The position numbers and the translations under genes are program-made. A stretch of DNA of 64,000 nt, taken from Clostridia bacterium. GTDB taxonomy: Bacteria > Bacillota > Clostridia > RGIG7378. Within the stretch, counting starts at the first letter, position 1; each line of letters begins with the position of its first letter. The DNA is taken from the NCBI GenBank assembly GCA_017559445.1, contig JAFYSJ010000034.1, positions 270 through 64,269 of the forward strand. The letters are read 5' to 3'. Shown one piece after another: positions 1 through 64,000 of the stretch. The notes beneath the pieces were generated by a model that saw only the letters and a list, made by a program, of their open reading frames with translations, ran no database searches and was not told where the DNA came from.

Positions 1-136
1 CTGTTGCCTCAGGTGTTGGAGTTGCAATATCTCCTGTGTTCTCGCCTGATCCAAGCATAACAAACAACGCAATACCGATGCCTATTAGGAGCAAGGCAAC
101 GATTGCAATTATTATGATTAATTTCTTGTTTTTCAT
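1..136 (-). CDS. 5' fragment (first ~45 codons; gene continues beyond window start) of another paralog of the Cys/His-module + LRR surface protein family
   Basis: nt 1-150 are ~95% identical to 5441-5590 (N-terminus of the 925-aa protein); revcomp reads MKNKKLIIIIAIVALLLIGIGIALFVMLGSGENTGDIATPTPEA from an ATG at ~136. Confidence 0.5.
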   Translation of the reverse strand, partial: MKNKKLIIIIAIVALLLIGIGIALFVMLGSGENTGDIATPTPEAT

Positions 137-156
137 TTTGTTTCTCATTCCTAAAT

Positions 157-2697
157 TTAATATCTAATGAACTGTATATTTGGATCGCATTCCCTAAAAT
201 ACTCTTCTACAATAGAGTATCTGTGCTCTACCCTTACAAGAGAACTACATCCTCTAAAAGAATCATAATAGAAAATTTCCGCTATAGGTGGTAGTCTTAG
301 TTCTTTTAAGGATACACAATTTTCAAAGCATCTCGTAGGTATATATTTAAGTGAGTTTGACAAGTTAATCTTGCTCAAAGATTTACAATTTGCAAAAGTT
401 CCAGGACCCATTGTTTCAACACCATCTGGAATTGTTATCTCATTCAGAGAAGTACAATCTGCAAATACCTCTTCTCCAACCTGCATAACACTACTTGGAA
501 TGGCCAATGTCTTTAAGGATGTACATCCCTTGAAAACCATATCATTTAGTGAGTCCACAATATTCGACAATGTAACATCTGTAAGTGATGTGCAGTTCAT
601 AAATACTGATGGTCCTATATAACTTACAGTATCAGGTATAACAATCTTGCTTAAATTTGCGCAATTTTTAAAGGCACCTTCTTCTATTCTATATATTCCT
701 GATTCGATCGTTACAGACTCTAATCCTGATGCTGCGAACATGTATCTACCAATTATATTCAGGGTGCTAGGTATAACAATTGTCTTTAATGAAGTGCAAC
801 CTTCAAAGATAAAAGCTCCTAGATTATCTACTCCCTTGCCAATTGTAACGTTTGAAAGAGAAGTACAATTTGCAAATGCGCTATCTCCAAGATAATTTAC
901 TGTATCTGGAATAACAATTTGAGTAAGAGAAGTACATCCACCAAAAGTACCATACTCAATTCTTGTTACCTTAGATGGAATAGTAACACTTTTAATAGAA
1001 GTACATTCGCTAAATGCTCCACTATAAATAACATCTACATTACTTGGAATAGTTATATTAGAAAGGTTATAACACTGTGCAAAGGCACACATACCTATTG
1101 TTCTAAGAGAATTAGGTAGTGAAACAGTAACTAGAGATGTGCATTTTTCAAACATCTCATCTCCTATAACAGTTACGCCTTCTTTAATTGTTACTGTTGT
1201 AAGAGAAGTGCACTCTCTAAATGCCCATTGTCCAATCTCTTCTACTCCTGATCCAATAGTAAGTGTTTTAAGTGAACTACATCCCCAAAATGCACTTTCT
1301 CCTAAAGATTTTACGTTATCTGGAATAACAAGACTCTTAAGTCCCAAACAATTTTCGAAAGCTTTTTCCTCTATCTTAGTTACTGAGCCTGGAATAGTAA
1401 TGCTTTCAATAGCATTGCAACTTGATAAAGCTCCAGCACCGATAGTAGTAACACCATTAGGAATAGACAATTGCTTTAATCTATCGCAGCCATATAAAAC
1501 CCAATCGCTAAGTTCTGTTAATCCCTTAGGCAAAGTGATGCTTTGCAATCCCGAACAATTCATAAAGGCGTTTGCCTCAATCTTTGTAACTGTATCTGAA
1601 ATGACTATACTCTTAATGCCTCCAACACCAGCAAAAGCACTATTTCCAATTACAGTTACCTTATATCCATCAATCTGAGAACCTATGACTATATTTGATT
1701 CTGTACATGTACCTACACCAGTAATTGTGCATGTAATTCCATCTGCATTAACTTTGTAACTAAGGCCAATGGATCCATCTGTATTTGGCTTAGGTGTAGG
1801 TGTTGGAGTAGCTGTTGGAACTGTGGTAGGTATTGGCGTTGGAGTAGCTGTTGGTGCAGGTGTAGGTGTTATGGGATCTACATATGTATCAATGTAGCTA
1901 CTACCACAATCAGTGCAAGTATGTGTTGTATATCCCTGACTATTCATTGTTGGAGGAGTTACAACACTATTGTAGTTATGACCCTTTGATACAACAACTT
2001 TCTGAGCTACAAGTACCTTGTTGCATACAGAACAATGCTTACCTTCTGTTAAGCCAGATTGTGTACATGTAGCTGCTACTGCATCGTCTTTTGCCTCTGT
2101 ATGAGGTTTAGTTGCAATTGATGTTTGTGGAACGAGGATTTCTCCACACTTTTTACATTTGCTACCTTCTGTTAAGCCGGCTGTAGTACATGTTGGTTCC
2201 TTACCTACAAGCTTTTCTACATCTGTATGGGTACAGTTTACGTCGCGAATATATCCGCAAACGTTACATGTTTCATCGTTCTTATCTGTGTATGTATGTG
2301 CCTTAATAGGTACTTCATCCTGAGCAATAAGGATTGTATTGCATACGGAACAGTGCTTACCTTCTGTTAAACCTGTCTTAGAGCATGTAGCTTCTACAGC
2401 TGCATCTACTACCTCTATATGAGGAACAAGGTCAATTTGCTGAGTTTCCTTTTCACCACAAGAGCAAACTCTCTCCTGCTCTCCTCTTTCTACACATGTT
2501 GGTTCCTTTGTAATATTCCAGTCTCCATAAGAGTGGGTATGACCTATAGCAGGAGTTGCCGTTGCATCAGGTGTTGAAGTGGTGGTAGGTATAGATGTAG
2601 GGGTGCTTGTTGCTACATCATTTTTATCTCCTGTGGTACAAGACGCCATAGTCACAATCATGAATAGAATTAACAATATGGATAAAAACTTCTTCAT
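157..2697 (-). CDS. Surface lipoprotein: N-terminal lipobox (MASCTTG), Cys/His-rich ~40-aa tandem modules, Pro/Thr linker, C-terminal BspA-type leucine-rich repeats
   Basis: 846-aa ORF; signal peptide with Cys; repeated ATCxxxGLTEGxHCSVCN modules; PTxTP linker; LRR_5-like repeats (IPxxVxxIGxxAFxxCxxL). Confidence 0.8.
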   Translation of the reverse strand: MKKFLSILLILFMIVTMASCTTGDKNDVATSTPTSIPTTTSTPDATATPAIGHTHSYGDWNITKEPTCVERGEQERVCSCGEKETQQIDLVPHIEVVDAAVEATCSKTGLTEGKHCSVCNTILIAQDEVPIKAHTYTDKNDETCNVCGYIRDVNCTHTDVEKLVGKEPTCTTAGLTEGSKCKKCGEILVPQTSIATKPHTEAKDDAVAATCTQSGLTEGKHCSVCNKVLVAQKVVVSKGHNYNSVVTPPTMNSQGYTTHTCTDCGSSYIDTYVDPITPTPAPTATPTPIPTTVPTATPTPTPKPNTDGSIGLSYKVNADGITCTITGVGTCTESNIVIGSQIDGYKVTVIGNSAFAGVGGIKSIVISDTVTKIEANAFMNCSGLQSITLPKGLTELSDWVLYGCDRLKQLSIPNGVTTIGAGALSSCNAIESITIPGSVTKIEEKAFENCLGLKSLVIPDNVKSLGESAFWGCSSLKTLTIGSGVEEIGQWAFRECTSLTTVTIKEGVTVIGDEMFEKCTSLVTVSLPNSLRTIGMCAFAQCYNLSNITIPSNVDVIYSGAFSECTSIKSVTIPSKVTRIEYGTFGGCTSLTQIVIPDTVNYLGDSAFANCTSLSNVTIGKGVDNLGAFIFEGCTSLKTIVIPSTLNIIGRYMFAASGLESVTIESGIYRIEEGAFKNCANLSKIVIPDTVSYIGPSVFMNCTSLTDVTLSNIVDSLNDMVFKGCTSLKTLAIPSSVMQVGEEVFADCTSLNEITIPDGVETMGPGTFANCKSLSKINLSNSLKYIPTRCFENCVSLKELRLPPIAEIFYYDSFRGCSSLVRVEHRYSIVEEYFRECDPNIQFIRY

Positions 2698-2807
2698 ATG
2701 AAATTAACTCCTTTTAATACATGGACACAATTTTACAACTTTGCCCATATTTTGTATAGGGCAAGGGGTGTCCCTGTTGGAACACCCCTTATAAAACAAG
2801 CATTATC

Positions 2808-5585
2808 TTATTGATACTTTTTAAACACAATATTAGGATGGCAATTATTAAACGCTGTAGAATCACATTTGTAGCCATTATTTGATACACCAACAGACAT
2901 ACTATATGGCATATTTACTAATGCGAGACTTTCACAATTTGCAAAAGCGCTCTGCCCTATGGACTTTACAGTCTTAGGAATGGTTATTGTTTCCAAAGAA
3001 GAACAACCGCTAAAAGCAAACGCATCAATCATTGTAACTCCTTCTGGGATTGATATGCTCACTAATGATGTGCATTTATAGAAAACAGCATGCTTTATTT
3101 CCGTAACCTTTGATGGTATTTCGAAAGATTCAAGGCCTGAATTACTAAATGCATAGGCTTCGATTACTTCAATTGAATCTGGCAACTCTATTGTTTTAAG
3201 AGCACTACATCCACTAAATACAGAATAGGCTATATTCTTTAGACCATCTGGAATATTCACATTCTTCAAAGAAATACAACCTGAGAACATTCCATCTCCC
3301 ATTTTAACTAAATTATTAGGGAATATTACGGATTCCAAACTTTTACAATTAGCAAAGATACCGCTGTATGTAATCTCTGGGATACTGGATGGCCATGTAA
3401 CACTCTTCAACCCTGTACAGTAGTAAAATGCATTATTTTCAATTGTTTTTACACTATTGGGAATAACAACTTCCTTCATGCCTGTACAATAGTAGAAAGC
3501 ATACATTCCAATTGAAGTTACCGTGTTAGAAATAGTAAAACTTTCAATGTCATACTTATACGCAAAAGCATATTGTTTAATTGAAACTACTGTATATCCA
3601 TCAATTTCAACAGGCATAATGATGTTTGTATCAGTGCAATTGCCAATTCCCGTAATTGTGCATGTCTTTCCATCACTATTTACACTATAAGCTAATCCCT
3701 TTGAGGCAAGTGAATCAACGTATGAATCCACATAGCTATGACCACACTTTGAGCAGGTGTGTGTTGTGTAACCCTTAGATGTTACTGTTGGCGATGTTAC
3801 TACGCTGCTATATGAATGATTTAATGGAGTTACAGTCTGCGCTACAAGCACGGTATTACATACAGAACAATGTCTACCTTCTGTAAGACCTGTGCTTGTA
3901 CATGTTGCGGCTACTGCTGAGTCTATTACTTCTGTATGACCCTTAGCTGGAATCACTGTCTGTGCTACAAGTACCGTATTACATACGGAGCAATGTTTAC
4001 CTTCAGTGAGTCCTGTTCCTGTGCATGTAGCTGGTACAGCCACATCCTTCACTTCAGTATGACCTTTAGCTGGGATTACAGTTTGAGCTACAAGTACTGT
4101 ATTACATGTAGAACAATGTTTACCCTCAGTGAGACCTGTGCTTGTGCAGGTTGGTGACACAGCCACATCCTTCACCTCAGTATGGCCTCTAGCTGGAACT
4201 ACAGTCTGTGCTACAAGCACGGTATTACATACAGAACAATGTATACCCTCAGTGAGACCTGTGCTTGTACAGGTTGGTGACACAGCCACATCCTTCACCT
4301 CAGTATGACCTTTAGCTGGAACTACAGTCTGCGCTACAAGCACGGTATTACATACAGAACAATGCTTACCCTCTGTAAGGCCTGTTTCTGTGCATGTTGG
4401 AGCTTTTGCAGCATCTACTACTTCTGTATGTGACTGCACGGGAACAACAATTTGATCAGCAAGTACTTCATTACATGCAGAACAGTGTCTGCCCTCTGTA
4501 AGACCAGTGCTTGTACATGTTGCTTCTACTGCCACGTCTGTTACTTCTGTGTGACCTTTTGCAGGAACTACAGTCTGAGAAACCAAGATCTCGCCACACT
4601 TTTTACACTTGCTACCATCTGTTAATCCTGCTGTAGTACATGTTGCTTCCTTACCTGGAATAACCTCAGTATTTGAATGTGCGCACTCTGCATCTCGTGT
4701 AAATCCACATACGTTACATGTCTCATCGTACTTATCGTCATATGTATGAGCTACTATTGGAACAATTTCTTGAGAAACTAGTACTGTGTTACATACAGAA
4801 CAATGCTTGCCCTCTGTTAATCCAGACTGAGTGCATGTTGCCGCAACAGCAGCATCCTTTACTTCCGTATGACCCTTAGCTGCAACTACCGTCTGTGCCA
4901 CAAGCACCTTGTTACATACGGAGCAATGCTTACCCTCTGTTAATCCAGACTGAGTACATGTAGCAGCAACTGCTGTGTCTTTTACCTCTGTATGTCCCTT
5001 GGCTGCAATTACTGTCTGAGCTACAAGGATTTCGCCACACTTTTTACACTTGCTACCTTCTGTCAAACCAGCTGTAGTGCATGTTGCATCTTTTCCCACA
5101 AGCTTTTCTACATCTGTGTGAGCACAGTTTATATCGCGAACATATCCGCAAACGTTACATGTATCGTCGTTCTTATCTGTATATGTATGTGCTTTAAGGG
5201 GAACTTCATCCTGAGCAATAAGGATTGCATTACATACGGAACAGTGCATACCTTCTGTAAGACCTGTTTTATCACATGTTGCCTCTACTGCAGTATCTAC
5301 TACTTCTGTATGAGGAACCAGATCAAGTTCCTGAGTTTCTTTATCCCCACAGGAACAAACTCTCTCCTGTTCACCCTTTTCTACACATGTGGAGTCCTTT
5401 GTAGTAGTCCAGTCTCCAAATGTGTGAGTATGATCTGGATTAGGAGATGCTGTTGCCTCAGGTGTTGGAGTTGCAATGTCTCCTGTGTTCTCGCCTGATC
5501 CAAGCATTATAAACAATGCAATACCGATGCCTGCTAAGAGCAAGGCAACGACTGCAATTATTATGATTATTTTTTTGTTTTTCAC
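2808..5585 (-). CDS. Paralogous surface protein: signal anchor, ~12 tandem 41-aa Cys/His modules (GHTEVxDxAVxATCTxxGLTEGxHCSVCNxVLVAQ), C-terminal BspA-type LRR
   Basis: 925-aa ORF, GTG start with GGGAGA RBS; N-terminus near-identical to fragment at 1-136; LRR C-terminus similar to 157-2697 product. Confidence 0.8.
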   Translation of the reverse strand: MKNKKIIIIIAVVALLLAGIGIALFIMLGSGENTGDIATPTPEATASPNPDHTHTFGDWTTTKDSTCVEKGEQERVCSCGDKETQELDLVPHTEVVDTAVEATCDKTGLTEGMHCSVCNAILIAQDEVPLKAHTYTDKNDDTCNVCGYVRDINCAHTDVEKLVGKDATCTTAGLTEGSKCKKCGEILVAQTVIAAKGHTEVKDTAVAATCTQSGLTEGKHCSVCNKVLVAQTVVAAKGHTEVKDAAVAATCTQSGLTEGKHCSVCNTVLVSQEIVPIVAHTYDDKYDETCNVCGFTRDAECAHSNTEVIPGKEATCTTAGLTDGSKCKKCGEILVSQTVVPAKGHTEVTDVAVEATCTSTGLTEGRHCSACNEVLADQIVVPVQSHTEVVDAAKAPTCTETGLTEGKHCSVCNTVLVAQTVVPAKGHTEVKDVAVSPTCTSTGLTEGIHCSVCNTVLVAQTVVPARGHTEVKDVAVSPTCTSTGLTEGKHCSTCNTVLVAQTVIPAKGHTEVKDVAVPATCTGTGLTEGKHCSVCNTVLVAQTVIPAKGHTEVIDSAVAATCTSTGLTEGRHCSVCNTVLVAQTVTPLNHSYSSVVTSPTVTSKGYTTHTCSKCGHSYVDSYVDSLASKGLAYSVNSDGKTCTITGIGNCTDTNIIMPVEIDGYTVVSIKQYAFAYKYDIESFTISNTVTSIGMYAFYYCTGMKEVVIPNSVKTIENNAFYYCTGLKSVTWPSSIPEITYSGIFANCKSLESVIFPNNLVKMGDGMFSGCISLKNVNIPDGLKNIAYSVFSGCSALKTIELPDSIEVIEAYAFSNSGLESFEIPSKVTEIKHAVFYKCTSLVSISIPEGVTMIDAFAFSGCSSLETITIPKTVKSIGQSAFANCESLALVNMPYSMSVGVSNNGYKCDSTAFNNCHPNIVFKKYQ

Positions 5586-5686
5586 TTTGTTTCTCCCTTA
5601 TTTTTGCCAAATAATGAACTAATTTTACAACTTTGCATACCTTTTGTATAGAGCAAGGGTGTCCCTTTCGGAACACCCCGGAGTGA

Positions 5687-8146
5687 TTACTTTTGTGTTA
5701 TTTTTATGTACTTATAAGCATTATTAAATGCTGTCTTATCATATGATCCCTTTGCCATCGTTACATTCGCTAGAGAAGTACAATTAGCAAAACAATAGCC
5801 TGAAATATATGATACCGAAGGCAACTCTATACTTGTTAGAGACGTACAATTAAAAAATGTATAAGGTTCAAGCCAAGTTACATTCTTTGACATTGTAACA
5901 CTCTTAAGTGCTATGCATCCACTAAATGCCCCTTCCTCTATCCAATCTACACTGTCTGGGATTACAATGCTGGTAATGGTTTTGCAACTTTCAAAGGCAA
6001 ATACACCAATAGTTGCAACCCTTTTTTCATTGTACGTAGATGGAATAACAATGTCAGTATCAGTACATGTTCCGATACCTATAACCGTATATGTACCATC
6101 ACTCTCAAGCCTAAACTTAAGACCTAGGGGTCCTGTCTCTAACGGCTTAGGCGTGGGCGTCGGAGTCACTGTCGGTTTCGGCGTTGGTGTTGCCGTAGGC
6201 TTCGGCGTCGGTGTTGCCGTTGGCTTCGGCGTCGGTGTTGCCGTTGGCTTCGGCGTCGGTGTCGCCGTTGGCTTCGGCGTTGGTGTTGCCGTTGGCTTCG
6301 GCGTCGGTGTTGCCGTTGGCTTCGGCGTTGGTGTGGCCGTTGGCTTCGGCGTTGGTGTTGCCGTTGGCTTCGGCGTCGGTGTTGCCGTTGGCTTCGGCGT
6401 TGGTGTGGCCGTTGGCTTCGGCGTTGGTGTTGCCGTAGGCTTCGGCGTTGGTGTTGCCGTTGGCTTTGGCGTTGGTGTTGCCGTTGGCACTGGCGTTGGT
6501 GTTGCCGTTGGCTTCGGCGTCGGTGGTGCCGTTGGCACTGGACTTGGTGTCGGAGTCAAAGTCGGACTCGGAGTTGGAGTCGCAGTCACCATTGGTGTGG
6601 GTGTAGCCGTCGGCCTATGTGTTGGTGTAGGACTTGGCGTAGGACGACCAATAACTACAACCGGCTTTGGTGTTGGAGTTGGAGTCGGTTTAGGTGTTGG
6701 TGTCGGTGTGGGACTTGGTGTAGGCACAGGTGTAGCCGTTGGCACTGGGCTTGGTGTCGGAGTCGCAGTAGGTTCCGGTGTTGCTGTTGGCACTAGACTT
6801 GGTGACGGAGTTGCTGTAGGAACCGGAGTTGATGTGGCCGTTGGCTTCGGTGTTGGAGTTGGTGTTGGCATTGCTGCTTCCCACTTTTTCTCCCAGAATG
6901 GACTAAACTCCACATTAAACAAAGTTAAATCTGCCAATTGCTTATCTATAACTGGCACAGTAACAACCAATTTTCCTCTCAAAAGAGGTGATACACTGAG
7001 TTTCAAATTGCCTGCAACCTCAGGACCACTAGAACCCATATATCCCTTAAGTTGTCCTTCCATCTTTGCAGTAACACCTGCTGCAATTTCTGTACCTGTG
7101 CTACCATAAAGCCTAGAAGTCAATTTTGTTACAACTCCTATGCTTGCATTTCCTGAGAAATCCGCCTCTGTTCCCCACTTAAATGGTTCCTTGGGCTTAG
7201 TAAACTGGTTAATTTCTGTTAGGTCTCCCTTGTTATATATAAATCCCACGACTCTTTCCGTGTCCAAGGAAACCGTTGCAGTAAATGTACCTGTAACATT
7301 TGCACTTCCTTCTATTCCAAAGTACAAATCATTTGTAATAACAACTGGAATTACACAGTAAAAATAGATATTAGGTAATCTTTTATTAGCAATTTCCTTT
7401 TCGTACTCACCATTATATATCTCATGCTCATATTCAAGGGACATTTCACCGTCTGTAATCAAGTGAGTTACTAAAGAAAGCTCTACCTTACGCCACCTAA
7501 CCTTGAGAGTAAACTCAAGCCAAATAGTGCAGCCAATATTGCCCTTTAATGTTGTGTTTTTGGCAAGTTTGAAATTGAAATCTCCAGAATATGCAAATTG
7601 AGCATCTCCATTTGCAAGTCTAGAAAATGCAGGTTCTTTTTCCATGCGTAAATTAGAAAGGTCATTGGAATTACTGCAGAGCAAAATAGCCCCTGCCAAA
7701 AAATCATCTCCACCTTCCAAATCGGATTCATCCATCTCAAAGAAAGTTTCCTCTGTAATAAGGAAGTTCTTAGTAATATTTGCCTCTTCGAAAACATCTG
7801 CAAATGTGGCAGGTTCTGTTTCATACACATACATGCCATCGACAACCTTAACGTCCACTACCTTAACCATGAATCCTGAAGGTGCAACATCTGTAATATC
7901 AGACACAACAACATCACCAATCTGAATCTCTGGATCATGATTGTAAACAAGAGTGTTCTCCTCTACTATGACAGGGGTCTTGGCTTCCTCTGTTGTCTCT
8001 GTAACAATATGTACGTTATCGTTTATGACTGCGGTGCCTTCTGCTGGCATAGAATTCCTGTCGTACAAGAAAATTCCTACACCTACGGCAATAGAAACTG
8101 CCAGAACGGCGCTTATGATAATAGCTAATAACCTACCCTTTGACAT
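5687..8146 (-). CDS. Membrane-anchored surface protein: N-terminal TM, unknown ~400-aa domain, long ([10 protein letters not shown])n linker, C-terminal BspA-type LRR
   Basis: 827-aa ORF (track start 8170; internal ATG at 8146 has a GAGGA RBS); near-perfect 30-bp tandem coding repeats; LRR tail. Confidence 0.7.
6165..6530. repeat. ~12 near-perfect tandem copies of a 30-bp unit (cggcgttggtgttgccgttggcttcggcgt) encoding [10 protein letters not shown]; coding VNTR
   Basis: direct reading of the periodicity in the sequence; the antisense ORFs 5913-7109 and 6211-6438 are artefacts of this repeat. Confidence 0.85.
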
Positions 8147-8266
8147 ATGATCCTCTAGTTTTATGTACATTATTCGTCAATTATAGCACAAAATTCATTC
8201 ACCAACACCAAACACTAAACACTGGACCCTACTTTTGCTATAATTCCCTTAAGGGAGGACAAAATC

Positions 8267-10363
8267 ATGAAAACATACACAAACTCTAAACTTTCCAAAA
8301 GAACACTATTACCTTTTCTCGCAATTGCACTTGTTTTGACACTTTGTCTTACAGCTTGCGGAGATAACAATCAGGGAGACCCTTCTCACGAACATTCTTT
8401 TTCTGAGTGGACTGTCACACAGGATCCCACATGCACTACTATCGGAAAAGAAACTAGAGCATGCTCATGCAAGGCCACTGAATCCAGGGATATTCCCACT
8501 CTTGAACACAACATTGTGGTACTTCCCGGCAAGGACCCAACTCCAACAACCGAAGGACTTACTGAAGGTGCTGGATGCTCTGTGTGCGGCTTGGTTACTG
8601 TTGCTCAAGAAATAATTCCTTGCATAACTCCTTGGGACGGAACTGTTGCCGACTCCTTTGCCAAGGGTACTGGCTCTGCTCAAGATCCATACATTATTTC
8701 CAACGGAAGTGAACTTGCCTATTTGTTTACTTTGATTTCTGACTCACAGTACAAAAGCTGTGCGGGACTTTTCTTTAAAATTTCCCAAGATATTCACTTA
8801 GGCGACTTAGAATGGCCCTACGGAATTGGCGACTTTAATTCCCAATTCTCTGGCACATTAGATGGCAATAACCACTATATTTCTAACTTCCAGATTAACT
8901 ACACAGAGAAACTAAGCCACACTATGATCGGCCTCTTCCCTATGCTGTACAATGCATATATCAGCGATCTAGGTTTGAAAGAATTTACCATAACTGCCAG
9001 TGGAAATGCGGGCCTATCCATTGGAGGTTTGTCCGGATATTCAAGTGATTCCACCATCACAAATTGCTATGCCATTGGCTCAATCGATGCAACAGAAACT
9101 ACATATTACAGTGCTGTTGGTTTGTTAATCGGAGACCTTTACCAATGCACAGTTAATAAATGCTATTCCGAAGGAACTGCAAAAGCATACAACAGCAATT
9201 TTTACACAAATGTTGGCGGACTTTTAGGCCACACTAATAAGGGAGAACTTAGGGAAAGCTATTCCTCCGCAACTGTGTATGGCTCCTGTGCAGCTGGTTT
9301 AGTCAGCAGTGTATCAAACACAAATATCTCTGATTGCTATGCCACAGGTGACGTATATGCTTACGGCTATGAACCAAACGGCTATCGCGTTGACCTTTAT
9401 GTCGGTGGCCTTATTGGACATTGTACCTCCCAGGAATCCTTAAAGAACTGTTACGCAACAGGCAACGTGAATTACTCTGGTCCTGCCACATATGCATTTG
9501 TTGGAGGTCTCGTTGGCAATAGCTATACCATCGAAAACTGCTATGCTACAGGCAATGTTACTGCTACGAATTGTAGCGGAACACTGGAAATTGGCGGTTT
9601 AGCAGGCTCCTGCAGTGCCACAACATGCGCTTACGCTACTGGCAATGTTACTGTTACAAATAACTCTTCCTCATATGTATATGCTGGAGGATTCGCTGGA
9701 ACTTTTGCTAGCATTATCGATCAGGCTTTTGCCACAGGCGATGTATACGTAGAAAACACATGTGACACCGCAAACTTTATTATTTTGGATGTTGGCGGAT
9801 TCGCTGGATACTCAAAGAGTGGCGGAACCACAAACTGCTACGCTACTGGCGACGTTACTGTAGTTGGAAACAACTACATAAACGCAGCTGGTTTTATTGG
9901 CAAGTGTGAACTCAGCATGTATGACGGATACAACTCATTCAAAAACACCTCCTGCTATGCCACTGGTAATGTTACTGCAACAGGTATTCAGGGCAATTAT
10001 AGTATCTACATGGAAGTGGGTGCTTTCTCTGGTTACCAGGGAATTATCCCCGACAACTGCCTTGCCACTGGAAACATCACAGTTACAGGTGCAACAGGCG
10101 GTAGCCATATAGGCAATTTTGCTGGCCTTACATACCATTCATTCCAAAGTGATAACAGCGTTTACGATGCAATGAACATTAGTATCGAAACCTTGGACGG
10201 CAGCACATTAACTGCAACAACCAATGCATCCACATGCAAATTAGCGGACATAAACAACAAGACATTCTATACCGACTCTCTTGGTTATGACCCCAACATC
10301 TGGAATCTGGATGACATAGACTTTGAAAATGGTAAAATGCCAACATTGCTTTTTAGTAAGTAA
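8267..10363 (+). CDS. Surface lipoprotein with one N-terminal Cys/His module followed by many GLUG-like repeats (..VGGLxG..NCYATGNVT..)
   Basis: 698-aa ORF; GGGAGG RBS; lipobox LTAC-G; one HxxxxW..C.C..TEGxxCSVC module; >12 repeats of G-L/F-x-G + CYATG. Confidence 0.75.
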   Translation: MKTYTNSKLSKRTLLPFLAIALVLTLCLTACGDNNQGDPSHEHSFSEWTVTQDPTCTTIGKETRACSCKATESRDIPTLEHNIVVLPGKDPTPTTEGLTEGAGCSVCGLVTVAQEIIPCITPWDGTVADSFAKGTGSAQDPYIISNGSELAYLFTLISDSQYKSCAGLFFKISQDIHLGDLEWPYGIGDFNSQFSGTLDGNNHYISNFQINYTEKLSHTMIGLFPMLYNAYISDLGLKEFTITASGNAGLSIGGLSGYSSDSTITNCYAIGSIDATETTYYSAVGLLIGDLYQCTVNKCYSEGTAKAYNSNFYTNVGGLLGHTNKGELRESYSSATVYGSCAAGLVSSVSNTNISDCYATGDVYAYGYEPNGYRVDLYVGGLIGHCTSQESLKNCYATGNVNYSGPATYAFVGGLVGNSYTIENCYATGNVTATNCSGTLEIGGLAGSCSATTCAYATGNVTVTNNSSSYVYAGGFAGTFASIIDQAFATGDVYVENTCDTANFIILDVGGFAGYSKSGGTTNCYATGDVTVVGNNYINAAGFIGKCELSMYDGYNSFKNTSCYATGNVTATGIQGNYSIYMEVGAFSGYQGIIPDNCLATGNITVTGATGGSHIGNFAGLTYHSFQSDNSVYDAMNISIETLDGSTLTATTNASTCKLADINNKTFYTDSLGYDPNIWNLDDIDFENGKMPTLLFSK

Positions 10364-10378
10364 ATTTAAAATGGATAG

Positions 10379-10408
10379 TTAAAAAGCCAGCATCCGCTGG
10401 CTTTTTAA
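10379..10408. terminator. Rho-independent terminator (AGCCAGC-atcc-GCTGGCT + T-run) after the 698-aa gene
   Basis: hairpin with flanking A- and T-runs. Confidence 0.6.
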
Positions 10409-10489
10409 TATTTGTTCTATATGTGTGCAAGCACGTGATGTGTCCTACGGACGTGAATTGCACTTCGTGCGTGGAAAATTCCCTATTCC

Positions 10490-10966
10490 TTACTCCACAC
10501 CTGGCAACTTACATACATCTACCCATGCATCGTACTCAGAGCACTGCTCAAGCTCTGCAATAGTAAGTCTAATTGCACTGTTGCTACTGCCACATGCTGG
10601 ATAAACTGCCTCAAATCTCTTAAGAGACTCGTCCAAATATACCTTTACTCCATCCTCTATGCCAAAAGGGCAAACGCCTCCAACAGCGTGTCCGATAAGC
10701 TCAACCACCTGATCTGGAGTAAGCATCTTGGCCTTTGTTGCAAACTGAGCCTTGTACTTAGGATTGTCCACCTTAGCATCTCCTGCTGCAACTACGAGAA
10801 TAGGTGTCTCCCAAACCATAAAGGAGAGGGACTTAGCAATGTGACTTGGTTCGCATCCAATTGCCTGTGCTGCCAACTCAACTGTTGCGCTGGAAACTTC
10901 AAACTCCTGGATTCTGCCTTCTAAACCATACTTTGCTAAATGTGCTCTAGCTCTATCTATTGCCAT
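10490..10966 (-). CDS. ybaK: YbaK/ProX-family aminoacyl-tRNA deacylase (Cys-tRNA(Pro) editing)
   Basis: 158 aa; fold-family similarity (..VVAAGDAKVDNPKYK.., HAVGGVCPFG); GGAGA RBS. Confidence 0.6.
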   Translation of the reverse strand: MAIDRARAHLAKYGLEGRIQEFEVSSATVELAAQAIGCEPSHIAKSLSFMVWETPILVVAAGDAKVDNPKYKAQFATKAKMLTPDQVVELIGHAVGGVCPFGIEDGVKVYLDESLKRFEAVYPACGSSNSAIRLTIAELEQCSEYDAWVDVCKLPGVE

Positions 10967-11039
10967 ATTATCTCCTTTTCTATGAGTAAAAGGGCCCGAA
11001 TTCTCGAGCCCAAATCATCTGTTGATTAAATTTTAAATA

Positions 11040-11315
11040 TTTCACTAGCGCAGCGGCCTACTAGCAACGCAGTTGCGGTTCACTAGGCGTAGCCGGTTCA
11101 CTAGCAAGCTTTGCTTGCGGCTCACTAGCCGAAGGCGGTTCACTAGGCGTAGCCGGTTCACTAGCAAGCTTTGCTTGCGGCTCACTAGCGCAGCGGCCAC
11201 TAGCAACGCAGTTGCGGTTCACTAGGCGTAGCCGGTTCACTAGCGCAAAATCGCTAAAATCAATCTTAGGAACATTTTTCCTGCGTTAAACACTAACCAC
11301 TAAGCACTAAACACT
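11040..11315. repeat. Modular repeat array, locus 1: ~12 (TTCACTAGC + mini-hairpin) modules (11040-11256) followed by inverted AGTGTT-type repeats (11285-11315)
   Basis: seen directly; hairpin types GCAGCGGC, AACGCAGTTGCGG, GCGTAGCCGG, AAGCTTTGCTTGCGG, CGAAGGCGG; a 60-bp segment is duplicated. Confidence 0.85.
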
Positions 11316-11316
11316 A

Positions 11317-11336
11317 CTAAAATTCACTCGTGAATT

Positions 11337-11337
<1 letters not shown>
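11317..11337 (-). terminator. Hairpin (AAAATTCAC-tcg-GTGAATTTT) abutting the groEL stop codon; probable groESL terminator
   Basis: perfect 9-bp stem directly 3' of the groEL stop on the minus strand. Confidence 0.45.
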
Positions 11338-12956
<1,619 letters not shown>

Positions 12957-12973
12957 TTAGCCAATCCTCCTAA

Positions 12974-13261
12974 TTACTCAACAATAGCGAGAATGTCGCC
13001 CTGTCTAATAATAATATATTCTTCGCCGTCCAACTTTACTTCTGTGCCAGCGTACTTAGAGAGGAGAACCTTATCTCCTACTTCAACTTCCATAATAACG
13101 TCCTTGCCATCAACAACTCCGCCAGGACCTACCTCAATAACCTCAGCGATCTGTGGCTTCTCCTTGGAACCGGAAGAAAGAACGATACCGCTCTTAGTTG
13201 TTTCCTCAGGTTCAACCATCTTAACTACAACTCTGTCTGCAAGTGGTCTAATAATCTTCAT
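12974..13261 (-). CDS. groS: Co-chaperonin GroES (10 kDa)
   Basis: 95 aa; MKIIRPLADRVVVK..., mobile loop; immediately upstream of groEL. Confidence 0.97.
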   Translation of the reverse strand: MKIIRPLADRVVVKMVEPEETTKSGIVLSSGSKEKPQIAEVIEVGPGGVVDGKDVIMEVEVGDKVLLSKYAGTEVKLDGEEYIIIRQGDILAIVE

Positions 13262-13279
13262 ATAATGCCTCCTGATACT

Positions 13280-13306
13280 TTAGCACTCTAACTCTTTGAG
13301 TGCTAA
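13280..13306. promoter_or_regulatory. CIRCE operator (HrcA binding site) TTAGCACTC-N9-GAGTGCTAA
   Basis: perfect consensus inverted repeat with 9-nt spacer between the groES promoter and start codon. Confidence 0.95.
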
Positions 13307-13310
13307 TCAT

Positions 13311-13339
13311 ATTTTACATTCCTTATCAATTTATGTTAA
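13311..13339 (-). promoter_or_regulatory. Sigma-A-type promoter of groESL (TTAACA-17-TAAAAT) directly upstream of CIRCE
   Basis: -35/-10 hexamers with 17-nt spacing on the minus strand. Confidence 0.5.
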
Positions 13340-13410
13340 TAGTGACTTTGACGAAATATTACTTCAAAAACACCTTTAATTGAACAATTTCATGATTTTT
13401 TATAATTTTT

Positions 13411-15657
13411 CTATATTTTAGTAAGCTTTGCCATGGAATAAAGCATTCTTTTCATACCAAACTGGTCAAAAGCCACCTCAACCAAGTAGTCGCCATTTTC
13501 TGGTGTGATACCCAAAACTGTGCCGTTACCAAACTTGCGGTGAGTAACCTTGTCTCCTGCGCTAAGTGTGCAAACTCCAGCTTTAACAGGTGCAGGAGCA
13601 ACCTTCTCCAAGGACTTGCGAACATCGCTAGCGCTGGAAATATTAACTCCAAATCCTGCATTTCTAGTCTGACCAAATGGGTTATAAGAATATGCAGTCT
13701 TAGCCTGTGGGGCTGGTGCTGGTCTCTGTTGCTTTTCGGCGAAGAGCTCCTCTGGAATTTCTTTCTCAAAACGGGAAACTCTGTTACTTGTTGTCTTACC
13801 ATACATCATTCGAGAGCTGGCGTTCAAAAGGTAGAGTTGCTCCTTGGCACGAGTGATACCTACATATGCAAGTCTGCGCTCCTCCTCCATTTCGTCGGGG
13901 TCATCCATGGATCTAAGTCCTGGGAAAACACCCTCTTCCATGCCTACCAAGTAAACAACTGGGAACTCAAGACCCTTGGCGCTATGAAGTGTAAGGAGCA
14001 AAACGCTGTCGTCCTTGTCGTCAATTGCGTCGGAGTCAGATGCAAGCTGTGCAGATGCCAAGAACTCCTGAAGTGACTTGTCGTCGATGTCCTCTGCCTC
14101 GGCAAACTGTGTTGCAACGTTAATATATTCCTTGATGTTATCGATGCGACCCTCTGCCTCAATAGTATCCTCTTCTTCCAGAGCTTTAATCAAGCCAGTC
14201 TTCTCAATAACGTAATCCATGAGCTTGTCCACTGGAAGTTCCATAAGCTTTTCGCGGAAATCGTGCATCATCTCGCCGAAAGCCTTAACCTTAAGACCCA
14301 CAGCTCTAAGATCTGACAAAAGTTCTGTGTCAGAAAGAGCCATGAACAAGCTAATGCCGTTCTCCTCGCAGTAGTTCTGCATCTTTTCGATAGTTGTATC
14401 GCCAATGCCTCTTGCAGGCACGTTGATGATTCTACGCAAGCTAACTGTGTCGCCAGGGTTGCTGATAACCTGCAAATATGCTGTTACGTCCTTGATTTCC
14501 TTACGCTTGTAGAAGCTTGTGGCTCCAACCAATTTGTATGGAATTCTAGCTCTGTTGAACTCTTCTTCGAACACACGGGACTGGGCGTTAGTTCTGTACA
14601 TAACAGCGAAATCCTTGTACTGGCGGCCCTTTTCCATCTGTTCCTTGATGTTCTTAACAACGAACTTTGGCTCCTGGTAACCATCGTCAACGCAAACGCG
14701 GTGAAGCAAATCACCCTTGCCCTTGTCTGTCCAAAGTGCCTTGTCCTTACGGCCAGAGTTGCGCTTAATAACTGCGTTAGCTGCATCCAAAATGTTAGAT
14801 GTGGAACGATAGTTCTGCTCCAATTTAATTGTAATTGTGTCTTTGAACTGTTTCTCAAAATCCAAAATGTTGGAAATATCTGCTCCTCTCCAACCATAGA
14901 TAGACTGGTCGTCGTCACCTACTACACAAAGGTTGTTGTGGTAGCTAGACAAATATGTAACCAAAATGTACTGAGCATTGTTTGTGTCCTGGTACTCGTC
15001 AACCATGACGTACTTAAATCTGCGGCTCCACTTCTGTCTAGTGTCAGGGAACTCCTTGAAAATCTTAACAGTGAGCATGATGAGATCGTCGAAGTCAAGG
15101 GCATTGTACTCCTTAAGCTTCTTCTGATACAAAGCGTATGCTCTAGAGAAAGCAATGGCCTGGAAACCATCCTTGTTAAGCTGTGCAAACTCCTCAGGTG
15201 ACTGAAGCTTATTCTTAGCCTTAGAAACAATGTCCAAAAGTCCCTTAGGAGGGTACTGCTTATCGTTAAGGTTAAGCTCAGAAACAACCTGCTTCATAAC
15301 CTTGAGCTGGTCGTCTGTATCATAAATAACAAAGTTAGACTGGTAATCCAAAAGACCAATCTCCTGGCGCAAAATGCGGAGACACAGGGAGTGGAAAGTC
15401 ATGGCCCAAACAGCGTTGCCCTCGTCGCCAATCATGTTAACAATACGGTCCTTAAGCTCCTTAGCCGCCTTGTTAGTGAAAGTAATTGTCAAAATATTCT
15501 GAGGAGCAGCCAAGTACTCATCCAAAATATATGCACAACGGCATACCAAAACCCTGGTCTTACCAGAACCAGCGCCAGCTAAAAGCAATAAGTGTCCATC
15601 TGTATTTATAACAGCCTCTCTCTGGGGGCCGTTAAGTGTGCTCAAATAATCCTGCAT
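13411..15657 (-). CDS. pcrA: ATP-dependent DNA helicase PcrA/UvrD family
   Basis: Walker A AGAGSGKT, TFTNKAAKEL, UvrD motifs; ORF track starts at 15777 but MWMQDYL ATG at 15657 has a GGAGA RBS and matches helicase N-termini. Confidence 0.9.
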   Translation of the reverse strand: MQDYLSTLNGPQREAVINTDGHLLLLAGAGSGKTRVLVCRCAYILDEYLAAPQNILTITFTNKAAKELKDRIVNMIGDEGNAVWAMTFHSLCLRILRQEIGLLDYQSNFVIYDTDDQLKVMKQVVSELNLNDKQYPPKGLLDIVSKAKNKLQSPEEFAQLNKDGFQAIAFSRAYALYQKKLKEYNALDFDDLIMLTVKIFKEFPDTRQKWSRRFKYVMVDEYQDTNNAQYILVTYLSSYHNNLCVVGDDDQSIYGWRGADISNILDFEKQFKDTITIKLEQNYRSTSNILDAANAVIKRNSGRKDKALWTDKGKGDLLHRVCVDDGYQEPKFVVKNIKEQMEKGRQYKDFAVMYRTNAQSRVFEEEFNRARIPYKLVGATSFYKRKEIKDVTAYLQVISNPGDTVSLRRIINVPARGIGDTTIEKMQNYCEENGISLFMALSDTELLSDLRAVGLKVKAFGEMMHDFREKLMELPVDKLMDYVIEKTGLIKALEEEDTIEAEGRIDNIKEYINVATQFAEAEDIDDKSLQEFLASAQLASDSDAIDDKDDSVLLLTLHSAKGLEFPVVYLVGMEEGVFPGLRSMDDPDEMEEERRLAYVGITRAKEQLYLLNASSRMMYGKTTSNRVSRFEKEIPEELFAEKQQRPAPAPQAKTAYSYNPFGQTRNAGFGVNISSASDVRKSLEKVAPAPVKAGVCTLSAGDKVTHRKFGNGTVLGITPENGDYLVEVAFDQFGMKRMLYSMAKLTKI

Positions 15658-15749
15658 CCACATTCTCCTATATATAAGAGGAAACCTCGAAATTACGTCT
15701 GCACAGTATACCACATAGAGCGTCCATTGTGGAGTAAAAAAGATAATTT

Positions 15750-15784
15750 TATGGCAAAACAAAAGGGATGTTTCCATCCCTTTG
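15750..15784 (-). terminator. Intrinsic terminator (AAGGGATG-tttc-CATCCCTT + U-run on minus) after the 984-aa gene
   Basis: hairpin followed by TTTTGTTTTG on the minus strand. Confidence 0.6.
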
Positions 15785-15801
15785 AATTTATGTTTTAATC
15801 C

Positions 15802-18756
15802 TTACTTCTTAAACTTTGAAATCAATGCCATAAGGTCAGCAACGCTCTTTTTCTTAAGAACAAACCAAACAACTGCGAAACCGCCCGCTCCAAGCACAAC
15901 CGCTCCGCCAATGCATCCAGCCACTATGCCTACAACCGCTCCTGCCTCTAAGCTATCATTATCCTCTCCTATAGAAAGGTCTCTACCACAAACATCACAT
16001 TCTTTATCCCCATCAGTATCCTCGTGGCTAGCCTTGTCATATACATGCTCTTCGCAATCTGCACAGTCGTGCCAGTGGTAGTTCTTGTTCTTTCTCCACT
16101 TTGTCTTTGCTGTGTGCTGAACAGGAGTTACATCTATAGTATCATCTGAAGAATTATTGCTGCCAATGTAGTATGCGCAGACACTGCAGTACTCATATTC
16201 AGTATCGTGAGGCACAACGGAACTCTCATCCTTTGCTCCACAACGACAGATATACCAGTGAGTTGTATCGTCGTTTCTAACAACCTCGTATGTGTGCTCT
16301 ACCTCGCGAATAAAACCACAATTATCGCAATCGGCATCGCATTCGTTAGAGTTATCGTATACGTGACCATTTGCGTGAATCTTGCCATTTGCGTCGATAC
16401 AAAGACCAGATGCATCTTCAATAACTATTGTTCCATCCACTGCTTCAGAAACATTACCAAAGGCGTACAAATTTGTGTTAATGGAATCAGTCTTCAAATA
16501 GGAGCAATCCTTAACCTCGCCACGTCCCCAAATGGATTCGCTATAGCCTGCGATTCCACCAACCATGGTATTACCTGATACATTACCAAGGTTAATATTA
16601 CCTTCGAGTCTGATAAATCTCATCCATCCGACAATACCACCTACATACTCAACACCAGTTACGCAACCAGAATTATTTCCAACGATGCTACCACGATTGC
16701 TGTCGTTGTCCGAAAATCCAATCAAACCACCAACGTACTTTTCGCCTGCGATGTCACCATAGTTATTACCAGATGTCCAGCTATCTCCTGCACCTAAGCC
16801 GCAAACACCACCAACATAATCCTTACCTGTTACGTTACCGTAGTTATCACACTTGCTAGGGTTATAAAGCTCACTGCATCCTCCAGCAATACCACCTACG
16901 TAGTTACCTGTGGAGAAAACATTACCGTTGTTCACACATTCTGTAATATCCCAATGTGTGATATATCCAGCGATACCACCTACATAGTTGCCTTTACCAA
17001 AAACATCTCCATTGTTAACGGACTTTTCTACACTGCCAGCTACACTAGATACAATGCCTCCAACATAGTCCACGCCAACAACTGCACCTTCGAAAGTGCA
17101 ACCATAAATGGTGTGTGAGTTAAGTCCAATACAAATACCAGCTGCAGATCCAGCTGTAGATCTAACATATGCATTCTTAATGCTGATGTTCTTTACGTCT
17201 GTACCCAAATTACATATAAATGCCACATTCTCAGCAGAGTCCATGTAAAGTCCATAAATGGTAAATCCATTACCGTCCAAAATACCATTCAATCCAGAAA
17301 TAGCCTTCCACTTATTCAAAGAGGATGTATCTACTGTAATGTTACCCATTGCATCGTATGTAAGGGCAACTTCGTTAAGAATAATGTCATTAGCCAACAT
17401 GTAGTTGTAGTCCACCCACTCACCACTTAAGTTGGACAAAAAAGCAAGCTCAGAAGCGTTGTAAATCATGTAGTAATAAACGCCGTCTACATTAACAAGT
17501 ACTGTTGGCTCCTTAGCAGATCCATCCCAAGGACCTTCCTGAGCAGGAGGTGTTATTCCCTCTTCTCCTGCAACGTTTCCAAACTCAGTCAAATTGGTGT
17601 TAATTGTGTCATTTTTGTCAAAGGAGCAATTTTCCACGGCACCTCTTCCCCAGATGGAATCACTAAAACCAGCAAGTCCACCTACCATGGTTGTACCAAC
17701 AACGTTACCTGAATTGTGGCAATTTGAAAGGGTAATAAATCTCATCCATCCAACAATACCACCTACGTATTCAATACCAGTTACGCTACCAGAGTTGTTT
17801 CCAACGATGCTACCACGATTGCTGTCGTTGTCCGAAAATCCAATCAAACCACCAACGTACTTTTCGCCTGCAATATCACCATAGTTATTACCAGATGTCC
17901 AGCTATCTCCTGCTCCCAAACCGCAAATACCGCCTACGTAATCCTTACCAATTACGCTACCGTAGTTATCACATTTACTGGGGTTATAAAGTTCACTGCA
18001 ACCTCCAGCAATGCCTCCTACGTAGTTACCTGTGGAGAAAACATTACCGTTGTTCACACATTCTGTAATATCCCAATGTGTGATATATCCAGCGATACCA
18101 CCTACATAGTTGCCTTTACCAAAAACATCTCCATTGTTAACGGACTTTTCCACACTGCCAGCTACACTAGATACAATGCCTCCAACATAGTCCACGCCAA
18201 CAACTGCACCTTCGAAAGTGCAACCATAAACAGTATGTGAGTTAAGTCCAATACAAATACCAGCTGCAGATCCTGCTGTAGATCTAACATATGCATTCTT
18301 AATGCTGATGTTTCTTACATCTGTGCCCAAATTACAGATAAATGAAGCATTTTCTGCAGAGTCCATGTAAAGACCGCAGATGTTAAAACCGTTGCCGTCC
18401 AAAATACCCTTTAATCCAGAAATAGCCTTCCACTTATTCAAGGAAGAAGTATCTACTGTAATGTTACCCATTGCATCATATGTAAGGGCAACTTCGTTCA
18501 GCACAATATCATTAACCAAAATATAGTTATACTCGAGCCACTCTCCGGATGCCTGCGCCAAGTAAGCCAGCTCCTCAGCTGTAGAAATCTCATAATAGTA
18601 AACGCCCTCCACAGATCTAATTACTGTAGGCTGAGTAACTGTCTTGCCATCCCATACCTTAACTTCGTCTGCATATGCATTCTGAGCGTTAAAGCCAACT
18701 GTAACTGCAAGCAAAAGTACAGCAATTACCATCAAAAAGGTTTTAATTTGTTTCAT
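15802..18756 (-). CDS. Large cell-surface protein: signal peptide, two near-identical ~370-aa halves each with GLUG-like repeats, C-terminal Cys/His module, C-terminal TM anchor
   Basis: 984 aa; AGGAGA RBS; signal MKQIKTFLMVIAVLLLAVTVGFNAQNAYA; internal duplication; HWYICRCG...CSVC...CADCEEH...CDVCG; C-terminal hydrophobic helix + KKK. Confidence 0.85.
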   Translation of the reverse strand: MKQIKTFLMVIAVLLLAVTVGFNAQNAYADEVKVWDGKTVTQPTVIRSVEGVYYYEISTAEELAYLAQASGEWLEYNYILVNDIVLNEVALTYDAMGNITVDTSSLNKWKAISGLKGILDGNGFNICGLYMDSAENASFICNLGTDVRNISIKNAYVRSTAGSAAGICIGLNSHTVYGCTFEGAVVGVDYVGGIVSSVAGSVEKSVNNGDVFGKGNYVGGIAGYITHWDITECVNNGNVFSTGNYVGGIAGGCSELYNPSKCDNYGSVIGKDYVGGICGLGAGDSWTSGNNYGDIAGEKYVGGLIGFSDNDSNRGSIVGNNSGSVTGIEYVGGIVGWMRFITLSNCHNSGNVVGTTMVGGLAGFSDSIWGRGAVENCSFDKNDTINTNLTEFGNVAGEEGITPPAQEGPWDGSAKEPTVLVNVDGVYYYMIYNASELAFLSNLSGEWVDYNYMLANDIILNEVALTYDAMGNITVDTSSLNKWKAISGLNGILDGNGFTIYGLYMDSAENVAFICNLGTDVKNISIKNAYVRSTAGSAAGICIGLNSHTIYGCTFEGAVVGVDYVGGIVSSVAGSVEKSVNNGDVFGKGNYVGGIAGYITHWDITECVNNGNVFSTGNYVGGIAGGCSELYNPSKCDNYGNVTGKDYVGGVCGLGAGDSWTSGNNYGDIAGEKYVGGLIGFSDNDSNRGSIVGNNSGCVTGVEYVGGIVGWMRFIRLEGNINLGNVSGNTMVGGIAGYSESIWGRGEVKDCSYLKTDSINTNLYAFGNVSEAVDGTIVIEDASGLCIDANGKIHANGHVYDNSNECDADCDNCGFIREVEHTYEVVRNDDTTHWYICRCGAKDESSVVPHDTEYEYCSVCAYYIGSNNSSDDTIDVTPVQHTAKTKWRKNKNYHWHDCADCEEHVYDKASHEDTDGDKECDVCGRDLSIGEDNDSLEAGAVVGIVAGCIGGAVVLGAGGFAVVWFVLKKKSVADLMALISKFKK
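16430..18700. repeat. Intragenic tandem duplication: two ~1.1 kb segments (about 16430-17560 and 17600-18700) nearly identical at nucleotide level
   Basis: identical peptide stretches in both halves; the spurious antisense ORFs 16565-16762 and 17594-17884 share the same translated sequence. Confidence 0.8.
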
Positions 18757-18859
18757 AAGATTCTCCTAATCCGAAGATTTATTTTTCGACAAAAATTAGT
18801 GTTCTTGTTATTGTGGCATAAGGCCCAAAATTTATCAACGCAAAAACGTATATTCTTAT

Positions 18860-18892
18860 TTGCAAAACAAAAGAGGCCCATTGGACCTCTTT
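18860..18892 (-). terminator. Intrinsic terminator after hpf (AAGAGGCCCATTGGACCTCTT hairpin + U-run on minus)
   Basis: hairpin plus T-tract. Confidence 0.55.
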
Positions 18893-19017
18893 CATTATTG
18901 GATCAGTTTACACACCGAGTGATCTACTCGGGGTTATTCAATTGTAAAATTTGTTGTTATAGGTTGTATGTGTGAGTTATCTCACGGGTGTTTTCTGATT
19001 CTTACCTTTGGCCCCTC

Positions 19018-19542
19018 CTAAAAAGCCGGTTCAATCAATCCATAGCCTCCATCTTTCCTATGATATACAACACATACTGAAGAAGTATCGATGTTGTAGA
19101 AAACATAAAAATCATGTCCTACCAGGTTCATCTGGAGTACTGCCTCCTCAGGAGACATGGGCTTCAAAGTTACCTGCTTAATTCTCATGATGGAGATATC
19201 TTCCTCCACCACATCGCCCTCATATTCTGCCAAAACTGGAGTGCCAGCAGACTTAAACTTGTTCTCAAGCTTAGTCTTATGTTTGCGAAGCTGTCTCTCA
19301 AGAGCCTCACAGCACTGATCAATGGCGGTTAGGGCTTCAGCATCACTCTTCTCTGCCCTGAGCACCAGGTTTCCGCTGGTAATTGTAACTTCAGCCGTGA
19401 CATCAACACGGCCCTTCTTAATTGTGACAGTAGCCTCAGCGGGTGTTCTAAAGAACTTATCGTACTTGCCCAATCTCTTCTCGATCTTCTCACGATCGAT
19501 TTGATAAACGCGGTAGTCTTTCTCTCTGTACGTAACTGTCAT
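19018..19542 (-). CDS. hpf: Ribosome hibernation-promoting factor, long form (HPF/RaiA family)
   Basis: 174 aa; N-terminal sigma-54-modulation/RaiA fold and C-terminal dimerisation domain (..LVGHDFYVFYN..). Confidence 0.85.
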   Translation of the reverse strand: MTVTYREKDYRVYQIDREKIEKRLGKYDKFFRTPAEATVTIKKGRVDVTAEVTITSGNLVLRAEKSDAEALTAIDQCCEALERQLRKHKTKLENKFKSAGTPVLAEYEGDVVEEDISIMRIKQVTLKPMSPEEAVLQMNLVGHDFYVFYNIDTSSVCVVYHRKDGGYGLIEPAF

Positions 19543-19885
19543 ACCAGTGTCCTCCTTAGATTCAGTTGTGTAGAATAGACAAGAAATTTAGAACTCCTCG
19601 CCTTTTCTTTGTCTATATTTTACTATAAAAATACGCTATGTGCAAGAATTTTGTGTTAAATATTCCTAACTTTTTGTTTGTTCACGAAACATATTCACTG
19701 CAATCACATAAAATACACGAAGCCTGAGATACATCTTCGTTGTGAAATGTCCTCCGGACTTTTAATACACGCAGTGCATTAAAAGTCATTAGAAATTAAA
19801 CGTGAGCGTAGCGAATATTTTCTTGCCATATTTCCCTTACTAGTGTAAACTCTTGTGGTGCAATTTCCTAAGAAAGGATATATAT

Positions 19886-21622
19886 ATGAGACTAAATTCT
19901 AAACATATAGCAATTTTGCTTTTTGTTTTGACATTTATAATGATTTTCACAGCATGTTCTGGAGATAAGACAAGTGATACACCAGTTACCACTCCCTTTT
20001 TTACAATGTCTTCTACTCCAACTGCTGCTACAACTCCCACATTTACACCTACTGTGACTCCAACAATTGAGCCAACTGAGGAGCCTACACCGGACGTTAC
20101 AGAAGGTACCGGAGATGTGACTGAGGGTACACAGGACGTAACTGAGGAAACAACCGGCGAAGTTACACCTACTCCAGTCCCAACACCTACACCATACGCA
20201 GGACCTACTCCTACTCCAGTGCCAAACGCACAGGCCACAGCAAAGCCTGCTGGCAAGCCAGGTTCTTCTTACTCAAACGTAGGTGATATTTACTACTACA
20301 ATTTCAATCTTAAGGATACAAACCTTTTCTCTTTCAACCTGAAGTATGACAAGTACGCAATGTACTCAGATTACATCGTTTTCGAAAAGAATAACGTTAA
20401 TGTATACGATTCCGTAAACGGATCTAAGCTTATGACAGGTATCCAGAACGAAAAGTATCCTTTGGTTCTTAGAGTTGTAGATGACAACGGCACTGTTTGG
20501 TTTGGTTTCTACCTTGGTGACGATTACCCAACAACTACACCAAATTCTGCTGCATCCAATGGAACAACAGATGATTTGGGCGAGGTTACACCTACTCCTA
20601 CTGTAACAGAGACACCATCTCCTGTTCCAACAGAGGTCCCTACAGCTAAGCCAACAGCAACACCAGAGGCTACAGTTACTCCTGAGGCAACACCAGAAGC
20701 TACAGCAACTCCTGAAGCAACTGCTACTCCAGAGGCTACTGCAACTCCTACACCTGAACCAACTGCTACTCCCTATCCTTACGATAACCCATACAATGTG
20801 GACACATCTAAAGTAGCATTTGTTAAGGCATCCGATGTTTTGCAGAGATACGTCAACTACGACGAAATGTACTATCAGGTGAATGCCCTTAAGAATAACC
20901 TTTCTGGTAAGAAGCTTGTTCGCGTAAGCAACTACCGCAACGTGAACGGATGGGCTCCTAAGCACAACGGATCTGTATACGATGCATATGGCGTATACTA
21001 CACACAGTGCTGTGCAGCATATTACAAGCCAAGCACATCTGCTGACTTCCGTTACTTCATGGATGGCGAGTTCCTCATTTACCTTTACGATGCAGGTAAC
21101 GGCTTCACTGCTGTTTCCCACCCTAAGTTCGGTGGCACATATTTTGTTAAGAGTTATTTGTTAGTAGACACAGCAACAACTGCTACAAGATATATCCTCA
21201 TTGACTTGGAAAACCAGAATCAGTCAGCCATTGAATACAAAAATGGCAAGTGGGAAGTTGTTGGCGTAAGCTATTGTGCAACTGGTGCAAACACACAGTA
21301 TAAGCTTCCAACAGAGCGCGGTTGGTTCAAGCTCCTTGCTGAAGAATACACTATGCTCTACTATTTCGATGGTGACTCCAGCAGATTCCAGGGATACGCA
21401 AGATATGCTCTTAGATTCAGTGGTGGTACATATGTACATGGAGTTCCAACTGACTACATTTATCACGCAGATGGTTCCTACTCCACACCAGCACCTATTG
21501 AGTATGGTTCATACATTGGTGTAATACCTACATCTCACAAGTGTGTTAACAGTTACACAAGCTACGTAAAGTTTTTGTACGACTGGGCTGAATTAAACAA
21601 CACAGTAATTATTGTTTACTAA
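19886..21622 (+). CDS. Lipoprotein with Pro/Thr-rich linkers and a C-terminal L,D-transpeptidase (YkuD)-like domain
   Basis: ATG at 19886 with AAGGA RBS; lipobox FTAC-S; (ATATPEATATPE) repeats; C-terminal ..YVHGVPT...IPTSHKCVNSY.. resembles the HG...SxGC(I/V)R motif. Confidence 0.6.
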   Translation: MRLNSKHIAILLFVLTFIMIFTACSGDKTSDTPVTTPFFTMSSTPTAATTPTFTPTVTPTIEPTEEPTPDVTEGTGDVTEGTQDVTEETTGEVTPTPVPTPTPYAGPTPTPVPNAQATAKPAGKPGSSYSNVGDIYYYNFNLKDTNLFSFNLKYDKYAMYSDYIVFEKNNVNVYDSVNGSKLMTGIQNEKYPLVLRVVDDNGTVWFGFYLGDDYPTTTPNSAASNGTTDDLGEVTPTPTVTETPSPVPTEVPTAKPTATPEATVTPEATPEATATPEATATPEATATPTPEPTATPYPYDNPYNVDTSKVAFVKASDVLQRYVNYDEMYYQVNALKNNLSGKKLVRVSNYRNVNGWAPKHNGSVYDAYGVYYTQCCAAYYKPSTSADFRYFMDGEFLIYLYDAGNGFTAVSHPKFGGTYFVKSYLLVDTATTATRYILIDLENQNQSAIEYKNGKWEVVGVSYCATGANTQYKLPTERGWFKLLAEEYTMLYYFDGDSSRFQGYARYALRFSGGTYVHGVPTDYIYHADGSYSTPAPIEYGSYIGVIPTSHKCVNSYTSYVKFLYDWAELNNTVIIVY

Positions 21623-21625
21623 ATG

Positions 21626-21662
21626 AAAAAAGCGAATTGGAAATTCCAGTTCGCTTTTTTTG
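21626..21662 (+). terminator. Rho-independent terminator (GCGAATTGGAAATTCCAGTTCGC + T7)
   Basis: strong hairpin followed by TTTTTTT. Confidence 0.8.
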
Positions 21663-21905
21663 GTGTTTGGTGTTTAATCATTACTTTGGAACGACCCAAA
21701 GTAACCAAAGGTCGCCCGCTACTTCCGAAGCGCGGGAGGCACGGTTCACTAGCACCAACGGTGCGACCTACTAGCGTAGCGGTTCACTAGCCGAAGGCGG
21801 TTCACTAGCCGAAGGCGGCTACTAGCGAACGAAGTGAGCGGTCACTAGCAACGCTAGTTGCGGTTCACTAACTCCGTGGCTACTAACTCCGTGGTTCACT
21901 AACAA
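21661..21905. repeat. Modular repeat element, locus 2: (GGTGTTT)2 head + 70-nt conserved core (21675-21745) + ~9 (TTCACTAGC + mini-hairpin) modules
   Basis: core identical to 32850-32915; array overlaps the last codons of rqcH. Confidence 0.85.
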
Positions 21906-23634
21906 GCTGTGGTGTCACAACAACTGTATAGTAGTTATCGTAATTTACCATTCCTGGTCTACCACTCTTTGCCTTCTTAACATACTTAATCTTAGTGTAG
22001 TCAACAGAAACCTTGCCTGAGTCAGATCCCTTACTGTAATAAGCTGCAATTTCTGCTGCCTTAATCATTACCTCATCTGGAATCTCTCCCTGCTGCTTAC
22101 GTACAACAACGTGGGATCCTGGCATGTTCTTAGCATGGAACCACATGTCGTTGGAAGATGCCAAATGTAATGTCAAATAATTGTTGGCCAAGCTGTTTCT
22201 ACCAACCAAAATCTCATAACCCATAAAAGTTACAAGCTGTGGTGCATTGGCTTGCTTAGGGTTCTTTTTAGCAGGGACCTTGCGCTTATTCCTAATGTAG
22301 CCCTCCTCTACCAACTCTTCACGAATTGTGAGAACGTCGTTCATGGACTCGCACTGGTCAAGCATATAAAGGGTCTGCTCCAAATACTCAAGCTCTGCCT
22401 CAGAGTTAGCCAACTGCTGAGATGCTGTGGCCATTGTTCTCTTAGCCTTATTGTATTTTTTGTAGTAATTCTGGGCATTTTTCTGCGGAGACATCTGTGG
22501 GTCAAGCTTTACCTTAACCATTTCGGGCATGCCATCCTCGCCAAAAGCACCATAGTAATTGGGTAGCATTACCTCACTTTCCCCACCCTTAATAAGGTAC
22601 ATAGAAGAAGTGATTAAATCTCCGTTAAGTTTCAAAAGGTCCATATCTGCAGCCTGAGAAATAGCTGTTTCCTGGATCTTAATCTTGTTGTTACATCTTG
22701 CTATTGCCTGGCGAACCTGTCTTGCACATCCGCCACGGACACTACCAAGGCGATCTCTAATATCCTTGTCCTTGTAGTATGCGTCTACTGCAGATCTAAG
22801 ATCTGTTGTGTTCTGCACCTTGTCGCCATACTGTGTGAGAGTAATAGCAGAATACTCAACAACTACTCTGCTTGTTGTCTCTCCTCTAATCATGCAAGGA
22901 GTAAACGACTTGTCTACCAACTGCTTGGAAAGAGCTCTTAAAACTCCATCCAACCTGTTTAGTTCATCTTCTGAAAGAGTAGTAGCTTTAGGGTCCAACT
23001 CCGCTCTAAAGGCGATTTCGTCGGCCATGAGTGGTGAAATACCCATAAATGTGTTAATAAGCACATTTCTAAGGGCTGTGGTGCCATCCAAAGTAATCTT
23101 AGATACATCCATTTCCTCTGGATTGAGCTTGTTTTGCTCAGGAGCCATTTCATACTTGCGCATAGGCAAAATTTCTCTGTAAGTATTAACAGATGAGTCT
23201 ACGTGCTTAATGGCGTCTATACATGTACCACCTTCGCTAACGAGGACAATATTGGAATGCTTTCCCATGATCTCCGCAGCCAAGCTACGAATAACCTTGT
23301 CACCCATTTCTGTGGTGGTCTCAAAATCGAAAATGAAAACTCTGTCGTATGGCCTTGTGCGAATATCTACTAATCGTCCACCGCCAATGTACTTGCGCAA
23401 AACCATGCAAAAATTAAGGGGAGTCTTAGGATTCTCCGCCTTGTTTTCTGTAATCTGCACTCTGCAATTGGCTGTGTTGATGTTAAGGAGTAGGCAACAT
23501 GGTTTACCAAGAGAACGCATGTGCAATAATACCTCCTCTGGTGAAGGCATATGTATTTTATCTACTCTTGCTCCTAATAATCTAGACTCTAAGTCGTAAT
23601 AGGTAGCTCTTGCTGTAATTCCGTCAAAACCCAT
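21883..23634 (-). CDS. rqcH: RqcH (Rqc2/NFACT-family ribosome quality-control, Ala-tailing); historically 'fibronectin-binding protein A'
   Basis: 583 aa; NFACT-N start MGFDGITARA...; C-terminal NFACT-R motif DMWFHAKNMPGSHVVV; the C-terminal 7-8 codons lie inside the repeat array. Confidence 0.85.
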   Translation of the reverse strand: MGFDGITARATYYDLESRLLGARVDKIHMPSPEEVLLHMRSLGKPCCLLLNINTANCRVQITENKAENPKTPLNFCMVLRKYIGGGRLVDIRTRPYDRVFIFDFETTTEMGDKVIRSLAAEIMGKHSNIVLVSEGGTCIDAIKHVDSSVNTYREILPMRKYEMAPEQNKLNPEEMDVSKITLDGTTALRNVLINTFMGISPLMADEIAFRAELDPKATTLSEDELNRLDGVLRALSKQLVDKSFTPCMIRGETTSRVVVEYSAITLTQYGDKVQNTTDLRSAVDAYYKDKDIRDRLGSVRGGCARQVRQAIARCNNKIKIQETAISQAADMDLLKLNGDLITSSMYLIKGGESEVMLPNYYGAFGEDGMPEMVKVKLDPQMSPQKNAQNYYKKYNKAKRTMATASQQLANSEAELEYLEQTLYMLDQCESMNDVLTIREELVEEGYIRNKRKVPAKKNPKQANAPQLVTFMGYEILVGRNSLANNYLTLHLASSNDMWFHAKNMPGSHVVVRKQQGEIPDEVMIKAAEIAAYYSKGSDSGKVSVDYTKIKYVKKAKSGRPGMVNYDNYYTVVVTPQLVSEPRS

Positions 23635-23654
23635 ATTTTTTAGTTATCCGTTCG

Positions 23655-23830
23655 TTTCACTCACTAGTGAAACGCTTCGCTAGTGATCCGCGCTATCGCG
23701 CTAGTAGGCCACCTTCGGCTAGTGAGCCGCTTCGCTAGTGATCCGCTTCGCTAGTGATCCGCGCTATCGCGCTAGTAGGCCGCCTTCGGCTAGTAGGCCG
23801 CTTCGCTAGTGATCCGCTTCGCTAGTGATT
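23655..23830. repeat. Modular repeat array, locus 3 (reverse orientation, GCTAGTGA + mini-hairpin), ~11 modules, no core
   Basis: seen directly; hairpin types CCGCTTC, CCGCGCTATCGC, GCC(A/G)CCTTCGGC. Confidence 0.85.
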
Positions 23831-23839
23831 TGTTTTCAC

Positions 23840-24502
23840 TTAATCAAACAAATGCAATCTTTCTTCTCTATTTGTAGCGCCAAAGATCCAAGAACCTGCA
23901 ACCAAAACTTCGCAGCCTGCATTCTTGCAAAGCATACCAGTCTCATCGTTAATACCACCGTCAACAGAAACGATAGCATCCTGTTTGCCATTCTCATCCA
24001 AAATCTTGCGCACTTCTGCAATCTTCTGCTCGCTGCCCTCGATATATGACTGACCACCAAAACCTGGCTCTACAGACATAACGAGGACCTCATCAAGAAG
24101 GTCCACAAGAGGCAAAATTGCCTCTGCAGGAGTCTTAGGCTTAATGGAGATTCCTGCCTTGCATCCAAGGGAATGAATCTTCTCAAGGCACTCTCTGCCA
24201 CCAGACAAAGACTCAATATGTACAATAATAATATCGCAACCAATCTTAGCGAAATCCTCTACGTACTTGATTGGGTCAATAATCATAAGGTGAGCATCAA
24301 AGATCATATCGGGGAACATTTTGCGTACCTGCTTCACTACAGGTGCACCAAAGGAAATGTTTGGCACAAACTGTCCATCCATTACATCTACGTGAATTCT
24401 CTCACATCCTGCGTCTCTAAGGTTTGCGATTTCCTCGCCAAGCTTAGAAAAATCTGCTGACAAAATAGAAGGTGCAACTATGGTCTTTCTCATCTTACTC
24501 AC
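23840..24502 (-). CDS. rpe: Ribulose-phosphate 3-epimerase
   Basis: 220 aa; APSILSADFSKLGEEI, HVDVMDGQFVPN, TIM-barrel family. Confidence 0.93.
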   Translation of the reverse strand: MSKMRKTIVAPSILSADFSKLGEEIANLRDAGCERIHVDVMDGQFVPNISFGAPVVKQVRKMFPDMIFDAHLMIIDPIKYVEDFAKIGCDIIIVHIESLSGGRECLEKIHSLGCKAGISIKPKTPAEAILPLVDLLDEVLVMSVEPGFGGQSYIEGSEQKIAEVRKILDENGKQDAIVSVDGGINDETGMLCKNAGCEVLVAGSWIFGATNREERLHLFD

Positions 24503-25388
24503 TCCATTTACTTTTCTTTAATGATTGGGATAATTCCAAATATCTCTGGTATCTTTCCTGGTCGATTTCGCCGGATTCTACCCTTGCTTTTACAGCACAC
24601 TCTGGCTCGTTCTCATGACGACAATCGGAGAATTTGCACAAGTGACTGCACTCCTCGAACTCAGGATAATAATTCTTGAGCTCGTATCTAAAAACGCCTT
24701 CGTTAACAAAGTTTGTAAATCCAGGGGTGTCTACTATGTAGTGTCCTGCCTCTGTCATTACAAGCTCTGCATGACGAGTTGTATTCTTACCCTTTTGGAT
24801 CTTAGCGGAAAGATCGCCTCTCAACATGTGTTCCTGACCAAGGATCAGGTTAACTACTGTGGACTTACCTACTCCAGACTGTCCTGTCAAAACTGTTGTT
24901 CCGCAGTCAGAAAGGGCATTCATCAAGGTCTCTCTACTCTTTTCTGGTTCAGCTGTGGCTGAAATGCCCACAACTCTGTAGCCAATTCTTTCGTAGCAAG
25001 CCTTGACCTTTGCCAAATGCTTACCGCCATCCAAATCCATCTTGTTAATCAAGATAATAGGTCTAATGCCCTTAATCTCTGCCAACACCAAAAGCTTGTC
25101 CAACAAGTACATGTCTGGTGTGGGATGGTCAGATGCCATTACGATCAAGAGAGCATCTATATTTGCTGCCTGTGGTCTGTAAATAGAGTTCTTGCGAGGA
25201 AGAATCTCGTCAATTACGCTGAGGCCCTGCTTTTCGATGGCTATCTTAACCTTATCTCCTGGAAGAGGGGAAATATGCTCTTTGCGGAAACTTCCCCTTG
25301 CCTTGCATTCGATAACCTGGTCTCCAGTATTTACCTGATAAATACCGCCTACGCCTTTTTCAATTATTCCAATAACACTTTGGCTCAT
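24495..25388 (-). CDS. rsgA: Ribosome small-subunit-dependent GTPase A
   Basis: 297 aa; circularly permuted GTPase (GQSGVGKST) and C-terminal zinc finger C..C..H..C; overlaps rpe by 8 nt. Confidence 0.9.
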   Translation of the reverse strand: MSQSVIGIIEKGVGGIYQVNTGDQVIECKARGSFRKEHISPLPGDKVKIAIEKQGLSVIDEILPRKNSIYRPQAANIDALLIVMASDHPTPDMYLLDKLLVLAEIKGIRPIILINKMDLDGGKHLAKVKACYERIGYRVVGISATAEPEKSRETLMNALSDCGTTVLTGQSGVGKSTVVNLILGQEHMLRGDLSAKIQKGKNTTRHAELVMTEAGHYIVDTPGFTNFVNEGVFRYELKNYYPEFEECSHLCKFSDCRHENEPECAVKARVESGEIDQERYQRYLELSQSLKKSKWSE

Positions 25389-25389
25389 A

Positions 25390-28263
25390 TTACTCCGTTA
25401 CTTCTGTCTGAGATGCTGCAGGTGTAGATGCGTCCTGTGTCTCTTCTGGTGTCACATCCTGAGTTGGTTCAGAACCACCCTGAGTTTGCTCTGGAGGAAC
25501 ATCCTGTGTGTCCTCTGGAGGCACGTCCTGTGTCTGCTCTGGAGGAACATCCTCTGTGTTCTCTACTGGTGGCTCTGTCACTACTGGAGGTGTGTATTCC
25601 TCTGTAACTGTATTAACAAGTTCACCATCGTAGTAAATATAAATCCTAGAATCACCTGTTGTTACAGGAATATCCAAAGAAATATTGCTGTTCATCTGGT
25701 AGGCCATAAGCTGTACATTGTAGATTTCCTGAGCAATTGTGCCATCTGCAGTAACAACGGTAATCTGTACAAGAACCTTGTCAGATGTGAGAGCATTATC
25801 AGGTTTCTTCAAATATACGCTTGTATTAATTGTGGTTGCGTCTACTGTATTAAATGTAAGATTTACAGCTGCGCCAGCGGCAATACCTGAACCAACTTCT
25901 GGATTAGCAGATGCAACTGTTGAATAGAAGGCACCTGTACCATTCTTAGCAATTGTTCCAAGTGTCAATCCTGCATTAGTAAGAGCCTTCACGGCATCGT
26001 TATATGTCATACCAACAACATTTGGAACATAAATCTTCTTGCCCAAACTTACTGTAATAACAACCTTATCGCCCTTCTTGACCTCTGTGCCAACGCCAGG
26101 ATTTACATCAATAACTGTATCTGCCTCATATGTATCGCTATAGTCGTATACATACTCAATCTTTACTTCAAGCTGGTTAAGCAAAGCTACTGTATCTGCA
26201 ACTGACTGACCAATACAATCTGGTACAACCTTCTCAAATGTTTCGCCAAAGTCAGCATAGTTTTCACCATCTACATAGATAGTAACAAATGTTTCCTTAT
26301 CCATTACAAATGGAAGATCTACTGTTATCTCTAATGGGAACTGACTAAGTCTATAGTTATCGTTAGAAACAACATACTCTGTTGTCTCGCCCTTAACTAC
26401 AGCAACAATCTTAACATTAATACCCTGTGCAGGAGCATAAGTTCCCTCATAGTTAACAGTATACTTTCTGCTCTGCTTAAGGTACTTAGTAAAGTCAGGC
26501 TTCAAATCATCTGTCTTGTCGCCACCTTCTGTTACGTCCTCAGTCTTATCATTGCTACCGTGTTCATTCTTAATAAGCTTAAGGTAGATATCTACTGCTG
26601 TGCCTGCATCAACCTCTTCACCAATTGCTGGAACTGTGTAATCTACTACAACTGTGTAATCTACATAGTCACTTGGATCTGGAGAAACTGTACCAACCTT
26701 AAGGCCAGCCTTAATAAGTTCTGTATATGCTGCTCTCTGTGAGAAACCAGTAATATCTGGAACAACAATCTTCTCGTTAGATGGTCCCTTACTTACGTAA
26801 ACAAATACATTTGTGCCATAAATTGCATTAGTACCCATTTCTGGATATGTGGCTGCTACGTAACCAATTGCAACTGTATCTGAGAAAGTCTCATCAAATG
26901 TAACCTGGAGACCAAGTCCATTTAAAATATTTTCTACCTCTCTCTTGTCCTTACCCTCAAGATTGTCTGGAATCTGTACATACTGAGGTCCACGGCTTAC
27001 TACGAACTTAACTCTAACAAGGTTACTGTTCTTAGTAATCTGCTCGCCAACAGGTGTCTCCTGACGAATAATGTAACCCTCTGCTACCTCTGTGCTGTAC
27101 TCATATGTTGGATCTGTGAAAACGCCAATGTTATTGAGTTCTTCCACAACCTCTGAATATTTCTTACCTGTGAAATCCTGTACAACGTAAATTTCCTTAG
27201 GAGATGTTGTAAGAACCGGCAAAATAACCTGTGCTACTACATAGTAAACAGATGTGCCCAATGCGAAGAGGATTGTCAATGCAATTAAAATCTTAGTGAA
27301 ATTACTAAGGAAATATGACTTATGACCTTCTCCTGGATCGTCCTCATCCACCTTTTTCTTCTCAGCCTTAGTCTTGGTCTTCTGCTTAGGAGTCTCTGTC
27401 TCTTCTGGAGCCTGACCTGCTGGAATAAATGCAATATCGTATGCTGGATCGTCCATAATAGCTCTAATATCATCCAAGAGCTCGCCTACGGACTGGTAAC
27501 GATTCTTAGGATTCTTCTCGATACACTTCATTACGATATCGTTAAGGCCCTGCGGAATCTGGTCGTTAAGATAGAAGGGAGCAACAGGTGCCTCCTTAAT
27601 ATGCATAAGTGCAATAGAAACTGGGTTGTCTCCGTCAAATGGCAGCTTACCTGTCAATGTCTCGTACATGGAAATACCCATGGAGTAAATGTCGGAGCGC
27701 TCGTCAACTGGTCTACCCTGTGCCTGCTCTGGTGAGAAATAGTGAACAGAACCCATATTTGTTGTACTCAAATTAATGGTAGAAGAGTTCATGGCTATGG
27801 CGATACCAAAGTCTGTAACCTTAATCTTACCCTCACGTGTGAGCAAAATATTCTTGGGCTTAATATCTCTATGGATAAGGCTGTGTTGGTGAGCATTCTC
27901 AATAGCAAGACCTACCTGCAAGTAGATATCTACTGCATACTGCCATGCAATTGGACCATTCTTATCAATGAGCTCCTGTACATCAATACCATCGATATAT
28001 TCCATAACAATATAATGGAGGCCATTTTCTTCGCCTACATCATATACGGAAACTACATTTGGATGATTAATGCTTGCAGCGGACTTAGCCTCGTGATTGA
28101 AGTTCAAAATGAACTCCTCGTCACCGCTAAACTCCTGCTTCAATATTTTAACTGTAACAGCACGATTAAGGAGAACGTCATTTCCCCTAAACACCTGGGC
28201 CATACCTCCCACTCCAAGTGGTTCTTCCAACAGGTATCTGTCTGCTATCAACTGTCCGATCAT
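25390..28263 (-). CDS. prkC: Ser/Thr protein kinase PrkC-type with TM and extracellular PASTA domains, unusually long Pro/Glu/Thr/Gln-repeat C-terminus
   Basis: 957 aa; Hanks kinase motifs (GVGGMAQVF, HRDIKPKNILL, DFGIA); TM; PASTA repeats; tail PPEQTQDVPPEDTQDV.. Confidence 0.9.
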   Translation of the reverse strand: MIGQLIADRYLLEEPLGVGGMAQVFRGNDVLLNRAVTVKILKQEFSGDEEFILNFNHEAKSAASINHPNVVSVYDVGEENGLHYIVMEYIDGIDVQELIDKNGPIAWQYAVDIYLQVGLAIENAHQHSLIHRDIKPKNILLTREGKIKVTDFGIAIAMNSSTINLSTTNMGSVHYFSPEQAQGRPVDERSDIYSMGISMYETLTGKLPFDGDNPVSIALMHIKEAPVAPFYLNDQIPQGLNDIVMKCIEKNPKNRYQSVGELLDDIRAIMDDPAYDIAFIPAGQAPEETETPKQKTKTKAEKKKVDEDDPGEGHKSYFLSNFTKILIALTILFALGTSVYYVVAQVILPVLTTSPKEIYVVQDFTGKKYSEVVEELNNIGVFTDPTYEYSTEVAEGYIIRQETPVGEQITKNSNLVRVKFVVSRGPQYVQIPDNLEGKDKREVENILNGLGLQVTFDETFSDTVAIGYVAATYPEMGTNAIYGTNVFVYVSKGPSNEKIVVPDITGFSQRAAYTELIKAGLKVGTVSPDPSDYVDYTVVVDYTVPAIGEEVDAGTAVDIYLKLIKNEHGSNDKTEDVTEGGDKTDDLKPDFTKYLKQSRKYTVNYEGTYAPAQGINVKIVAVVKGETTEYVVSNDNYRLSQFPLEITVDLPFVMDKETFVTIYVDGENYADFGETFEKVVPDCIGQSVADTVALLNQLEVKIEYVYDYSDTYEADTVIDVNPGVGTEVKKGDKVVITVSLGKKIYVPNVVGMTYNDAVKALTNAGLTLGTIAKNGTGAFYSTVASANPEVGSGIAAGAAVNLTFNTVDATTINTSVYLKKPDNALTSDKVLVQITVVTADGTIAQEIYNVQLMAYQMNSNISLDIPVTTGDSRIYIYYDGELVNTVTEEYTPPVVTEPPVENTEDVPPEQTQDVPPEDTQDVPPEQTQGGSEPTQDVTPEETQDASTPAASQTEVTE

Positions 28264-29036
28264 TACTTCTTACCTCTTACTAAAATTAGGCTTATATTAT
28301 CTAGTCCGCCATTTTTGTTTGCATCCTTAACAAGGGCATCGCAAATGACTTTCAAGTTAAATTCTACGTTCTTGAAACCACCCTGCTCAAGCTTGGCTTC
28401 AATACGCTCCTCTGTGAGCATGTTTGTCAAACCATCACTACAAAGCAAGTATCCGTCATAGTCCTCGGTTACCTCTACTACAGAAGCTACAATGGAGCTC
28501 TCTGTGCCAATAGCCTTGGTAATGGCGTTTTTCTTAGGGTGCTGGCGAGCTTCCTCTGGAGTAATCTGTCCGAGATCAATCAGCATCTGTACGTAGGAGT
28601 CATCCTTAGATATCTGAGTGAGCTTATTATCCTTAATTCCATAAATTCTGCTGTCACCTACCCATGTTGCAAAGACCTTATGACCAATGTGCAAAATCGC
28701 AACAAAGGTGGAGCCCATACCAGAACAAGCTGGGTTAACAACGGAATATGTAAACACACCCATGTTTATGTCTCTAACCATCTTAGAAATAAGTGCTGTG
28801 GTCTGCTGAGAGCTAGGATTGGAACGCTTAACTTCCCAGTCCTCCATAATCTCCATGGCAAGTCTAACTGCAATCTTGCTAGCTACGTCTCCTGCATTGT
28901 GACCGCCCATTCCATCAGCTATCACAAATCCTTCAAGGTTATTAGCTCTGTACACACCAAAAAAATCCTCGTTGAGGGTTCGACGTTTACCAACATTGTA
29001 ACCTACGGCGTAATCCACGAAAGTTGCCTCCATCAT
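28263..29036 (-). CDS. prpC: PP2C-family Ser/Thr phosphatase (Stp/PrpC), partner of PrkC
   Basis: 257 aa; DGMGGHNAGDVAS; stop overlaps prkC start. Confidence 0.9.
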   Translation of the reverse strand: MMEATFVDYAVGYNVGKRRTLNEDFFGVYRANNLEGFVIADGMGGHNAGDVASKIAVRLAMEIMEDWEVKRSNPSSQQTTALISKMVRDINMGVFTYSVVNPACSGMGSTFVAILHIGHKVFATWVGDSRIYGIKDNKLTQISKDDSYVQMLIDLGQITPEEARQHPKKNAITKAIGTESSIVASVVEVTEDYDGYLLCSDGLTNMLTEERIEAKLEQGGFKNVEFNLKVICDALVKDANKNGGLDNISLILVRGKK

Positions 29037-29138
29037 AAAATCTATCTAAGTATTATACTCCAGAATACAATCTAATACAAAGGGTCTTTGTTTTTATCTC
29101 TACAAATCAAAAAACCTGCCCTTAGGACAGGTCCTCTG

Positions 29139-29900
29139 TTATTCATCGTATGCAATTTCCTTAGGTGTTTTGGGAGAAATGAGCAACCTAAATGCAAATG
29201 CAGCCAAAACAGCGCCAAGCATAGGTCCTACTACAAAGATCCAAAGGCAGGACAATGTATTTGGGTTGCCTGTAATAGCGGCCACAACTGCAGGTCCGAT
29301 GGATCTAGCTGGGTTAACAGATGTGCCTGTAAGTCCAATTCCCAAAATATGTACAACAGTTAATCCAAGTCCTACCACAAGGCCAGACACTGCAGCATTT
29401 GCCTTCTTGGAGCAAACTGTGAGCACCAAAAGAACAAAGATAAATGTGAGCACAATCTCAACTACTAATCCTGCAATAGAGCTATTCCCCACTCCTGCCA
29501 AGCCATTTGCACCAAATCCAAGGTAATCTCCCTGAAGGCCTGTGGCTGTAACCTTACCTGTAAGGTCAGTCTTTTTGCCAAGGATAAACACAAGCGCTAA
29601 AAGTCCTGAGCCTGCAAAACCACCTACAATCTGAGCAATTACGTACTTAATAAAATCCCTAAGTGTCATCTTGCCACAAAGATATGTCGCGAAAGAAACT
29701 GCTGGGTTAATGTGACATCCAGAAATGTTGCCAATGGTGTACGCCATAGCCATAAGTGCCAAGCCAAAGGCCAACGCTGTAAGGACGTATCCTCCACCAA
29801 AGCTATATGAACATCCAACTGTCATTGCTGTACCGCACCCCAAAACAACAAGTACCATTGTGCCCAATGCCTCAGCAACGTATTTGCGCATATTGCTCAT
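29139..29900 (-). CDS. MIP-family channel (aquaporin / glycerol facilitator)
   Basis: two NPA boxes (SGCHINPAVS, NPARS), six TM helices; ATG at 29900 with GGAGG RBS. Confidence 0.9.
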   Translation of the reverse strand: MSNMRKYVAEALGTMVLVVLGCGTAMTVGCSYSFGGGYVLTALAFGLALMAMAYTIGNISGCHINPAVSFATYLCGKMTLRDFIKYVIAQIVGGFAGSGLLALVFILGKKTDLTGKVTATGLQGDYLGFGANGLAGVGNSSIAGLVVEIVLTFIFVLLVLTVCSKKANAAVSGLVVGLGLTVVHILGIGLTGTSVNPARSIGPAVVAAITGNPNTLSCLWIFVVGPMLGAVLAAFAFRLLISPKTPKEIAYDE

Positions 29901-30023
29901 AAAAACCTCCAAAAATCATGTGAATTAAGTATAGCATCTCCACCTACTTTATCCAACTCATACTTACTAAACGAAACAAGTCCATATTTTGTTCATAAAT
30001 GGGTAAACTATTTTAGATATTTT

Positions 30024-30710
30024 TTGAATTTGGAAGAACACGTGTTCAAAATCATACTTACATCCCTGCTTTCTGTGTGTTCCCTGTTTGTTATCGCAAA
30101 AGCGATGGGACATAAACAAGTTTCTCAGCTAGACTTTTTCGACTACATTAGTGGCATTACCATTGGCTCCATCGCTGCAGAAACTGCAACAGATTTGGAA
30201 TCTCCCTGGAAATCCCTAATCGCCTTAGCTGTATATGGTCTTATCTCTATTTTGCTCAACAAAATCACAGCCTTGTTTCCTCGCACTCGTAAATATATTA
30301 ACGGTTCGCCTGCAATCTTACTTCATAAAGGAAAACTTTATCGAAAAAATCTCAAAAAAGCCAAACTGGATTTGTCTGAATTTCTCATGTTATGTCGAGA
30401 ACAGGGTTACTTTGACTTGCGCGAGATATCTACTGCTGTCTTTGAGTATAACGGAAGGTTATCCATCCTCCCCTGCTCAGATACAAGACCCCTTTGCCCA
30501 CAGGACATGCACCTTAAGCCTGACGAAGCTGAGTTTGGCATAGAAATAATAATGGATGGAAGGATTATGGGAGACAATTTAAACAGAGCTAACTTAGACG
30601 AGAACTGGTTAATCTCTAAACTACAAGAAAAAGGCTACCAAAACTCAAAACAGATTTTACTAGCCATTTACTTTAAGAAAGAAACTAATTTAGTTTTGTT
30701 TGAGAAATAA
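30024..30710 (+). CDS. DUF421 (YetF-like) membrane protein
   Basis: 228 aa; N-terminal TMs, ..INGSPAILLHKGKLYRKNLKKAKLDLSEFLMLCREQGYFDLREISTAVFEYNGRLSI.. Confidence 0.7.
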   Translation: MNLEEHVFKIILTSLLSVCSLFVIAKAMGHKQVSQLDFFDYISGITIGSIAAETATDLESPWKSLIALAVYGLISILLNKITALFPRTRKYINGSPAILLHKGKLYRKNLKKAKLDLSEFLMLCREQGYFDLREISTAVFEYNGRLSILPCSDTRPLCPQDMHLKPDEAEFGIEIIMDGRIMGDNLNRANLDENWLISKLQEKGYQNSKQILLAIYFKKETNLVLFEK

Positions 30711-30740
30711 AAAAGCACTTGTGTTTCCACAAGTGCTTCT
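30708..30740 (-). terminator. Hairpin (AGCACTTGTG-tttc-CACAAGTGCT) with U-run on minus, downstream of tRNA-Trp
   Basis: hairpin plus T-tract on the minus strand. Confidence 0.5.
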
Positions 30741-30815
30741 GGCAGGGGAGACAGGACTCGAACCTGCAGCCGACGGTTTTGGAGACCGCTACTCTACCAA
30801 TTGCGCTACTCCCCT
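30740..30815 (-). tRNA. tRNA-Trp (anticodon CCA)
   Basis: revcomp folds as AGGGGAG..GGTCTCCAAAACC..GGTTCGAGTCC..CTCCCCTGCCA; anticodon loop CTCCAAA. Confidence 0.9.
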
Positions 30816-30871
30816 ACGAGCGCGAACTATTGCATTATAACTACTTAATACCTCTCTGTCAATGAGAAGAA

Positions 30872-31168
30872 TTAAAACTGTGTGAAAATATCTATCTCAG
30901 CGACAAATACTACGGCACTACCAACTACGATTGGCTTAGTTGGGTCAACTTCTCTATAAACCTTCCTAGCCTCGTGACAGTATCTGCCAATAATCTCAAG
31001 CACATCGTCTACTCTGTTGTCCTCAACAGCTGCGAACAATGTGGAGTTCTCTCCATTAAGGAATCCACCGTAGGAATCTGTCTGAGTCACAGGATGTCCC
31101 ATGGCTGTCATCTCGTCCATGATGACCTTAGTATCCTCTTTGTTAACTACAGTTACAATCAGCTTCAT
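30872..31168 (-). CDS. darA: DarA (YaaQ/PstA)-family PII-like cyclic-di-AMP receptor, paralog 2
   Basis: 98 aa; MKLIVTVVNKEDTKVIMDEMTAMGHPVTQTDSYGGFLNGENSTLFAAVED aligns with B. subtilis YaaQ/DarA. Confidence 0.75.
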   Translation of the reverse strand: MKLIVTVVNKEDTKVIMDEMTAMGHPVTQTDSYGGFLNGENSTLFAAVEDNRVDDVLEIIGRYCHEARKVYREVDPTKPIVVGSAVVFVAEIDIFTQF

Positions 31169-31176
31169 GACAAAAC

Positions 31177-31503
31177 CTACATCTTAAGATATCTCTCTAC
31201 GTTAAGCACCAAAATGGTTGCTCCGCCGATGTCAACGAGAGTCTTCTCTTCTTCCTTAATCTGGTCCTCAGGCTTGTCGGCACCTAAGTAAACCATCTTA
31301 GTTCTACCATGGCACTGCTCCTTCATGCACTCTACAAAGGAATCTACTCTGTGATCCTCGATAGCGCACATAAGAGTTGTATTCTCCTCTCTAAGGAAAC
31401 CACCTGAAGTCTTAAGCTTAGTAGTTCTAAAATTATTATCGCAAAGAGCCTCAACGATGTTCTTCTCTTCGTCTGTATTAACTATGGCAAAAACTAACTT
31501 CAT
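31177..31503 (-). CDS. darA: DarA (YaaQ)-family PII-like cyclic-di-AMP receptor, paralog 1
   Basis: MKLVFAIVNTDEEKNIVEALCDNNFRTTKLKTSGGFLREENTTLMCAIEDHRVD.. (from memory, close to B. subtilis DarA); ATG at 31503 with GGAGG RBS. Confidence 0.8.
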   Translation of the reverse strand: MKLVFAIVNTDEEKNIVEALCDNNFRTTKLKTSGGFLREENTTLMCAIEDHRVDSFVECMKEQCHGRTKMVYLGADKPEDQIKEEEKTLVDIGGATILVLNVERYLKM

Positions 31504-31629
31504 TAGTCCTCCGACAAAATCAAACAAAAATAATGGATACGGACCATTTTAGCACCGTAATCCATTAAGTCAAGAGTGTCTACAATTGTAATACAAAAGC
31601 GTAAACAATATTACATTTACTAAATATAT

Positions 31630-31986
31630 AAAACCGAGTAAGTCAATAAGCCGGGTTCTGTATTTGACAGTCATCTATCTAGGCCTGAGATCTCTAACAG
31701 GCTCAATCCACCTCCCCGGAACGGACGGGCAGCCCTATTGTTCCTCCACGGTGTTTCTCCGAATGGGGTTTACACGGTTCGGTATGTTACCATATCGCCA
31801 GTGAGCTCTTACCTCACTTTTCCACCCTTACCAAAGCATAGCCTTGGCGGTATTTTTCTGTTGCACTTTCCTTAGAGTCGCCTCCACCGGTATTTCGCCG
31901 GCACCCTTGCCCTACGGAGCCCGGACTTTCCTCGTTGGGGACCTTTCGATCGTCCACCGCGACTGTCCGGCTTACTCGGTTCTATT
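31630..31986 (-). ncRNA. rnpB: RNase P RNA (bacterial rnpB)
   Basis: minus strand contains CGAGGAAAGTCCGGGCTC, GGTAAGGGTGGAAAAGTGAGGTAAGAGCTCACTGG, ACAGAACCCGGCTTA; P1 pairing GAACCGAGTAAG/CTTACTCGGTT defines the ends. Confidence 0.9.
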
Positions 31987-32029
31987 CAATTGTAACGGCC
32001 AAGATTATACCTTATTTTATAACCTCAGT

Positions 32030-32731
32030 CTAGTGTGCCAAATGGTTCTCAAGCCATGCCTTATGAGCTTCCATTTGTGCTACGATTTCGCCAGTTCCCT
32101 TGCTAATTTCTAGCTCCTTGAGTGCTTCCTTAACAAAGTGTAGCTTTCTCTCCAAATACTTAATGGTTATGTCATCCTGTGCCTTAGGAATGTACTCACC
32201 ATATAGCATGTCGAACTGTCCCTTGGGGTATTCTCTCTTACCCTTAGGGTCCACAACAAAAACTACAAAGTATCTGCCTGCGTCCTCGATAACCTTTTCT
32301 TCCAAAATAGCCATACCCTGGTTATAAAGGAATTCACGGGTGGCATCTTCTCTATTGGCAGGTTGCAAAACAAGTCTGTCAATCTTGGAAACCACGTCTA
32401 TTCCTCTGGAAACGATGTCCGCAGTAACCATACCTCCAATGCCTGCGATAAATACAGCGCCTGGCAACTTGTCATTCTCCACATTACGAAGTCCATCAAA
32501 GCCATCTGCCACGATGCAAGTAATGTGCTGGGACATGTTCTCCTCTGCAATATTCTTGCGCGCCTTAGATGCTGGGCCCTCCTTGTTGTCTATGGCGTAC
32601 ACATGCTCTGCCAATCCAGACTGGACTAAATGCATGGCCAAATATCCATGATCTGTGCCAATATCTGCAGCAAACTTGTGCTTGCCACCTAATTTAGCCA
32701 ATGTAACCATGCGTTCTGTAATATGTAACAC
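32030..32731 (-). CDS. trmK: tRNA (adenine22-N1)-methyltransferase TrmK (YqfN family)
   Basis: 233 aa; SAM-MTase motif ADIGTDHGYLAMHL, ..IVADGFDGL.. Confidence 0.8.
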   Translation of the reverse strand: MLHITERMVTLAKLGGKHKFAADIGTDHGYLAMHLVQSGLAEHVYAIDNKEGPASKARKNIAEENMSQHITCIVADGFDGLRNVENDKLPGAVFIAGIGGMVTADIVSRGIDVVSKIDRLVLQPANREDATREFLYNQGMAILEEKVIEDAGRYFVVFVVDPKGKREYPKGQFDMLYGEYIPKAQDDITIKYLERKLHFVKEALKELEISKGTGEIVAQMEAHKAWLENHLAH

Positions 32732-32800
32732 CCTAAACCTCCAATGCTTTAATGAGCGAAGATATTATAACAAAGGATCGGGAGGATTCAAATCTTTTGT

Positions 32801-33378
32801 TAGTGTTTGGTGTTGAGTGTTTAGTGTTGAGTGTTTAGTGTTTAATAATTACTTTGGAACGACCCAAAGTAACCAAAGGTCGCCCGCTACTTCCGAAGCG
32901 CGGGAGGCACGGTTCACAAAGCTGTGCTTTGCAATGTTTAGTGAATGTCCCTGTGTTCCAGAAATCATTTCACGAGAGCGCAGCGATTCACTAGCGTAGC
33001 GGCCACTAGCGCAGCGGCTCACTAGCACCAACGGTGCGACTACTAGCGAATGCAATGAGCGGTCACTAACGAGCTTTGCTCGTGGTTCACTAGCAACGCA
33101 GTTGCGGCCTACTAGCCGAAGACGGTTCACTAGCGAGGGAAACGAGCGTCTACTAGCGTAGCGGCCACTAGCCGAAGGCGGTTCACTAGCGCAGCGGTCA
33201 CTAGCCGAAGGCGGTCACTAGCAAGCTCCGCTTGCGGCTCACTAGGCGCAGCCGGTTCACTAGCACCAACGGTGCGACTACTAGCAACGCAGTTGCGGTC
33301 ACTAGCCGAAGGCGGTCACTAGCAAGCTCTGCTTGCGGCTCTCTAGCACCAACGGTGCGACTACTAGCGCAGCGGATA
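32801..33378. repeat. Modular repeat element, locus 4 (largest): (TAGTGTTK)6 head, 70-nt core (32850-32915), unique ~75-nt insert, then ~25 (TTCACTAGC + mini-hairpin) modules
   Basis: seen directly; about 30 CTAG tetramers in 450 bp; hairpin repertoire shared with loci 1, 2 and 5 (GCAGCGGC, CCGAAGGCGG, AACGCAGTTGCGG, ACCAACGGTGCGA, AAGCTCYGCTTGCGG). Confidence 0.9.
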
Positions 33379-33379
33379 A

Positions 33380-33422
33380 CAAAACAAAAAAGCATCCACA
33401 TTTCTGCAGATGCTTTTTGTTT
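33380..33422 (-). terminator. Bidirectional terminator hairpin (AGCATC-cacatttctgca-GATGCT) with A/T runs, just 3' of the CAU tRNA
   Basis: hairpin with flanking homopolymer runs. Confidence 0.55.
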
Positions 33423-33499
33423 TGGTGGACCATCAGGGACTTGAACCCGGGACCAATCGGTTATGAGCCGAGTGCTCTGACCAACTGAGCTAATGGTCC
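33423..33499 (-). tRNA. tRNA with CAU anticodon (elongator Met or lysidine-modified Ile2; not initiator)
   Basis: GGACCATTAGCTCAGTTGGTCAGAGCACTCGGCTCATAACCGATTGGTCCCGGGTTCAAGTCCCTGATGGTCCACCA; G1-C72 and no GGG/CCC anticodon stem. Confidence 0.85.
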
Positions 33500-33558
33500 T
33501 CGCTTTGAGCGACTTTCACATTATAAAGTCGCTAAGCTATGTTGTCAAACAGATTATC

Positions 33559-35025
33559 TTACTGCTCGAGCCCGCGAATAATCTTGTCGAGAGACTGAAT
33601 CTGTCTCTTGTTAATGAGCAATTCATTCTCTCCTGCGAAGGACAATCTATAGTACTGAGTGCCATACTCTGTAAGTGTCATTGTCATCTCAGAGAACTTC
33701 TCTGTGTTGCGATAGAACTTAATTGTGATGTCTGGCTCAGTATCTGTTACAGAAATTGTAGTTCTGTCATCAGCTACGATGCTGTTAAGTGTTGTGAACA
33801 ACAATGTCTGCTGCTCTGTAGCCTTATCCTTCTCGATGTTAGTTGTGATAACTGTACCATCAGCGTATGTTACCTCAACCTTTGTAACTGTGGAAATATC
33901 AACCTTGCACATATCCATTGTCAAAGCAGATGTAACATCAAAGTTAAGAATCTTGTTCAATGTATCTGTAAGGATACCGTAAACAACCTGATCATTGCTG
34001 TGAACAGTATTTTCACCTGTTGCAGGATCTACCTTATTAATTGTAAGAGTTACATATGTGTAGTTACCTGCTGGGAAACCGATGTTCAAAGTATACTCAT
34101 AATAAGAATATGTCTTAACATCTTGTGTGGACTCATTTTTTACATCTGTTGTCTTCTCATCTTCCACGCAGTAGTAAACAAAGATATTTGCCTTAGGATT
34201 TTCCAATCCATAATCCTTCCACTCCTGGTCTGTTACGTTGAAATCCTTAGCAACATCAGGCTTCAAATCGAGAATTGCCTTAAGCAAATTCTGAACTGGA
34301 GATGTGCTACATGCTCTCTCATTAACATATGGGAAACCCAAGAACCATGCATAGTTCTTAGAAGAGTTATCATAATAGTTAGGATTGCCCTGACCATAAG
34401 ATGTAAACTCATATGTGTTTTCAGAAGATGTAACGGCAAACTGAAGTGTTGTGTACAAGTCGAAGTCTGACCAATCTGTGGGCATTTCTGCCAACTGGTA
34501 AACTGTGTACTTGAAGTAGTTGAGCATTGTCTCATCTACAAGGTAAACACCATCTTTGTTAGATGTCTTAAAGAAATAGTTCTGTGTATAGCTGTTATAT
34601 GAGCCAAAAGTCTCTGTAATAACAGTGCCATCCTTCATGTAGATTTTGACATCTAAAACGCTGCTATTAAATCCAAACTCAGCATCCACATCCTTTACGC
34701 TTGATGTATCAACCTTCTTAAAGGAAGAAACGTTTGTGGCATATACGAGCATGTATGCAATAGCATTCTGATTCAATGGGAAGTTAGGCTCCTCCTCTGC
34801 ATAGAACTCTCCATCCTTAAGCTTGAGAGTTACTGTCTCTCCACCATATGTGTACTGGAAATAATCTACATCAGATGTCTTTTTAGAAACCAATACGATT
34901 TCTTCATCCTTACCGCCTGTTGTTTCAGTTACATCCTGCTCTCCCAAGTTTTTCACAAGGAAGATACCTACCATAACCAAAGCCAAACATACAAGAAGGC
35001 TAACAATAACATTTGGTTTCTTCAT
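33559..35025 (-). CDS. DUF4340 domain protein (fourth gene of a GldG-type ABC cluster), N-terminal TM
   Basis: 488 aa; signal anchor; conserved position after the GldG-like gene. Confidence 0.6.
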   Translation of the reverse strand: MKKPNVIVSLLVCLALVMVGIFLVKNLGEQDVTETTGGKDEEIVLVSKKTSDVDYFQYTYGGETVTLKLKDGEFYAEEEPNFPLNQNAIAYMLVYATNVSSFKKVDTSSVKDVDAEFGFNSSVLDVKIYMKDGTVITETFGSYNSYTQNYFFKTSNKDGVYLVDETMLNYFKYTVYQLAEMPTDWSDFDLYTTLQFAVTSSENTYEFTSYGQGNPNYYDNSSKNYAWFLGFPYVNERACSTSPVQNLLKAILDLKPDVAKDFNVTDQEWKDYGLENPKANIFVYYCVEDEKTTDVKNESTQDVKTYSYYEYTLNIGFPAGNYTYVTLTINKVDPATGENTVHSNDQVVYGILTDTLNKILNFDVTSALTMDMCKVDISTVTKVEVTYADGTVITTNIEKDKATEQQTLLFTTLNSIVADDRTTISVTDTEPDITIKFYRNTEKFSEMTMTLTEYGTQYYRLSFAGENELLINKRQIQSLDKIIRGLEQ

Positions 35026-36491
35026 TACTTTCTTCTCCTAATTACGAAAACAATAATACCAGCTACCAAAACAACTGCAGGAATTACAATCTGCACAACT
35101 GTGCTCCAGAAGGAAACTTCTGACTGCAAAAGGTCAAGCTGATCATAAGCAAGGTCTACACTCTCAATCTCAATTGCCAATGTAACATCGCAAATTTCCT
35201 TGAGAATATCGGAAAATGCCAGATAGTTATAACTCTTATCTGAAACAACGCCTGTGAAAACATAGATGTTTGTCTCCACATCGTCATACTTCTCTACAAT
35301 ATGTGCACCAGTTATATACTCAGTTGTATTCTTATCTGGGAATTCGTCATCCCACTGAGCCAAATATCCTGTAGTCGTATTGCAAATCTTGTTAAATTCA
35401 ATTGAGCTTCTATGACTTTCCAACTCAACAATAGGCATAGAATAATAGCTCATGAACTTAATACCTTTTTTGTTAATTGTCTCAAAAGCTATATCCTCAC
35501 CAAGTGTTGGATAGAAAATAAATGGATAATCGTCATTATACTGTTTGGAAGGTGATATCTCATTTACATAATGATCGAAATCAATAGCAAAGCCATAATT
35601 CTCAAACAACTTAGCGAAATTCTCCAACTTAGACTCTGTTGAACGAGCCATTACAAACATAATGTCTCCGCCATCATTTGCGTACTGAAGAAGGAGCTCA
35701 TATTCCTGCTGTGTCAAATCAAGGGAAGGCTCAAAAACGAGAATCATTCTACAGTCCTCTGGGATTTCAGCTCCCAAAGTCAAGGAATTAAACTTAATTA
35801 TGTCGTTGGAAATAGCATCATAGAAGTAATCCACCTTCTTTTCGCCATGTCCTGCCAAAACATATACCTGAGGCCATTCCTCATTAGTAACATAGTTAAT
35901 AGCCTGAGCCATCTTCTGCTCGCCCATAAATGTTGCTGGATAATAAGCTGTCACACCTGAATAGTATGCATTGATATCCTGTGCCCATCCATAGAACTCA
36001 CTAGCTACGGCGCCATTCTGAAGGTCGTCCTCAGTCAAGCTAGAATGCTCACCACCTGATATTACATAAAAAAGAGGTTTGCCCTTGTCATCCAACAAAT
36101 TCTCGTTAACAACAATCAAAGTATTGGAAGTAATATTTTCGATGTCGTAATTAGACGCAAAGTTAGGATATACAACAGGGTCAATAACCTTGAACTCAAA
36201 GTGGCTACTAAGTGTTGCATAGTTCTCTACGAATGTCTTAACTGTAATATCCTCTTGTCCACTGGAACAGAGATAATAGAGCTTAATATCCTGATCAAGA
36301 AGCGCCAGGCACTCCTCTGTCTCCTTAGATGTGGCTGTATAAAGGCCAGTTCTTGTCATATCGAATCTTGTGTACTGCACTGGAATTGCATTAACCAAAA
36401 CGTTAAGCAAAATAACAACTGCCAATACAATTGCAGATACTACCAAGGAATATCCTGCATTCTTAACAAGTCGGTTATTTCTCTTATTCAT
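35025..36491 (-). CDS. GldG-family ABC-transport auxiliary protein (N- and C-terminal TM anchors)
   Basis: 488 aa; TM at both ends; sits after the ABC-2 permease as in Gld-like clusters. Confidence 0.65.
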   Translation of the reverse strand: MNKRNNRLVKNAGYSLVVSAIVLAVVILLNVLVNAIPVQYTRFDMTRTGLYTATSKETEECLALLDQDIKLYYLCSSGQEDITVKTFVENYATLSSHFEFKVIDPVVYPNFASNYDIENITSNTLIVVNENLLDDKGKPLFYVISGGEHSSLTEDDLQNGAVASEFYGWAQDINAYYSGVTAYYPATFMGEQKMAQAINYVTNEEWPQVYVLAGHGEKKVDYFYDAISNDIIKFNSLTLGAEIPEDCRMILVFEPSLDLTQQEYELLLQYANDGGDIMFVMARSTESKLENFAKLFENYGFAIDFDHYVNEISPSKQYNDDYPFIFYPTLGEDIAFETINKKGIKFMSYYSMPIVELESHRSSIEFNKICNTTTGYLAQWDDEFPDKNTTEYITGAHIVEKYDDVETNIYVFTGVVSDKSYNYLAFSDILKEICDVTLAIEIESVDLAYDQLDLLQSEVSFWSTVVQIVIPAVVLVAGIIVFVIRRRK

Positions 36492-36507
36492 TGCTTTTAC
36501 CTCCTTA

Positions 36508-37371
36508 TTAAGACCATCTCTTCTTGTCTACAGCCTGAACTGTAAGGAATACAAAGAGACCTGTTACAGAAAGGTAGTAAACAACAGATGGAATGTCAAA
36601 AATGCCATAGATGAAGTAATCCATACGTCCAAAGAGGGAGAACCACTTAAGAACGGAAGGAAGTGTGCCTGCCAACAATGTGGGATTAAGCACGAACAAA
36701 ACTGTAAGTGCTGCCACTGCCACAAATGTGAAAATAGCAGGGATCAAGAAGTTTTTCATCATCACATAAATAAGTACTGCAAAGAGCACTGCGATAATGG
36801 AAAATCCAATGTAAGAAACAAGTGCATCGCCAGAAATCATATCTGCAACGCTATCTCCAAGGTATGCGAATAAAACAACCAATACGGAAATAATAGCTGC
36901 AACAATCTGGTTCTCTGTCAAAGATGAAATGAACATACCGATTGCAAGCAATGCTGCGCTAAGAAGCACAAATGCCATCAAAGTTGCGTATGTTGTTGCC
37001 CAGAAAATATCACCGTACATAGAGATAATCACAGGGTAAATAGCAATAATTGCGCAGGGCAAAAGGTAGAATGCCAACAATGCAAAGTACTTACCAAGAA
37101 CAATCTTAGAAGATGTCAAAGGCAAGGACATGAGCAATTGGTCTGTCTTAAGTTTGCGGTCCTCTGCAACAGTTCTCATTGTCAAAATTGGAACCAAGAT
37201 GATCATGATGAACAAAATGCTACCGATTACATACTCAAAGTTAGGATATGCATAATCAAACACATATACTGATGTGTACAAACCAATAACTACCAAGAAT
37301 ACGGCAGCATAAATGGCACCAATGAGGTTGGTGAAATATGATTTAAATTCTCTCTTAAATATCGCACCCAT
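36508..37371 (-). CDS. ABC-2 type transporter permease (GldF-like)
   Basis: 287 aa; 6-7 TM helices; follows the ATPase gene. Confidence 0.75.
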   Translation of the reverse strand: MGAIFKREFKSYFTNLIGAIYAAVFLVVIGLYTSVYVFDYAYPNFEYVIGSILFIMIILVPILTMRTVAEDRKLKTDQLLMSLPLTSSKIVLGKYFALLAFYLLPCAIIAIYPVIISMYGDIFWATTYATLMAFVLLSAALLAIGMFISSLTENQIVAAIISVLVVLFAYLGDSVADMISGDALVSYIGFSIIAVLFAVLIYVMMKNFLIPAIFTFVAVAALTVLFVLNPTLLAGTLPSVLKWFSLFGRMDYFIYGIFDIPSVVYYLSVTGLFVFLTVQAVDKKRWS

Positions 37372-37374
37372 GGA

Positions 37375-38355
37375 TTAGTCCTCCTCGCCACTTTCTGAAA
37401 CAGTATCGATGTTCTGGCTAGTGATTCTAATGAATACCTGCTCCAAAGTCATCTCTCTCTTTTCCATCTTAACAATTGGGCATCTAGCATCACTAAGTGC
37501 GTAGAAAATCTGTTCCTCAGGATCAGACTCCTTAGAACACTCAACAACTACAGAAACAACACCTGCATCTGTACTCAAAACAGAAGCATTAGTTACACCT
37601 GCAACACCATTAAGAGCATTAATAATCTTAACGGAATCACCCTTAACTGTAATGTCAAAGATGTTTCTATCCTGCAAAATATCAGACAAGTTCTCAGGAG
37701 TATCGTTAGCCAAAAGCTTACCCTTGTTAATGATGAGAACCTGATCACAAATAGCAGTAACTTCCTGCATGATGTGTGTAGAAAGGATAACTGTGCGGTC
37801 CTTAGCCAAATCCTTAATAAGGTCGCGGATCTCGATAATCTGTGTTGGGTCAAGGCCTACAGAAGGCTCGTCAAGGATGATAATCTCAGGATTGCCCAAA
37901 ATAGCCTGTGCAATACCAACTCTCTGCTTATATCCCTTGGACAAATGGCGAATCAAACGATTAGCGACGTCAGCAATGCTGGTACGCTCACAGGCATACT
38001 TAACCTGCTCCTTAAGTTCCTTGCCAGACAAACCCTTAGCCTCGCCTACAAACATAAGGTACTCCTTAGGTGTCATGTCAGGATAAAGTGGTGGCAACTC
38101 TGGCAAATAACCAATAAGTCTCTTAGCTCCAATTGGATCTTGGAATATATCGTGACCGTCAATCAAAACAGTACCCTCGGTAGCTGCCAAACATCCAGTC
38201 AAAATATTCATAGTAGTTGACTTACCTGCACCATTTGGTCCAAGGAAGCCATAAACCTGATTGCGCTGAACTGTGAAGCTCAGGTTGTCTACAGCCTTAT
38301 GAGGGCCATAGTACTTGGTTAAATTCTTTACCTCTATCAATGTACTTTCCTCCAA
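37375..38355 (-). CDS. ABC transporter ATP-binding protein (GldA-like)
   Basis: Walker A GPNGAGKST, signature LSKGYKQR, Walker B ILDEP. Confidence 0.9.
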   Translation of the reverse strand: MEESTLIEVKNLTKYYGPHKAVDNLSFTVQRNQVYGFLGPNGAGKSTTMNILTGCLAATEGTVLIDGHDIFQDPIGAKRLIGYLPELPPLYPDMTPKEYLMFVGEAKGLSGKELKEQVKYACERTSIADVANRLIRHLSKGYKQRVGIAQAILGNPEIIILDEPSVGLDPTQIIEIRDLIKDLAKDRTVILSTHIMQEVTAICDQVLIINKGKLLANDTPENLSDILQDRNIFDITVKGDSVKIINALNGVAGVTNASVLSTDAGVVSVVVECSKESDPEEQIFYALSDARCPIVKMEKREMTLEQVFIRITSQNIDTVSESGEED

Positions 38356-38422
38356 TAAAGAAATTACTCTTATTTTTATATTACAGCTTATTTGTTTCTT
38401 ACTCGTGAATAAAAATAGAACA

Positions 38423-39187
38423 TCAAATAAGACTGGGCAAACTATTTATAACTTCTGTGAACTCTTCGTAAAATCCTTGAGGATACATGGAATAATCCAA
38501 ATTACGAGAGTTAACAATATTGTTCTTAAGGAGAAATACCTCCATGCCCAACTCCTTGGCAATCATATCCTCGCGAACATCGTTGCCAACCATTAAGCAA
38601 TGCTCCGGCACCAGCTGTTCCTGGGCAATTATCTCCTTGTAATATTCCTTAGACGGCTTGGCATAAAAATGGTTCTCGTAACTTGTAACAAGTTCAAAAT
38701 CCTCCGGATCCATACCTGCCCATCTAATCCTGCGTTCTGTACATCTACCTGGGAACAATGGATTAGTAGCCAAAATTACCCTGTAACCCTTGGCCTTAAG
38801 CGTCTTAATCCACTGGCCTGCCATGGGATTAAATCCTGTGCACTCCTTTACCTTGTCGAACTCACGATCTGAAAAACGCTCAAAAATCTCGCATACAACA
38901 TCGTAATTGCTGCCAGCGTTATCCTTAACATGGCTAAAGAAAAGTTCCTTGTTAGTCATGGTGCCAGGATTATGTATCATGGCCACAAAGGCCTCCTCTA
39001 TTACATCGAACAAATACTGTCTGTCAAATCCATAGGGCTCTCCAGTAATGGCCAACCCATCGTAATAAAGGTCGATAAATCTGTCTGTTTCCATTGGAAG
39101 CAATGTGCCATCTAAGTCAAACAAAATCGTATCCAAATTTGCTAACACGGCCACTACCCCCACTTTAAGATATACAAATACCATCAT
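38423..39187 (-). CDS. HAD-superfamily hydrolase (start codon uncertain)
   Basis: DxDGTL motif (ILFDLDGTLL); the first ~20 codons of the ORF lack a good RBS, and an internal GTG is a possible start. Confidence 0.7.
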   Translation of the reverse strand: MMVFVYLKVGVVAVLANLDTILFDLDGTLLPMETDRFIDLYYDGLAITGEPYGFDRQYLFDVIEEAFVAMIHNPGTMTNKELFFSHVKDNAGSNYDVVCEIFERFSDREFDKVKECTGFNPMAGQWIKTLKAKGYRVILATNPLFPGRCTERRIRWAGMDPEDFELVTSYENHFYAKPSKEYYKEIIAQEQLVPEHCLMVGNDVREDMIAKELGMEVFLLKNNIVNSRNLDYSMYPQGFYEEFTEVINSLPSLI

Positions 39188-39250
39188 AGTTTACCTTTTA
39201 TTTCTCGCCTTGACAAGGTTAAATCTAATGTTATAATAAACAAGCTGTTT

Positions 39251-39326
39251 GGGGATGTAGCTCAACTGGTAGAGCGCTTGAATGGCATTCAAGAGGTAGT
39301 GGGTTCGACCCCCATCATCTCCACCA
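39251..39326 (+). tRNA. tRNA-Ala (anticodon GGC)
   Basis: GGGGATGTAGCTCAACTGGTAGAGCGCTTGAATGGCATTCAAG..CCACCA with the G3:U70 identity pair. Confidence 0.88.
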
Positions 39327-39328
39327 AG

Positions 39329-39366
39329 AGTGTTGAAACCATTGTGTTTCAGCACTTTTTTATTTT
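39329..39366 (+). terminator. Rho-independent terminator after tRNA-Ala
   Basis: GTGTTGAAAC-cattg-GTTTCAGCAC then TTTTTTATTTT. Confidence 0.75.
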
Positions 39367-39422
39367 CTGCGACTTATTTGAATATGAATCTATACTCCTC
39401 GAATACCATTGGAGCGTTCCTT

Positions 39423-39459
39423 TCAAAATGACAAAAGGCACCGACTTGCGTCGATGCCC
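39423..39459 (-). terminator. Terminator of the two-component operon (GGCATCGAC-gcaa-GTCGGTGCC + U-run on minus)
   Basis: hairpin plus TTTTGTCATTTTG on the minus strand. Confidence 0.6.
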
Positions 39460-39561
39460 CTTGTCTAGTGTGTAATACAAACATTAGGTGAATATCAAAG
39501 ATTTAGTATGCTTAATGCTGTGCACATAGTTTATATACGCAACATTAAAGAATCCTTAAAA

Positions 39562-40944
39562 TCAAGATTTTATTAGAAGCTTTGTAACAAACTCTGATCC
39601 CTCTCCCGGAATACTATTAACTAAAATAGTTCCTCCATGACATTCTGCAGCTTGAAGTGCCAAAGAAAGTCCTAATCCGTAACCTCTTTCCATACTACGA
39701 GACTTATCTGCCCTGTAGAATCTTCCAAAGATACGTGTCCTATCCTTTTCGTCGATGCCTATGCCATCATCCTTAACGCTAACATACACATACTTTTCAT
39801 CTCTGTAGGCCTTAACCCAAATATGGCCATTCTCCACGCCATACTTATATGCATTTGAGATTATGTTAGTGAGAATTCTGCAAATAAGCAGGGGGTCTCC
39901 TTCCATCTCAATGTTATTTCCACATTCGCACTCTAAAGCAATTCCCTTTTGTGCAACAGTTTCCATGTCTTCACATGTGTCCATAATGAGCTCGCTTAAA
40001 TTAAGTGGCTCTTTATTAATTTTCTCTGTGTGCATCTCCATTCTAGTGAAAGCAAGCAATTGAGAAATAAGCTGGGACATGTTTCTAGCCTGTCTCTGAA
40101 TAAGGGTGAGGGCCTCTCTGTACTCCTCTACAGTCTGTTCCTCCTCCAAGGAATACTCACATTGGGCCAAAATAACCCCTGTTGGAGTTCTAAGCTCGTG
40201 GGATGCGTCAGATGTAAAAGACTTTTCTGCCTCGAAGGACTTCTCAAGACGGCCAATCATCTTATCAACGGTATTAGCTAGTCTATGAACCTCATCCTTA
40301 CCTCTACCAACGTTGATTCTCTGGCTCAGGTCGTCACCATCACTGATGCTCTCTGCAGCCTTGGAAATCTTCTTAACTGGTCGCAACATGAGAGTTGCCA
40401 TAATATAACCAGTTACTGATGCAAATAATACAACCAAAGGCAATATTCTAGTGGCACTCTTAATAACAGTACCTACTGTACCTGCATACAGCTCGGTATC
40501 AACCTTGCATACACCTCTAATCCATAGGTAATCGCCTGGCTTTTTGGGATCTGATATATCCTTATAGTCAAAAATGATGTACTTTTGTCCAGCTACTGTT
40601 GTAATTTGAATTTCATCGTGAACAAAATCTATTTCCTCAAAATAAACATCGTTGGGTCCCTTAAGAAGTATTCCACTTGAATTAAAGACAAAGGCCGTCA
40701 TATCCGATCTACGCTGAACAAAGTCTCCAATCTCTAAGTCAATCTCAATTTTGTTTGTATTTGTGTTGTAAGATACCCAATATCCAACTTCTTTGGCATT
40801 TTGCTGAACGAAGTTTTCAAGTCTGACTGACATATTTTCCTGATAGAAATTACCAGAAATTGAGTACAGGAAGAACAACACAAGGTAAACCAAAACAACC
40901 ATGAAGGATGTATACCAAAGTGTAATTTTTAATCGAATTGACAT
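39562..40944 (-). CDS. Sensor histidine kinase (2 TM, HAMP, HisKA H-box HELRTP, HATPase)
   Basis: 460 aa; H-box and N/G1/G2 boxes. Confidence 0.9.
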   Translation of the reverse strand: MSIRLKITLWYTSFMVVLVYLVLFFLYSISGNFYQENMSVRLENFVQQNAKEVGYWVSYNTNTNKIEIDLEIGDFVQRRSDMTAFVFNSSGILLKGPNDVYFEEIDFVHDEIQITTVAGQKYIIFDYKDISDPKKPGDYLWIRGVCKVDTELYAGTVGTVIKSATRILPLVVLFASVTGYIMATLMLRPVKKISKAAESISDGDDLSQRINVGRGKDEVHRLANTVDKMIGRLEKSFEAEKSFTSDASHELRTPTGVILAQCEYSLEEEQTVEEYREALTLIQRQARNMSQLISQLLAFTRMEMHTEKINKEPLNLSELIMDTCEDMETVAQKGIALECECGNNIEMEGDPLLICRILTNIISNAYKYGVENGHIWVKAYRDEKYVYVSVKDDGIGIDEKDRTRIFGRFYRADKSRSMERGYGLGLSLALQAAECHGGTILVNSIPGEGSEFVTKLLIKS

Positions 40945-40945
40945 A

Positions 40946-41617
40946 CTACTCTTCCTTCATGATATAGCCCATGCCACGCACTGTGTGTATAAGCTTAGGC
41001 TCATAGTTGTCGTCTATCTTCTTACGAAGATAACGAATGTATACGCTGGTGGCATTAGTTCCACCGTCATAGTCAAAGTTCCAGAGATTGTTCTCGATCA
41101 TCTCATGGCTAACAACCTTGTTTTTGTGACGAATCAAGTACTCCAAAAGAGCAAACTCCTTAGTAGAAAGATGAATAACATCCCCTGCTCTCTTAACTGT
41201 ACGTGAAGCCATGTCCACAGACAAATCTGCCACTGTATAAACGTTATGTACAACTCCGTCGTGCTTACGTGTTACTGCACGAAGTCGAGCATATATTTCC
41301 TCGAAAGAAAAGGGCTTAACAATATAGTCATTTGCACCTGCGTCAAGACCAATAACCTTATCGGAAATGGAATCCAAAGCAGTGAGCAAAATTACAGGTG
41401 TATTGTTACCCCTTGATCTCATGGTCTTGAGCACATCGAGTCCACTTACCTTAGGCATCATAATGTCCAAAATAATAGCATCGTATGTTGCCGAATCCAT
41501 GTAATCCAAGGCCTCAGCTCCATCGTGAACACAGTCCACAACGTATCCGTCAGACTTAAACTTTTTGCGCATTATTTCGTTAAGGTCTCTCTCGTCTTCT
41601 GCAATTAAAATACGCAT
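40946..41617 (-). CDS. OmpR-family response regulator
   Basis: 223 aa; receiver (MRILIAEDE, ..DIMMP..) and winged-helix output domain. Confidence 0.92.
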   Translation of the reverse strand: MRILIAEDERDLNEIMRKKFKSDGYVVDCVHDGAEALDYMDSATYDAIILDIMMPKVSGLDVLKTMRSRGNNTPVILLTALDSISDKVIGLDAGANDYIVKPFSFEEIYARLRAVTRKHDGVVHNVYTVADLSVDMASRTVKRAGDVIHLSTKEFALLEYLIRHKNKVVSHEMIENNLWNFDYDGGTNATSVYIRYLRKKIDDNYEPKLIHTVRGMGYIMKEE

Positions 41618-41715
41618 AACTAAACTCCAATAAATTAGTTTCCCTTATAGTAAATAAATCAAATTAAATAACCATTAAACACATTCATTATATATGCAAA
41701 ACCACATATCTCAAA

Positions 41716-41748
41716 ATAATAAAACCGAGGTTTCCCTCGGTTTTATTG
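41716..41748. terminator. Bidirectional terminator hairpin CCGAGG-tttc-CCTCGG flanked by A8 and T4ATT
   Basis: hairpin identical to the one at 63103-63118. Confidence 0.7.
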
Positions 41749-41754
41749 TCATCT

Positions 41755-43008
41755 TTATTCTTCTTCTACTTTTTCAAGTCTCTCAACACGGATTCTCTCA
41801 ATTCTTCTATTGTCGATTTCCTCAACAATAACCTTGAGATTTTCGAATTCAAAGGACTCGCCATTTTCTGGGAAACCATTGAACATCTCCAAAACCCATC
41901 CGCCAACAGTTGTAGAATCTGTCTCTACCAAAGACTCGTTAAGCTCCATGGCTTCAATGAAATCGTCGATGTTCATGTCGCCACTTACATCGAATGTGTC
42001 CTGAGAAAGGTTTGTGAAATCCTCCTCAACCTCATCGGTCTCGTCCCAAATCTCACCAACAAGCTCCTCCAAAACGTCCTCCATGGTCAAAACACCCATT
42101 GTGCCACCAAAGTCGTCTGTTACGATTGCCATGTGTGTCTTATGCTTCTTGAGAGTTGTCATAATAGCTGGCAAAGTCATTGTCTTATAAACATAACATG
42201 TGTCCAGCAAAACATCTGTGATCTTAACATCCTTGTTCTGGGCAATTGCCTTGTACAAGTGGTTTACGTGTAAGATACCGATAATATTATCAATACTATC
42301 CTGATATACAGGCATACGAGTGAAGTTATTCTCCTCGCAAATAGTCAAAATCTCTTCAAGACTATCCTCACAGTCAACTGCAATCATATCTACACGGGGA
42401 GTCATGATCTCCTGAGCTGTTGTGTCATCAAAATCCAAAGCATTCTGCAGAAGTTCTCCCTGCTCCTCGTCAATAACGCCCTCGTCCTCAACTGTCTCGA
42501 TAATAGAAGCAAGTTCGTCCTCTGTAACTCCGCCTTCATCCTGAGCTCCTTTGCTCTTAGATGCAATAGCATGAGCCAAAGCTGTAACTGGCCATACGAG
42601 AGGAAGTGTTACAAACATCAAGATTCTCAAAGGAAGTGCTGCAACCTGTGCAAAAGGTGCAGGAATCTTTTTGGCAATCATCTTGGGAATGCTCTCTCCA
42701 AAGATAAGAACAAGAACTGTCATTACAATTGTTGCCACAACAGATGCCAAATCGTCGTCTGCAATAATCTGCATAAACACAACTGTGGCAAGAGCAGATG
42801 CTGCTACGTTAACCAAGTTGTTGCCAAGCAAGATTGTTGTAATTGCTCTGTCGTACTTGTTGTAAATCCAATATGCTAAGGCGGCGCCCTTTTTGCCTTC
42901 TTCCATTGCCTTTTCCAAACGGAGTTTGCTTGCGGAAGTAAATGCAATTTCAGTTCCAGAGAAGAATGCTGACAGAGCGATTAAAACAGCAATTGTTAAA
43001 TAAATCAT
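41755..43008 (-). CDS. HlyC/CorC-family transporter (DUF21 + CBS pair + CorC_HlyC), paralog B
   Basis: 417 aa; 4 TM DUF21, tandem CBS, C-terminal transporter-associated domain. Confidence 0.85.
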   Translation of the reverse strand: MIYLTIAVLIALSAFFSGTEIAFTSASKLRLEKAMEEGKKGAALAYWIYNKYDRAITTILLGNNLVNVAASALATVVFMQIIADDDLASVVATIVMTVLVLIFGESIPKMIAKKIPAPFAQVAALPLRILMFVTLPLVWPVTALAHAIASKSKGAQDEGGVTEDELASIIETVEDEGVIDEEQGELLQNALDFDDTTAQEIMTPRVDMIAVDCEDSLEEILTICEENNFTRMPVYQDSIDNIIGILHVNHLYKAIAQNKDVKITDVLLDTCYVYKTMTLPAIMTTLKKHKTHMAIVTDDFGGTMGVLTMEDVLEELVGEIWDETDEVEEDFTNLSQDTFDVSGDMNIDDFIEAMELNESLVETDSTTVGGWVLEMFNGFPENGESFEFENLKVIVEEIDNRRIERIRVERLEKVEEE

Positions 43009-44309
43009 TTGTCTGCCTCCTCTGTTTCATCCTCAAAAGGTCCTCTAACCACAACAGCCAAAATACGGTTCTTTTCAACTGTTGTAATAGTTCCCATGAA
43101 CTTCTCAAAAGCAAATGTCAAACCTTCTTTAGGCATGGAATTAATCTGTTCCATGGCCTGTGCTGCCATTGTCTTGGATCCAAGTTCATCTCTATCAAAA
43201 TCGTCGAACTCAATCTCGTCAAAGAAGTCTGCTACAGCGCAGTCGCCCAATACTCTGTAAGTCTTATCCTCAAGACATACTACGGACTCAACAACCTCAT
43301 CGTCCTCGTCCCAAATGTCGCCTACGAGCTCCTCAAGTATATCCTCTGTGGAAACAAGACCCATTGTGCCACCAAAATCATCTGTAATAATAGCAATCTG
43401 TGTCTTAGCTGCGCTCATCTGGTTAAGGAGGTCATCTGCCTTAACGCTACTGTGTGCAAAGTAAGGTGCATCCAACATTTCTGTAATGTCAGAAACATCA
43501 CCACCAGAAATGTATCTGCGCAAATACTTACGAATAGGCAAAACACCTACGATATTGTCCTCTGTATCCTTATATACAGGGAGACGTGAATGCTTAGTGT
43601 CCATAACAAGAGCTGTGATCTCATCTGGAGTCATGTCCATGTTAAGGGCAACCATATCTACTCGAGCTGTCAAAATATCTCCTGCTGTCTTATCATCAAA
43701 GAGAAGTGCAGACTTAACAAGCTCAGTCTTTTCGTCATCCATGGAGCCCTCTTCGTTAATATCCTCGATAATATCAAAGAGTTCATCCTCAGTAACAGTT
43801 GCCTCCTCCTGAACCTTAACAATCTTGGCAAAAAGACTGCCAATAGATGTAAGAGCCTTGGAGAAAGGTTTAAAGATAACACAAAGCGCACCTACAAACC
43901 CTGTGGTGCTCAAAGCCATTCTCTCACTATTTGATTTTGCAATAGTTTTGGGGATTGATTCTCCAAAAATAAAGATAATCAAAGTAACCACAATAGTGGT
44001 TATTGCTATGTAAGAATCATCACCTGCAGATGCAAACATCTGTGCCGCAAATGTTGTAGCGATTGCAGAGCAAGCAATGTTAACTATGTTATTACCAATA
44101 AGTAGTGCTGAAACAAGTTCATCATACTTTTCCAAGAGTTTGAGGGTCTTGGTAGCCCTGCTGTCGCCCTTGTCTGACAAGGACATAATTTTAAATTTAT
44201 TTAGTGATGCAAAGGAAGTTTCAGTTGCGGAGAAAACTCCTGAAAAAATCACTAACACGGCGAACAGGCATAATCGCAACCATTCGTCATTATCCATTAA
44301 AAAAACCAA
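43005..44309 (-). CDS. HlyC/CorC-family transporter (DUF21 + CBS pair + CorC_HlyC), paralog A
   Basis: 434 aa; same architecture; overlaps the downstream paralog by 4 nt. Confidence 0.85.
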   Translation of the reverse strand: MVFLMDNDEWLRLCLFAVLVIFSGVFSATETSFASLNKFKIMSLSDKGDSRATKTLKLLEKYDELVSALLIGNNIVNIACSAIATTFAAQMFASAGDDSYIAITTIVVTLIIFIFGESIPKTIAKSNSERMALSTTGFVGALCVIFKPFSKALTSIGSLFAKIVKVQEEATVTEDELFDIIEDINEEGSMDDEKTELVKSALLFDDKTAGDILTARVDMVALNMDMTPDEITALVMDTKHSRLPVYKDTEDNIVGVLPIRKYLRRYISGGDVSDITEMLDAPYFAHSSVKADDLLNQMSAAKTQIAIITDDFGGTMGLVSTEDILEELVGDIWDEDDEVVESVVCLEDKTYRVLGDCAVADFFDEIEFDDFDRDELGSKTMAAQAMEQINSMPKEGLTFAFEKFMGTITTVEKNRILAVVVRGPFEDETEEADK

Positions 44310-44363
44310 CTCCTTTAATATGAATTCAATTGGGGATTATATCACGGAAGTAAATTAGTGTAA

Positions 44364-44399
44364 AGGAAAGCAAAACAGAGGCCCCAATGGAACCTCTGT
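44364..44399 (-). terminator. Terminator after serA (CAGAGGCCCCAATGGAACCTCTG + U-run on minus)
   Basis: hairpin near-identical to the hpf terminator at 18871. Confidence 0.55.
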
Positions 44400-44421
44400 A
44401 GCTTCGGTTACTTTATTAAAT

Positions 44422-45588
44422 TTATCCTCTGATAATTCTAACCTTGAGAACATTATCAATCTGGGACAACTCATCCATCAGGCTATCTTCGACGTCTGTG
44501 TTTGTCTGGATTACCATGTAGGAGTACTTGCCCTTAGAAGAGGACTGCATATCTTCGATGTTAATATGATCCTCACCAAAGACCTTAGTTACGTTAGTAA
44601 TAACAGCGGGCTCGTTTCTGTGGAGAACGCAAACCTTATTCTTAGCTGCATTATTAACCTCCATATCTGGGAAGTTAACGGAGTTCTTAATAGAACCTGT
44701 CTCCAAGTAGTCTGCCATCTGCTCGGATGCCATAATTGCACAGTTCTCCTCTGCCTCTTCTGTACCAGAAGCCAAGTGAGGAATACATACACAGTTAGGA
44801 ACACCAAGCATATCATCTGTTGGGAAGTCTACGTAGTACTTAGAAATCTTACCACTAGCAAGGCCATCTCTAACTGCTGCATTATCTGCAAGCTCTGCTC
44901 TAGAGAAGTTAAGAATTACAACACCATCCTTCATATGGGAAATAGCTGTTGCATCAATAGAACCTCTTGTGGACTCAACCAGCGGAACGTGGTATGTAAT
45001 AATGTCGCACTCTGCGAGAACCTGCTTAGATGTTGCATTCTTAACCTTACGAGAAATGCTCCATGCAGACTTAATGGAAAGATATGGGTCATAACCATAT
45101 ACTTCCATACCAAGGTCTACTGCTGCGTTAGCAACCATAGCACCAATAGCACCAAGTCCTACAACACCAAGCTTCTTGCCCTTAATTTCGTTACCGACGA
45201 ACTGACCCTTGCCCTTCTCAACCATAGGAGGAACCTGATCTCCATTGCCGGCCAATGTCTTAGTCCACTCAACAGCATCCAAAAGGTTTCTGCGGGACAT
45301 AAGGAGTGTAGCAACTACCAATTCCTTAACAGCATTAGCATTAGCGCCTGGAGTATTAAATACAACAATACCATTCTCAGAGCACTTATCTACTGGAATG
45401 TTGTTTGTACCAGCACCTGCTCTAGCAATAGCCTTAAGGTCTGGAGAGAATGTCTCATCATGAAGCTTAGCGCTACGTACGAGGATACCATCGTAGTTAG
45501 CCAACGCATCAGAAACGCAGTATGTACCAGCAACCATTCTGTCGTAGATTGCCTTGGAAATCTTGTTGTATGTCTTAATATTAATCAT
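44422..45588 (-). CDS. serA: D-3-phosphoglycerate dehydrogenase with C-terminal ACT domain
   Basis: 2-hydroxyacid dehydrogenase NAD-binding GLGAIGAMVAN; C-terminal ACT fold; ATG at 45588 with GGAGG RBS. Confidence 0.85.
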   Translation of the reverse strand: MINIKTYNKISKAIYDRMVAGTYCVSDALANYDGILVRSAKLHDETFSPDLKAIARAGAGTNNIPVDKCSENGIVVFNTPGANANAVKELVVATLLMSRRNLLDAVEWTKTLAGNGDQVPPMVEKGKGQFVGNEIKGKKLGVVGLGAIGAMVANAAVDLGMEVYGYDPYLSIKSAWSISRKVKNATSKQVLAECDIITYHVPLVESTRGSIDATAISHMKDGVVILNFSRAELADNAAVRDGLASGKISKYYVDFPTDDMLGVPNCVCIPHLASGTEEAEENCAIMASEQMADYLETGSIKNSVNFPDMEVNNAAKNKVCVLHRNEPAVITNVTKVFGEDHINIEDMQSSSKGKYSYMVIQTNTDVEDSLMDELSQIDNVLKVRIIRG

Positions 45589-45695
45589 GTTTTCCGCCTC
45601 CAAAAATGGCAAGTTTTATCCTATTCTAGAAGTATGAAAATCAAAAATCAAGGCATCTGAAATCCGCGTGAATTTACGACTAAAAAGCATCATGT

Positions 45696-45733
45696 AAATA
45701 TAGAAAAGCCGCACACCATGTGGTGTACGGCTT
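45696..45733 (-). terminator. Terminator after the PhoA-like gene (GCCGCACACCA-tg-TGGTGTACGGC + U-run on minus)
   Basis: long hairpin plus TTTTCTAT. Confidence 0.6.
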
Positions 45734-45763
45734 AATTAAGTACTTGTTTAGTTTTAAGAATTA

Positions 45764-47746
45764 TTACTTCTTCTTAAGAACAACAACCATAACAACTACG
45801 ATAGCGATGATTGCAACTGCACCAACTGCAAGAGGAATAACGAACTCAGGAAGCTCTGCCTTGTCGTCTGTCTTATCCTCTGCTGGAATCTCAACTGTCT
45901 CTGCTACATCGTGAACAGAAGCATATGCATCTGTCTCAACTGTTGTTACATCATAGTTATCCATTGTGTTGATATTTGCACCAACTGTTACATAGTCAAC
46001 AAGAACCTCATCTGCCTTAGCAAATGTACCTGTTACCTTAACTGTAACCTTAGTAAGATCTGCAACTGCCTTCAAGGAGAAGAAGTAGCAACCCTGATCT
46101 GCGAAGTAGTTGGATGCTCCATCAAGAGCCTGCTCACGAAGAACGTTACCATTCTCATCTGTAATAACGATATTTGTAGCACCTGCTGGAACCTTAACAG
46201 CAAGAGTCAACATAGCGTGTGCGCCTGTGTTCATGTTGTTAAGAGTGAACTTAATCTCAGATGTCTCTGCCTTAGCTGCGATACCAAGAACCTTACCCTC
46301 AATATAAGTTACCTTTTCCTCAGTAGCCTCTGTCTTACCCCACTCACCAGCAATAACTGGAGCGATGTCGTACTCTGGCCACTCATCAGCTGGCATACCG
46401 AAATCCTCAACACCCATTGCATATGCCATAAGCTTACCAACCTGGCAGTTGAAAAGCTTCTCATTTGCGAAGAGCTTAGCATACTCCTCATAACCAAGTG
46501 CAAATACTGGAACGTCCTGGTTAGAGTGGCTAGAAGATGTGTACTTAACCTTAGAGAGATCGGACTCCCAACCATTCTTAAGCTTCATACCGCCTGTCTC
46601 GTGGTCAGCTGTAAATACTACCAATGTATCTGGGTTCTCACATGCGAACTTAAGGCAAATAGCTACCATTTCGTCTGTTGCGCGATACTCAATAACACCC
46701 CACTCAACTTCCTGTGCGTGGCCAGCCATATCTGTACCTGTGTTCTCAAACATCATGAAGAAGCCAACGTTGTTGTTTGCCTCGGACTTAGCCTGAAGCC
46801 ATGTAAGAGAGAATGCTGTCATCATAGAGATTGTAGCATTACCGGAGCTCTTAATTGTTGCATAATCGAAGTAGTTATAGATACAGCAAGACTGATTCAA
46901 GTTCTCTGCAGAGAAACCTGTTGTATCTGTGATGTTTGGAAGGTCTACCCAAAGCTTATTGTGGTTGTAGTTAGCCTCTGCCTCTGCCCAATTCTTTGCA
47001 AGATATACATCATCCTCTGCGGAAACATACTGTGTTGGGCTGTAGTCATTTGTACCAACACCGATCCAAAGGTCAGGAGCAAATGTACCCATCTGCTTAC
47101 CCTTAGCGCTATCATTTCTCTCACAGTGTGCACCACCGAAAGCAGCAGGAGTAGCATCATAGGACCAGTCTGTTGTTACGATACCAATAATCTTACCAAA
47201 CTTCTCTCTAAGAACCTCAGCAAGAGTAGGAATCTCATTCTTTTTAACGTCAATAGCCATGTAGCCGTAAGCTGTCTTGTAACCTGTAGCAAGAGCAGTA
47301 CCACCAGCTGCAGAGTCTGTTGTTACGTTAGCCTTAAGCGTAGTTGGGTTAAGGGAGTTTGTTCTATGAGAACCCTGATATGGCATCTCATTAACAATCA
47401 AGTTACCAGATACATACTCTGTGAATGTGATTTCTGGGAATCCACCACCATCAGTAAATGCACAAATTAAGTTGTTAGGCTTAACAAATGTTGTAGATGT
47501 AAGTGCTGCAATAAGCTGGTCATTAACGTTAGTAATAGAAGCATTACCACCTGTTGCACCAAGGTTTACTGCAGGAAGATTGGTCTGGCCACCGAGAGTA
47601 GCGTTAACCTTCCATGTGTAAAGAGTCTCATCAACTTCCCACATCTCACCAAGATCACGATTTGCATAATCACTTGCCATAGCAAATGAAGAAACTGCAA
47701 ATACGAGAACGAGAGAAAGGCAAAGTGCTATAAGTACCTTTTTCAT
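45764..47746 (-). CDS. Alkaline phosphatase (PhoA family) with signal peptide, extra C-terminal beta-rich domain and C-terminal TM anchor
   Basis: 660 aa; active-site motifs VTDSAAGGTALATGYKT and FTADHETGG; C-terminal hydrophobic helix + KKK. Confidence 0.8.
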   Translation of the reverse strand: MKKVLIALCLSLVLVFAVSSFAMASDYANRDLGEMWEVDETLYTWKVNATLGGQTNLPAVNLGATGGNASITNVNDQLIAALTSTTFVKPNNLICAFTDGGGFPEITFTEYVSGNLIVNEMPYQGSHRTNSLNPTTLKANVTTDSAAGGTALATGYKTAYGYMAIDVKKNEIPTLAEVLREKFGKIIGIVTTDWSYDATPAAFGGAHCERNDSAKGKQMGTFAPDLWIGVGTNDYSPTQYVSAEDDVYLAKNWAEAEANYNHNKLWVDLPNITDTTGFSAENLNQSCCIYNYFDYATIKSSGNATISMMTAFSLTWLQAKSEANNNVGFFMMFENTGTDMAGHAQEVEWGVIEYRATDEMVAICLKFACENPDTLVVFTADHETGGMKLKNGWESDLSKVKYTSSSHSNQDVPVFALGYEEYAKLFANEKLFNCQVGKLMAYAMGVEDFGMPADEWPEYDIAPVIAGEWGKTEATEEKVTYIEGKVLGIAAKAETSEIKFTLNNMNTGAHAMLTLAVKVPAGATNIVITDENGNVLREQALDGASNYFADQGCYFFSLKAVADLTKVTVKVTGTFAKADEVLVDYVTVGANINTMDNYDVTTVETDAYASVHDVAETVEIPAEDKTDDKAELPEFVIPLAVGAVAIIAIVVVMVVVLKKK

Positions 47747-47876
47747 AAAAGTTCCTCCAAATTATATTTTGATATCTACATTATACGATAACGCAAATCT
47801 ATTTCAAGCAATTTTTGTAAGTTGTTAACATTTTGGACAAATTTGCATACATTAAAATACAAACCTCTGGAGTCCT

Positions 47877-49049
47877 TTGATGACATATTTAGACAATAGC
47901 GCAACTTCTTATCCCAAAGTACCTGAATTAGGCTCTGTAACCTCTTCATTTATCCAAGAACCACATGGCAATCCTGGTCGCGGAATAAACAGCAACACTA
48001 CAAAATCCGCAAAGATATTACAAGATTTAAGAATCAAAGCATCTTCACTCCTAGGTATATCAAATCCACTTAGAGTTGCTCTTGTTCCCTCCTCCACATA
48101 CGCCATAAATACTGCGATTTACTCTTGCATTACTAATATTAAAAACATCGCTTTTGTTATTTCACCCATGGAGCACAACGCCGTTACAAGGCCACTATGG
48201 AAATATAAGGAAACCATGAACTTTCCTGTTGTAATTTCAGGTGGAAAAGGCATGTTAATGGACCCTGTTATCCTGAGAAACAACATCCAATCCCTAAAAG
48301 ATCAGGGCAAAAATGTGGTTGTAATAGTGACACTTTCATCAAACATAACTGGTCACGTCAACAACGTTACTGGAATATCCTCTATTTGCTACGAAACGAA
48401 CTCTACACTCATTCTAGATGCTTCTCAAGGTGCTGGTAGCATTGGCATTAACGTGGCAGGACTAAAGCGATTAGACTATATGGCCATCCCTGGTCACAAA
48501 GGTCTCATGGGACCTCAAGGAACTGGGCTCCTGTACGTTAGCCCCAAAAGTCCTGTGGTCCCCTTAATCCTAGGTGGAACTGGCACAGGCATGTACGATA
48601 AAATGACGGATGTTATGCCAGATATTTTGGAAAGTGGAACTCTTAACTTGCCCGGTTTAGTTGGTCTTTCATATGCCATTGACTACGTAGCCTCTGTAAC
48701 GCCACAAAAACTACTGACACATAAACAAAACATGTGCAGGATCATTTCTACACGCCTTTCTAAACAGCCTGGAATAAAGGCTGTGACGGATCCATCTTTT
48801 TATAATAGTGGTATATATTCCTTTAATATAGAAGGCCTGGATTCTCAGCAAGTGTCCGGAATATTAGATAAAGATTACGGAATCACTGTCCGTGGTGGTT
48901 TTCACTGTTCTCCTCTAGGTCACCTAAACCTGGGTACATCCAATTTAGGTGCCGTCAGAGTAAGCCCTGGAGCTTTTACCACAGAAAAAGAAATGCAGTA
49001 TGCCTGTGACAGCATACTGCATATAGTTTCTATTAAAGATAAATATTAG
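47877..49049 (+). CDS. Class-V aminotransferase-fold cysteine desulfurase (NifS/SufS/CsdA-like)
   Basis: 390 aa; PLP-Lys (PGHKG), catalytic-Cys motif GGFHCS. Confidence 0.8.
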   Translation: MMTYLDNSATSYPKVPELGSVTSSFIQEPHGNPGRGINSNTTKSAKILQDLRIKASSLLGISNPLRVALVPSSTYAINTAIYSCITNIKNIAFVISPMEHNAVTRPLWKYKETMNFPVVISGGKGMLMDPVILRNNIQSLKDQGKNVVVIVTLSSNITGHVNNVTGISSICYETNSTLILDASQGAGSIGINVAGLKRLDYMAIPGHKGLMGPQGTGLLYVSPKSPVVPLILGGTGTGMYDKMTDVMPDILESGTLNLPGLVGLSYAIDYVASVTPQKLLTHKQNMCRIISTRLSKQPGIKAVTDPSFYNSGIYSFNIEGLDSQQVSGILDKDYGITVRGGFHCSPLGHLNLGTSNLGAVRVSPGAFTTEKEMQYACDSILHIVSIKDKY

Positions 49050-51025
49050 AGCATTGCCTTTGCCTTAGCAGCAATAGACTCACCTGTGAAGCCGAACTCT
49101 GCGAAGAGCTGGTTAGCAGGAGCAGATGCACCGAATGTATCTACTGTTACGAACTGACCGTCCATGCCAGCATACTTGTGCCAACCGAAGGATGTGCCAG
49201 CCTCAACAACCAATCTCTTAGAGCAAGAAGCAGGAAGAACGCTATCTCTATACTCCTTGGACTGCTTATCAAAGAGCTCCATAGAAGGCATGCTTACAAG
49301 TCTAACCTTAATACCCTCTGCATTAAGAATGTTCCATGCATCGAGAGAAGGAGCAACCTCAGCACCGCTGGAGATGATAATGAGCTCAGGCTCGCCATCG
49401 CAATCCTTAAGTGCATAAGCACCCTTGCGACACTCAGCAGAGCTAGAATCCAATACAGGCAAGTTCTGTCTAGATGTTACGAGAACATAAGGTGTGTCTG
49501 TGGACTCAACTGCCATAGCCATACCGTGCATTGTCTCTGTGTAATCAGCAGGTCTGAATGTAATAACGCCAGGCATGCTACGGAACTGAGCCAAGTGCTC
49601 TACAGGCTGGTGTGTAGGTCCATCCTCGCCTACGCCGATACTGTCGTGGCTGAAGATATAAAGTACTGGCAACTGCATAAGAGCAGACATTCTAACAGAA
49701 TGCTTCATGTAGTCAGAGAATACAAAGAATGTGGAAGCAAATGTTCTAAAACCACCATGAGCCTGAATACCGTTGCAGATAGCGCCCATTGCGTGCTCTC
49801 TAATACCGAACAAAATGTTACGTCCAAGTCTATCCTCATCAGAGAATGTGCCGCAACCCTTCATAACTGTGTTGTTAGAAGATGCAAGGTCTGCAGAACC
49901 ACCTACTAAATTAGGCATGTTCTTAGCAAGCTTCTGAAGGAGCTTACCACATGCTGCTCTAGTAGCCATAGCGCCATCTTCCTTAACTGCGTAGTCAGGA
50001 TCTGCTGCCAATGCCTTAGCTGCTGCCTCTGGATCCATAGCCATCTGCCATGCTGCAAAGTCCTCGGGGTACTTTGTCTCATAGATAGCCATGCGCTTGG
50101 ACCACAAATCGTGAGCCTTAACGCCACGCTGTGCCTTAGTAGCTGCGTAGTCATAAACTTCCTGAGGAATTGTGAAGGGCTCATAGTCCCAACCCAAGTT
50201 AGCTCTAGTAGCTGCTACGTTATCTGCGCCAAGTGGTGCACCGTGAGAAGATGCGCTACCCTGCTTAGCGGGACAACCATAACCAATCTGAGTCTTAACA
50301 ATAATCAAAGAGGGGTGCTTGTCCTGAGAAGCTGCCTTATCAAGAGCATCCTTAATAGCATCGCAATCGTTGCCATCCTCTACTGTATAAACATCCCATC
50401 CCTGAGAAGCGAATCTAGCTGCTACATCCTCTCTAAATGTACCATCTGTATCACCCTCGATAGTGATGTTGTTGGAATCATAAATAACTGTAAGCTTAGA
50501 CAAAGCCAATGTGCCTGCAAGAGAAGCTGCCTCGTAAGAAAGGCCCTCCATCATACAGCCGTCACCACAAAGTGCGTATGTTCTGTGGTTAACAATTGGA
50601 AGTCCAGGCTTGTTGAAACGAGCAGCAAGCTGTGCCTCTGCAATAGCCATACCTACTGCGTTAGCAATACCCTGTCCAAGTGGACCTGTGCTAATCTCTA
50701 CACCAGGAGTAACTCCAAGCTCTGGATGACCAGGTGTGCGGCTATTTCTCTGGCGGAAATTCTTAATATCCTCCATGGATACCTCATATCCAAAAATATG
50801 AAGAAGAGAATACATTAACATAGATCCGTGACCTGCGGAGAGAACGAAACGGTCTCTGTTGGGCCAAGCTGGATCTGCTGGGTCGAAATTCATCATGTCT
50901 GCCCACAATGTGTAGGCCATAGGTGCAGCGCCAAGTGGCAAACCGGGGTGTCCGGAATTAGCCTTCTGAATAGCCTCTGCTGAAAGAACTCTGATTGCGT
51001 TGATGCTAAGATCACGTGTACTCAT
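49046..51025 (-). CDS. tkt: Transketolase
   Basis: 659 aa; ThDP motif ..GHPG.., GDGCMMEG; convergent 4-nt overlap with the desulfurase gene. Confidence 0.95.
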   Translation of the reverse strand: MSTRDLSINAIRVLSAEAIQKANSGHPGLPLGAAPMAYTLWADMMNFDPADPAWPNRDRFVLSAGHGSMLMYSLLHIFGYEVSMEDIKNFRQRNSRTPGHPELGVTPGVEISTGPLGQGIANAVGMAIAEAQLAARFNKPGLPIVNHRTYALCGDGCMMEGLSYEAASLAGTLALSKLTVIYDSNNITIEGDTDGTFREDVAARFASQGWDVYTVEDGNDCDAIKDALDKAASQDKHPSLIIVKTQIGYGCPAKQGSASSHGAPLGADNVAATRANLGWDYEPFTIPQEVYDYAATKAQRGVKAHDLWSKRMAIYETKYPEDFAAWQMAMDPEAAAKALAADPDYAVKEDGAMATRAACGKLLQKLAKNMPNLVGGSADLASSNNTVMKGCGTFSDEDRLGRNILFGIREHAMGAICNGIQAHGGFRTFASTFFVFSDYMKHSVRMSALMQLPVLYIFSHDSIGVGEDGPTHQPVEHLAQFRSMPGVITFRPADYTETMHGMAMAVESTDTPYVLVTSRQNLPVLDSSSAECRKGAYALKDCDGEPELIIISSGAEVAPSLDAWNILNAEGIKVRLVSMPSMELFDKQSKEYRDSVLPASCSKRLVVEAGTSFGWHKYAGMDGQFVTVDTFGASAPANQLFAEFGFTGESIAAKAKAML

Positions 51026-51190
51026 AATTATCGCGCTGCAAAGTGCAGCTGCCTCCTAAATCTTTCATACTGGGTATGTTTATTCATAATAACCCATAAT
51101 AAATGACATTATACCCTTATAAGCATTTTTTTACAATCTTATGGGCAAAAAAGTCCCGCAAAAATTCTACAAAAAATTTTAAAAAAATGT

Positions 51191-51220
51191 GTTGACATAA
51201 AGAAACTTTCCGGTATAATA
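51191..51220 (+). promoter_or_regulatory. Sigma-A promoter of the tRNA-Glu/tRNA-Thr operon (TTGACA-16/17-TATAAT)
   Basis: consensus hexamers ~18 nt upstream of the tRNA-Glu 5' end. Confidence 0.65.
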
Positions 51221-51238
51221 GTCCTTGCTGGTCGCGAT

Positions 51239-51314
51239 GGCCCTATGGTCAAGAGGCCTAAGACACCGCCCTTTCACGGCGGTAACACGAGTTCGAATCT
51301 CGTTAGGGTCACCA
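51239..51314 (+). tRNA. tRNA-Glu (anticodon TTC)
   Basis: GGCCCTATGGTCAAGAGGCCTAAGACACCGCCCTTTCACGGCGG...GGGTCACCA. Confidence 0.9.
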
Positions 51315-51318
51315 GTTT

Positions 51319-51394
51319 GCTGGCGTAGCTCAGTTGGTAGAGCAGCTGATTTGTAATCAGCAGGTCGGGGGTTCAAGTCCGTCCACCAGCTCCA
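51319..51394 (+). tRNA. tRNA-Thr (anticodon TGT); one acceptor-stem (C6:A67) and one T-stem mismatch
   Basis: GCTGGCGTAGCTCAGTTGGTAGAGCAGCTGATTTGTAATCAGCAGGTCGGGGGTTCAAGTCCGTCCACCAGCTCCA. Confidence 0.7.
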
Positions 51395-51397
51395 GAC

Positions 51398-51437
51398 CCA
51401 ATAAGCGTTACACGAAAGTGTAACGCTTATTTTTTTA
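51398..51437 (+). terminator. Rho-independent terminator after the tRNA operon
   Basis: AATAAGCGTTACAC-gaaa-GTGTAACGCTTATT + T7. Confidence 0.85.
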
Positions 51438-51548
51438 TCTTCTCTCCCCTAACAATAAAACAGGCCCTCTTTTGAGAACCTGTTAAAATTTACTTATCCT
51501 TTATTACTATAACTAATAACGTATTATAAGGGCATCTCCAAATTTTTT

Positions 51549-51575
51549 TCATCTGTGCCCCCTCCTCCTTTATTC
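51549..51575 (-). pseudogene. Relic duplicate of the RBS + start (AAGGAGGGGGCACAG ATG AAA AAA) of the adjacent LRR gene; remaining ORF is only 18 codons
   Basis: 23/25 nt identical to 53528-53552, which is the genuine RBS/start of the 650-aa gene. Confidence 0.5.
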
Positions 51576-51580
51576 ATTGT

Positions 51581-53533
51581 TTAATAAATTTCATTTTTCT
51601 TTTGCTTAGATAAAATCGATAAAATAATCACAATGTTGATCACCAAACCTACAGTTGCATACACAGTGAACTGCATCACTATATTATTTTCCCACTTCTT
51701 AGCTGGATCCACATACTTATAACCACATGCGCTACAGATACGGGTTTCATTCTCAAATTCATGGTAGGATGTTACTTGTTCACCACATAAATCACAAGTT
51801 CCTGAGTGACTAGAGTTGGAGTACACATTGTATTCCAATATTCGATGGGTTATCGGAATGTCCTCTTGTTCGGCCAAAACAGCACCACACTTGTTGCATA
51901 TTTGTCCATCTGTTCTGCCTAACCTTTTACAAGTAGCTGCATAACCCTCTATAATCCTGATATCATGCTCTTCCTGACAGGAAAAAGCGTACATCTCTAC
52001 AATGTTATAATAATGTTCCAAAAGTTCCTTCCAGCCCTGATTCTCACTAGGATAATAAACCTTAGCTGTAATAGTATATTTCTTACCAATTGAAAACAAA
52101 TGCGGTACTTCCCCGTAAAACCATATTTCTTCTAGATCCGGGCAATTAAACATGGCACTATAACAAAAATTCCTTACTGTCCATGGTATTTCCAGCTTCT
52201 TTATTCCTGAACCTGTAAATGCATTCATTCCTATTGTCTCTAGGCCATTTGGTAAAACAATAGAAGTCAGTCCCTTAACATTAAATGCACACTTGTAATA
52301 TAATTTTATTGTTTCAGGATGCACAACATGCTCACCCACATATCCTTCTGGTATCAAGTACAACATTTTCTCTCCATTGTGAGTGAGGTTGCCATTGTTA
52401 TTACTATAAATCTTGTAGTAAAGAGCTCCATTATATATGACAAATAATTCATTTTCAGATCCCATCGTAAGAGTTCTCAAACTACTAGATCCTTCAAATA
52501 CATCGCTTGCTATACTTCTAACTGAATCTCCAATATACACCTCTTTAAGAGAGGTGCATCCACTAAACAATTGTTTTGGCAGCTTCTTCACTTGGAGTGG
52601 AATCTCAATCTTCTCTATACTTGAACAGTTCAAATAGGCGCCTATTTCCAAGTTTATTAAGCTGTTTGGGAAAACAACTTCCTCTAGGCTAGTACAATTT
52701 TCAAAGGCTTTTTCTCCAATTGTCTCCAAGCCTTCCGGCAGAGGAACTTTTCTTAAATTTACACATCCCGAAAATGCTTTTCTACCTATTTTTACTAAAC
52801 CCTCTGATAAGGAAATTTCCTTTAACTCCAAGCATCCATTAAATGCCTCTTCACCTATTTCCTTAAGATTAGTTCCGATAACAATCTCTTTAAGTTTTTT
52901 ACAATTGCTAAAAGCTTGATTTTTTATTACTTCTACACTATCTGGCAAAACAACTTTTTCTAAACTTATACATCCCTGAAATAAGTATGACGAAATCTCT
53001 TTTATCTCCGCGTTTATGGTAACCTCTCTAAGCTGTTCGCATCCGGCAAAAGCACTATATTCTAAAACTTCTAACTTATCCGATAATGTTACGCTCTTTA
53101 GTCCTGTTTTTGAGAAAGCATTATTTCCAATATATTGAACATTGCTTATATCTATTTCAGATAGATTGTTGCAATATTCAAAAGCATTTTTTCCAATTTT
53201 TGTAAGGCTCTTTGGCAATACAACCTTTTTCAGTGACGCAAAACAATAGAATCCGTATGATTCAATCCCTGTTATTCCCTCATTTATTACAATAGTCTCA
53301 ATGTCGTAAATATAGTATCTCCAACCTGGACGAGATTGAGTTGACTCATAAGCAGATTCTGAGCTCTGTATTTCTCCTGTACCTGATAATGTCAGGACCT
53401 TAGTATTAGGATTATACTTCCAGTATATCGTACCTATATTACCTGAAGTTGCCTCTGCGGAGGCTACACCACAAAAAGCAAGCATACCAACAATCATTAA
53501 AAGCATAAGCGTTATGACCAATAACTTTTTCAT
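51581..53533 (-). CDS. Cell-surface protein: signal peptide, N-terminal BspA-type LRR domain, C-terminal Cys/His modules, C-terminal TM anchor
   Basis: 650 aa; GGAGGG RBS; LRR_5 repeats; C-terminal CQEEHD..CNKCG..CDLCGE..CSACGY then a hydrophobic helix. Confidence 0.85.
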   Translation of the reverse strand: MKKLLVITLMLLMIVGMLAFCGVASAEATSGNIGTIYWKYNPNTKVLTLSGTGEIQSSESAYESTQSRPGWRYYIYDIETIVINEGITGIESYGFYCFASLKKVVLPKSLTKIGKNAFEYCNNLSEIDISNVQYIGNNAFSKTGLKSVTLSDKLEVLEYSAFAGCEQLREVTINAEIKEISSYLFQGCISLEKVVLPDSVEVIKNQAFSNCKKLKEIVIGTNLKEIGEEAFNGCLELKEISLSEGLVKIGRKAFSGCVNLRKVPLPEGLETIGEKAFENCTSLEEVVFPNSLINLEIGAYLNCSSIEKIEIPLQVKKLPKQLFSGCTSLKEVYIGDSVRSIASDVFEGSSSLRTLTMGSENELFVIYNGALYYKIYSNNNGNLTHNGEKMLYLIPEGYVGEHVVHPETIKLYYKCAFNVKGLTSIVLPNGLETIGMNAFTGSGIKKLEIPWTVRNFCYSAMFNCPDLEEIWFYGEVPHLFSIGKKYTITAKVYYPSENQGWKELLEHYYNIVEMYAFSCQEEHDIRIIEGYAATCKRLGRTDGQICNKCGAVLAEQEDIPITHRILEYNVYSNSSHSGTCDLCGEQVTSYHEFENETRICSACGYKYVDPAKKWENNIVMQFTVYATVGLVINIVIILSILSKQKKNEIY

Positions 53534-53646
53534 CTGTGCCCCCTCCTTCTTTTAGTAAGGTATCTCTAACTTTATATTATCATTTACCTAACTTTTCTAC
53601 AATAAAAAATAGCGTCAGCCGAAGCCAACGCTATTTGAATCATCTA

Positions 53647-55407
53647 TTATTCTTCTGTCTTAACGATTGCAATGTGTACATCGTCAAGCTGCTTCTTATC
53701 TACTGGAGATGGAGCATTAATCATGAGGTCAACTGCATTCTTGTTCATTGGGAATGGAATGATCTCACGGATGCTATCCTCGCCTGCCAAAAGCATAACC
53801 ATACGGTCAACACCAGGAGCGATACCAGCATGTGGTGGTGCACCATAGCAGAATGCATTGTACATAGCTGGGAACTTAGCCTTAACATCTTCCTCACCAA
53901 GACCTACAAGAGAGAAGGCCTTAACCATAATCTCAGGGTCGTGATTACGTACCGCACCGGAAGAAAGCTCTACGCCGTTAACAACCAAGTCGTACTGATA
54001 TGCGTTAATTGCAAGAGGATCCATTGTTTCAAGAGCCTCCATACCGCCCTGAGGCATAGAGAATGGGTTGTGGCAGAACTCAAGCTCGCCGGACTCCTCA
54101 CCCATCTCGTACATTGGGAAGTCTACGATCCAACAGAACTCATAGCACTCCTTGTCCATGAGGCCAGGAACCTGGTTACCCAAAGTCTTAATAACTGCGC
54201 CCATAGCCTTCTGTGCGTCACGTGTCTTACCTGCTGTCAACATGATGAAGTCACCAGCAACAAGGCCCATGGACTCAACAACTGCATCGTGGTTAGGAAC
54301 AAGGAACTTGGAGATGCCACCTACGAAAGCGCCTGTCTCGTCAACCTTGAACCAATATGCCTTGTGGCCAGAAACCTGCTCTACGTCTGCACAAAGCTTG
54401 TCGATAACCTTACGTGTCTCTGTGAAGTTATGAACTACTGTAGCCATAACTGTTGCGTTGTCGAATGGACCGAATCCGCAACCTGCTACAAGCTCAGTAA
54501 CCTCTGTTGCCTGAAGCTTAATACGAAGGTCAGGCTTGTCACTACCGTACTTAGCCATAGCCTCTCTATATGGAATACGTACGAATGGAGCTGTAGATGC
54601 TCTGTCATACTTACCATACTTCTCAAATACTGGTGGGAGAACCTCCTCCAATACCTGGAAAACATCCTCCTGAGATGCAAAAGCCATCTCCATATCGAGC
54701 TGGTAGAACTCACCAGGAGATCTATCTGCACGAGCATCCTCGTCTCTGAAACAAGGTGCGATCTGGAAGTATCTATCGAAACCAGAAGCCATGAGCAACT
54801 GCTTAAACTGCTGAGGTGCCTGTGGAAGTGCATAGAACTTACCAGGGTGAAGTCTAGATGGTACAAGGTAGTCTCTAGCGCCCTCTGGAGAAGAACAAGT
54901 CAAAATAGGAGTTGTGATCTCCCAGAATCCCTGCTCTGTCATTCTGTTACGAAGCTCGCTAACTACCTGACAACGAAGCTTAATCTTGTCCTTAACTGCT
55001 GGGTTACGCAAATCAAGGTATCTATACTTAAGTCTAACTGCCTCGTCAGACTCCTTGGATCTGTTGATCTCAAATGGAAGTTCGTTATAAATACACTTGC
55101 CCAATACCTTAATGGACTGTGGAATAACTTCGATATCACCTGTTGCCATGTCGGGGTTCTTAGAAGAACGCTCGCTAACAACACCTGTAATAGAAAGTGT
55201 AGACTCGTTGTTAACGCCAGCAAGCTGAGCCATCATCTCCTCAGAATCTACAACAACCTGTGTCTTACCATAAAAGTCTCTGAGAATAAGGAAACCCAAG
55301 TTCTTAGAAACCTGACGCATATTCTCATACCAGCCAACGATTGTGACTGTCTGACCAACATGAGCTAATCTAAGCTCATTACAATTATGTGTTCTTGACT
55401 GTACCAT
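53647..55407 (-). CDS. aspS: Aspartate--tRNA ligase
   Basis: class-II aaRS motifs (FRDE, GGGIGIDR-like GIAPGVDRMVMLL); N-terminal OB fold MVQSRTHNCNELRLAHVGQTVTIVGW; ATG at 55407 with GGAGGA RBS. Confidence 0.93.
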   Translation of the reverse strand: MVQSRTHNCNELRLAHVGQTVTIVGWYENMRQVSKNLGFLILRDFYGKTQVVVDSEEMMAQLAGVNNESTLSITGVVSERSSKNPDMATGDIEVIPQSIKVLGKCIYNELPFEINRSKESDEAVRLKYRYLDLRNPAVKDKIKLRCQVVSELRNRMTEQGFWEITTPILTCSSPEGARDYLVPSRLHPGKFYALPQAPQQFKQLLMASGFDRYFQIAPCFRDEDARADRSPGEFYQLDMEMAFASQEDVFQVLEEVLPPVFEKYGKYDRASTAPFVRIPYREAMAKYGSDKPDLRIKLQATEVTELVAGCGFGPFDNATVMATVVHNFTETRKVIDKLCADVEQVSGHKAYWFKVDETGAFVGGISKFLVPNHDAVVESMGLVAGDFIMLTAGKTRDAQKAMGAVIKTLGNQVPGLMDKECYEFCWIVDFPMYEMGEESGELEFCHNPFSMPQGGMEALETMDPLAINAYQYDLVVNGVELSSGAVRNHDPEIMVKAFSLVGLGEEDVKAKFPAMYNAFCYGAPPHAGIAPGVDRMVMLLAGEDSIREIIPFPMNKNAVDLMINAPSPVDKKQLDDVHIAIVKTEE

Positions 55408-55456
55408 ATATCCTCCAAAAACCGCATCACACATAGTGACGCGGCCTAAATATCAA

Positions 55457-55810
55457 TTATCTACCTGCCTGCATGGCACGAATGTTCTCGGGATCCCACA
55501 ATCTCTCAAGATCATAGTACTCTCTGTCCTGACGATGGAAAATGTGTACGATAACATCACCATAATCCATGAGAATCCAACGAGCTGTATCTTCACCCTC
55601 AATGTGTGGACGTCTCTCTGGCTCTGCCTTCTCCATAGCCTCCTGGACAGATCCGCAAAGACCTCTGTTATGTGCAACGGATGTACCGCTAACAATAACA
55701 ATATAATCTGTCAATACAGAAACATCTGTAATCTGAATGGACTGAATATCAATACCCTTACGATCATCAAGGGCATCTGTTATAACCTTAAGAATCTCCT
55801 CTGTATTCAA
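55457..55810 (-). CDS. rsfS: Ribosome silencing factor RsfS (Iojap)
   Basis: 117 aa; ..DYIVIVSGTSVAHNRGL..WILMDYGDVIVHIF; TTG start with AGGAGGG RBS. Confidence 0.88.
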   Translation of the reverse strand: MNTEEILKVITDALDDRKGIDIQSIQITDVSVLTDYIVIVSGTSVAHNRGLCGSVQEAMEKAEPERRPHIEGEDTARWILMDYGDVIVHIFHRQDREYYDLERLWDPENIRAMQAGR

Positions 55811-55848
55811 GGTGGTTCCCTCCTAAAAAATAATAGTAAAATGATACA

Positions 55849-56040
55849 TTATTGCGGTGGCAAGGTCAAGTTGTCATCTATTGCTGCAGAGTCTAATTGT
55901 CCTAATAAATTCTGTAAAAGCCCAAAAATCTGCTTTCTAAACAAAAGTGCCAATCCCACCAGCACTGCTGCGATAATAACTACCTCAACAGTCTCTATGC
56001 CATCTTCGTCCCAAATCAAACGTTTTAAAATATGTTCCAC
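55849..56040 (-). CDS. Small Flp/Fap-type (type IVb) prepilin-like protein, orphan
   Basis: 63 aa; ..RLIWDEDG|IETVEVVIIAAVLVGLALLF.. matches the Flp motif (D/E)xxGxTAIEYGLIxALIAV including a G-cleavage site; GTG start adjacent to a GGAGG. Confidence 0.45.
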   Translation of the reverse strand: MEHILKRLIWDEDGIETVEVVIIAAVLVGLALLFRKQIFGLLQNLLGQLDSAAIDDNLTLPPQ

Positions 56041-56118
56041 CTCCTAGCGCCATAAAAATCATAGCAATTCGACAAACATATTTTCAACGGAGAAGTTCCG
56101 ACGATTAACGACAATTAA

Positions 56119-58032
56119 CTACAAGTTCTCAAGTTCCTGAAGCCAAGCTGTTGCCATTGCATCAGAAGGCATCTGCCAATCTCCTCTAGGAGACATGGAT
56201 ACTGAACCAGTCTTTGGTCCCTCTGGCAAGCAAGAACGCTTAAACTGCTGAGCAAAGAATCTGCGATAGAAGTTCTTAAGATAGGACTTAAGCTCCTCAT
56301 CCTCAACCTTACCTGCAAATGCTGCAGATGCAATTCTGTAAACCTTGGATGGTCTATATCCCCATCTAATTGCGTGGTACAGAATAAGGTCGTTAATCTC
56401 ATATTTTCCGATTACTTCCTCAGTCTTTTGAGCGATTACGCCCTGAGAATCTGGAGGCAAAAGTTCTGGGCTAACTGGTGTGTCCAAAACATCCATGAAT
56501 GTCTCCATAAGTCTCTGGTTGCCACACTCCTCTGCATAACACTTAATTACATATCTAATTAAAGTCTTAGGAACTGTGGCGTTAACGCCATACATTGACA
56601 TATGGTCGCCATTATATGTGCACCAGCCAAGAGCCAACTCTGACAAGTCTCCTGTACCTACAACAAGTGAATTCTCCTTGTTTGCTAAGTCCATGAGAAC
56701 CTGGGTTCTCTCTCTTGCCTGGCTATTTTCGTAAGTTACGTCGAACTTTTCGGGATCCTGGCCAATATCTGCAAAGTGATTCATAACTGCATTGCGAATA
56801 TCCACGTGCTTAAGCATTACGCCAAGCTCGCCGCACATTGCAACTGCGTTGTTATATGTTCTATCAGAAGTACCAAAGCAAGGCATTGTCACTGCCAAAA
56901 TATCGCTATGGGGTCTGCTCAAAACATCACATGCCTTAGCAGCCACAATAAGGGCCAAGCATGAATCCAATCCACCAGAAATACCAATTACCAAACCCTT
57001 GCTATGTGTGTGCTGCAAGCGTCTAGCAAGTCCGTGAGCCTGAATGTCCATGATCATGTGGCATCTGTCTCTAAGTTCCTGCTCGTCAGATGGAACAAAG
57101 GGCAAAGTAGAATACTTGCGTGTAAGCTCTGTCTCCTCCAACTTGTCGTAGCTAAAGATAACATGCTCATAGCCATCATCATGCTCTGGCTCAAACATAG
57201 AATTCTCACGTCTCTTGTGAGTAATCTTATCTAAATCAAGTTCTGTTATACAATCTGTCTTAGCAAAGGGCTTGCTCTCTGCCAAAACCGCTCCGTCCTC
57301 GCAAATCAAGTTATGTCCAGCATATACGCCGTTGGATGTGGATTCACCACAACCTGCAGACGCAAGCACATATCCGCACATAAGTCTAGAGGACTGCTCC
57401 ATAATGGTGTTCCTGCGCTTTTTGGCCAAAGTTACAACCTCCGGCATAGCGGACAGGTTAAGAATTACATTAGCGCCATTAAGAACATGGCTGGCAGAAG
57501 GTGCGTTAATAGCTAGAACATCAGTTCCAATTTCCACGGCTACTGCCAGCTGTCCTAGTGTTTCACAATGGAAGATGATCCTGTTGCCAAAGGGAATCTC
57601 CTGTCCCCACATCATGATCATCACTGTTTCGGAAGGTGCCGGAACAAAGAGTCTTCTCTCGTTCTCGCCAGTGCTAGACAAATAAGTCTTAGGAACAAGT
57701 CCCAAAACCTTACCGCCCTTAATAAGAGCTGCCACGTTAAAGAGCTTAGCCTTAATGGACATTGGAAGTCCAACTGCAACTAACACATCTAAGTCGTTGC
57801 TTGCATCCACAATATCCTTAAGCGCCCTAAGAGCACTATCCAATAACTGCTCCTGCATGAACAAGTCGCCGCAAGTGTATCCTGTGATGCAAAGCTCTGG
57901 GAATACTGCAATCTTAACTCCCTTGGCATCTGCATCTCTCATTGCGTTAATAATTGCCTTAGCATTCTCTACTGGATTAGCCAAAGAGAGCTTAGGTGTT
58001 ATTGCTGAGCATTTAATGAAATTATCTATCAC
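56119..58032 (-). CDS. nadE: Glutamine-dependent NAD+ synthetase (N-terminal nitrilase/CN-hydrolase + NAD synthetase domains)
   Basis: 637 aa; CN-hydrolase E-K-C triad context (FPEL, C-ITGY), PP-loop SGGLDS; GTG start with GGAGG RBS. Confidence 0.9.
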   Translation of the reverse strand: MIDNFIKCSAITPKLSLANPVENAKAIINAMRDADAKGVKIAVFPELCITGYTCGDLFMQEQLLDSALRALKDIVDASNDLDVLVAVGLPMSIKAKLFNVAALIKGGKVLGLVPKTYLSSTGENERRLFVPAPSETVMIMMWGQEIPFGNRIIFHCETLGQLAVAVEIGTDVLAINAPSASHVLNGANVILNLSAMPEVVTLAKKRRNTIMEQSSRLMCGYVLASAGCGESTSNGVYAGHNLICEDGAVLAESKPFAKTDCITELDLDKITHKRRENSMFEPEHDDGYEHVIFSYDKLEETELTRKYSTLPFVPSDEQELRDRCHMIMDIQAHGLARRLQHTHSKGLVIGISGGLDSCLALIVAAKACDVLSRPHSDILAVTMPCFGTSDRTYNNAVAMCGELGVMLKHVDIRNAVMNHFADIGQDPEKFDVTYENSQARERTQVLMDLANKENSLVVGTGDLSELALGWCTYNGDHMSMYGVNATVPKTLIRYVIKCYAEECGNQRLMETFMDVLDTPVSPELLPPDSQGVIAQKTEEVIGKYEINDLILYHAIRWGYRPSKVYRIASAAFAGKVEDEELKSYLKNFYRRFFAQQFKRSCLPEGPKTGSVSMSPRGDWQMPSDAMATAWLQELENL

Positions 58033-58068
58033 CTTTTACCTCCAAAGGGGAATGTGTCCCCTATTAGT

Positions 58069-59004
58069 TTATGCCTTTTTCTTAGCTACTACGATAACTA
58101 CAACTGCAACTACTACCAAAACTGCAACTGCAATACCTACATAGAGCCACATGCTTGTTTCTGCTGGCTCCTTAACTTCGTCATTTGTGTCAGGAGTAAC
58201 GTCTGTTGTTGCGTCCTGTGTCTCCTCTGGAGCTGGAGCCTCACCACCAAGTGTTACCAATCCGAAGTTGCCACTTGCGTTATTAGGTCTTGTAACACCT
58301 GTGGGGTTCTCATCCTTGTCCATCTCGATAACGTTCCATCTATAGTCCTCGATAACGCACTCAACGCCCTCGATTGTGCCATAGTCCTCATACATAAACT
58401 CCATAGCAACTGTTGCGCCATCTACGGATGTTGTGGGAGCAAGCTTAACAACTGCGAGCTCGATTACGATGGACTTACCATCCTCAGAAACCTTGCAGGC
58501 AACCTTGTGGTCTACCTCGTCCTCCATATTCTTGTCCTTAACGAAGTTACCATCCTCATCTGTATACTTAAGAGAAAGGGACAAACCAAGCTCCTTAGCA
58601 TCTGAATCGTAGTTCATTGTAATCTGGTAACCATTTGTGTAGCCTTCCTCAAGTGGAGTGCCCTCATCGATATATACCTCAAATGCATCCTCGATGGAAA
58701 TTGCGTCAGCGCCAGTAATGTCCAAGAGGTAATAGAAGTATGTATCGTCGTACATAATCTTAACCTTCTCTGCAGCGCCGTAGTAATTAATATTGCTGCT
58801 TGGATATGGCTGTCTAATCGGAATCTCAATAGGAGTCCATGCAACTGCATCCCATGCATCCTCGATCTCGCCATCTACTGTGATGGTTCCCTTATAAGTT
58901 GTGTAAGTACGCTCTGCGGAACAACCCTCGTCCCATGCAAATGCTGTGGCACCTACTGTAAAAATCATTGAAAATGCAACAAGTAAAGCTATAATCTTTT
59001 TCAT
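58069..59004 (-). CDS. Secreted/anchored protein with signal peptide, a CBM9/DOMON-like beta-sandwich domain (low confidence), acidic linker and C-terminal TM anchor
   Basis: ATG at 59004 with GGAGGA RBS; MKKIIALLVAFSMIFTVGATAFA; ..ITVDGEIEDAWDAVAWTPIEI..; C-terminal hydrophobic helix + KKK. Confidence 0.7.
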   Translation of the reverse strand: MKKIIALLVAFSMIFTVGATAFAWDEGCSAERTYTTYKGTITVDGEIEDAWDAVAWTPIEIPIRQPYPSSNINYYGAAEKVKIMYDDTYFYYLLDITGADAISIEDAFEVYIDEGTPLEEGYTNGYQITMNYDSDAKELGLSLSLKYTDEDGNFVKDKNMEDEVDHKVACKVSEDGKSIVIELAVVKLAPTTSVDGATVAMEFMYEDYGTIEGVECVIEDYRWNVIEMDKDENPTGVTRPNNASGNFGLVTLGGEAPAPEETQDATTDVTPDTNDEVKEPAETSMWLYVGIAVAVLVVVAVVVIVVAKKKA

Positions 59005-59108
59005 ATTTTCCTCCTCTAATGTTGTTACACTATACCCCATAAGAATAGCACCAAATACACGTTTCGACAAAACATTTTATTGAAAATTCGCTAAATCCTT
59101 TTATCCAT

Positions 59109-59140
59109 TGAAATTCCCCGCAAACCCCATATATAATGTG
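59109..59140 (+). promoter_or_regulatory. Sigma-A promoter (TTGAAA-18-TATAAT) driving the glycine riboswitch / agcS
   Basis: hexamers upstream of the riboswitch. Confidence 0.5.
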
Positions 59141-59163
59141 CCCAATTGAATATTCCATGTGAC

Positions 59164-59356
59164 GCTAGCAGGAAATGTTTATACAACCGAAGGAGTAACA
59201 CTCTCAGGTATCCAACTGGATGAGGACCGCTGGCCGATGGAACTTTGGAGAATCCCTTTTTAGGGTGCCGAAGGTGCAAAGCAATCTGCTAATCTCTCAG
59301 GCAAAAGGACAAAGGATTTTATTCACCCATTAAATTGGGTTTACTTTTGTTTTTTA
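59164..59356 (+). promoter_or_regulatory. Glycine riboswitch, tandem aptamers (59164-59312), plus terminator-type expression platform (ACCCA-ttaaat-TGGGT + U-run, 59325-59356)
   Basis: both aptamers show ..CCGAAGG(A/T)G.AA...CTCTCAGG....AGGAC; second aptamer has GGAGAA P1; located before a Na+/Ala-Gly symporter. Confidence 0.75.
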
Positions 59357-59406
59357 TTAGCGGGTCGCCGAGCGCGATTCGCTATTTTGTTTTTCTCGGA
59401 GGATTT

Positions 59407-60939
59407 ATGGGAAAGTTTGTTGAACAGATTACCAACATTAACAACGTGATTAACGAGTTTGTGTGGGTAAAAATCGGTCTTATTTTGTTAATTGGTGCTG
59501 GCGTACTTATGACATGCTGCACAGGTTTCTTCCAGATTGGCCACGTCGGTCTTTGGTGGAAAGAGACTATTGGCTCCATGTTTAAAAAGGATGGTGGCGC
59601 TACTAAGAAAACTGACAGAAAGTCTATTTCTCAGTTCCAGGCTCTTTGCACAGCTTTGGCTGCTACTATCGGTACTGGTAACATCGCTGGTGTTTCTGCC
59701 GCTATCGTAATTGGTGGTCCTGGTGCTGTTTTCTGGATGTGGGTTGCTGCCTTCTTTGGTATGATGACTAACTACTCCGAAAACGTTCTGGGTATGTACT
59801 TCCGCCGACGCAACAAAGACGGTGAGTGGTCCGGTGGTTCCATGTACTTCCTTAAGGATGGTCTTGGCAACTACAAGGGGTGCAAGGCTATTGGTTCCGT
59901 ACTTGCTGTTCTCTTTGCTATCTTTGCCATTCTCGCTTCCTTCGGTATTGGTAACATGGGCCAGATCAACAAGATCACACTTAACCTTGAGTCCGCTTTC
60001 TTTAAGTCTGTAGACCTGGGTGCAGTTGCTGGCGTACCTGTTATTAATTTGATCATCGGCTTTGCTCTTATGGTTGTTGCAGGTCTCATTATCATCGGTG
60101 GTCTTCAGAGAATTGCTTCCTTTGCAGAAAAGGTTGTCCCCTTCATGGCTCTCTTCTATGTAATTGGTGCAGTTATTGTTACAGTTCTTAACTTCAACAT
60201 GCTTGGCGATATCTTCACTTCTATTTTCAAGTTTGCATTTGGTGTTAAGGCTGTGGCTGGTGGTGCTGCTGGTGTAGCAATTAGTCAGGTTATTACTCAG
60301 GGCTGCAAGCGTGGTGTTTTCTCCAATGAGGCTGGTCTTGGTTCCTCCGTTATGGTCCACTCCTCCTCCAACGTTAAGGAGCCTGTTAAGCAGGGTATGT
60401 GGGGTATCTTCGAGGTATTCTTTGATACATTTATCGTATGTACAATGACTGCTGTTGTAGTTCTTTCCTCTGGTGCTATCGACCTTAAGACTGGTGCTGT
60501 AGCTGCTGGCATTAACGATGCAACTTTAGTATCTCAGGTATTTGGTAATACATTTGGTCAGTTTGGTGAGTATTTCGTTGCTATTGCAATGCTTCTCTTT
60601 GCATTTACAACTGTTCTCGGCTGGTCCCAGTACGGTGTTAAGGCTGTTGAGTACCTCATGGGCGCAAAGGCAGTTAACATCTACAAGGTAATCTTCGTAT
60701 TCATGATCATGTCCGGTGCTGTTATGACATCTTCCCTTGCTTGGGATATTTCCGACACATTCAATGGTCTTATGATGGTTCCCAACCTTATTGGTGTTGT
60801 AGCCCTCTTCCCGTTGGTTAGAAAGATTACCAAGAACTATGTTGCAAGACATAAGAAGGGCGAAGATATTGAGCCTATGATCAACTTTGACAAGGCAGTT
60901 CAGGCAGAGGTTATGAACTCTGATGTGGTGGTTGAGTAG
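59407..60939 (+). CDS. agcS: Sodium:alanine/glycine symporter (AGCS family)
   Basis: AGCS signature ..GTGNIAGVSAAIVIGGPGAVFWMWVAAFFGM..; 11-12 TM; ATG at 59407. Confidence 0.88.
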   Translation: MGKFVEQITNINNVINEFVWVKIGLILLIGAGVLMTCCTGFFQIGHVGLWWKETIGSMFKKDGGATKKTDRKSISQFQALCTALAATIGTGNIAGVSAAIVIGGPGAVFWMWVAAFFGMMTNYSENVLGMYFRRRNKDGEWSGGSMYFLKDGLGNYKGCKAIGSVLAVLFAIFAILASFGIGNMGQINKITLNLESAFFKSVDLGAVAGVPVINLIIGFALMVVAGLIIIGGLQRIASFAEKVVPFMALFYVIGAVIVTVLNFNMLGDIFTSIFKFAFGVKAVAGGAAGVAISQVITQGCKRGVFSNEAGLGSSVMVHSSSNVKEPVKQGMWGIFEVFFDTFIVCTMTAVVVLSSGAIDLKTGAVAAGINDATLVSQVFGNTFGQFGEYFVAIAMLLFAFTTVLGWSQYGVKAVEYLMGAKAVNIYKVIFVFMIMSGAVMTSSLAWDISDTFNGLMMVPNLIGVVALFPLVRKITKNYVARHKKGEDIEPMINFDKAVQAEVMNSDVVVE

Positions 60940-61048
60940 TGAACCGCTGCGCTAGTGAGCCGGCTGCGCCTAGTAGGCCGCTGCGCTAGTGAGCCGCTTC
61001 GCTAGTAGGCCGCTGCGCTAGTGAGCCGCAACTGCGTTGCTAGCGCGT
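60937..61048. repeat. Modular repeat array, locus 5 (reverse orientation, ~7 modules) starting at the agcS stop codon
   Basis: GCTAGTGA/GCTAGTAG alternating with GCCGCTGC, GCCGCTTC, GCCGCAACTGCGTT hairpins. Confidence 0.85.
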
Positions 61049-61089
61049 TTCAAACTAAAGGTTGGTTACTAAAACCTGCCAAAAATTAA

Positions 61090-61131
61090 TAAAAAGGAGA
61101 TTAGTTGATGTTCAGCTAATCTCCTTTAATT
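61090..61131. terminator. Bidirectional terminator (GGAGATTAG-ttgatgttcag-CTAATCTCC with A5/T3 flanks)
   Basis: 11-bp stem hairpin between convergent genes. Confidence 0.65.
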
Positions 61132-61144
61132 TGTGTATTAGTAG

Positions 61145-61651
61145 TTATTCTTCATAAAGAAAATCCTTCTGTCGAATTTCAAATCTTTCTTTAAGAAATG
61201 CTTCTAACTCTTCAGTCTTGTATATTCTAAAATTATATTTCTTTTTGTTTAAAAATTCATTTCGATGTGGCCATCCTGGACGTTTGTTTTTTCTTCCATC
61301 ATTAAGAATATAATAATCTACCAATCCTTCGCCTTTACCAGCCAGATTGAGTTTTCCTTCTTCTACAAACTTAACATTTTCAAGAAGCACTATATTCTTT
61401 GTGCGCAGCGCATTTCTTACTATAATCTTATCTTCGTAAATCTCAAATCTTTCACACTCAAGAATCCAATAAAACACAGAAAAGACCAGTTGATATATTG
61501 GAAAAAACAAAAAAGCAAGTCCTTTATTTCCCCAAATGACGCATGCAATCATAGTTATAAAAAAACAAAATCCTGCAAGTATCAAAAAGGCTAACATCAT
61601 TTCTTTTTGCCCTTGATGCACTGGTTGCTTAAAAAGCAATTTATCTTTCAT
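61145..61651 (-). CDS. Hypothetical membrane protein (2 TM), low-GC islet
   Basis: 168-aa ORF, AT-rich codon usage distinct from neighbours. Confidence 0.55.
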   Translation of the reverse strand: MKDKLLFKQPVHQGQKEMMLAFLILAGFCFFITMIACVIWGNKGLAFLFFPIYQLVFSVFYWILECERFEIYEDKIIVRNALRTKNIVLLENVKFVEEGKLNLAGKGEGLVDYYILNDGRKNKRPGWPHRNEFLNKKKYNFRIYKTEELEAFLKERFEIRQKDFLYEE

Positions 61652-62003
61652 AACTCACCTCTAAAGTCTTGTTCAAGACCTTAACAACTGTTGCTTTTCC
61701 TACAACAATTGAACCTTCCTGTATGATAATTTCCTTACCAATCCACAAGCAATTAGGGTATGCTTCTGGTGTTATAAATGTTATTGTGCCCTTTACCCTT
61801 GTATTGGGATAAACGCATTCAACTTCATTGTATTTGTGAATGCCTGTTGTTAAATAATCATCCTTTACCAAATGGGCTGGTCTATATCCATCATATATTG
61901 GCTTAGTTTTTACGTCATTGAACTCAAAAACAACCTCAACATCTGGTGATCGCTCGAAGATATTCTCCAAATTATCCTCCTTCATTTGCCCCACTTTACA
62001 CAA
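61641..62003 (-). CDS. Hypothetical small beta-rich protein, low-GC islet (start uncertain)
   Basis: 120-aa ORF overlapping the upstream gene by 11 nt. Confidence 0.45.
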   Translation of the reverse strand: MCKVGQMKEDNLENIFERSPDVEVVFEFNDVKTKPIYDGYRPAHLVKDDYLTTGIHKYNEVECVYPNTRVKGTITFITPEAYPNCLWIGKEIIIQEGSIVVGKATVVKVLNKTLEVSYER

Positions 62004-62013
62004 TTAACTAGAA

Positions 62014-62370
62014 CTATTCTTCAGGTGTTTCTATCTCTCCCTTGAACTCGGCACGTGTTACAACCCATTCCTTCTCTACCTTTTCAATGTAAAGATCAAT
62101 TGCATAATATTTGCCTTCTTTTGTCCATGCTTCTACTGGGATTAACATTTCTGTTTCAGAAAGTTCCTCATATGTGGTTTCGTTTAATGTTATTCCTTCA
62201 ATGTGACCACATGCATTCTGTAATTCCTCTGATGATTGGACATAGTCCCAACATGGGTCTCCAATAGGATCATAAACAATCATTGGACCAATCCAGAACA
62301 TAACTAGACACCAAAGTGCCAAAAAGCCACCAACAACAGCTAATAAAATTATAATTGCTTTTTTGTCCAT
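62014..62370 (-). CDS. Hypothetical signal-anchored small protein, low-GC islet
   Basis: 118-aa ORF, N-terminal TM. Confidence 0.5.
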   Translation of the reverse strand: MDKKAIIILLAVVGGFLALWCLVMFWIGPMIVYDPIGDPCWDYVQSSEELQNACGHIEGITLNETTYEELSETEMLIPVEAWTKEGKYYAIDLYIEKVEKEWVVTRAEFKGEIETPEE

Positions 62371-62401
62371 GTTTCCTCCAGGTTATTTATTGGATTAACG
62401 T

Positions 62402-63037
62402 TCAGCAAATATTACCGAATATCAAAAAGATGACACAAAGCAATACAATCAAAGCTACTAATATACTCCATTTATATATCTTTTGGTTTATCTCAGCTCT
62501 GTTGTACACACACTTATCAAGAGAAATATTCCATTCTTTCATCTTTTCCCAGAAAATCTCCTGATTAGCCAGATAAACATCCTGATCTCTATATGTCTTA
62601 TGCTTCAAATTCTCTCCCATGTATTTTTCTACATCATCAACCACATTTATATACACAAGAGACAGTGGTGCAATATAGTTCTCACATAATATTGTTGCAA
62701 GTTTGTAAGAGATTTCCTTACGATAAAGAACTACTGTTTCCCTATGAATTCCAACATCTTTTACTATGTAATATTTTGACTTTATTTCAGACCAACTATG
62801 TTTATACAGCAAGATATTAAAAAGGTAGATGTATATTCCGTCGTTTTGTAAAACGAACGTTCTTCCTGCAGATAATATCCATGGAACGACCAACAACAGA
62901 CCACAAAAAAGCAAATAAGCCATCAATATCGCATGAGATCTATCGCCCAAAATCATCATCGGTATTCCTATAGCGGTGATGATTAACAGAACAAGAGCAT
63001 GTTCAATACTACGAATGAGAGGTGTTTTTATTTCCAT
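62402..63037 (-). CDS. Hypothetical polytopic membrane protein, low-GC islet
   Basis: 211-aa ORF, 4 predicted TM. Confidence 0.55.
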   Translation of the reverse strand: MEIKTPLIRSIEHALVLLIITAIGIPMMILGDRSHAILMAYLLFCGLLLVVPWILSAGRTFVLQNDGIYIYLFNILLYKHSWSEIKSKYYIVKDVGIHRETVVLYRKEISYKLATILCENYIAPLSLVYINVVDDVEKYMGENLKHKTYRDQDVYLANQEIFWEKMKEWNISLDKCVYNRAEINQKIYKWSILVALIVLLCVIFLIFGNIC

Positions 63038-63095
63038 GCTAACCTCCTTATTGCTTATCTATTTTCATCATAATATGCCAACCTATTTTACGCAA

Positions 63096-63119
63096 CAAAA
63101 AACCGAGGTTTCCCTCGGC
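63096..63119 (-). terminator. Terminator hairpin CCGAGG-tttc-CCTCGG with U-run on minus; terminates a minus-strand transcript coming from the ORF-free region to its right
   Basis: identical hairpin to 41725-41740. Confidence 0.55.
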
Positions 63120-64000
63120 TACATTCTATATTTAATTTGAGTTGATTCAGGCATTGAATCCAAGATGACCTGTATTCGCAACATTCCCACAGAATTCATC
63201 TCACTACTTTTAAATACAAGAGATCGCTTCCAACACGTAGAAATCCCAACAACACAACAGAAATAACAGTCCACTGTTATCTTTCAACAGATTAAAGAGG
63301 TAAGTATTATCAACACAAGGATACCAATCATGGCACCACATATTAACCACAAAAACTAAATATCGGGAGGATGGTACACCCACTAAACTATGTAACAACC
63401 TCGTTAAAAAATGTTGGACTGAGTGAACCGGAGCACAGTGGGATGAAGACACTCCGGCGTTTTGTGTGTAATTCTTTCCACGTTAGCAAAATGCCGCAGC
63501 GTGGCTGACTGCACCACGTTGAAAATAAAGCAGCGGAGGACATGGCTATTGCCATCGGGTGTAGTAAGGCCCGTTCCAGTGTGTCGCCTTCAGTTATACC
63601 AGTCGGATGGAAGTACTGGTGAAAATCTTATCTCCCCTACCAAGTAGGAATCCGATAAGATTGGAACGCTGATTGAATTACGAAAGAACTGTCCAAGCAT
63701 TAGCTTAGATAAGTAAGGCCACTTCCTGGTCTTACTATGTCCAAAACGATAAAGGGAAAAACAAAGGTAGATGACAACCTATACTATATAGAACTTCACC
63801 GATATAATATCCTTCCCTTTACTGCTAAGGATAGTTCTAAAATAAAAAGTTATTTTGTATGAGTGCATATATTCACATAAGAAGGACGGTAGATAAGAGA
63901 TGTAACAACATAAGAATCAAGATAAAACAAAAGGACTGCGTTCTGGAGCAATCTTGTTTTGCCTTGCCATAAAATATCCTCCTGGATTAATATTACTTTA

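Follow-up and report, generated by a model that had tools for sequence, protein, structure and literature searches.

In Helicobacter pylori, recombination reportedly takes place between the paralogous adhesin genes babA, babB and babC, which share blocks at their 5' and 3' ends. Borrelia vlsE, Neisseria pilE/pilS, Treponema tprK and Anaplasma msp2 are systems of cassette-based programmed antigenic variation. The array of surface-protein genes described here, from an uncultured Clostridia bacterium of the ruminant gut, can be compared with both. As in bab, full-length, separately located paralogs are nearly identical over a block at one end, the expressed variable part would change through non-reciprocal copying and the formation of chimeras, and general recombination appears as differences between isolates. 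In contrast to bab, the host is a Gram-positive-type Clostridia and the genes form a tandem same-strand array, so that deletion or duplication is also possible, and the array has no dinucleotide phase-variation tract. With vlsE, pilE, tprK and msp2 it has in common a segmental, apparently one-way copying between surface-protein sequences (gene B into gene D), but it lacks a lone expression site supplied by silent partial cassettes without promoters, and the tract ends bear no specialised cis elements. We regard it as probable that the locus is an ordinary paralogous surface-protein island with terminator-promoter junctions, diversified by general homologous recombination with no dedicated device.

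The window, by which we mean the whole stretch of 64,000 nucleotides that was analysed, holds genes A, B and C and the start of D, all minus-strand open reading frames, which make up the array. Its features are as follows.

1..136, minus strand: 5' end of gene D; the full gene (664 aa) runs past the window start and lies at 12562-14556 in assembly L001
137..156, minus strand: C-D spacer, 20 nt, with a ribosome-binding site only and neither hairpin nor promoter motif
157..2697, minus strand: gene C, 846 aa; lipobox-like signal, four Cys-rich modules, Pro/Thr linker, long BspA-type LRR_5
2698..2807, minus strand: B/C junction cassette; hairpin GGGGUGUUCC-aaca-GGGACACCCC at 2765-2788, 19 nt past the B stop
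2808..5585, minus strand: gene B, 925 aa, starting with GTG; putative membrane anchor, some 13 Cys-rich modules, LRR_5
3816..4579, minus strand: tandem array of Cys modules in B; 123-nt (41-aa) units, H-x12-C-x11-C-x2-C, copies 77-83% alike
4787-5027: second Cys-module block in B, two copies
4874..5595, minus strand: B copy of a 722-nt direct repeat common to the D 5' end, starting 10 nt before the start codon
4975..5408, minus strand: donor stretch of the conversion-like tract, minimum 434 nt; maximum 4874-5477 (604 nt)
5586..5686, minus strand: A/B junction cassette; hairpin GGGGUGUUCC-gaaa-GGGACACCC at 5656-5679, 7 nt past the A stop
5687..8170, minus strand: gene A; putative membrane anchor, all-beta domain (about 390 aa), Pro/Thr linker (about 240 aa), short LRR_5
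6177..6536, minus strand: TPTPKPTA repeat in A, 15 copies of a 24-nt unit
8180..8222, minus strand: promoter region of gene A; canonical extended -10 TGCTATAAT at 8180-8188, (GTGTTTR) heptamers at 8204-8222
8267..10363, plus strand: gene G, a GLUG-repeat lipoprotein, divergently transcribed

An earlier note on this DNA had placed three complete minus-strand open reading frames at 157-2697, 2808-5585 and 5687-8170, and these coordinates are exact; the fourth frame begins at 136. For gene A the true start is likely the ATG at 8146, giving 819 aa. The same note's proposal of a related surface-protein family is borne out by the BspA-type LRR_5 domain in all three complete genes (E-values 4e-23 to 3e-138), and the array is one of BspA-type LRR (PF13306, LRR_5) proteins, with scores of 82 bits for A, 331 for B, 454 for C and 643 for E, the gene after D, at a Pfam cut-off of 27.7. 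The kinship it drew among all three genes holds between B and C, while A is akin to them only through some 110-150 C-terminal LRR residues; the N-terminal 390 aa of A are a domain different from B and C, for which a family was recovered by exhaustive search. Cys-rich modules are found besides LRR in B, C and D, and the D protein runs from a putative N-terminal membrane anchor through Cys-rich modules to LRR_5. By inspection, C, E and G carry lipobox-like motifs (..MASC, ..LTAC) and A, B and D an N-terminal hydrophobic anchor; Pfam LPAM_1 scores below its cut-off on E.

Compared with described BspA-type LRR proteins, such as Tannerella forsythia BspA, Treponema denticola LrrA and streptococcal HupY/LrrG, the array proteins have the long LRR_5 in common, along with predicted N-terminal export or anchor signals and membership of a multigene family. 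They are not equivalogs, since with the NCBIfam models for HupY/LrrG and Gli349 they stay far short of the cut-offs (157 vs 1250 bits). They also differ in their stalks, the 41-aa Cys modules and Pro/Thr linkers, which gave no Pfam family above cut-off and no sequence match in the PDB; an AlphaFold2 model of the 41-aa module from a five-row alignment had a pLDDT of 34 and was unusable. The proteins would consist of LRR “heads” of the BspA type carried on “stalks” of Cys modules and Pro/Thr linkers and tethered by N-terminal lipid or membrane anchors. Clostridia contain a very large number of family members: searches for homologues of D and C returned >3,400 and >5,300 proteins past the E-value cutoffs, from sources including Clostridia, Acutalibacteraceae and Ruminococcus flavefaciens, all of them distant LRR proteins and none a further strain of this locus. 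GroEL and gene A have NCBI matches in a 'MAG: Clostridia bacterium'.

In the junction cassette a promoter-like site, TATACA-17-TAAAAT, comes after a G/C hairpin of 10 bp. The cassette had been described as preceding each gene, but only two are present, at the A/B and B/C junctions, that is, before B and C. D starts 20 nt from C with no cassette and, as the spacer contains neither hairpin nor promoter motif, is probably co-transcribed with C on a single C-D transcript. A has a different upstream region, unrelated to the cassette, in which TGCTATAAT forms an extended -10. The two intergenic regions have a core of about 60 nt in common at about 90% identity, and their flanks are unrelated. The hairpin GGGGTGTTCC-N4-GGGACACCC reported at both junctions does stand at 2765-2788 and 5656-5679; there is no other copy in the 64 kb and no match in 100 shuffles, and GCAAAGTTGTAAAATT has exactly two occurrences. 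The B/C cassette, whose hairpin tail is UUGCCCUAUAC with no U-tract, has its -35-like TATACA at 2753-2758 and its -10-like TAAAAT at 2730-2735, then an AAAGGAG ribosome-binding site; in the A/B cassette the corresponding positions are 5645-5650 and 5622-5627, then AAGGGAG. The second GTTGTAAAATT, formerly given as 5612-5622, is really at 5621-5631. Nor does the label of extended -10 apply to the cassettes: TAAAAT agrees with TATAAT at 5/6 positions, and in TTG-TAAAAT the TG abuts the hexamer with no spacer base, so that TGnTATAAT is not formed (the scan returned 'TG_before_second: no'). The promoter-like site is a 9/12 match to the consensus, and such matches are no commoner in this DNA than in shuffled sequence (21 found, 27 expected), which tells against the promoter assignment. 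A second candidate hairpin in the cassette (TTGCCC...GGGCAA) was rejected, being neither conserved nor compensated in the other copy. Rfam gave nothing relevant over the whole window at gathering thresholds, or over the cassettes and the D-E spacer at permissive E-values.

Although the hairpin had been counted as part of a promoter cassette, its position past the stop codon, 7 nt after A and 19 nt after B, ties it equally to the 3' end of the upstream gene. It is best read as a terminator or 3'-end hairpin of that gene, with termination putative. A third copy is located 3' of D, outside the window; it starts 12 nt after the D stop and is followed by TTTGCTTTTAT, a U-tract, with no promoter block behind it. 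On the sense strand the folding energies are -19.6 (B/C), -17.6 (A/B) and -14.7 kcal/mol (third copy); antisense folding gives -15.2 and -12.0, with no hairpin at all for the third copy. In that copy an AC to UG change keeps both pairs as G-U wobbles, in the sense RNA only. The resemblance to intrinsic terminators lies in a stable 10-bp G/C hairpin directly past each stop codon (7-19 nt) and in one paralogous copy having a proper U-tract; unlike them, the window copies have the tails UUGCUCUA and CUUGCCCU, without a U-tract, and fail a scan for a hairpin plus T-run. Intrinsic terminators with a weak U-tract, assisted by NusA/NusG, exist in Bacillus subtilis. Given the missing U-tract, partial read-through is likely at the window hairpins, which may instead be 3'-end protecting hairpins or leaky terminators. 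The two cassettes would then be duplicated terminator-plus-promoter junctions, in which the transcript from upstream ends at, or is protected by, a stable RNA hairpin and a sigma-70-type TATACA-17-TAAAAT site starts the next one. A dispersed repeat of the REP/BIME kind was considered and set aside, there being two copies in 64 kb and a third just outside; a scan of 185,579 species genomes returned only 32 single, unrelated hits.

The sequence through which recombination seems to act is the 5' coding repeat of B and D. The identity between the start of B and the D fragment, put at about 95% in the earlier note, is about 92% (11 mismatches in 136 nt). Positions 1-146 of the window are the start of the D copy of the 722-nt repeat, over which B and D are 95-98.5% identical until an abrupt end at repeat position 722. 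Three strain versions were compared, namely L001 (identical to the window), L002 and a strain 3 (L068/L069), and all comparisons are of short-read metagenome assemblies of a repeat-rich locus, with three haplotypes only; the source samples are behind ERZ28653814, ERZ28019177, ERZ28633733, ERZ27298660 and SRR12529254. The L001 and L002 assemblies are 99.8% identical, with 22 SNPs in 14,772 aligned nt (14.7 kb), all within 434 nt of D; outside that tract they differ by one SNP and by repeat register. Within the tract the D gene of the window strain is 100% identical to B, whereas 21 sites separate B from the D of L002. Between the two strains B shows no change except at repeat position 336, where both B and D of L002 carry the same derived base. 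Taking C as outgroup for the L002 D alleles, we find 9 of the 22 sites on the side of B and another 9 on that of D; these alleles behave as those of a genuinely diverged paralog, and on the same counts a copy of the L002 tract from C was rejected. A B/C mosaic origin of D was likewise dropped, D being some 82-90% identical to C throughout with no step change. The tract would represent non-reciprocal copying of B 5' coding sequence into D, seen as one tract of 434-604 nt between two strains, a single event in metagenome assemblies.

Strain 3 was reached via the 811-aa member of the gene A cluster. What it lacks is precisely the 5,449-bp segment between the 722-nt repeats, an absence that puts the A/B cassette before the LRR part of D. 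Its order is A, cassette, X (666 aa), hairpin and E, where X is the B upstream region and shared repeat joined to the 3' part of D. The A/B cassette is kept upstream of this fused gene with stem, -35 and -10 intact and 5 other positions changed. The strain was assembled by two different pipelines, and the results are 99.99% identical, a single mismatch separating them over 7,011 nt. The 5' region of X is no closer to B than to D (it agrees with B at 17 sites and with D at 17, while 10 are its own, all interleaved), so that deletion is indistinguishable from duplication and the pattern is not that of a simple single-crossover deletion. Deletion or duplication of a 5,449-bp unit bounded by the repeats would alter which LRR part sits behind the A/B-junction promoter.

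The strain comparison that the earlier note had proposed bears out its expectation that near-identical blocks in the same orientation recombine, in that the three versions differ. Mosaicism and copy number varied in the conversion-like tract from B to D, in presence or absence of the 5.45-kb unit and in the number of linker repeats in A, where slippage or unequal exchange in the 24-nt repeat could be at work; the Cys-module number of B is the same in both strains that have B. The cassettes themselves are not supported as substrates: 0 breakpoints fall at these ~60-nt blocks, and the active block is the B/D 5' coding repeat. These sequence differences are present in the assemblies; from them we infer a RecA-type origin of the changes, their direction and their rate, and what is said here of transcription is likewise inferred. 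The evidence suggests that the paralog copies swap and lose DNA by homologous recombination, as at a familiar kind of locus. No new mechanism is revealed by it, but it offers an example, to the base, of an LRR surface multigene family diversifying between strains of an uncultured ruminant-gut bacterium, whether by copying from one paralog to another, by gaining or losing a repeat-bounded unit of two genes, or by changing linker length. This is useful for reading strain-level variation and assembly breaks in gut metagenomes, where such loci need long reads.

If the strain differences were artefacts of short-read metagenome assembly, the locus would in reality be invariant. This could arise if the B/D repeats were collapsed or bubble-merged, if a scaffold gap received the wrong paralog, or if a repeat-mediated misjoin skipped the B 3' part and C; collapse or bubble merging could in principle mimic both the conversion tract and the 5.45-kb “deletion”. 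L001 does contain 100-N gaps, one of them over repeat positions 173-666 of B, many contigs of the species end inside the gene A repeat, and L068 and L069 are only about 7 kb long. We nevertheless judge an artefact unlikely. The k141 contig L002 is unbroken through B and D, whose longest exact match of about 100 nt is below k; random bubble merging should mix alleles, yet at every one of the 21-22 sites the window-strain D shows the B allele. A truly identical repeat is expected to leave a gap at one of its copies, and we read the N-gap in L001 B as a sign of such a repeat. The strain-3 join comes from two pipelines with a single mismatch in 7,011 nt, and it carries 10 private substitutions within the repeat.

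The opposite reading, that of dedicated high-frequency antigenic or phase variation, would make the cassettes and the B/D 5' block cis elements that move LRR “heads” behind an expression promoter in a clonal population. Strain 3 does join the A/B-junction promoter, a B-type start and the shared 5' block to the LRR part of D, the B-to-D tract was copied between strains otherwise 99.99% identical, and L002 has a derived SNP common to both paralogs. The antigenic variation raised in the earlier note is, as a programmed system, even so highly improbable. No promoterless or truncated silent cassettes were found: every gene is a full open reading frame with a start codon and a predicted export signal, and a promoter-like site precedes each of A, B, C and E. 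The flanking 10 kb or so on each side contain no gene for a recombinase, an invertase or a reverse transcriptase, the promoters have no flanking inverted repeats, and the substitutions between L001 and L002 are of all types, not adenine-specific; on these grounds an invertible promoter, a shufflon and a diversity-generating retroelement were each rejected. No breakpoint falls at a cassette, and the three strains together show only about three events. A related reading would treat the 722-nt block (start-codon region, membrane anchor and first Cys-rich modules) and the A/B-junction promoter as a portable “expression front end” recombining often enough in a population to switch the displayed LRR head. 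We think this improbable; if true, the locus would serve a commensal gut Firmicute as a contingency locus for varying its surface, with no dedicated recombinase needed. The G/C palindrome could likewise be read differently, as a DNA operator for a transcription factor co-regulating B and C and not as an RNA hairpin. Its centre is about 45-50 bp upstream of the -10 site, the 10-bp inverted repeat keeps a fixed distance from TATACA/TAAAAT in both cassettes, and the palindrome is absent elsewhere in the 64 kb. An operator is nonetheless very improbable, as every copy directly follows a stop codon and the third, after D, has no cassette promoter block, the nearest TTGTAAAAT being about 135 nt off; moreover, the two changes in that copy keep pairing only as RNA G-U wobbles, and a conserved U-G wobble favours sense-strand folding in all copies.

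The gene C protein is identical between two assemblies. A metagenome_contigs scan with protein C gave nothing above 42% identity, and searches for exact copies of proteins B, C, G, the tRNA-editing-domain protein and GroEL led only to two long contigs and to fragments ending in the A repeat. The gene A protein occurs in variants of 819, 811 and 795 aa whose sole difference is in the number of whole TPTPKPTA units.

The gene order is G, divergent from A, then A, B, C, D and E in one direction, followed by a tRNA and by F in the opposite one; neighbouring genes are groES/EL, pcrA, hpf, the tRNA-editing-domain gene and an ABC transporter. The N-terminus of G has the same Cys-rich modules, with 40% identity to B, so that G is, as judged from its modules, a member of the same surface-protein island.

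Three complete minus-strand genes of related surface proteins and the start of a fourth are confirmed by the ORF listing, as the earlier note had described; long ORFs on the opposite strand (e.g. 5913-7109) were rejected as genes, being mirror images of the repeats.

157-2697, minus strand: gene C, complete ORF
2808-5585, minus strand: gene B, complete ORF
5687-8170, minus strand: gene A, complete ORF
Starting at 136, minus strand: gene D, 5' end only
8267-10363, divergent from A: gene G, GLUG-repeat lipoprotein
1970-2420 (C), 3816-5310 (B) and 8380-8620 (G): Cys/His 41-aa modules and their shorter variants
6881-8059, minus strand: uncharacterised domain of A, residues 38-430

BspA-type LRR_5 domains were identified with Pfam in A, B and C (E-values 4e-23, 3.5e-100 and 2.7e-138, respectively), while the NCBIfam adhesin models HupY/LrrG and Gli349 matched only far under their cut-offs. 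Cys-rich modules also occur in B, C and D, with B possessing eleven units of 41-42 aa (spacing H-x12-C-x11-C-x2-C) together with shorter variant modules, which in the DNA form a 123-nt tandem array with a copy-to-copy match of 77-83%. The same modules are carried by the N-terminus of G, making the island larger than previously stated. For the 41-aa module and its shorter variants there was neither a PDB sequence match nor a Pfam family above cut-off, and a structure predicted from a shallow alignment was unusable; the 41-aa module is a possible zinc-binding extracellular repeat. The modules are found again in many Clostridia proteins, some of which contain cohesin domains according to Pfam.

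By look-up of exact proteins, the window sequence belongs to ruminant gastrointestinal metagenomes, and GroEL and gene A correspond to NCBI accessions of "MAG: Clostridia bacterium", with GroEL the sole member of its 90% cluster. The matching assembly, L001 (ERZ28653814 scaffold_25), matches the window at 100% identity except for two N-gaps and extends the array through D (664 aa), a third hairpin, E (an 818-aa LRR lipoprotein), a terminator, a tRNA gene and the convergent gene F. The Cys-rich repeat of F is of a different kind (ATGHKWDNGTVTKEPxCExxGxKTFKCxxC...), and the protein, which ends in a C-terminal membrane anchor, matched no Pfam family above cut-off.

L001 14569-14591, outside the window: third hairpin copy, 12 nt past the D stop codon
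L001 17648-20443, minus strand, beyond the window start: gene F, convergent, 931 aa

A direct repeat of 722 nt is common to the 5' ends of B and D; it begins 10 nt ahead of the start codon and stops abruptly, with additional Cys modules following in B and a C-like module in D. A second strain, L002 (ERZ28019177 k141_2299486, ~99.8% identity), differs from L001 at 22 positions in 14,772 aligned nt, all of them within 434 nt of the D copy of this repeat; elsewhere there is one groEL SNP together with register shifts in the repeat of A. Window-strain D is exactly B at repeat positions 118-721, whereas L002 D departs from B at 21 of the 22 sites, and B itself has one differing position between the strains. 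The outgroup C carries the B allele at nine sites and that of L002 D at nine, and this even split argues that L002 D is an honestly diverged paralog and that window-strain D has been overwritten by B, the conversion-like tract changing six amino acids. At repeat position 336, B and D of L002 share the same derived base, while B and D of the window strain and strain 3 have the other, which hints at a second exchange.

A third strain (~96-98% identity) has the gene order G, A, cassette, X, hairpin, E, where X (666 aa) consists of the A/B cassette, the GTG start of B, the shared repeat and the 3' part of D. This strain is without exactly 5,449 bp between the repeat copies, comprising the 3' part of B, the B/C cassette, C and one repeat copy. 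Within the repeat X matches B at 17 sites and D at 17, with 10 private sites, all interleaved and leaving X equally distant from both, so that deletion and duplication are not distinguishable and a single recent crossover does not fit.

All comparison between strains is built on short-read metagenome assemblies, and the differences might be artefacts of assembly, which we consider unlikely. Assemblers do struggle at this locus, with an N-gap in B of L001 spanning repeat positions 173-666, but such a gap also fits a truly identical repeat. L002 runs through both copies as one k141 contig, the longest exact B/D match being shorter than k, and under random bubble merging the 21-22 sites would not all carry the B allele. 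The strain-3 join was reproduced in two pipelines, whose assemblies L068 and L069 agree at 7,010 of 7,011 nt, and is accompanied by private substitutions. On sequence comparison the paralogs do appear to recombine. What the earlier note described was largely right in substance, with several details wrong, and its interpretation is partly supported: the locus varies between strains, as the conversion-like tract, the 5,449-bp difference and linker length indicate, with the B/D coding repeat, not the cassettes, as the substrate. Nor does anything indicate a device for programmed antigenic variation, as no recombinase, invertase or reverse-transcriptase genes lie within ~10 kb on either side and no inverted repeats flanking the promoters were found. 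The nearest analogy would be recombination among full-length paralogous adhesin genes, for example the bab genes of H. pylori.

The cassettes themselves are fewer than one per gene. Aligned with each other, the two intergenic regions show a ~60-nt core of ~90% identity between unrelated flanking gene ends. In the 64 kb the hairpin pattern was found only at 2765-2788 and 5656-5679 (0 matches in 100 shuffles), and GCAAAGTTGTAAAATT has exactly two occurrences. A cassette before each gene holds for the A/B and B/C junctions, but not for D, which is preceded by only 20 nt, or for A, which has a canonical TGCTATAAT of its own. The promoter-like block (TATACA-17-TAAAAT, 9/12 match) is of a kind not enriched over shuffled sequence and is not a canonical extended -10, since TG directly abuts the TAAAAT hexamer; the second GCAAAGTTGTAAAATT lies at 5621-5631, and the D fragment and the start of B share ~92% identity rather than ~95%.

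We read the hairpin as part of the upstream gene, either its terminator or a 3'-end hairpin. The hairpin starts 7 nt past the stop codon of A and 19 nt past that of B, and the sense strand folds into a 10-bp stem, one pair of which is a conserved U-G wobble (-19.6 and -17.6 kcal/mol), while in the antisense hairpins this position is a C-A mismatch (-15.2 and -12.0 kcal/mol). The third copy differs from the other two by AC to UG, which keeps both pairs as sense G-U wobbles (-14.7 kcal/mol) and abolishes the antisense hairpin; it is followed by TTTGCTTTTAT, a normal U-tract, without the cassette promoter block. Having lost the U-tract, the A/B and B/C copies are probably leaky or chiefly stabilise the transcript. 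There was no Rfam match, and a dispersed element was rejected, as 185,579 genomes, one per species, gave 32 single hits with unrelated taxa and contexts.

The kinship of A to B and C is limited to its final 110-150 residues, the remainder consisting of a membrane anchor, a ~390-aa domain and a ~240-aa Pro/Thr linker with 15 copies of a 24-nt repeat. Length variants of 819, 811 and 795 aa differ by whole TPTPKPTA units only. The ATG at 8170 sits just 10 nt from the TGCTATAAT -10 site, while that at 8146 comes with a GAGGA ribosome-binding site and is used by the public annotation, giving the 819-aa protein. Residues 38-430 have no Pfam match but belong to an uncharacterised protein family (321 representative clusters at E<=1e-3, 66 at E<=1e-30). 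AlphaFold2 with a 60-row alignment gave a confident all-beta model (pLDDT 85, pTM 0.82) with predicted strands of ~20 residues each, for which Foldseek found no PDB match at E<0.01. Strain 3 has 11 substitutions in ~50 nt of the first LRR of A (L068, one strain-3 assembly, ~3430-3480; window ~6040-6090), producing seven amino-acid changes against a local divergence of ~1%. No donor was found in the array, and an unseen paralog could have supplied the cluster by micro-conversion, or diversifying selection could have produced it.

Elsewhere in the window, dispersed intergenic arrays of short units occur at 11041-11245, 21745-21880 and 32987-33380, each unit comprising TTCACTAG or CTACTAG, C, a small G/C hairpin with a stem sequence varying per unit, and GG. 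TTCACTAG is found 17 times against 2.7 expected, the arrays have no Rfam match, and several assemblies break or gap at the copy downstream of groEL; they could be a genome-specific repeat family or structured RNA. Two arrays have the same conserved block of ~65-75 nt ahead of them (21681-21744 and 32849-32912; exactly two matches to its 40-nt core), together with runs of GTGTTTR heptamers. These heptamers (10 matches, 1 expected) lie at 8204-8222(-), 11289-11314(-), 21663-21674(+) and 32803-32842(+), including immediately upstream of the promoter of A and close to groEL. A 984-aa ORF adjoining pcrA had weak GLUG-motif hits only and no Pfam family above cut-off. The remaining RNA features listed here are ordinary RNA genes.

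15802-18756, minus strand: 984-aa ORF adjoining pcrA
31631-31978, minus strand: RNase P class A
59235-59322, plus strand: glycine riboswitch
30743, 33426, 39251, 51239 and 51319: five tRNAs

Follow-up and report, generated by a model that had tools for sequence, protein, structure and literature searches.

A tandem 41-residue Cys/His module in surface proteins of a Clostridia bacterium, a probable zinc-stapled stalk

The window, by which we mean the whole 64,000-nucleotide stretch of DNA analysed, encodes five large surface proteins, here called A to E. The gene for protein B (2808..5585) lies on the minus strand and, according to the ORF list, encodes 925 aa from a GTG start; the plus strand of 2808-5585 carries no ORF and its translation is riddled with stops. 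The order of parts in the protein is membrane anchor, Cys/His array and BspA-type leucine-rich repeat (LRR) domain. The N-terminal anchor (5502..5570, minus strand; approximately aa 6-28) follows the residues MKNKK, and a Kyte-Doolittle scan of protein B gave aa 2-32 as its only hydrophobic stretch. By the positive-inside rule this is probably an uncleaved signal anchor with the N-terminus in and the C-terminus out. The C-terminal LRR domain (2811..3692, minus strand; aa 632-925) is matched in three stretches by Pfam LRR_5 (E 3.5e-100) and is presumed to be a binding head. Protein B is also carried by ENA contig ERZ28019177:k141_2299486, where no Pfam matches are on record.

Between anchor and head, a regular expression and the unit boundaries define an array of 15 units (3693..5432, minus strand; aa 52-631, 580 aa) made up of one founder, nine canonical, two K-type, two short and one cap unit. 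The founder (5313-5432; aa 52-91) has the arrangement H..C..CxC and is followed, all on the minus strand, by canonical unit 1 (5190-5312, from aa 92), the first short unit (5124-5189, from aa 133), the first K-type unit (4995-5123, from aa 155), canonical units 2 and 3 (4872-4994 and 4749-4871, from aa 198 and 239), the second short unit (4683-4748, from aa 280) and the second K-type unit (4554-4682, from aa 302). An unbroken run of six canonical modules comes next (3819..4553, minus strand; aa 345-589, with starts at aa 345, 386, 427, 468, 509 and 550), and the array ends in the cap (3693-3818, minus strand; aa 590-631), which is without the first Cys. The canonical units are 41 aa long, the K-type units are 43-aa variants with the motif SKCKKCG and the short units are 22 aa long with the pattern HTYxDKxDxTCNVCGxxRDxxC. 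Eleven units were significant with an HMM of the 41-aa module (i-E 9e-16 to 1.5e-24) and the two short units were found with a short-type HMM (i-E 2e-12 and 2e-15). The tandem array that a sequence-only reading of this DNA had described as about 12 consecutive copies is therefore real, but it has 11 HMM copies, and the two short units break it up. The six-module run overlaps a DNA tandem array detected with TRF (3831-4579; period 123 nt, 6.1 copies, 77% matches, score 745). DNA identity between the copies in protein B is 61-90%, the best adjacent pair reaching 90%, and the repeats look more diverged than those of classical length-variable periscope proteins.

The 41-aa module has the signature H-x11-C-x3-G-x6-C-x2-C, i.e. 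H-x11-C-x10-C-x2-C. Across 3,260 full-length modules, drawn from 266 proteins, the conservation of H, G18, C25 and C28 was 100%, that of C14 99% and that of the next His 98%, although the module sets were seeded with a regular expression demanding H, C and CxxC and the invariance is thus partly ascertainment. This agrees with the one His and three Cys per module noted earlier; a second His at position 24 was present in only 68% of the 3,260 modules. Among the window copies H, C25 and C28 are kept in 16/16 and C14 in 15/16. The odd number of Cys residues (three), together with the His, fits a tetrahedral metal site and not disulfide pairing. Residues on the surface, too, show strong conservation between taxa (consensus GHTEVxDxAVxPTCTxTGLTEGKHCSVC), which could point to binding as a function in addition to spacing.

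When a six-frame translation of the window was searched with the module HMM, no ORF was matched beyond the four genes for proteins A, B, C and E. Protein A (gene 157-2697) has a module region (1912..2541, minus strand; aa 53-262) consisting of a founder, three HMM-significant modules, one short unit and a cap. Its N-terminus (…VTMASC) looks like a lipoprotein signal, and the modules are followed by a Pro/Thr linker and then by LRR_5 (E 2.7e-138). Protein C (gene 8267-10363; NCBI MBR5137759.1, annotated 'hypothetical protein') has a founder and one degenerate module (8390..8650, plus strand; aa 42-128; i-E 5.1e-13) with Pro in place of the first Cys and an additional Cys at aa 119, flanked by a lipobox (LTAC) and GLUG repeats (Glug E 2.2e-26). 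In protein E (gene 51581-53533) one canonical module and two small CxxC units (51695..51979, minus strand; aa 519-613) lie between LRR_5 (E 3.7e-92) and a C-terminal TM anchor (aa 618-644); here the canonical HMM gave i-E 6.2e-12 and the W-type HMM E 0.0028. Protein D (gene 15802-18756) was not significant with the canonical module HMM (E 0.44). Its C-terminal Cys/His region (15973..16377, minus strand; aa 794-928) immediately precedes a C-terminal TM anchor (aa 936-967) and contains one short-type unit and W-type units of the pattern HxxxxW…HWHxCxxC…H…CxxCG. A W-type HMM built without protein D scored it at E 6.7e-8 and the short-type HMM at i-E 8e-4; the protein carries solely the subtype of unit that resembles the IgA protease discussed below. 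The module superfamily is thus common to 5/5 proteins and the 41-aa module itself is found in 4/5, so that the sequence-only reading was right about all five only at the level of the superfamily. Recurrence across the window proteins is far beyond chance. In all five the units are placed between an LRR_5 or GLUG domain and an anchor, which is either a lipobox or a TM segment at the N- or C-terminus, and these Pfam matches and anchor positions uphold the description of an extracellular tandem module combined with such domains near membrane anchors.

Copies of Pfam-A and NCBIfam were searched with the whole proteins and with isolated module fragments, and no model at cut-off covers the module; the sub-threshold matches were zinc-finger, EGF and DUF noise. 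On whole protein B, Pfam EGF_LMN_ATRN (PF24973) scored 28.0 against a cut-off of 27, over one stretch corresponding to 29/44 profile positions. Laminin EGF requires 6-8 Cys, and laminin-type EGF (PF24973 and PF00053) was rejected because there are three Cys per unit and the scores on a two-module fragment were 24.2 and 18.6 bits. A Kazal inhibitor, a domain with six Cys and the best PDB sequence match of our first narrow profile (E 0.13 over 20 residues), was likewise rejected. So was a zinc ribbon, as there is one CxxC per unit and all zinc-ribbon Pfam models fell under cut-off; the zinc-ribbon or treble-clef arrangement suggested earlier therefore amounts to a loose resemblance, with one CxxC knuckle and not two. 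What the module shares with zinc ribbons (TFIIS C-terminal domain, Rpb9/A12/RPC10, NrdR) is a small beta-hairpin metal site with a CxxC knuckle, but a lone Cys and a His replace the second knuckle and the units are extracellular and concatenated. Zinc-ribbon proteins ranked low in the second fold search (Foldseek probabilities <0.2).

Neither the first, narrow profile nor searches with single sequences gave anything significant among PDB sequences (E~1 for the single-sequence search), and the one informative match surfaced with broader profiles only. A half-module profile (A5; 47 diverse half-modules, the first one from the window) had as its sole match the IgA protease of Thomasclavelia ramosa (9qa6_A, E 1.1e-14; next E 0.07), in the stretches 854-884 (i-E 3e-8), 943-969 and 1103-1131 (i-E 0.012). 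A W-type profile with protein D included (A4) matched the same chain (E 3e-19; 906-968 and 1075-1132), and no other PDB chain came under E 9e-4 with A4 or A5. By this similarity the module units are homologous to ZBD1/ZBD2 (= CTD2/CTD4, 'metal-associated periscope domains') of the protease. Two papers from 2025 treat these domains, as a putative new zinc-binding fold and a periscope or spacer domain (PMC12237041, PMC12415215). The ZBDs consist of subdomains of about 35-55 aa with three-stranded sheets, the putative Zn sites (2His+2Cys or 3Cys+1His) lie at the subdomain interfaces, about 110 Å are spanned per 129 residues, and the 24 Cys of the protease form no disulfides in the experimental structures or models (PMC12237041). 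Zinc is there a prediction, 'pending experimental validation', and the PLoS Pathogens authors see subdomain I of ZBD1 as distantly similar to the zinc domain of TFIIS (PMC12237041). In SAXS, CTD2 has the shape of a fully extended rod, for which the role of a spacer was proposed (PMC12415215).

Comparison with the protease sequence (UniProt Q9AES2; PDB 9QA6) showed that unit boundaries fall at a Gly-His junction in both, that both have ATCTxxG…CxxC and HWHxC motifs, Cys/His tetrads and an all-beta prediction, and that both sets of units stand between a cell anchor and a functional domain, in hosts that are gut Bacillota; zinc is predicted in both cases. The differences are that the protease has three and two heterogeneous subdomains with mostly 2His+2Cys sites, a C-terminal sortase motif as anchor and an M64 peptidase as cargo, whereas the window proteins have a uniform 41-aa Cys3His unit amplified in tandem (11 copies in protein B, up to 55 elsewhere), TM or lipid anchors and LRR_5 or GLUG cargo. 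A literature search by motif strings gave nothing relevant, and searches on DUF8157, PF26486 and periscope plus zinc gave only the two IgA-protease papers, which deal with the domain within a single enzyme and do not report its wider spread (PMC12237041, PMC12415215). The module has no name in the Pfam and NCBIfam copies searched and is not wholly novel, having so far been noticed in one enzyme. The clear match to a family of known function by which the sequence-only reading would have fallen did not turn up; the one matching domain has a hypothesised function, not a known one.

An AlphaFold2 model of three modules of protein B (aa 424-555) had a mean pLDDT of 97 and was all beta with no helix, with strands of 2-4 residues in a pattern recurring each 41 aa. 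A segment with canonical, short and K-type units gave a pLDDT of 87.7, and the pTM values of the two models were 0.63 and 0.44. A fold search of the models against the PDB returned no significant match. The nearest neighbours, which were non-significant (Foldseek probability <0.3), were the single-layer beta rods of SasG and Aap. These Staphylococcus periscope proteins, with their G5-E repeats, are coreless elongated rods of single-layer beta-sheets and resemble the window proteins in having tandem repeats between a wall anchor and a head and in a link to zinc, putative in the window proteins, but there is neither sequence similarity nor significant fold similarity to the module, and the zinc sites of Aap are intermolecular, use His and acidic residues and mediate dimerisation without stapling the chain.

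From these results the arrays are probably rigid stalks stapled by Zn(Cys3His) sites. The invariant His and the three invariant Cys of each small all-beta unit would most likely hold one structural zinc ion. The His and first Cys would be supplied by the end of one small beta-sheet and the CxxC knuckle by the first hairpin of the following sheet, this assignment of the His to its site being provisional, and each zinc would thereby staple consecutive sheets end to end into a thin rigid rod without a hydrophobic core. At 0.85 Å per residue, the figure reported for the homologous IgA-protease domain, the 15 units (580 residues) of protein B would form a rod of roughly 50 nm, which may act as a stalk ('periscope') pushing the binding head through and past the cell wall. 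The four other window proteins would have shorter rods in the equivalent position.

Alternatively the units might themselves be functional metal- or ligand-binding beads, engaged in zinc-dependent homophilic adhesion (as in Aap/SasG), in surface zinc capture or storage, or in presenting repeated sites to which a polymer of host or plant would bind, in which case LRR or GLUG domains would not be the sole binding part. Across families and partner domains the module sequence varies unusually little (66-86% identity to consensus), arrays reach 55 copies and proteins 7,169 aa, and the B-repeats of Aap, among the nearest (non-significant) fold neighbours, mediate Zn-dependent adhesion (PMC12415215). 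However, a zinc with four protein ligands (Cys3His) would be saturated, with no site left for bridging, a point made by the PNAS authors for CTD2/CTD4 (PMC12415215), and the very diverse partners, including enzymes, cohesin and dockerin, fit a neutral spacer better. Structural constraint, which may act on most residues of such a tiny coreless domain, would explain the conservation, and on balance we think binding beads unlikely. If the arrays are zinc-stapled stalks, they may be more than passive spacers: stiffness and length that depended, through exposed Zn(Cys3His) staples, on extracellular zinc and anoxia would allow zinc withholding by the host (e.g. by calprotectin) or exposure to oxygen to unstaple the stalk, so that its cargo, whether adhesin, enzyme or cohesin, is retracted or inactivated, a widespread environmental switch on the surface of gut Clostridia that we offer as speculation of rather low likelihood.

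The sequence-only reading had left open whether these were disulfide-stabilised stalk units or binding beads, and a metal-binding stalk is now the best supported. Disulfide bonding is usual in extracellular Cys-rich repeats, and metal-free EGF-like or Kazal-like modules would accord with the PF24973 score on whole protein B and with the Kazal inhibitors that headed the non-significant PDB matches. The homologous IgA protease, with 24 Cys, nevertheless shows no disulfides in its structures or models (PMC12237041), a unit with three Cys must leave at least one unpaired while its His is equally invariant, and the EGF match is a single partial stretch that drops to 24.2 bits on the two-module fragment. 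The host, moreover, is an uncultured member of the Clostridia with relatives from gut and rumen and on both counts probably an anaerobe in an anoxic setting, so that the disulfide version is very unlikely. Cys3His ligand sets are able to hold Fe or a [2Fe-2S] cluster in other protein families and rubredoxins were among the weak, non-significant PDB sequence matches, but even in a habitat that is likely anoxic a redox-active surface wire or sensor with iron or Fe-S sites seems extremely improbable, as about 41 residues per site imply, in an extended rod, a spacing of about 35 Å (taking 0.85 Å per residue from the literature), far beyond the reach of electron hopping, no redox family is significantly similar and the surroundings of the module genes showed no genes for cytochromes or electron transfer.

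The zinc-stapled stalk, if correct, has a wide bearing. The module was matched in more than 20,000 protein clusters from gut and rumen Clostridia, the largest arrays having 55 copies and the largest proteins 7,169 aa. The partner domains among the 120 matches listed are LRR_5, cohesin, dockerin, Flg_new, transglutaminase, Big_2, trypsin-like and SLH, a variety that fits a generic spacer. A genome scan queried with the module consensus sequence found the 66-86% identity cited above in MAGs of Oscillospiraceae, Lachnospiraceae, Erysipelotrichaceae and Christensenellales. One unnamed 41-residue unit would then build the stalks of surface proteins that number in the tens of thousands in gut and rumen Clostridia, including adhesins, cellulosome-type cohesin/dockerin proteins, proteases and transglutaminase-like enzymes, and would represent a rare extracellular use of high-affinity Cys/His zinc sites as structural rivets where other proteins rely on disulfides or a hydrophobic core. 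With a named family model, a large share of the giant proteins now listed as 'hypothetical' in gut metagenomes could be annotated. The homology would place the little-understood tail of the IgA protease, an enzyme under study for therapy, within a huge family, and protein engineering could build on the repeat, simple and modular as it is, for rods of defined length.

A search with the LRR domain for orthologues of protein B found no close one (best 46% identity), and the array genes are wholly absent from relatives whose GroEL is 90-95% identical. Proteins A, B and E and the neighbouring protein F belong to the BspA-type LRR surface proteins on the strength of LRR_5 matches (E 1e-23 to 1e-138), but LRR_5 covers the head domain alone and is silent on the Cys/His stalk. 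Protein F has a Pro/Thr linker where the others carry modules.

The ORF at 2808–5585 lies on the minus strand and encodes protein B (925 aa, GTG start); plus-strand translation of the same interval has stops throughout and no open frame. Its N-terminus is MKNKK plus a stretch of about 23 hydrophobic residues, the sole hydrophobic segment of the protein and a probable signal anchor, while residues 632–925 form a BspA-type LRR_5 domain (E 3.5e-100). Between them, residues 52–631 comprise 15 small Cys/His units: a founder (aa 52–91, HTHTFGDW…C…CSCG), nine canonical modules of 41 aa (GHTEVxDxAVxxTCTxxGLTEGxHCSVCNxVLVAQxVxPAK), two 43-aa ‘SKCKKCG’ (K-type) variants, two short units of 22 aa (HTYxDKxDxTCNVCGxxRDxxC) and a cap that is without the first Cys and has extra His residues (…THTCSKCGH…).

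A module HMM made from 191 single modules (homologues plus window) was run on the 603 six-frame ORFs of the window. Significant copies were found in protein B (11; i-E 9e-16 to 1.5e-24), protein A (157–2697; three), protein C (8267–10363; one, 5e-13) and protein E (51581–53533; one, 6e-12) and in no other ORF, protein D (15802–18756) being missed (E 0.44). The C-terminus of protein D carries another unit type (W-type, HxxxxW…H[WY]HxCxxC…H…CxxCG), and the protein was scored E 6.7e-8 by a W-type HMM made without it and i-E 8e-4 by a short-unit HMM. The sequence-only reading had placed the module in five surface proteins; since protein D is matched by the W-type and short HMMs and not by the module HMM, this holds for the superfamily, but the 41-aa module itself is in only four. 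Protein D also has two near-identical halves of ~370 aa (aa 40–400 and 410–780) with GLUG-like repeats, which are an internal duplication; Pfam Glug gave 17.9 bits on this protein against a cut-off of 20.5.

In the copies of Pfam-A and NCBIfam that were searched no model reached its own cut-off on the module, scattered zinc-finger, EGF and DUF noise being all that was seen, which bears out the earlier statement that it was recognisable as no named domain. Precomputed Pfam labels on homologues, from a newer release, gave no common family and only sporadic spurious labels; homologues carrying W-type units had a ‘faint’ PF26486 (DUF8157) label.

A relative was found among PDB sequences. A weak match (E 1.6) to chain 9qa6_A (‘IgA protease’) pointed to three 2025 papers on this Thomasclavelia ramosa enzyme. 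Its ZBD1 (879–1008) and ZBD2 (1101–1171) have been described as elongated strings of roughly 35–55-residue subdomains, each a three-stranded antiparallel sheet, with putative structural zinc sites at the subdomain interfaces (2His+2Cys, and 3Cys+1His at one site); ZBD1 is ~110 Å long over 129 residues and disulfides are absent (PMC12237041, PLoS Pathogens). CTD2 (ZBD1) is a fully extended rod by SAXS, and a spacer role has been proposed for the C-terminal rod domains, where the metal sites are predicted (PMC12415215, PNAS). In the passages searched, the EMBO Journal paper on the same enzyme does not mention the C-terminal zinc domains (PMC12402451). A profile assembled from 47 diverse H-x11-C-x3-G-x5,6-CxxC half-modules, headed by the copy from the window, matched 9qa6_A at E 1.1e-14 (best stretch HNLTLVAAKAATCTTAGNSAYYTCDGCDKWF), and apart from this chain no PDB sequence fell below E 0.07; a W-type profile including the unit of protein D matched the chain in two places (E 3e-19). 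Alignment of chain His906 to the published subdomain boundary G934|H935 suggests a numbering offset of 29, so that the matched stretches fall in ZBD1 subdomains I–III and in ZBD2. By this placement the window Cys/His units are, at the level of sequence profiles, homologues of the ZBD units. This unit type came to notice in 2025, from a single enzyme and as a prediction only, and the earlier description of the module as novel can be kept for the long 41-aa arrays but not for the unit itself. In the literature searched there was no report of a uniform 41-aa Cys3His variant multiplied in long tandem arrays, of the module in >20,000 protein clusters or of its combination with LRR, GLUG, cohesin or dockerin cargo, and no mention that it is without any library model.

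AlphaFold2 modelling of three modules (protein B aa 424–555; alignment of 68 three-module windows) gave mean pLDDT 97 and pTM 0.63, with short strands only in a 41-residue repeating pattern and no helices. A second model, of canonical, short and K-type units (aa 92–203), had pLDDT 87.7, the short unit scoring 78–81 and being nearly strand-free. Neither had a Foldseek match in the PDB at E<=0.001; the highest-ranked structures, none of them significant, were rods of the SasG G5-E and Aap B-repeat kinds, followed for aa 92–203 by the zinc-ribbon proteins RPC10, Rpb9, A12 and NrdR (probability <0.2). In the predicted strand pattern the CxxC occupies an inter-strand turn, and the His falls where the unit abuts the preceding one. 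We infer from this that the site joins consecutive sheets; each would link one small sheet, at its end, with the opening hairpin of the sheet that follows.

The Cys/His units of all five window proteins are placed between an anchor (a lipobox in A and C, an N-terminal TM segment in B, a C-terminal TM segment in D and E) and a head domain, LRR_5 or GLUG. Protein F (5687–8170, minus strand; TM anchor, domain of unknown type, long Pro/Thr linker, LRR_5) has the same anchor–spacer–LRR layout as these, with a 270-aa Pro/Thr linker in the array's place; the linker repeat (6177–6536) is a 24-nt unit present 15 times at 93% match (PTPKPTAT). Scaled by the published 0.85 Å per residue, the 580-aa array of protein B would be ~50 nm long, and rod mechanics are putative for arrays across the family. 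The placement favours a stalk as the probable role of the units. The idea that the units themselves act in adhesion, zinc capture or ligand binding seems rather unlikely.

In a set of 4,203 module matches (3,260 of them full length) drawn from 266 proteins, conservation reaches 99–100% for the His, the three Cys and one Gly, part of this invariance being built in because the sets were seeded by a regex demanding those residues; an extra His preceding the CxxC is conserved at only 68%. Loss of the first Cys is accompanied by new ligands in the protein B cap (His), the protein C copy (Cys at aa 119) and protease subdomain III (His). The single module of protein C (aa 81–119) has Pro in place of the first Cys (PTPTTEG), and its extra Cys (…IIPC) stands three residues ahead of where the next unit's His would fall; it still totals one His and three Cys, and the change may be a ligand swap. 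Zinc binding is predicted for the units and putative across the family. Disulfide-bonded EGF-like or Kazal-like modules are improbable: a metal site is favoured by the three Cys and one His per unit, by a habitat that is probably anoxic (a Clostridia host, with related genomes coming from gut and rumen) and by the homologous protease being without disulfides. The laminin/attractin EGF model (PF24973) did pass nominally on whole protein B (28.0 against 27) from one partial stretch, and was rejected because it failed on an isolated two-module fragment (24.2) and the module has three Cys against the six to eight of laminin-type EGF. Iron or redox centres at these positions are more improbable still. 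A chance origin of the repeats is excluded. The copies in protein B are 61–90% identical in protein and DNA alike, and Tandem Repeats Finder gave a 123-nt tandem array in the gene.

A HMMER scan with the 41-position profile, covering 1.84 billion cluster representatives in full, matched 20,109 proteins at E<=1e-3, 13,287 at E<=1e-10 and 4,777 at E<=1e-30, with up to 55 copies per protein and a maximum protein length of 7,169 aa; when the 579-aa array was the query, at least 7,987 of 8,000 candidates had E<=1e-3. Partner domains among the 120 matches listed for the array search were LRR_5 (14), cohesin and Flg_new (10 each), dockerin (six), Big_2 (five), transglutaminase core (four), trypsin-like (two) and SLH, GLUG, metallo-beta-lactamase and fn3 (one each). 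The few source names on matches were ‘hypothetical protein’, ‘Ig-like domain-containing’ and ‘leucine-rich repeat’, from Clostridia, Oscillospiraceae and Ruminococcaceae MAGs. The genome-scan MAGs (Oscillospiraceae, Acutalibacteraceae, Faecousia, Ruminococcus, Lachnospiraceae, Christensenellales, Erysipelotrichaceae, Anaerovoracaceae) came from human, chicken and ruminant guts. Arrays 72–77% identical to the consensus were also seen at three loci (L047, L055, L073) on contigs binned as Prevotella, Salinivirgaceae and ‘Bacteroidetes’; these few Bacteroidota-labelled bins could reflect binning error or gene transfer outside Bacillota. Two BFVD entries from gut virome contigs matched the three-module model, A0A8S5QLF9 (‘S-layer homology domain’, Podoviridae sp. 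ctdRZ1; E 6.4e-8, 32% identity) and A0A8S5SUG5 (‘Leucine rich repeat protein’, Siphoviridae sp. ctqPo10; E 1.9e-3), representing either the module on phages or host genes on viral-labelled contigs.

The window contig is ENA ERZ28019177 k141_2299486, and its source is an uncultured Clostridia bacterium. The GroEL encoded in the window matches a ‘Clostridia bacterium’ MAG protein exactly and is ~79–80% identical to Acetivibrio-group GroEL. Three relatives with 90–95% identical GroEL (L084, L085, L086) keep the hpf-pcrA-groES-groEL-tRNA_edit backbone and are without both protein D, which in the window lies between hpf and pcrA (gap 229 bp in L084), and the whole C-F-B-A surface-protein cluster (157–10363); the module HMM had no match at these three loci. 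This suggests lineage-specific insertion of the protein D gene and the C-F-B-A cluster. An intergenic direct repeat of 60 nt (11075–11189; 1.9 copies, 100% match) lies between the tRNA_edit-family gene (10490–10966) and groEL (11337–12956).

Follow-up and report, generated by a model that had tools for sequence, protein, structure and literature searches.

What kind of repeat occupies the intergenic region at positions 32,801 to 33,378 of this clostridial DNA, and how it could have grown there, are the questions that this locus raises. The region lies in a window of 64 kb (the whole stretch of DNA that was analysed, 64,000 nucleotides), in which an initial annotation, made from the letters alone, had placed tandem arrays at five intergenic loci. 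All five arrays exist where they had been placed and together comprise about 53 units, some 74 kb of genome being available to reading in all. The arrays and the elements that accompany them are the following:

8199..8225, minus strand: isolated heptamer repeat between two divergent promoters, without adjoining array or core
11041..11244, plus strand: mini-hairpin array of 10 units and a terminal linker, between ybaK and groEL
11245..11336, plus strand: segment of about 90 nt, absent from strains L004 and L010
21659..21675, plus strand: heptamer repeat TTTGGTG, 2.4 copies, between a bidirectional terminator and core copy 1
21680..21749, plus strand: first copy of the 70-nt core, with the same sequence as copy 2
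21745..21866, plus strand: mini-hairpin array of 7 CTAG units, downstream of rqcH
21867..21910, plus strand: degenerate CTAA-type units (GGTTCACTAACTCCGT...), whose minus strand codes for the end of RqcH
23645..23832, minus strand: mini-hairpin array of 9-10 units, between the rpe stop (23840) and the rqcH start (23634)
32801..32845, plus strand: simple repeat of a TTAGTGT-like heptamer, about 6.4 copies, immediately preceding the core
32848..32917, plus strand: 70-nt core, copy 2, scoring 100 bits with model R1 and ending in GGTTCAC
32918..32984, plus strand: spacer between core and array, with degenerate unit-like pieces in it and kept between strains
32985..33375, plus strand: mini-hairpin array of 19 CTAG units, between the trmK promoter and the tRNA-Met terminator
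60937..61044, minus strand: mini-hairpin array of 6 units, from the agcS stop to about 50 nt before a bidirectional terminator

The unit of these arrays consists of CTA, a perfect mini-hairpin of the form G...C, then GG and a linker of 2-4 nt ending in CA or TA; it is 15-24 nt long and non-coding. A reading as coding repeats was rejected, because the lengths of the units are not divisible by 3 and stops occur in every frame. The constant part had been presented as a fixed 9-mer. Its over-representation is real, with 12 exact copies of TTCACTAGC in the 64 kb window versus 0.61 expected, a count that none of 100 shuffles reached, but the motif is better described as a degenerate, non-palindromic linker of 9-11 nt, GG-(0-2 nt)-(C/T)A-CTA-G, and no other part of the unit is as conserved. 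The variable parts are palindromes with stems of 2-6 bp and loops that are chiefly GAA, GCA or GTA. All the hairpin segments listed in the initial annotation proved to be perfectly palindromic, although their length is 7-15 nt and not 8-16 nt. About 19 module types can be distinguished, 15 of them perfect palindromes, and their stems vary by paired changes (GCC/GGC versus GGC/GCC, GCAAC/GTTGC versus GCACC/GGTGC, GCAAGC/GCTTGC versus ACGAGC/GCTCGT, and GCGA-AC..GT-GAGC versus GCGA-GT..AC-GAGC). Each hairpin is flanked by 9-11-nt direct repeats, and the same TTCA/CTA junction bounds the arrays at both ends. Of the 135 CTAGs of the window, 53 fall inside the arrays, whose total length is 1,061 nt (1.66% of the window); the remaining sequence has 82 CTAGs versus about 230 expected from base composition (approximately 0.36 of expectation), so that the reported scarcity of this word holds, while the 10 to 30 copies claimed per array come down to 6-19.

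Orientation is uniform inside each locus, as had been noted, and reads +, +, -, +, - in window order. GC skew is negative throughout the window, and both orientations are thus found within one replichore. Of the GCGNAGC motifs, 22 out of 23 lie on the unit-forward strand. These motifs are familiar from biochemistry: the DNA mini-hairpins d(GCGNAGC) and d(GCGNNAGC) are exceptionally stable as single-stranded DNA, and nearest-neighbour models are known to miss the stability of GNA mini-hairpins (PMC13037366). The modules of the GCGAAGC, GCGCAGC, GCGTAGC and GCGCGATAGCGC types match them exactly, and the longer modules close with GNA loops, but mini-hairpins of this kind are known as isolated elements of phage and plasmid single-strand origins and promoters, not as dispersed, hypervariable chromosomal arrays. 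Nearest-neighbour folding of a whole array, with both strands considered, was no better than that of shuffles, whether as DNA (z = 0.0 and 0.2) or as RNA (z = +2.4 and -1.2), none of these values being significant.

The genes that flank the arrays are groEL, ybaK, rqcH, rpe, trmK and agcS. Four of the five arrays lie 0-16 nt from a stop codon, three of these upstream of a terminator, and four of the five lie inside predicted transcription units, the array upstream of trmK being located past a terminator. The stop-to-terminator arrays are those of groEL, agcS and rqcH, and the fourth transcribed array separates rpe from rqcH; the transcribed strand is the reverse complement of the unit in three arrays and the forward one in the other, that of rpe-rqcH, where the unit-forward strand is the mRNA sense. 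Orientation is consistent neither with the direction of transcription nor with that of replication, which argues against a single strand-specific role. The contact with stop codons that had been described is real. The TAG of agcS (60937-60939) coincides with the CTA of the terminal linker, and degenerate units supply, on the minus strand, the codons for the last eight residues of RqcH (QLVSEPRS) and for its stop at 21883-21885, while RqcH of relatives ends just past ...VVTP with 2-6 unrelated residues. Some arrays also show larger repeats within them, marks of recent block events, namely a 60-nt duplication of three units with 100% identity between ybaK and groEL (11041..11244), and a 71-nt higher-order repeat in 2.3 copies between rpe and rqcH. 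The segment that follows the ybaK-groEL array (11245..11336) comprises a spacer of unrelated sequence, four heptamers in inverted orientation (11287-11316) and, just past the groEL stop, an AT-rich hairpin, and the pieces recognizable in the spacer at 32918..32984 include a CAAAGC-TGT-GCTTTG hairpin and GTGAATG...CATTTCAC.

The comparison of independent assemblies of this one species, at 97-98% nucleotide identity, shows that the arrays are hypervariable at fixed loci. They are retained at all four comparable loci, with great differences in unit number and order, which answers the earlier question of strain-to-strain polymorphism in module number. Upstream of trmK, 19 CTAG units face 5 between flanks that are 97% identical; groEL-ybaK carries 10, 6 or 21 units; rpe-rqcH about 9, 11, 13 or 7; and the array downstream of rqcH, with about 7-9 units here, has about 7 different units or 17 in other strains. 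The modules are in part locus-specific and in part common to several loci (10 of 11 for GCGAAGC at rpe-rqcH, and 6 of 6 for GGCGTAGCC at groEL), a distribution that fits growth in situ plus occasional transfer between loci. Against an assembly artefact speaks the fact that different samples and assemblers independently yielded the same arrays (NCBI MAG, ENA scaffolds, MEGAHIT k141 contigs and Logan); the window, which belongs to the NCBI MAG, L006 and L101 are in mutual agreement, as are L008 and L009. Some assemblies break or show N-gaps within arrays. L011 equals L010 less six internal units located between two identical units, and unit-number differences such as this one could reflect collapse of the arrays from short reads. 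The arrays are a likely source of broken or collapsed short-read assemblies, and as markers they allow strains of an uncultured rumen bacterium to be told apart at high resolution.

In a sister species, with about 81% identity, four orthologous sites carry no arrays, and at one of them, precisely that of rpe-rqcH, there is one singleton unit, CACTG-GCGAACGCAGTTCGC-GG. The search for the core in relatives was successful in this same species, where it occurs both in tandem and as an insertion polymorphism: it forms 122-nt tandem repeats after groEL, in 2 to at least 4 copies, and L106, unlike L107, also has it as an insertion after ybaK. In both places it stands in sense orientation immediately past the stop codon, and its tail already has mini-hairpins of the GCCAAAGGC and GCGC-AGG-GCGC types. 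Taken together, the strain and sister-species comparisons strongly support the recent insertion or expansion that had been suspected. In the window, the identity of the two 70-nt elements (21680-21749 and 32848-32917) was confirmed, as were the (T/G)(A/G)GTGTT heptamers that precede both of them, with inverted copies at 11287-11316 and 8204-8223. The core comprises two hairpins, TTACTTTGG/CCAAAGTAA and GTC.CCCGC/GCGGG.GGC, and two base pairs of the first one covary. Two arrays begin exactly at the 3' end of a core, and the final bases of copy 1, GGTTCA, double as the first array linker. Mimicry of a tRNA T-arm by GGTTCA was discarded, since its flanks are non-complementary.

Among the roles put forward for the core, that of an independent small-RNA gene finds no support in the promoter scan, which detected none preceding the core on its own strand. 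The idea of a mobile, MITE-like core with an expandable tail is partly supported. The core is conserved, multiplied and polymorphic for insertion, with several near-identical copies, although no core accompanies three of the five arrays. Read by eye, it shows internal hairpins and no terminal inverted repeats, and neither clean boundaries nor a duplication were seen between the occupied site downstream of ybaK in L106 and the empty one in L107. For the units themselves, insertion of an IS630-type MITE at the TA of CTAG was considered and rejected, as they have no terminal inverted repeats.

The claim that the repeat is undescribed stands, with no record of it in Rfam, the REP literature or the public sequence collections searched. 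Arrays and core gave no match to Rfam at the gathering threshold, and at a permissive threshold only matches at chance level (E > 1). No related family was found among 185,579 species genomes, JGI metagenomes, IMG/VR, plasmids and phages. The pattern scanned was the commonest module plus linker (CTAGCCGAAGGCGGN{2,5}ACTAG), which matched once in genome contigs, at a small CTAG cluster past a stop codon in a Chloroflexota MAG that is probably unrelated to the arrays, once in metagenome contigs, by chance within a coding region, and never in viral contigs. A looser three-anchor pattern gave 81 matches in viral contigs, all of them ordinary coding tandem repeats, and was abandoned; the core was not found in these contigs. 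Blastn of core and array against plasmids and phages matched the heptamer simple repeat alone, a literature search by sequence string returned primers only, and a synthetic 419-aa query made of spurious ORFs derived from the arrays hit nothing at E <= 1. No transposase or cas gene turned up in the scanned ORFs or in the gene tables of the loci, and neither a transposase nor an HUH gene in the 64 kb window and the 10 kb beyond.

Judged by sequence, the arrays fall outside REPs, BIMEs and CRISPRs in the strict sense and appear as a structurally distinct analogue of the REP/BIME class. The verdict that they are not REP/BIME is right as regards strict membership; by analogy, however, REP/BIME and, more generally, mosaic elements are the closest working model. 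The likeness lies in extragenic, GC-rich palindromes with a short unpaired tag by the stem (C-TAG here, G-TAG in REPs), in mosaic arrays with conserved linkers located mostly downstream of genes, and in variation of copy number and arrangement among strains and species. Like REPs, the units are numerous (about 53 in 64 kb) and extragenic, with four of the five arrays at most 16 nt from a stop. Head-to-tail REP clusters and REPs with 5-bp stems are already on record, and REPs are also biased to positions downstream of genes (PMC3733652). On the other hand, the hairpins are of 7-15 nt with 2-6 bp stems here, while REPs are imperfect palindromes of 20-40 nt; the tag (A)CTA(G) is neither GTAG nor CGTC and has only TAG in common with the former; and many unrelated stems share one linker. 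No RAYT was found in the window or in the 10 kb beyond, and the host is a Clostridia lineage, whereas the REP survey never mentions CTAG and lists no Firmicutes (PMC3733652). Compared with BIMEs, both have defined linkers, but BIMEs alternate and these arrays are strictly direct.

Other modular families are more distant. In the NIMEs of Neisserial intergenic loci, dRS3, an inverted repeat of 20 bp, alternates with RS units of 50-150 bp. The combination of a short constant repeat with a small shuffled repertoire at several intergenic loci is shared, but in the present arrays the constant part is non-palindromic and of 9-11 nt, the variable parts are palindromic, and there is no sequence similarity. 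The pneumococcal BOX element is likewise modular, with a variable number of internal modules, these being of 45-59 nt, and bears no sequence relationship to the arrays. As regards ToxI-like repeats of type III toxin-antitoxin systems, no toxin endoribonuclease gene (ToxN-like) adjoins any array.

The preferred explanation, credited with about an even chance of being right, is that the arrays form a REP/BIME-like family of extragenic palindromic repeats, specific to this lineage, which expands, contracts and shuffles by slippage or by unequal recombination at the constant linker. Seeding would have taken place at a small number of permissive sites between genes, in most cases in the gap from a stop codon to a terminator. 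The seed may have been a lone hairpin unit or else a small mobile core of about 70-120 nt that terminates at its 3' end in a linker (GGTTCA|CTAG). The 9-11-nt direct repeats around the hairpins would then serve as substrate for slipped-strand mispairing or unequal recombination and, because they flank every hairpin, units and whole blocks could be added, lost, duplicated or reshuffled. Modules may be exchanged among loci by gene conversion, and the stems could be kept perfect by template switching (quasi-palindrome correction) or by structural selection. A dedicated cellular function would not be required. Hairpins in 3' UTRs and intercistronic RNA would be a likely side-effect, as would stop codons in all six frames, and the additional RNA hairpins could serve as exonuclease barriers in the manner of REPs.

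Several points weigh against this explanation, among them the folding of a whole array no better than shuffles and the possible collapse of arrays in short-read assemblies. Moreover, neither a mobilizing enzyme nor a mechanism was found for the seeding step; about 19 modules, 15 of them with perfect stems, are not easily obtained by point mutation and slippage alone in a family that looks as young as the species, so that they would have to come from a hidden reservoir of greater age or from a process that makes palindromes; and a purely neutral model leaves the strong conservation of CTAG in the linker unexplained. The interest of the family stems from the fact that nearly all descriptions of REP/BIME-type repeats concern Proteobacteria and a handful of further phyla, and that the origin and spread of such repeats are still debated. 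This one seems to have been caught young, as its arrays occur in one species but not in the sister, where the core element and a singleton hairpin are visible as likely seeds. With its very fast turnover among strains, it provides a natural system for the birth of extragenic palindromic arrays, and it opens the questions of whether direct-repeat-flanked hairpins drive their own expansion and whether GNA mini-hairpins, which are unusually stable and familiar chiefly from biochemistry and phage origins, matter in chromosomes.

Alternatively, the units could be cassettes built by an enzyme, either one acting on single-stranded DNA (HUH/Y1, RAYT- or IS200/IS605-like) or another site-specific one, which appears unlikely. 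Such an enzyme would recognize the hairpin plus a CTAG/TTCAC tag and insert 3' of a target that is regenerated at the cassette end (..TTCA|CTAG..), so that cassettes pile up head-to-tail in one orientation. The strictly uniform orientation per array, the common junction on both sides and the single linker shared by many different perfect hairpins are in line with it, and a TAG-containing unpaired tag 5' of a GC hairpin recalls the GTAG REPs cleaved by RAYTs (PMC3733652). The placement of GNA loops and tandem G.A pairs on one strand in 22 of the 23 GCGNAGC instances implies a single-stranded form, and the core of the sister species behaves as a mobile insertion. Nevertheless, the gene search described above yielded no candidate enzyme, the mixed orientations within one replichore misfit strict targeting of the lagging-strand template, and the clearest strain differences are duplications or deletions of blocks, not insertions of single cassettes. 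Moreover, hairpins with 2-bp stems are far below the size of any known transposase end, and REP/RAYT systems are unreported in Firmicutes in the survey cited.

A functional RNA is a quite unlikely basis for the family. Arrays or core would act in 3' UTRs or between cistrons as exonuclease barriers, processing sites or a protein sponge, with hairpin number tuned by selection and the hairpins opposing 3'-5' exonucleases. The position of four arrays in predicted transcription units, the sense orientation of the sister core right after two stop codons and the covariation in hairpin 1 of the core speak for such a role, and REPs stabilize upstream mRNA (PMC3733652). Against this, orientation relative to the mRNA is mixed, one array lies beyond a terminator, and GNA triloops with G.A tandems would appear on RNA at one locus only. 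The lack of an Rfam match, of a core promoter and of significant RNA folding z-scores points in the same direction, and the drastic unit turnover, together with the absence of arrays from the sister, argues against a conserved requirement.

A more radical form of the cassette reading, and a distinctly improbable one, is that a dedicated ssDNA enzyme or a polymerase-like process writes cassettes singly at the self-regenerating TTCA|CTAG site and that the cell uses the result. If true, this would be a new class of repeat-generating system and not a relative of REPs, and its product a genomic tape of GNA mini-hairpins that might serve, for example, as sites of priming or pausing from which SSB is excluded, or as RNA or DNA ends that resist nucleases.

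It is very improbable that the arrays exist as double-stranded protein-binding sites, in which (G)TTCACTAG motifs every 15-24 bp recruit a nucleoid-associated protein or a regulator, or as a decoy or hot spot for CTAG restriction-modification. The conservation of the linker and the depletion of CTAG elsewhere would suit this role, and related TAGTG/CACTA heptamers stand just upstream of two promoters. However, the irregular spacing does not allow helical phasing, binding to the linker would not explain why the segments in between are perfect palindromes, no candidate protein was found, and a sister without arrays implies that there is no conserved regulon. Operator arrays for LexA, Rex, CRP or TrpR were tried as well and discarded on account of spacing and half-sites. 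Finally, an assembly artefact or a CRISPR-like array is scarcely credible: breaks and N-gaps inside some arrays, the superficial resemblance of constant and variable parts in regular alternation and the strain-variable array length are outweighed by the recovery of identical arrays from four sources, by a constant part of merely 9-11 nt (CRISPR repeats have 24-48 nt), by 7-15-nt palindromic 'spacers' of which about 19 are reused within and between five loci, where CRISPR spacers are unique, and by the occurrence of five arrays in 64 kb with neither leader nor cas genes, which upholds the earlier exclusion of CRISPR.

Apart from the hairpin arrays, the TAGTGTT runs are variable intergenic heptamers in their own right. 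The STRRs of cyanobacteria are also intergenic tandem heptamers of variable copy number, but are not tied to hairpin arrays and show no sequence relationship to those described here. The run at 32801..32845 is placed directly upstream of the -35 box of the divergent trmK promoter, and its copy number is 6 in one strain versus 2 in another.

The window, from a metagenome-assembled "Clostridia bacterium" of ruminant gut samples, covers a housekeeping region (GC ~42%) that includes groESL, pcrA, hpf, rqcH, rpe, rsgA, a PASTA kinase, trmK, RNase P RNA, tRNAs, transketolase, aspS and agcS. Five of its intergenic loci carry arrays drawn from a small repertoire of palindromes, as the initial annotation had described, although the part regarded there as constant is not fixed. 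When the arrays are split at CTAG, each unit consists of CTA, a palindrome of the form G...C, GG and a linker of 2-4 nt whose last two bases are CA or TA. The units measure 15, 16, 17, 18, 21, 22 or 24 nt, lengths incompatible with coding. The positions of the arrays are as follows.

Mini-hairpin arrays in the window
11041-11244, plus strand: groEL-ybaK array, between stop codon and terminator
21745-21866, degenerating to 21910, plus strand: rqcH-downstream array, between stop codon and terminator
23645-23832, minus strand: rpe-rqcH array, between the two cistrons
32985-33375, plus strand: trmK-upstream array, between the tRNA-Met terminator and the trmK promoter
60937-61044, minus strand: agcS array, between stop codon and terminator, starting at the agcS TAG

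Four of the five arrays lie within 16 nt of a stop codon, largely as previously noted, and the rqcH array supplies the final 8 amino acids of RqcH together with its stop codon. The arrays occupy 1.66% of the window, yet contain 53 of its 135 CTAGs, a tetranucleotide that is otherwise depleted (~0.36 of expectation outside the arrays), in keeping with the avoidance of CTAG mentioned initially for bacterial genomes. The exact sequence TTCACTAGC occurs 12 times in the window against 0.6 expected.

Across all strains compared, about 19 types of hairpin module can be distinguished, which are the building blocks of the arrays.

Principal hairpin modules
7-mers: GCGAAGC, GCGCAGC, GCGTAGC
9-mers: GCCGAAGGC, GGCGTAGCC, GGCGCAGCC, GCCAAAGGC
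11- to 13-mers: GACCGAAGGTC, GCGCGATAGCGC, GCACCAACGGTGC, GCAACGCAGTTGC
15-mers: GCAAGC-TTT/TCC/TCT-GCTTGC; ACGAGCTTTGCTCGT
GCGA...GAGC group: inner stem flanked by two tandem G.A mismatches

Most loops are G-N-A, and the stems vary through paired changes: in the GCGA...GAGC group, for example, one strain has AC/GT as inner stem where another has GT/AC. The 7-mers are exact instances of d(GCGNAGC), the "mini-hairpin DNA" motif from which the arrays are built. This motif comprises two G-C pairs plus one sheared G-A pair, melts at ~76 °C and is nuclease-resistant (PMC13037366). GCGNAGC lies on the unit-forward strand (on which the unit reads CTA-hairpin-GG) in 22 of 23 cases. Since the stability of this motif escapes standard thermodynamic models (PMC13037366), ViennaRNA folds a whole array no better than its shuffles, and the case for hairpins is therefore combinatorial, made from 15 perfect palindromes that are independent of one another rather than from energies.

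Orthologous loci were fetched from other assemblies by means of the neighbouring proteins. Some assemblies break within arrays; however, same-strain assemblies from different samples and pipelines reproduce the arrays exactly (window, L006 and L101; L008 and L009), and the arrays are therefore not assembly artefacts, the alternative raised initially. In other strains, with flanks 97-98% identical, arrays are present at 4/4 comparable loci; their outermost junctions on both sides are unchanged, but their interiors are very different.

Units per array in different strains
trmK-upstream: 19, 5
groEL-ybaK: 10, 6, 21
rpe-rqcH: 9, 11, 13, 7
rqcH-downstream: 9, 7, 17

Only one version of the agcS array was encountered, bar a single SNP. 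A perfect 60-nt duplication spanning 3 units, a 71-nt higher-order repeat within arrays and a six-unit deletion between two identical units (L010 versus L011, two orthologous loci) are signatures of misalignment between repeated units. The modules are partly shared between loci and partly locus-specific (GCGAAGC and GCGCGATAGCGC mainly at rpe-rqcH, GGCGTAGCC only at groEL), a distribution consistent with in-situ growth and occasional exchange between loci. These comparisons demonstrate fixed loci, rapid block-wise gain and loss, and modules common to several loci. At groEL-ybaK, the window strain has a ~90-nt segment (11245-11336; spacer, heptamers and an AT-rich hairpin 3' of the groEL stop), in place of which the array of L004 and L010 begins 10 nt past the stop codon.

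The lineage is isolated, as RqcH homologues fall from 100, 90, 84, 77 and 68% identity directly to 39%. The sister species (L094, L106, L107; ~81% nucleotide identity, RqcH 90%, YbaK 94%) has no mini-hairpin arrays at trmK-upstream, rpe-rqcH, rqcH-downstream or groEL-ybaK, nor elsewhere in the ~32 kb examined, and they are likewise missing from the more distant relatives examined. Its rpe-rqcH site does contain a singleton, CACTG-GCGAACGCAGTTCGC-GG, a full unit whose triloop is GCA. The arrays thus originated, or expanded massively, once the two species had separated, and at one site or more they probably started from a lone hairpin, in agreement with the recent insertion or expansion first proposed.

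The 70-nt core, reported initially as identical at two loci, is so (21680-21749 and 32848-32917), and its end forms the first linker of the adjoining array. It predates the arrays: a search with a covariance model of the core, as recommended at the outset, located two contexts for it in the sister species. One is a 122-nt tandem repeat immediately after the groEL stop, in the groEL-ybaK spacer (L106 2216-2460, 2 copies; L107 2150-2615, at least 4 copies and an assembly gap). The other is a single copy (L106 2962-3032) that overlaps the ybaK stop and provides the final residues and stop codon of YbaK, which has 158 aa and ends inside the core hairpin; L107 (3110-3135) lacks the core there and its YbaK has 155 aa. 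The latter is an insertion polymorphism rewriting a C-terminus. The first core hairpin contains two covarying pairs. The sister species, with no arrays in the DNA examined, has kept and multiplied the core, and its strains differ in one of the insertions. The tail of the 122-nt repeat bears GCCAAAGGC and GCGC-AGG-GCGC mini-hairpins and a CGG-CTAAGC-GG junction, suggesting that the module-and-linker grammar may have developed from this tail.

Palindromes between short direct repeats are classic hot spots of slipped-strand deletion and duplication, and in quasi-palindrome template switching one arm is copied onto the other. Slippage at hairpins flanked by direct repeats would account for array gain and loss, and template switching would keep the stems perfect and create "compensatory" changes at once; extremely stable GNA mini-hairpins should promote both. 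The leading alternative, construction by a RAYT-like single-strand enzyme, appears unlikely: the tag-plus-hairpin layout is akin to that of GTAG REPs, and a cassette end regenerating its own target would naturally yield direct arrays, but the 74 kb of genome available contain no such gene and the strain changes look like block events. As for the core, multiplication and insertion polymorphism lend partial support to the idea of a mobile element with a tail; with regard to a classical MITE, no terminal inverted repeats are seen by eye in the core and no clean target duplication is demonstrable. A small-RNA gene, also suggested, is not borne out: with no Rfam match and no promoter on its own strand, the core acts like a small non-coding element that is mobile or can be amplified.

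Replication and transcription give no consistent polarity. Both array orientations occur in a single replichore (GC skew is uniformly negative in the window), and, of the four transcribed arrays, only one has its unit-forward strand in the sense of the transcript. This mixture counts against one strand-specific RNA or lagging-strand role and favours a selfish or neutral DNA element, tolerated away from promoters and ribosome-binding sites, an argument also made for REPs (PMC3733652).

In their behaviour, the arrays most resemble REP/BIME and mosaic elements such as neisserial NIME. They are nevertheless neither REP/BIME (size, tag and alternating orientation all differ) nor CRISPR, as stated from the start, and match no Rfam family. 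No published description of CTAG-tagged, head-to-tail mini-hairpin arrays was found, a REP survey lists no REP-like families in Firmicutes, and the viral, genome and metagenome contigs, plasmids and phages searched yielded no related sequence. The value of the system is that it is young and fast-evolving, with visible precursors. In a Chloroflexota MAG (JAQBVF010000002.1, 62% GC; L001 6359-6422), six CTAGs in 64 nt immediately follow a stop codon and include CTAGCCGAAGGCGG and repeated CGACTAGC, which may be an analogous small cluster or chance.

The TAGTGTT-type heptamers form a simple repeat of their own at four loci (8199-8225, 11287-11316, 21659-21675 and 32801-32845), of which two immediately precede promoters; strains differ in copy number (6 versus 2). 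They also occur without arrays, and blastn finds runs 82-93% identical in unrelated Vibrio europaeus, Neisseria gonorrhoeae and Segatella copri records.

Several further features were observed. In the sister species, an 83-aa ORF 3' of rqcH (L094 11623-11874), where the window species has core and array, seems, from its translation read by eye, to correspond to the N-terminal portion of a GNAT acetyltransferase; AbiEii and AbiEi genes (type IV toxin-antitoxin/abortive infection) follow ybaK and a tRNA (L106 3342-4256, L107 3483-4250), a position from which they are absent in the window species. A glycine riboswitch (59235-59322) lies directly 5' of agcS (sodium:alanine symporter), whose listed TTG start overlaps it; gene callers choose a start further into the ORF (510 aa). 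A pair of neighbouring paralogues encoding PII-like c-di-AMP receptors (CdAMP_rec; 30872-31527) adjoins RNase P RNA (31631-31978). Finally, large predicted surface proteins with long internal tandem repeats are encoded at 2808-8170 and 15802-18756 (123-nt units at 3831-5027; a 24-nt unit x15 at 6177-6536; internal 809-nt duplicates in a 984-aa ORF), and their gene lengths vary among strains (819-827 versus 795 aa; 697 versus 925 aa).
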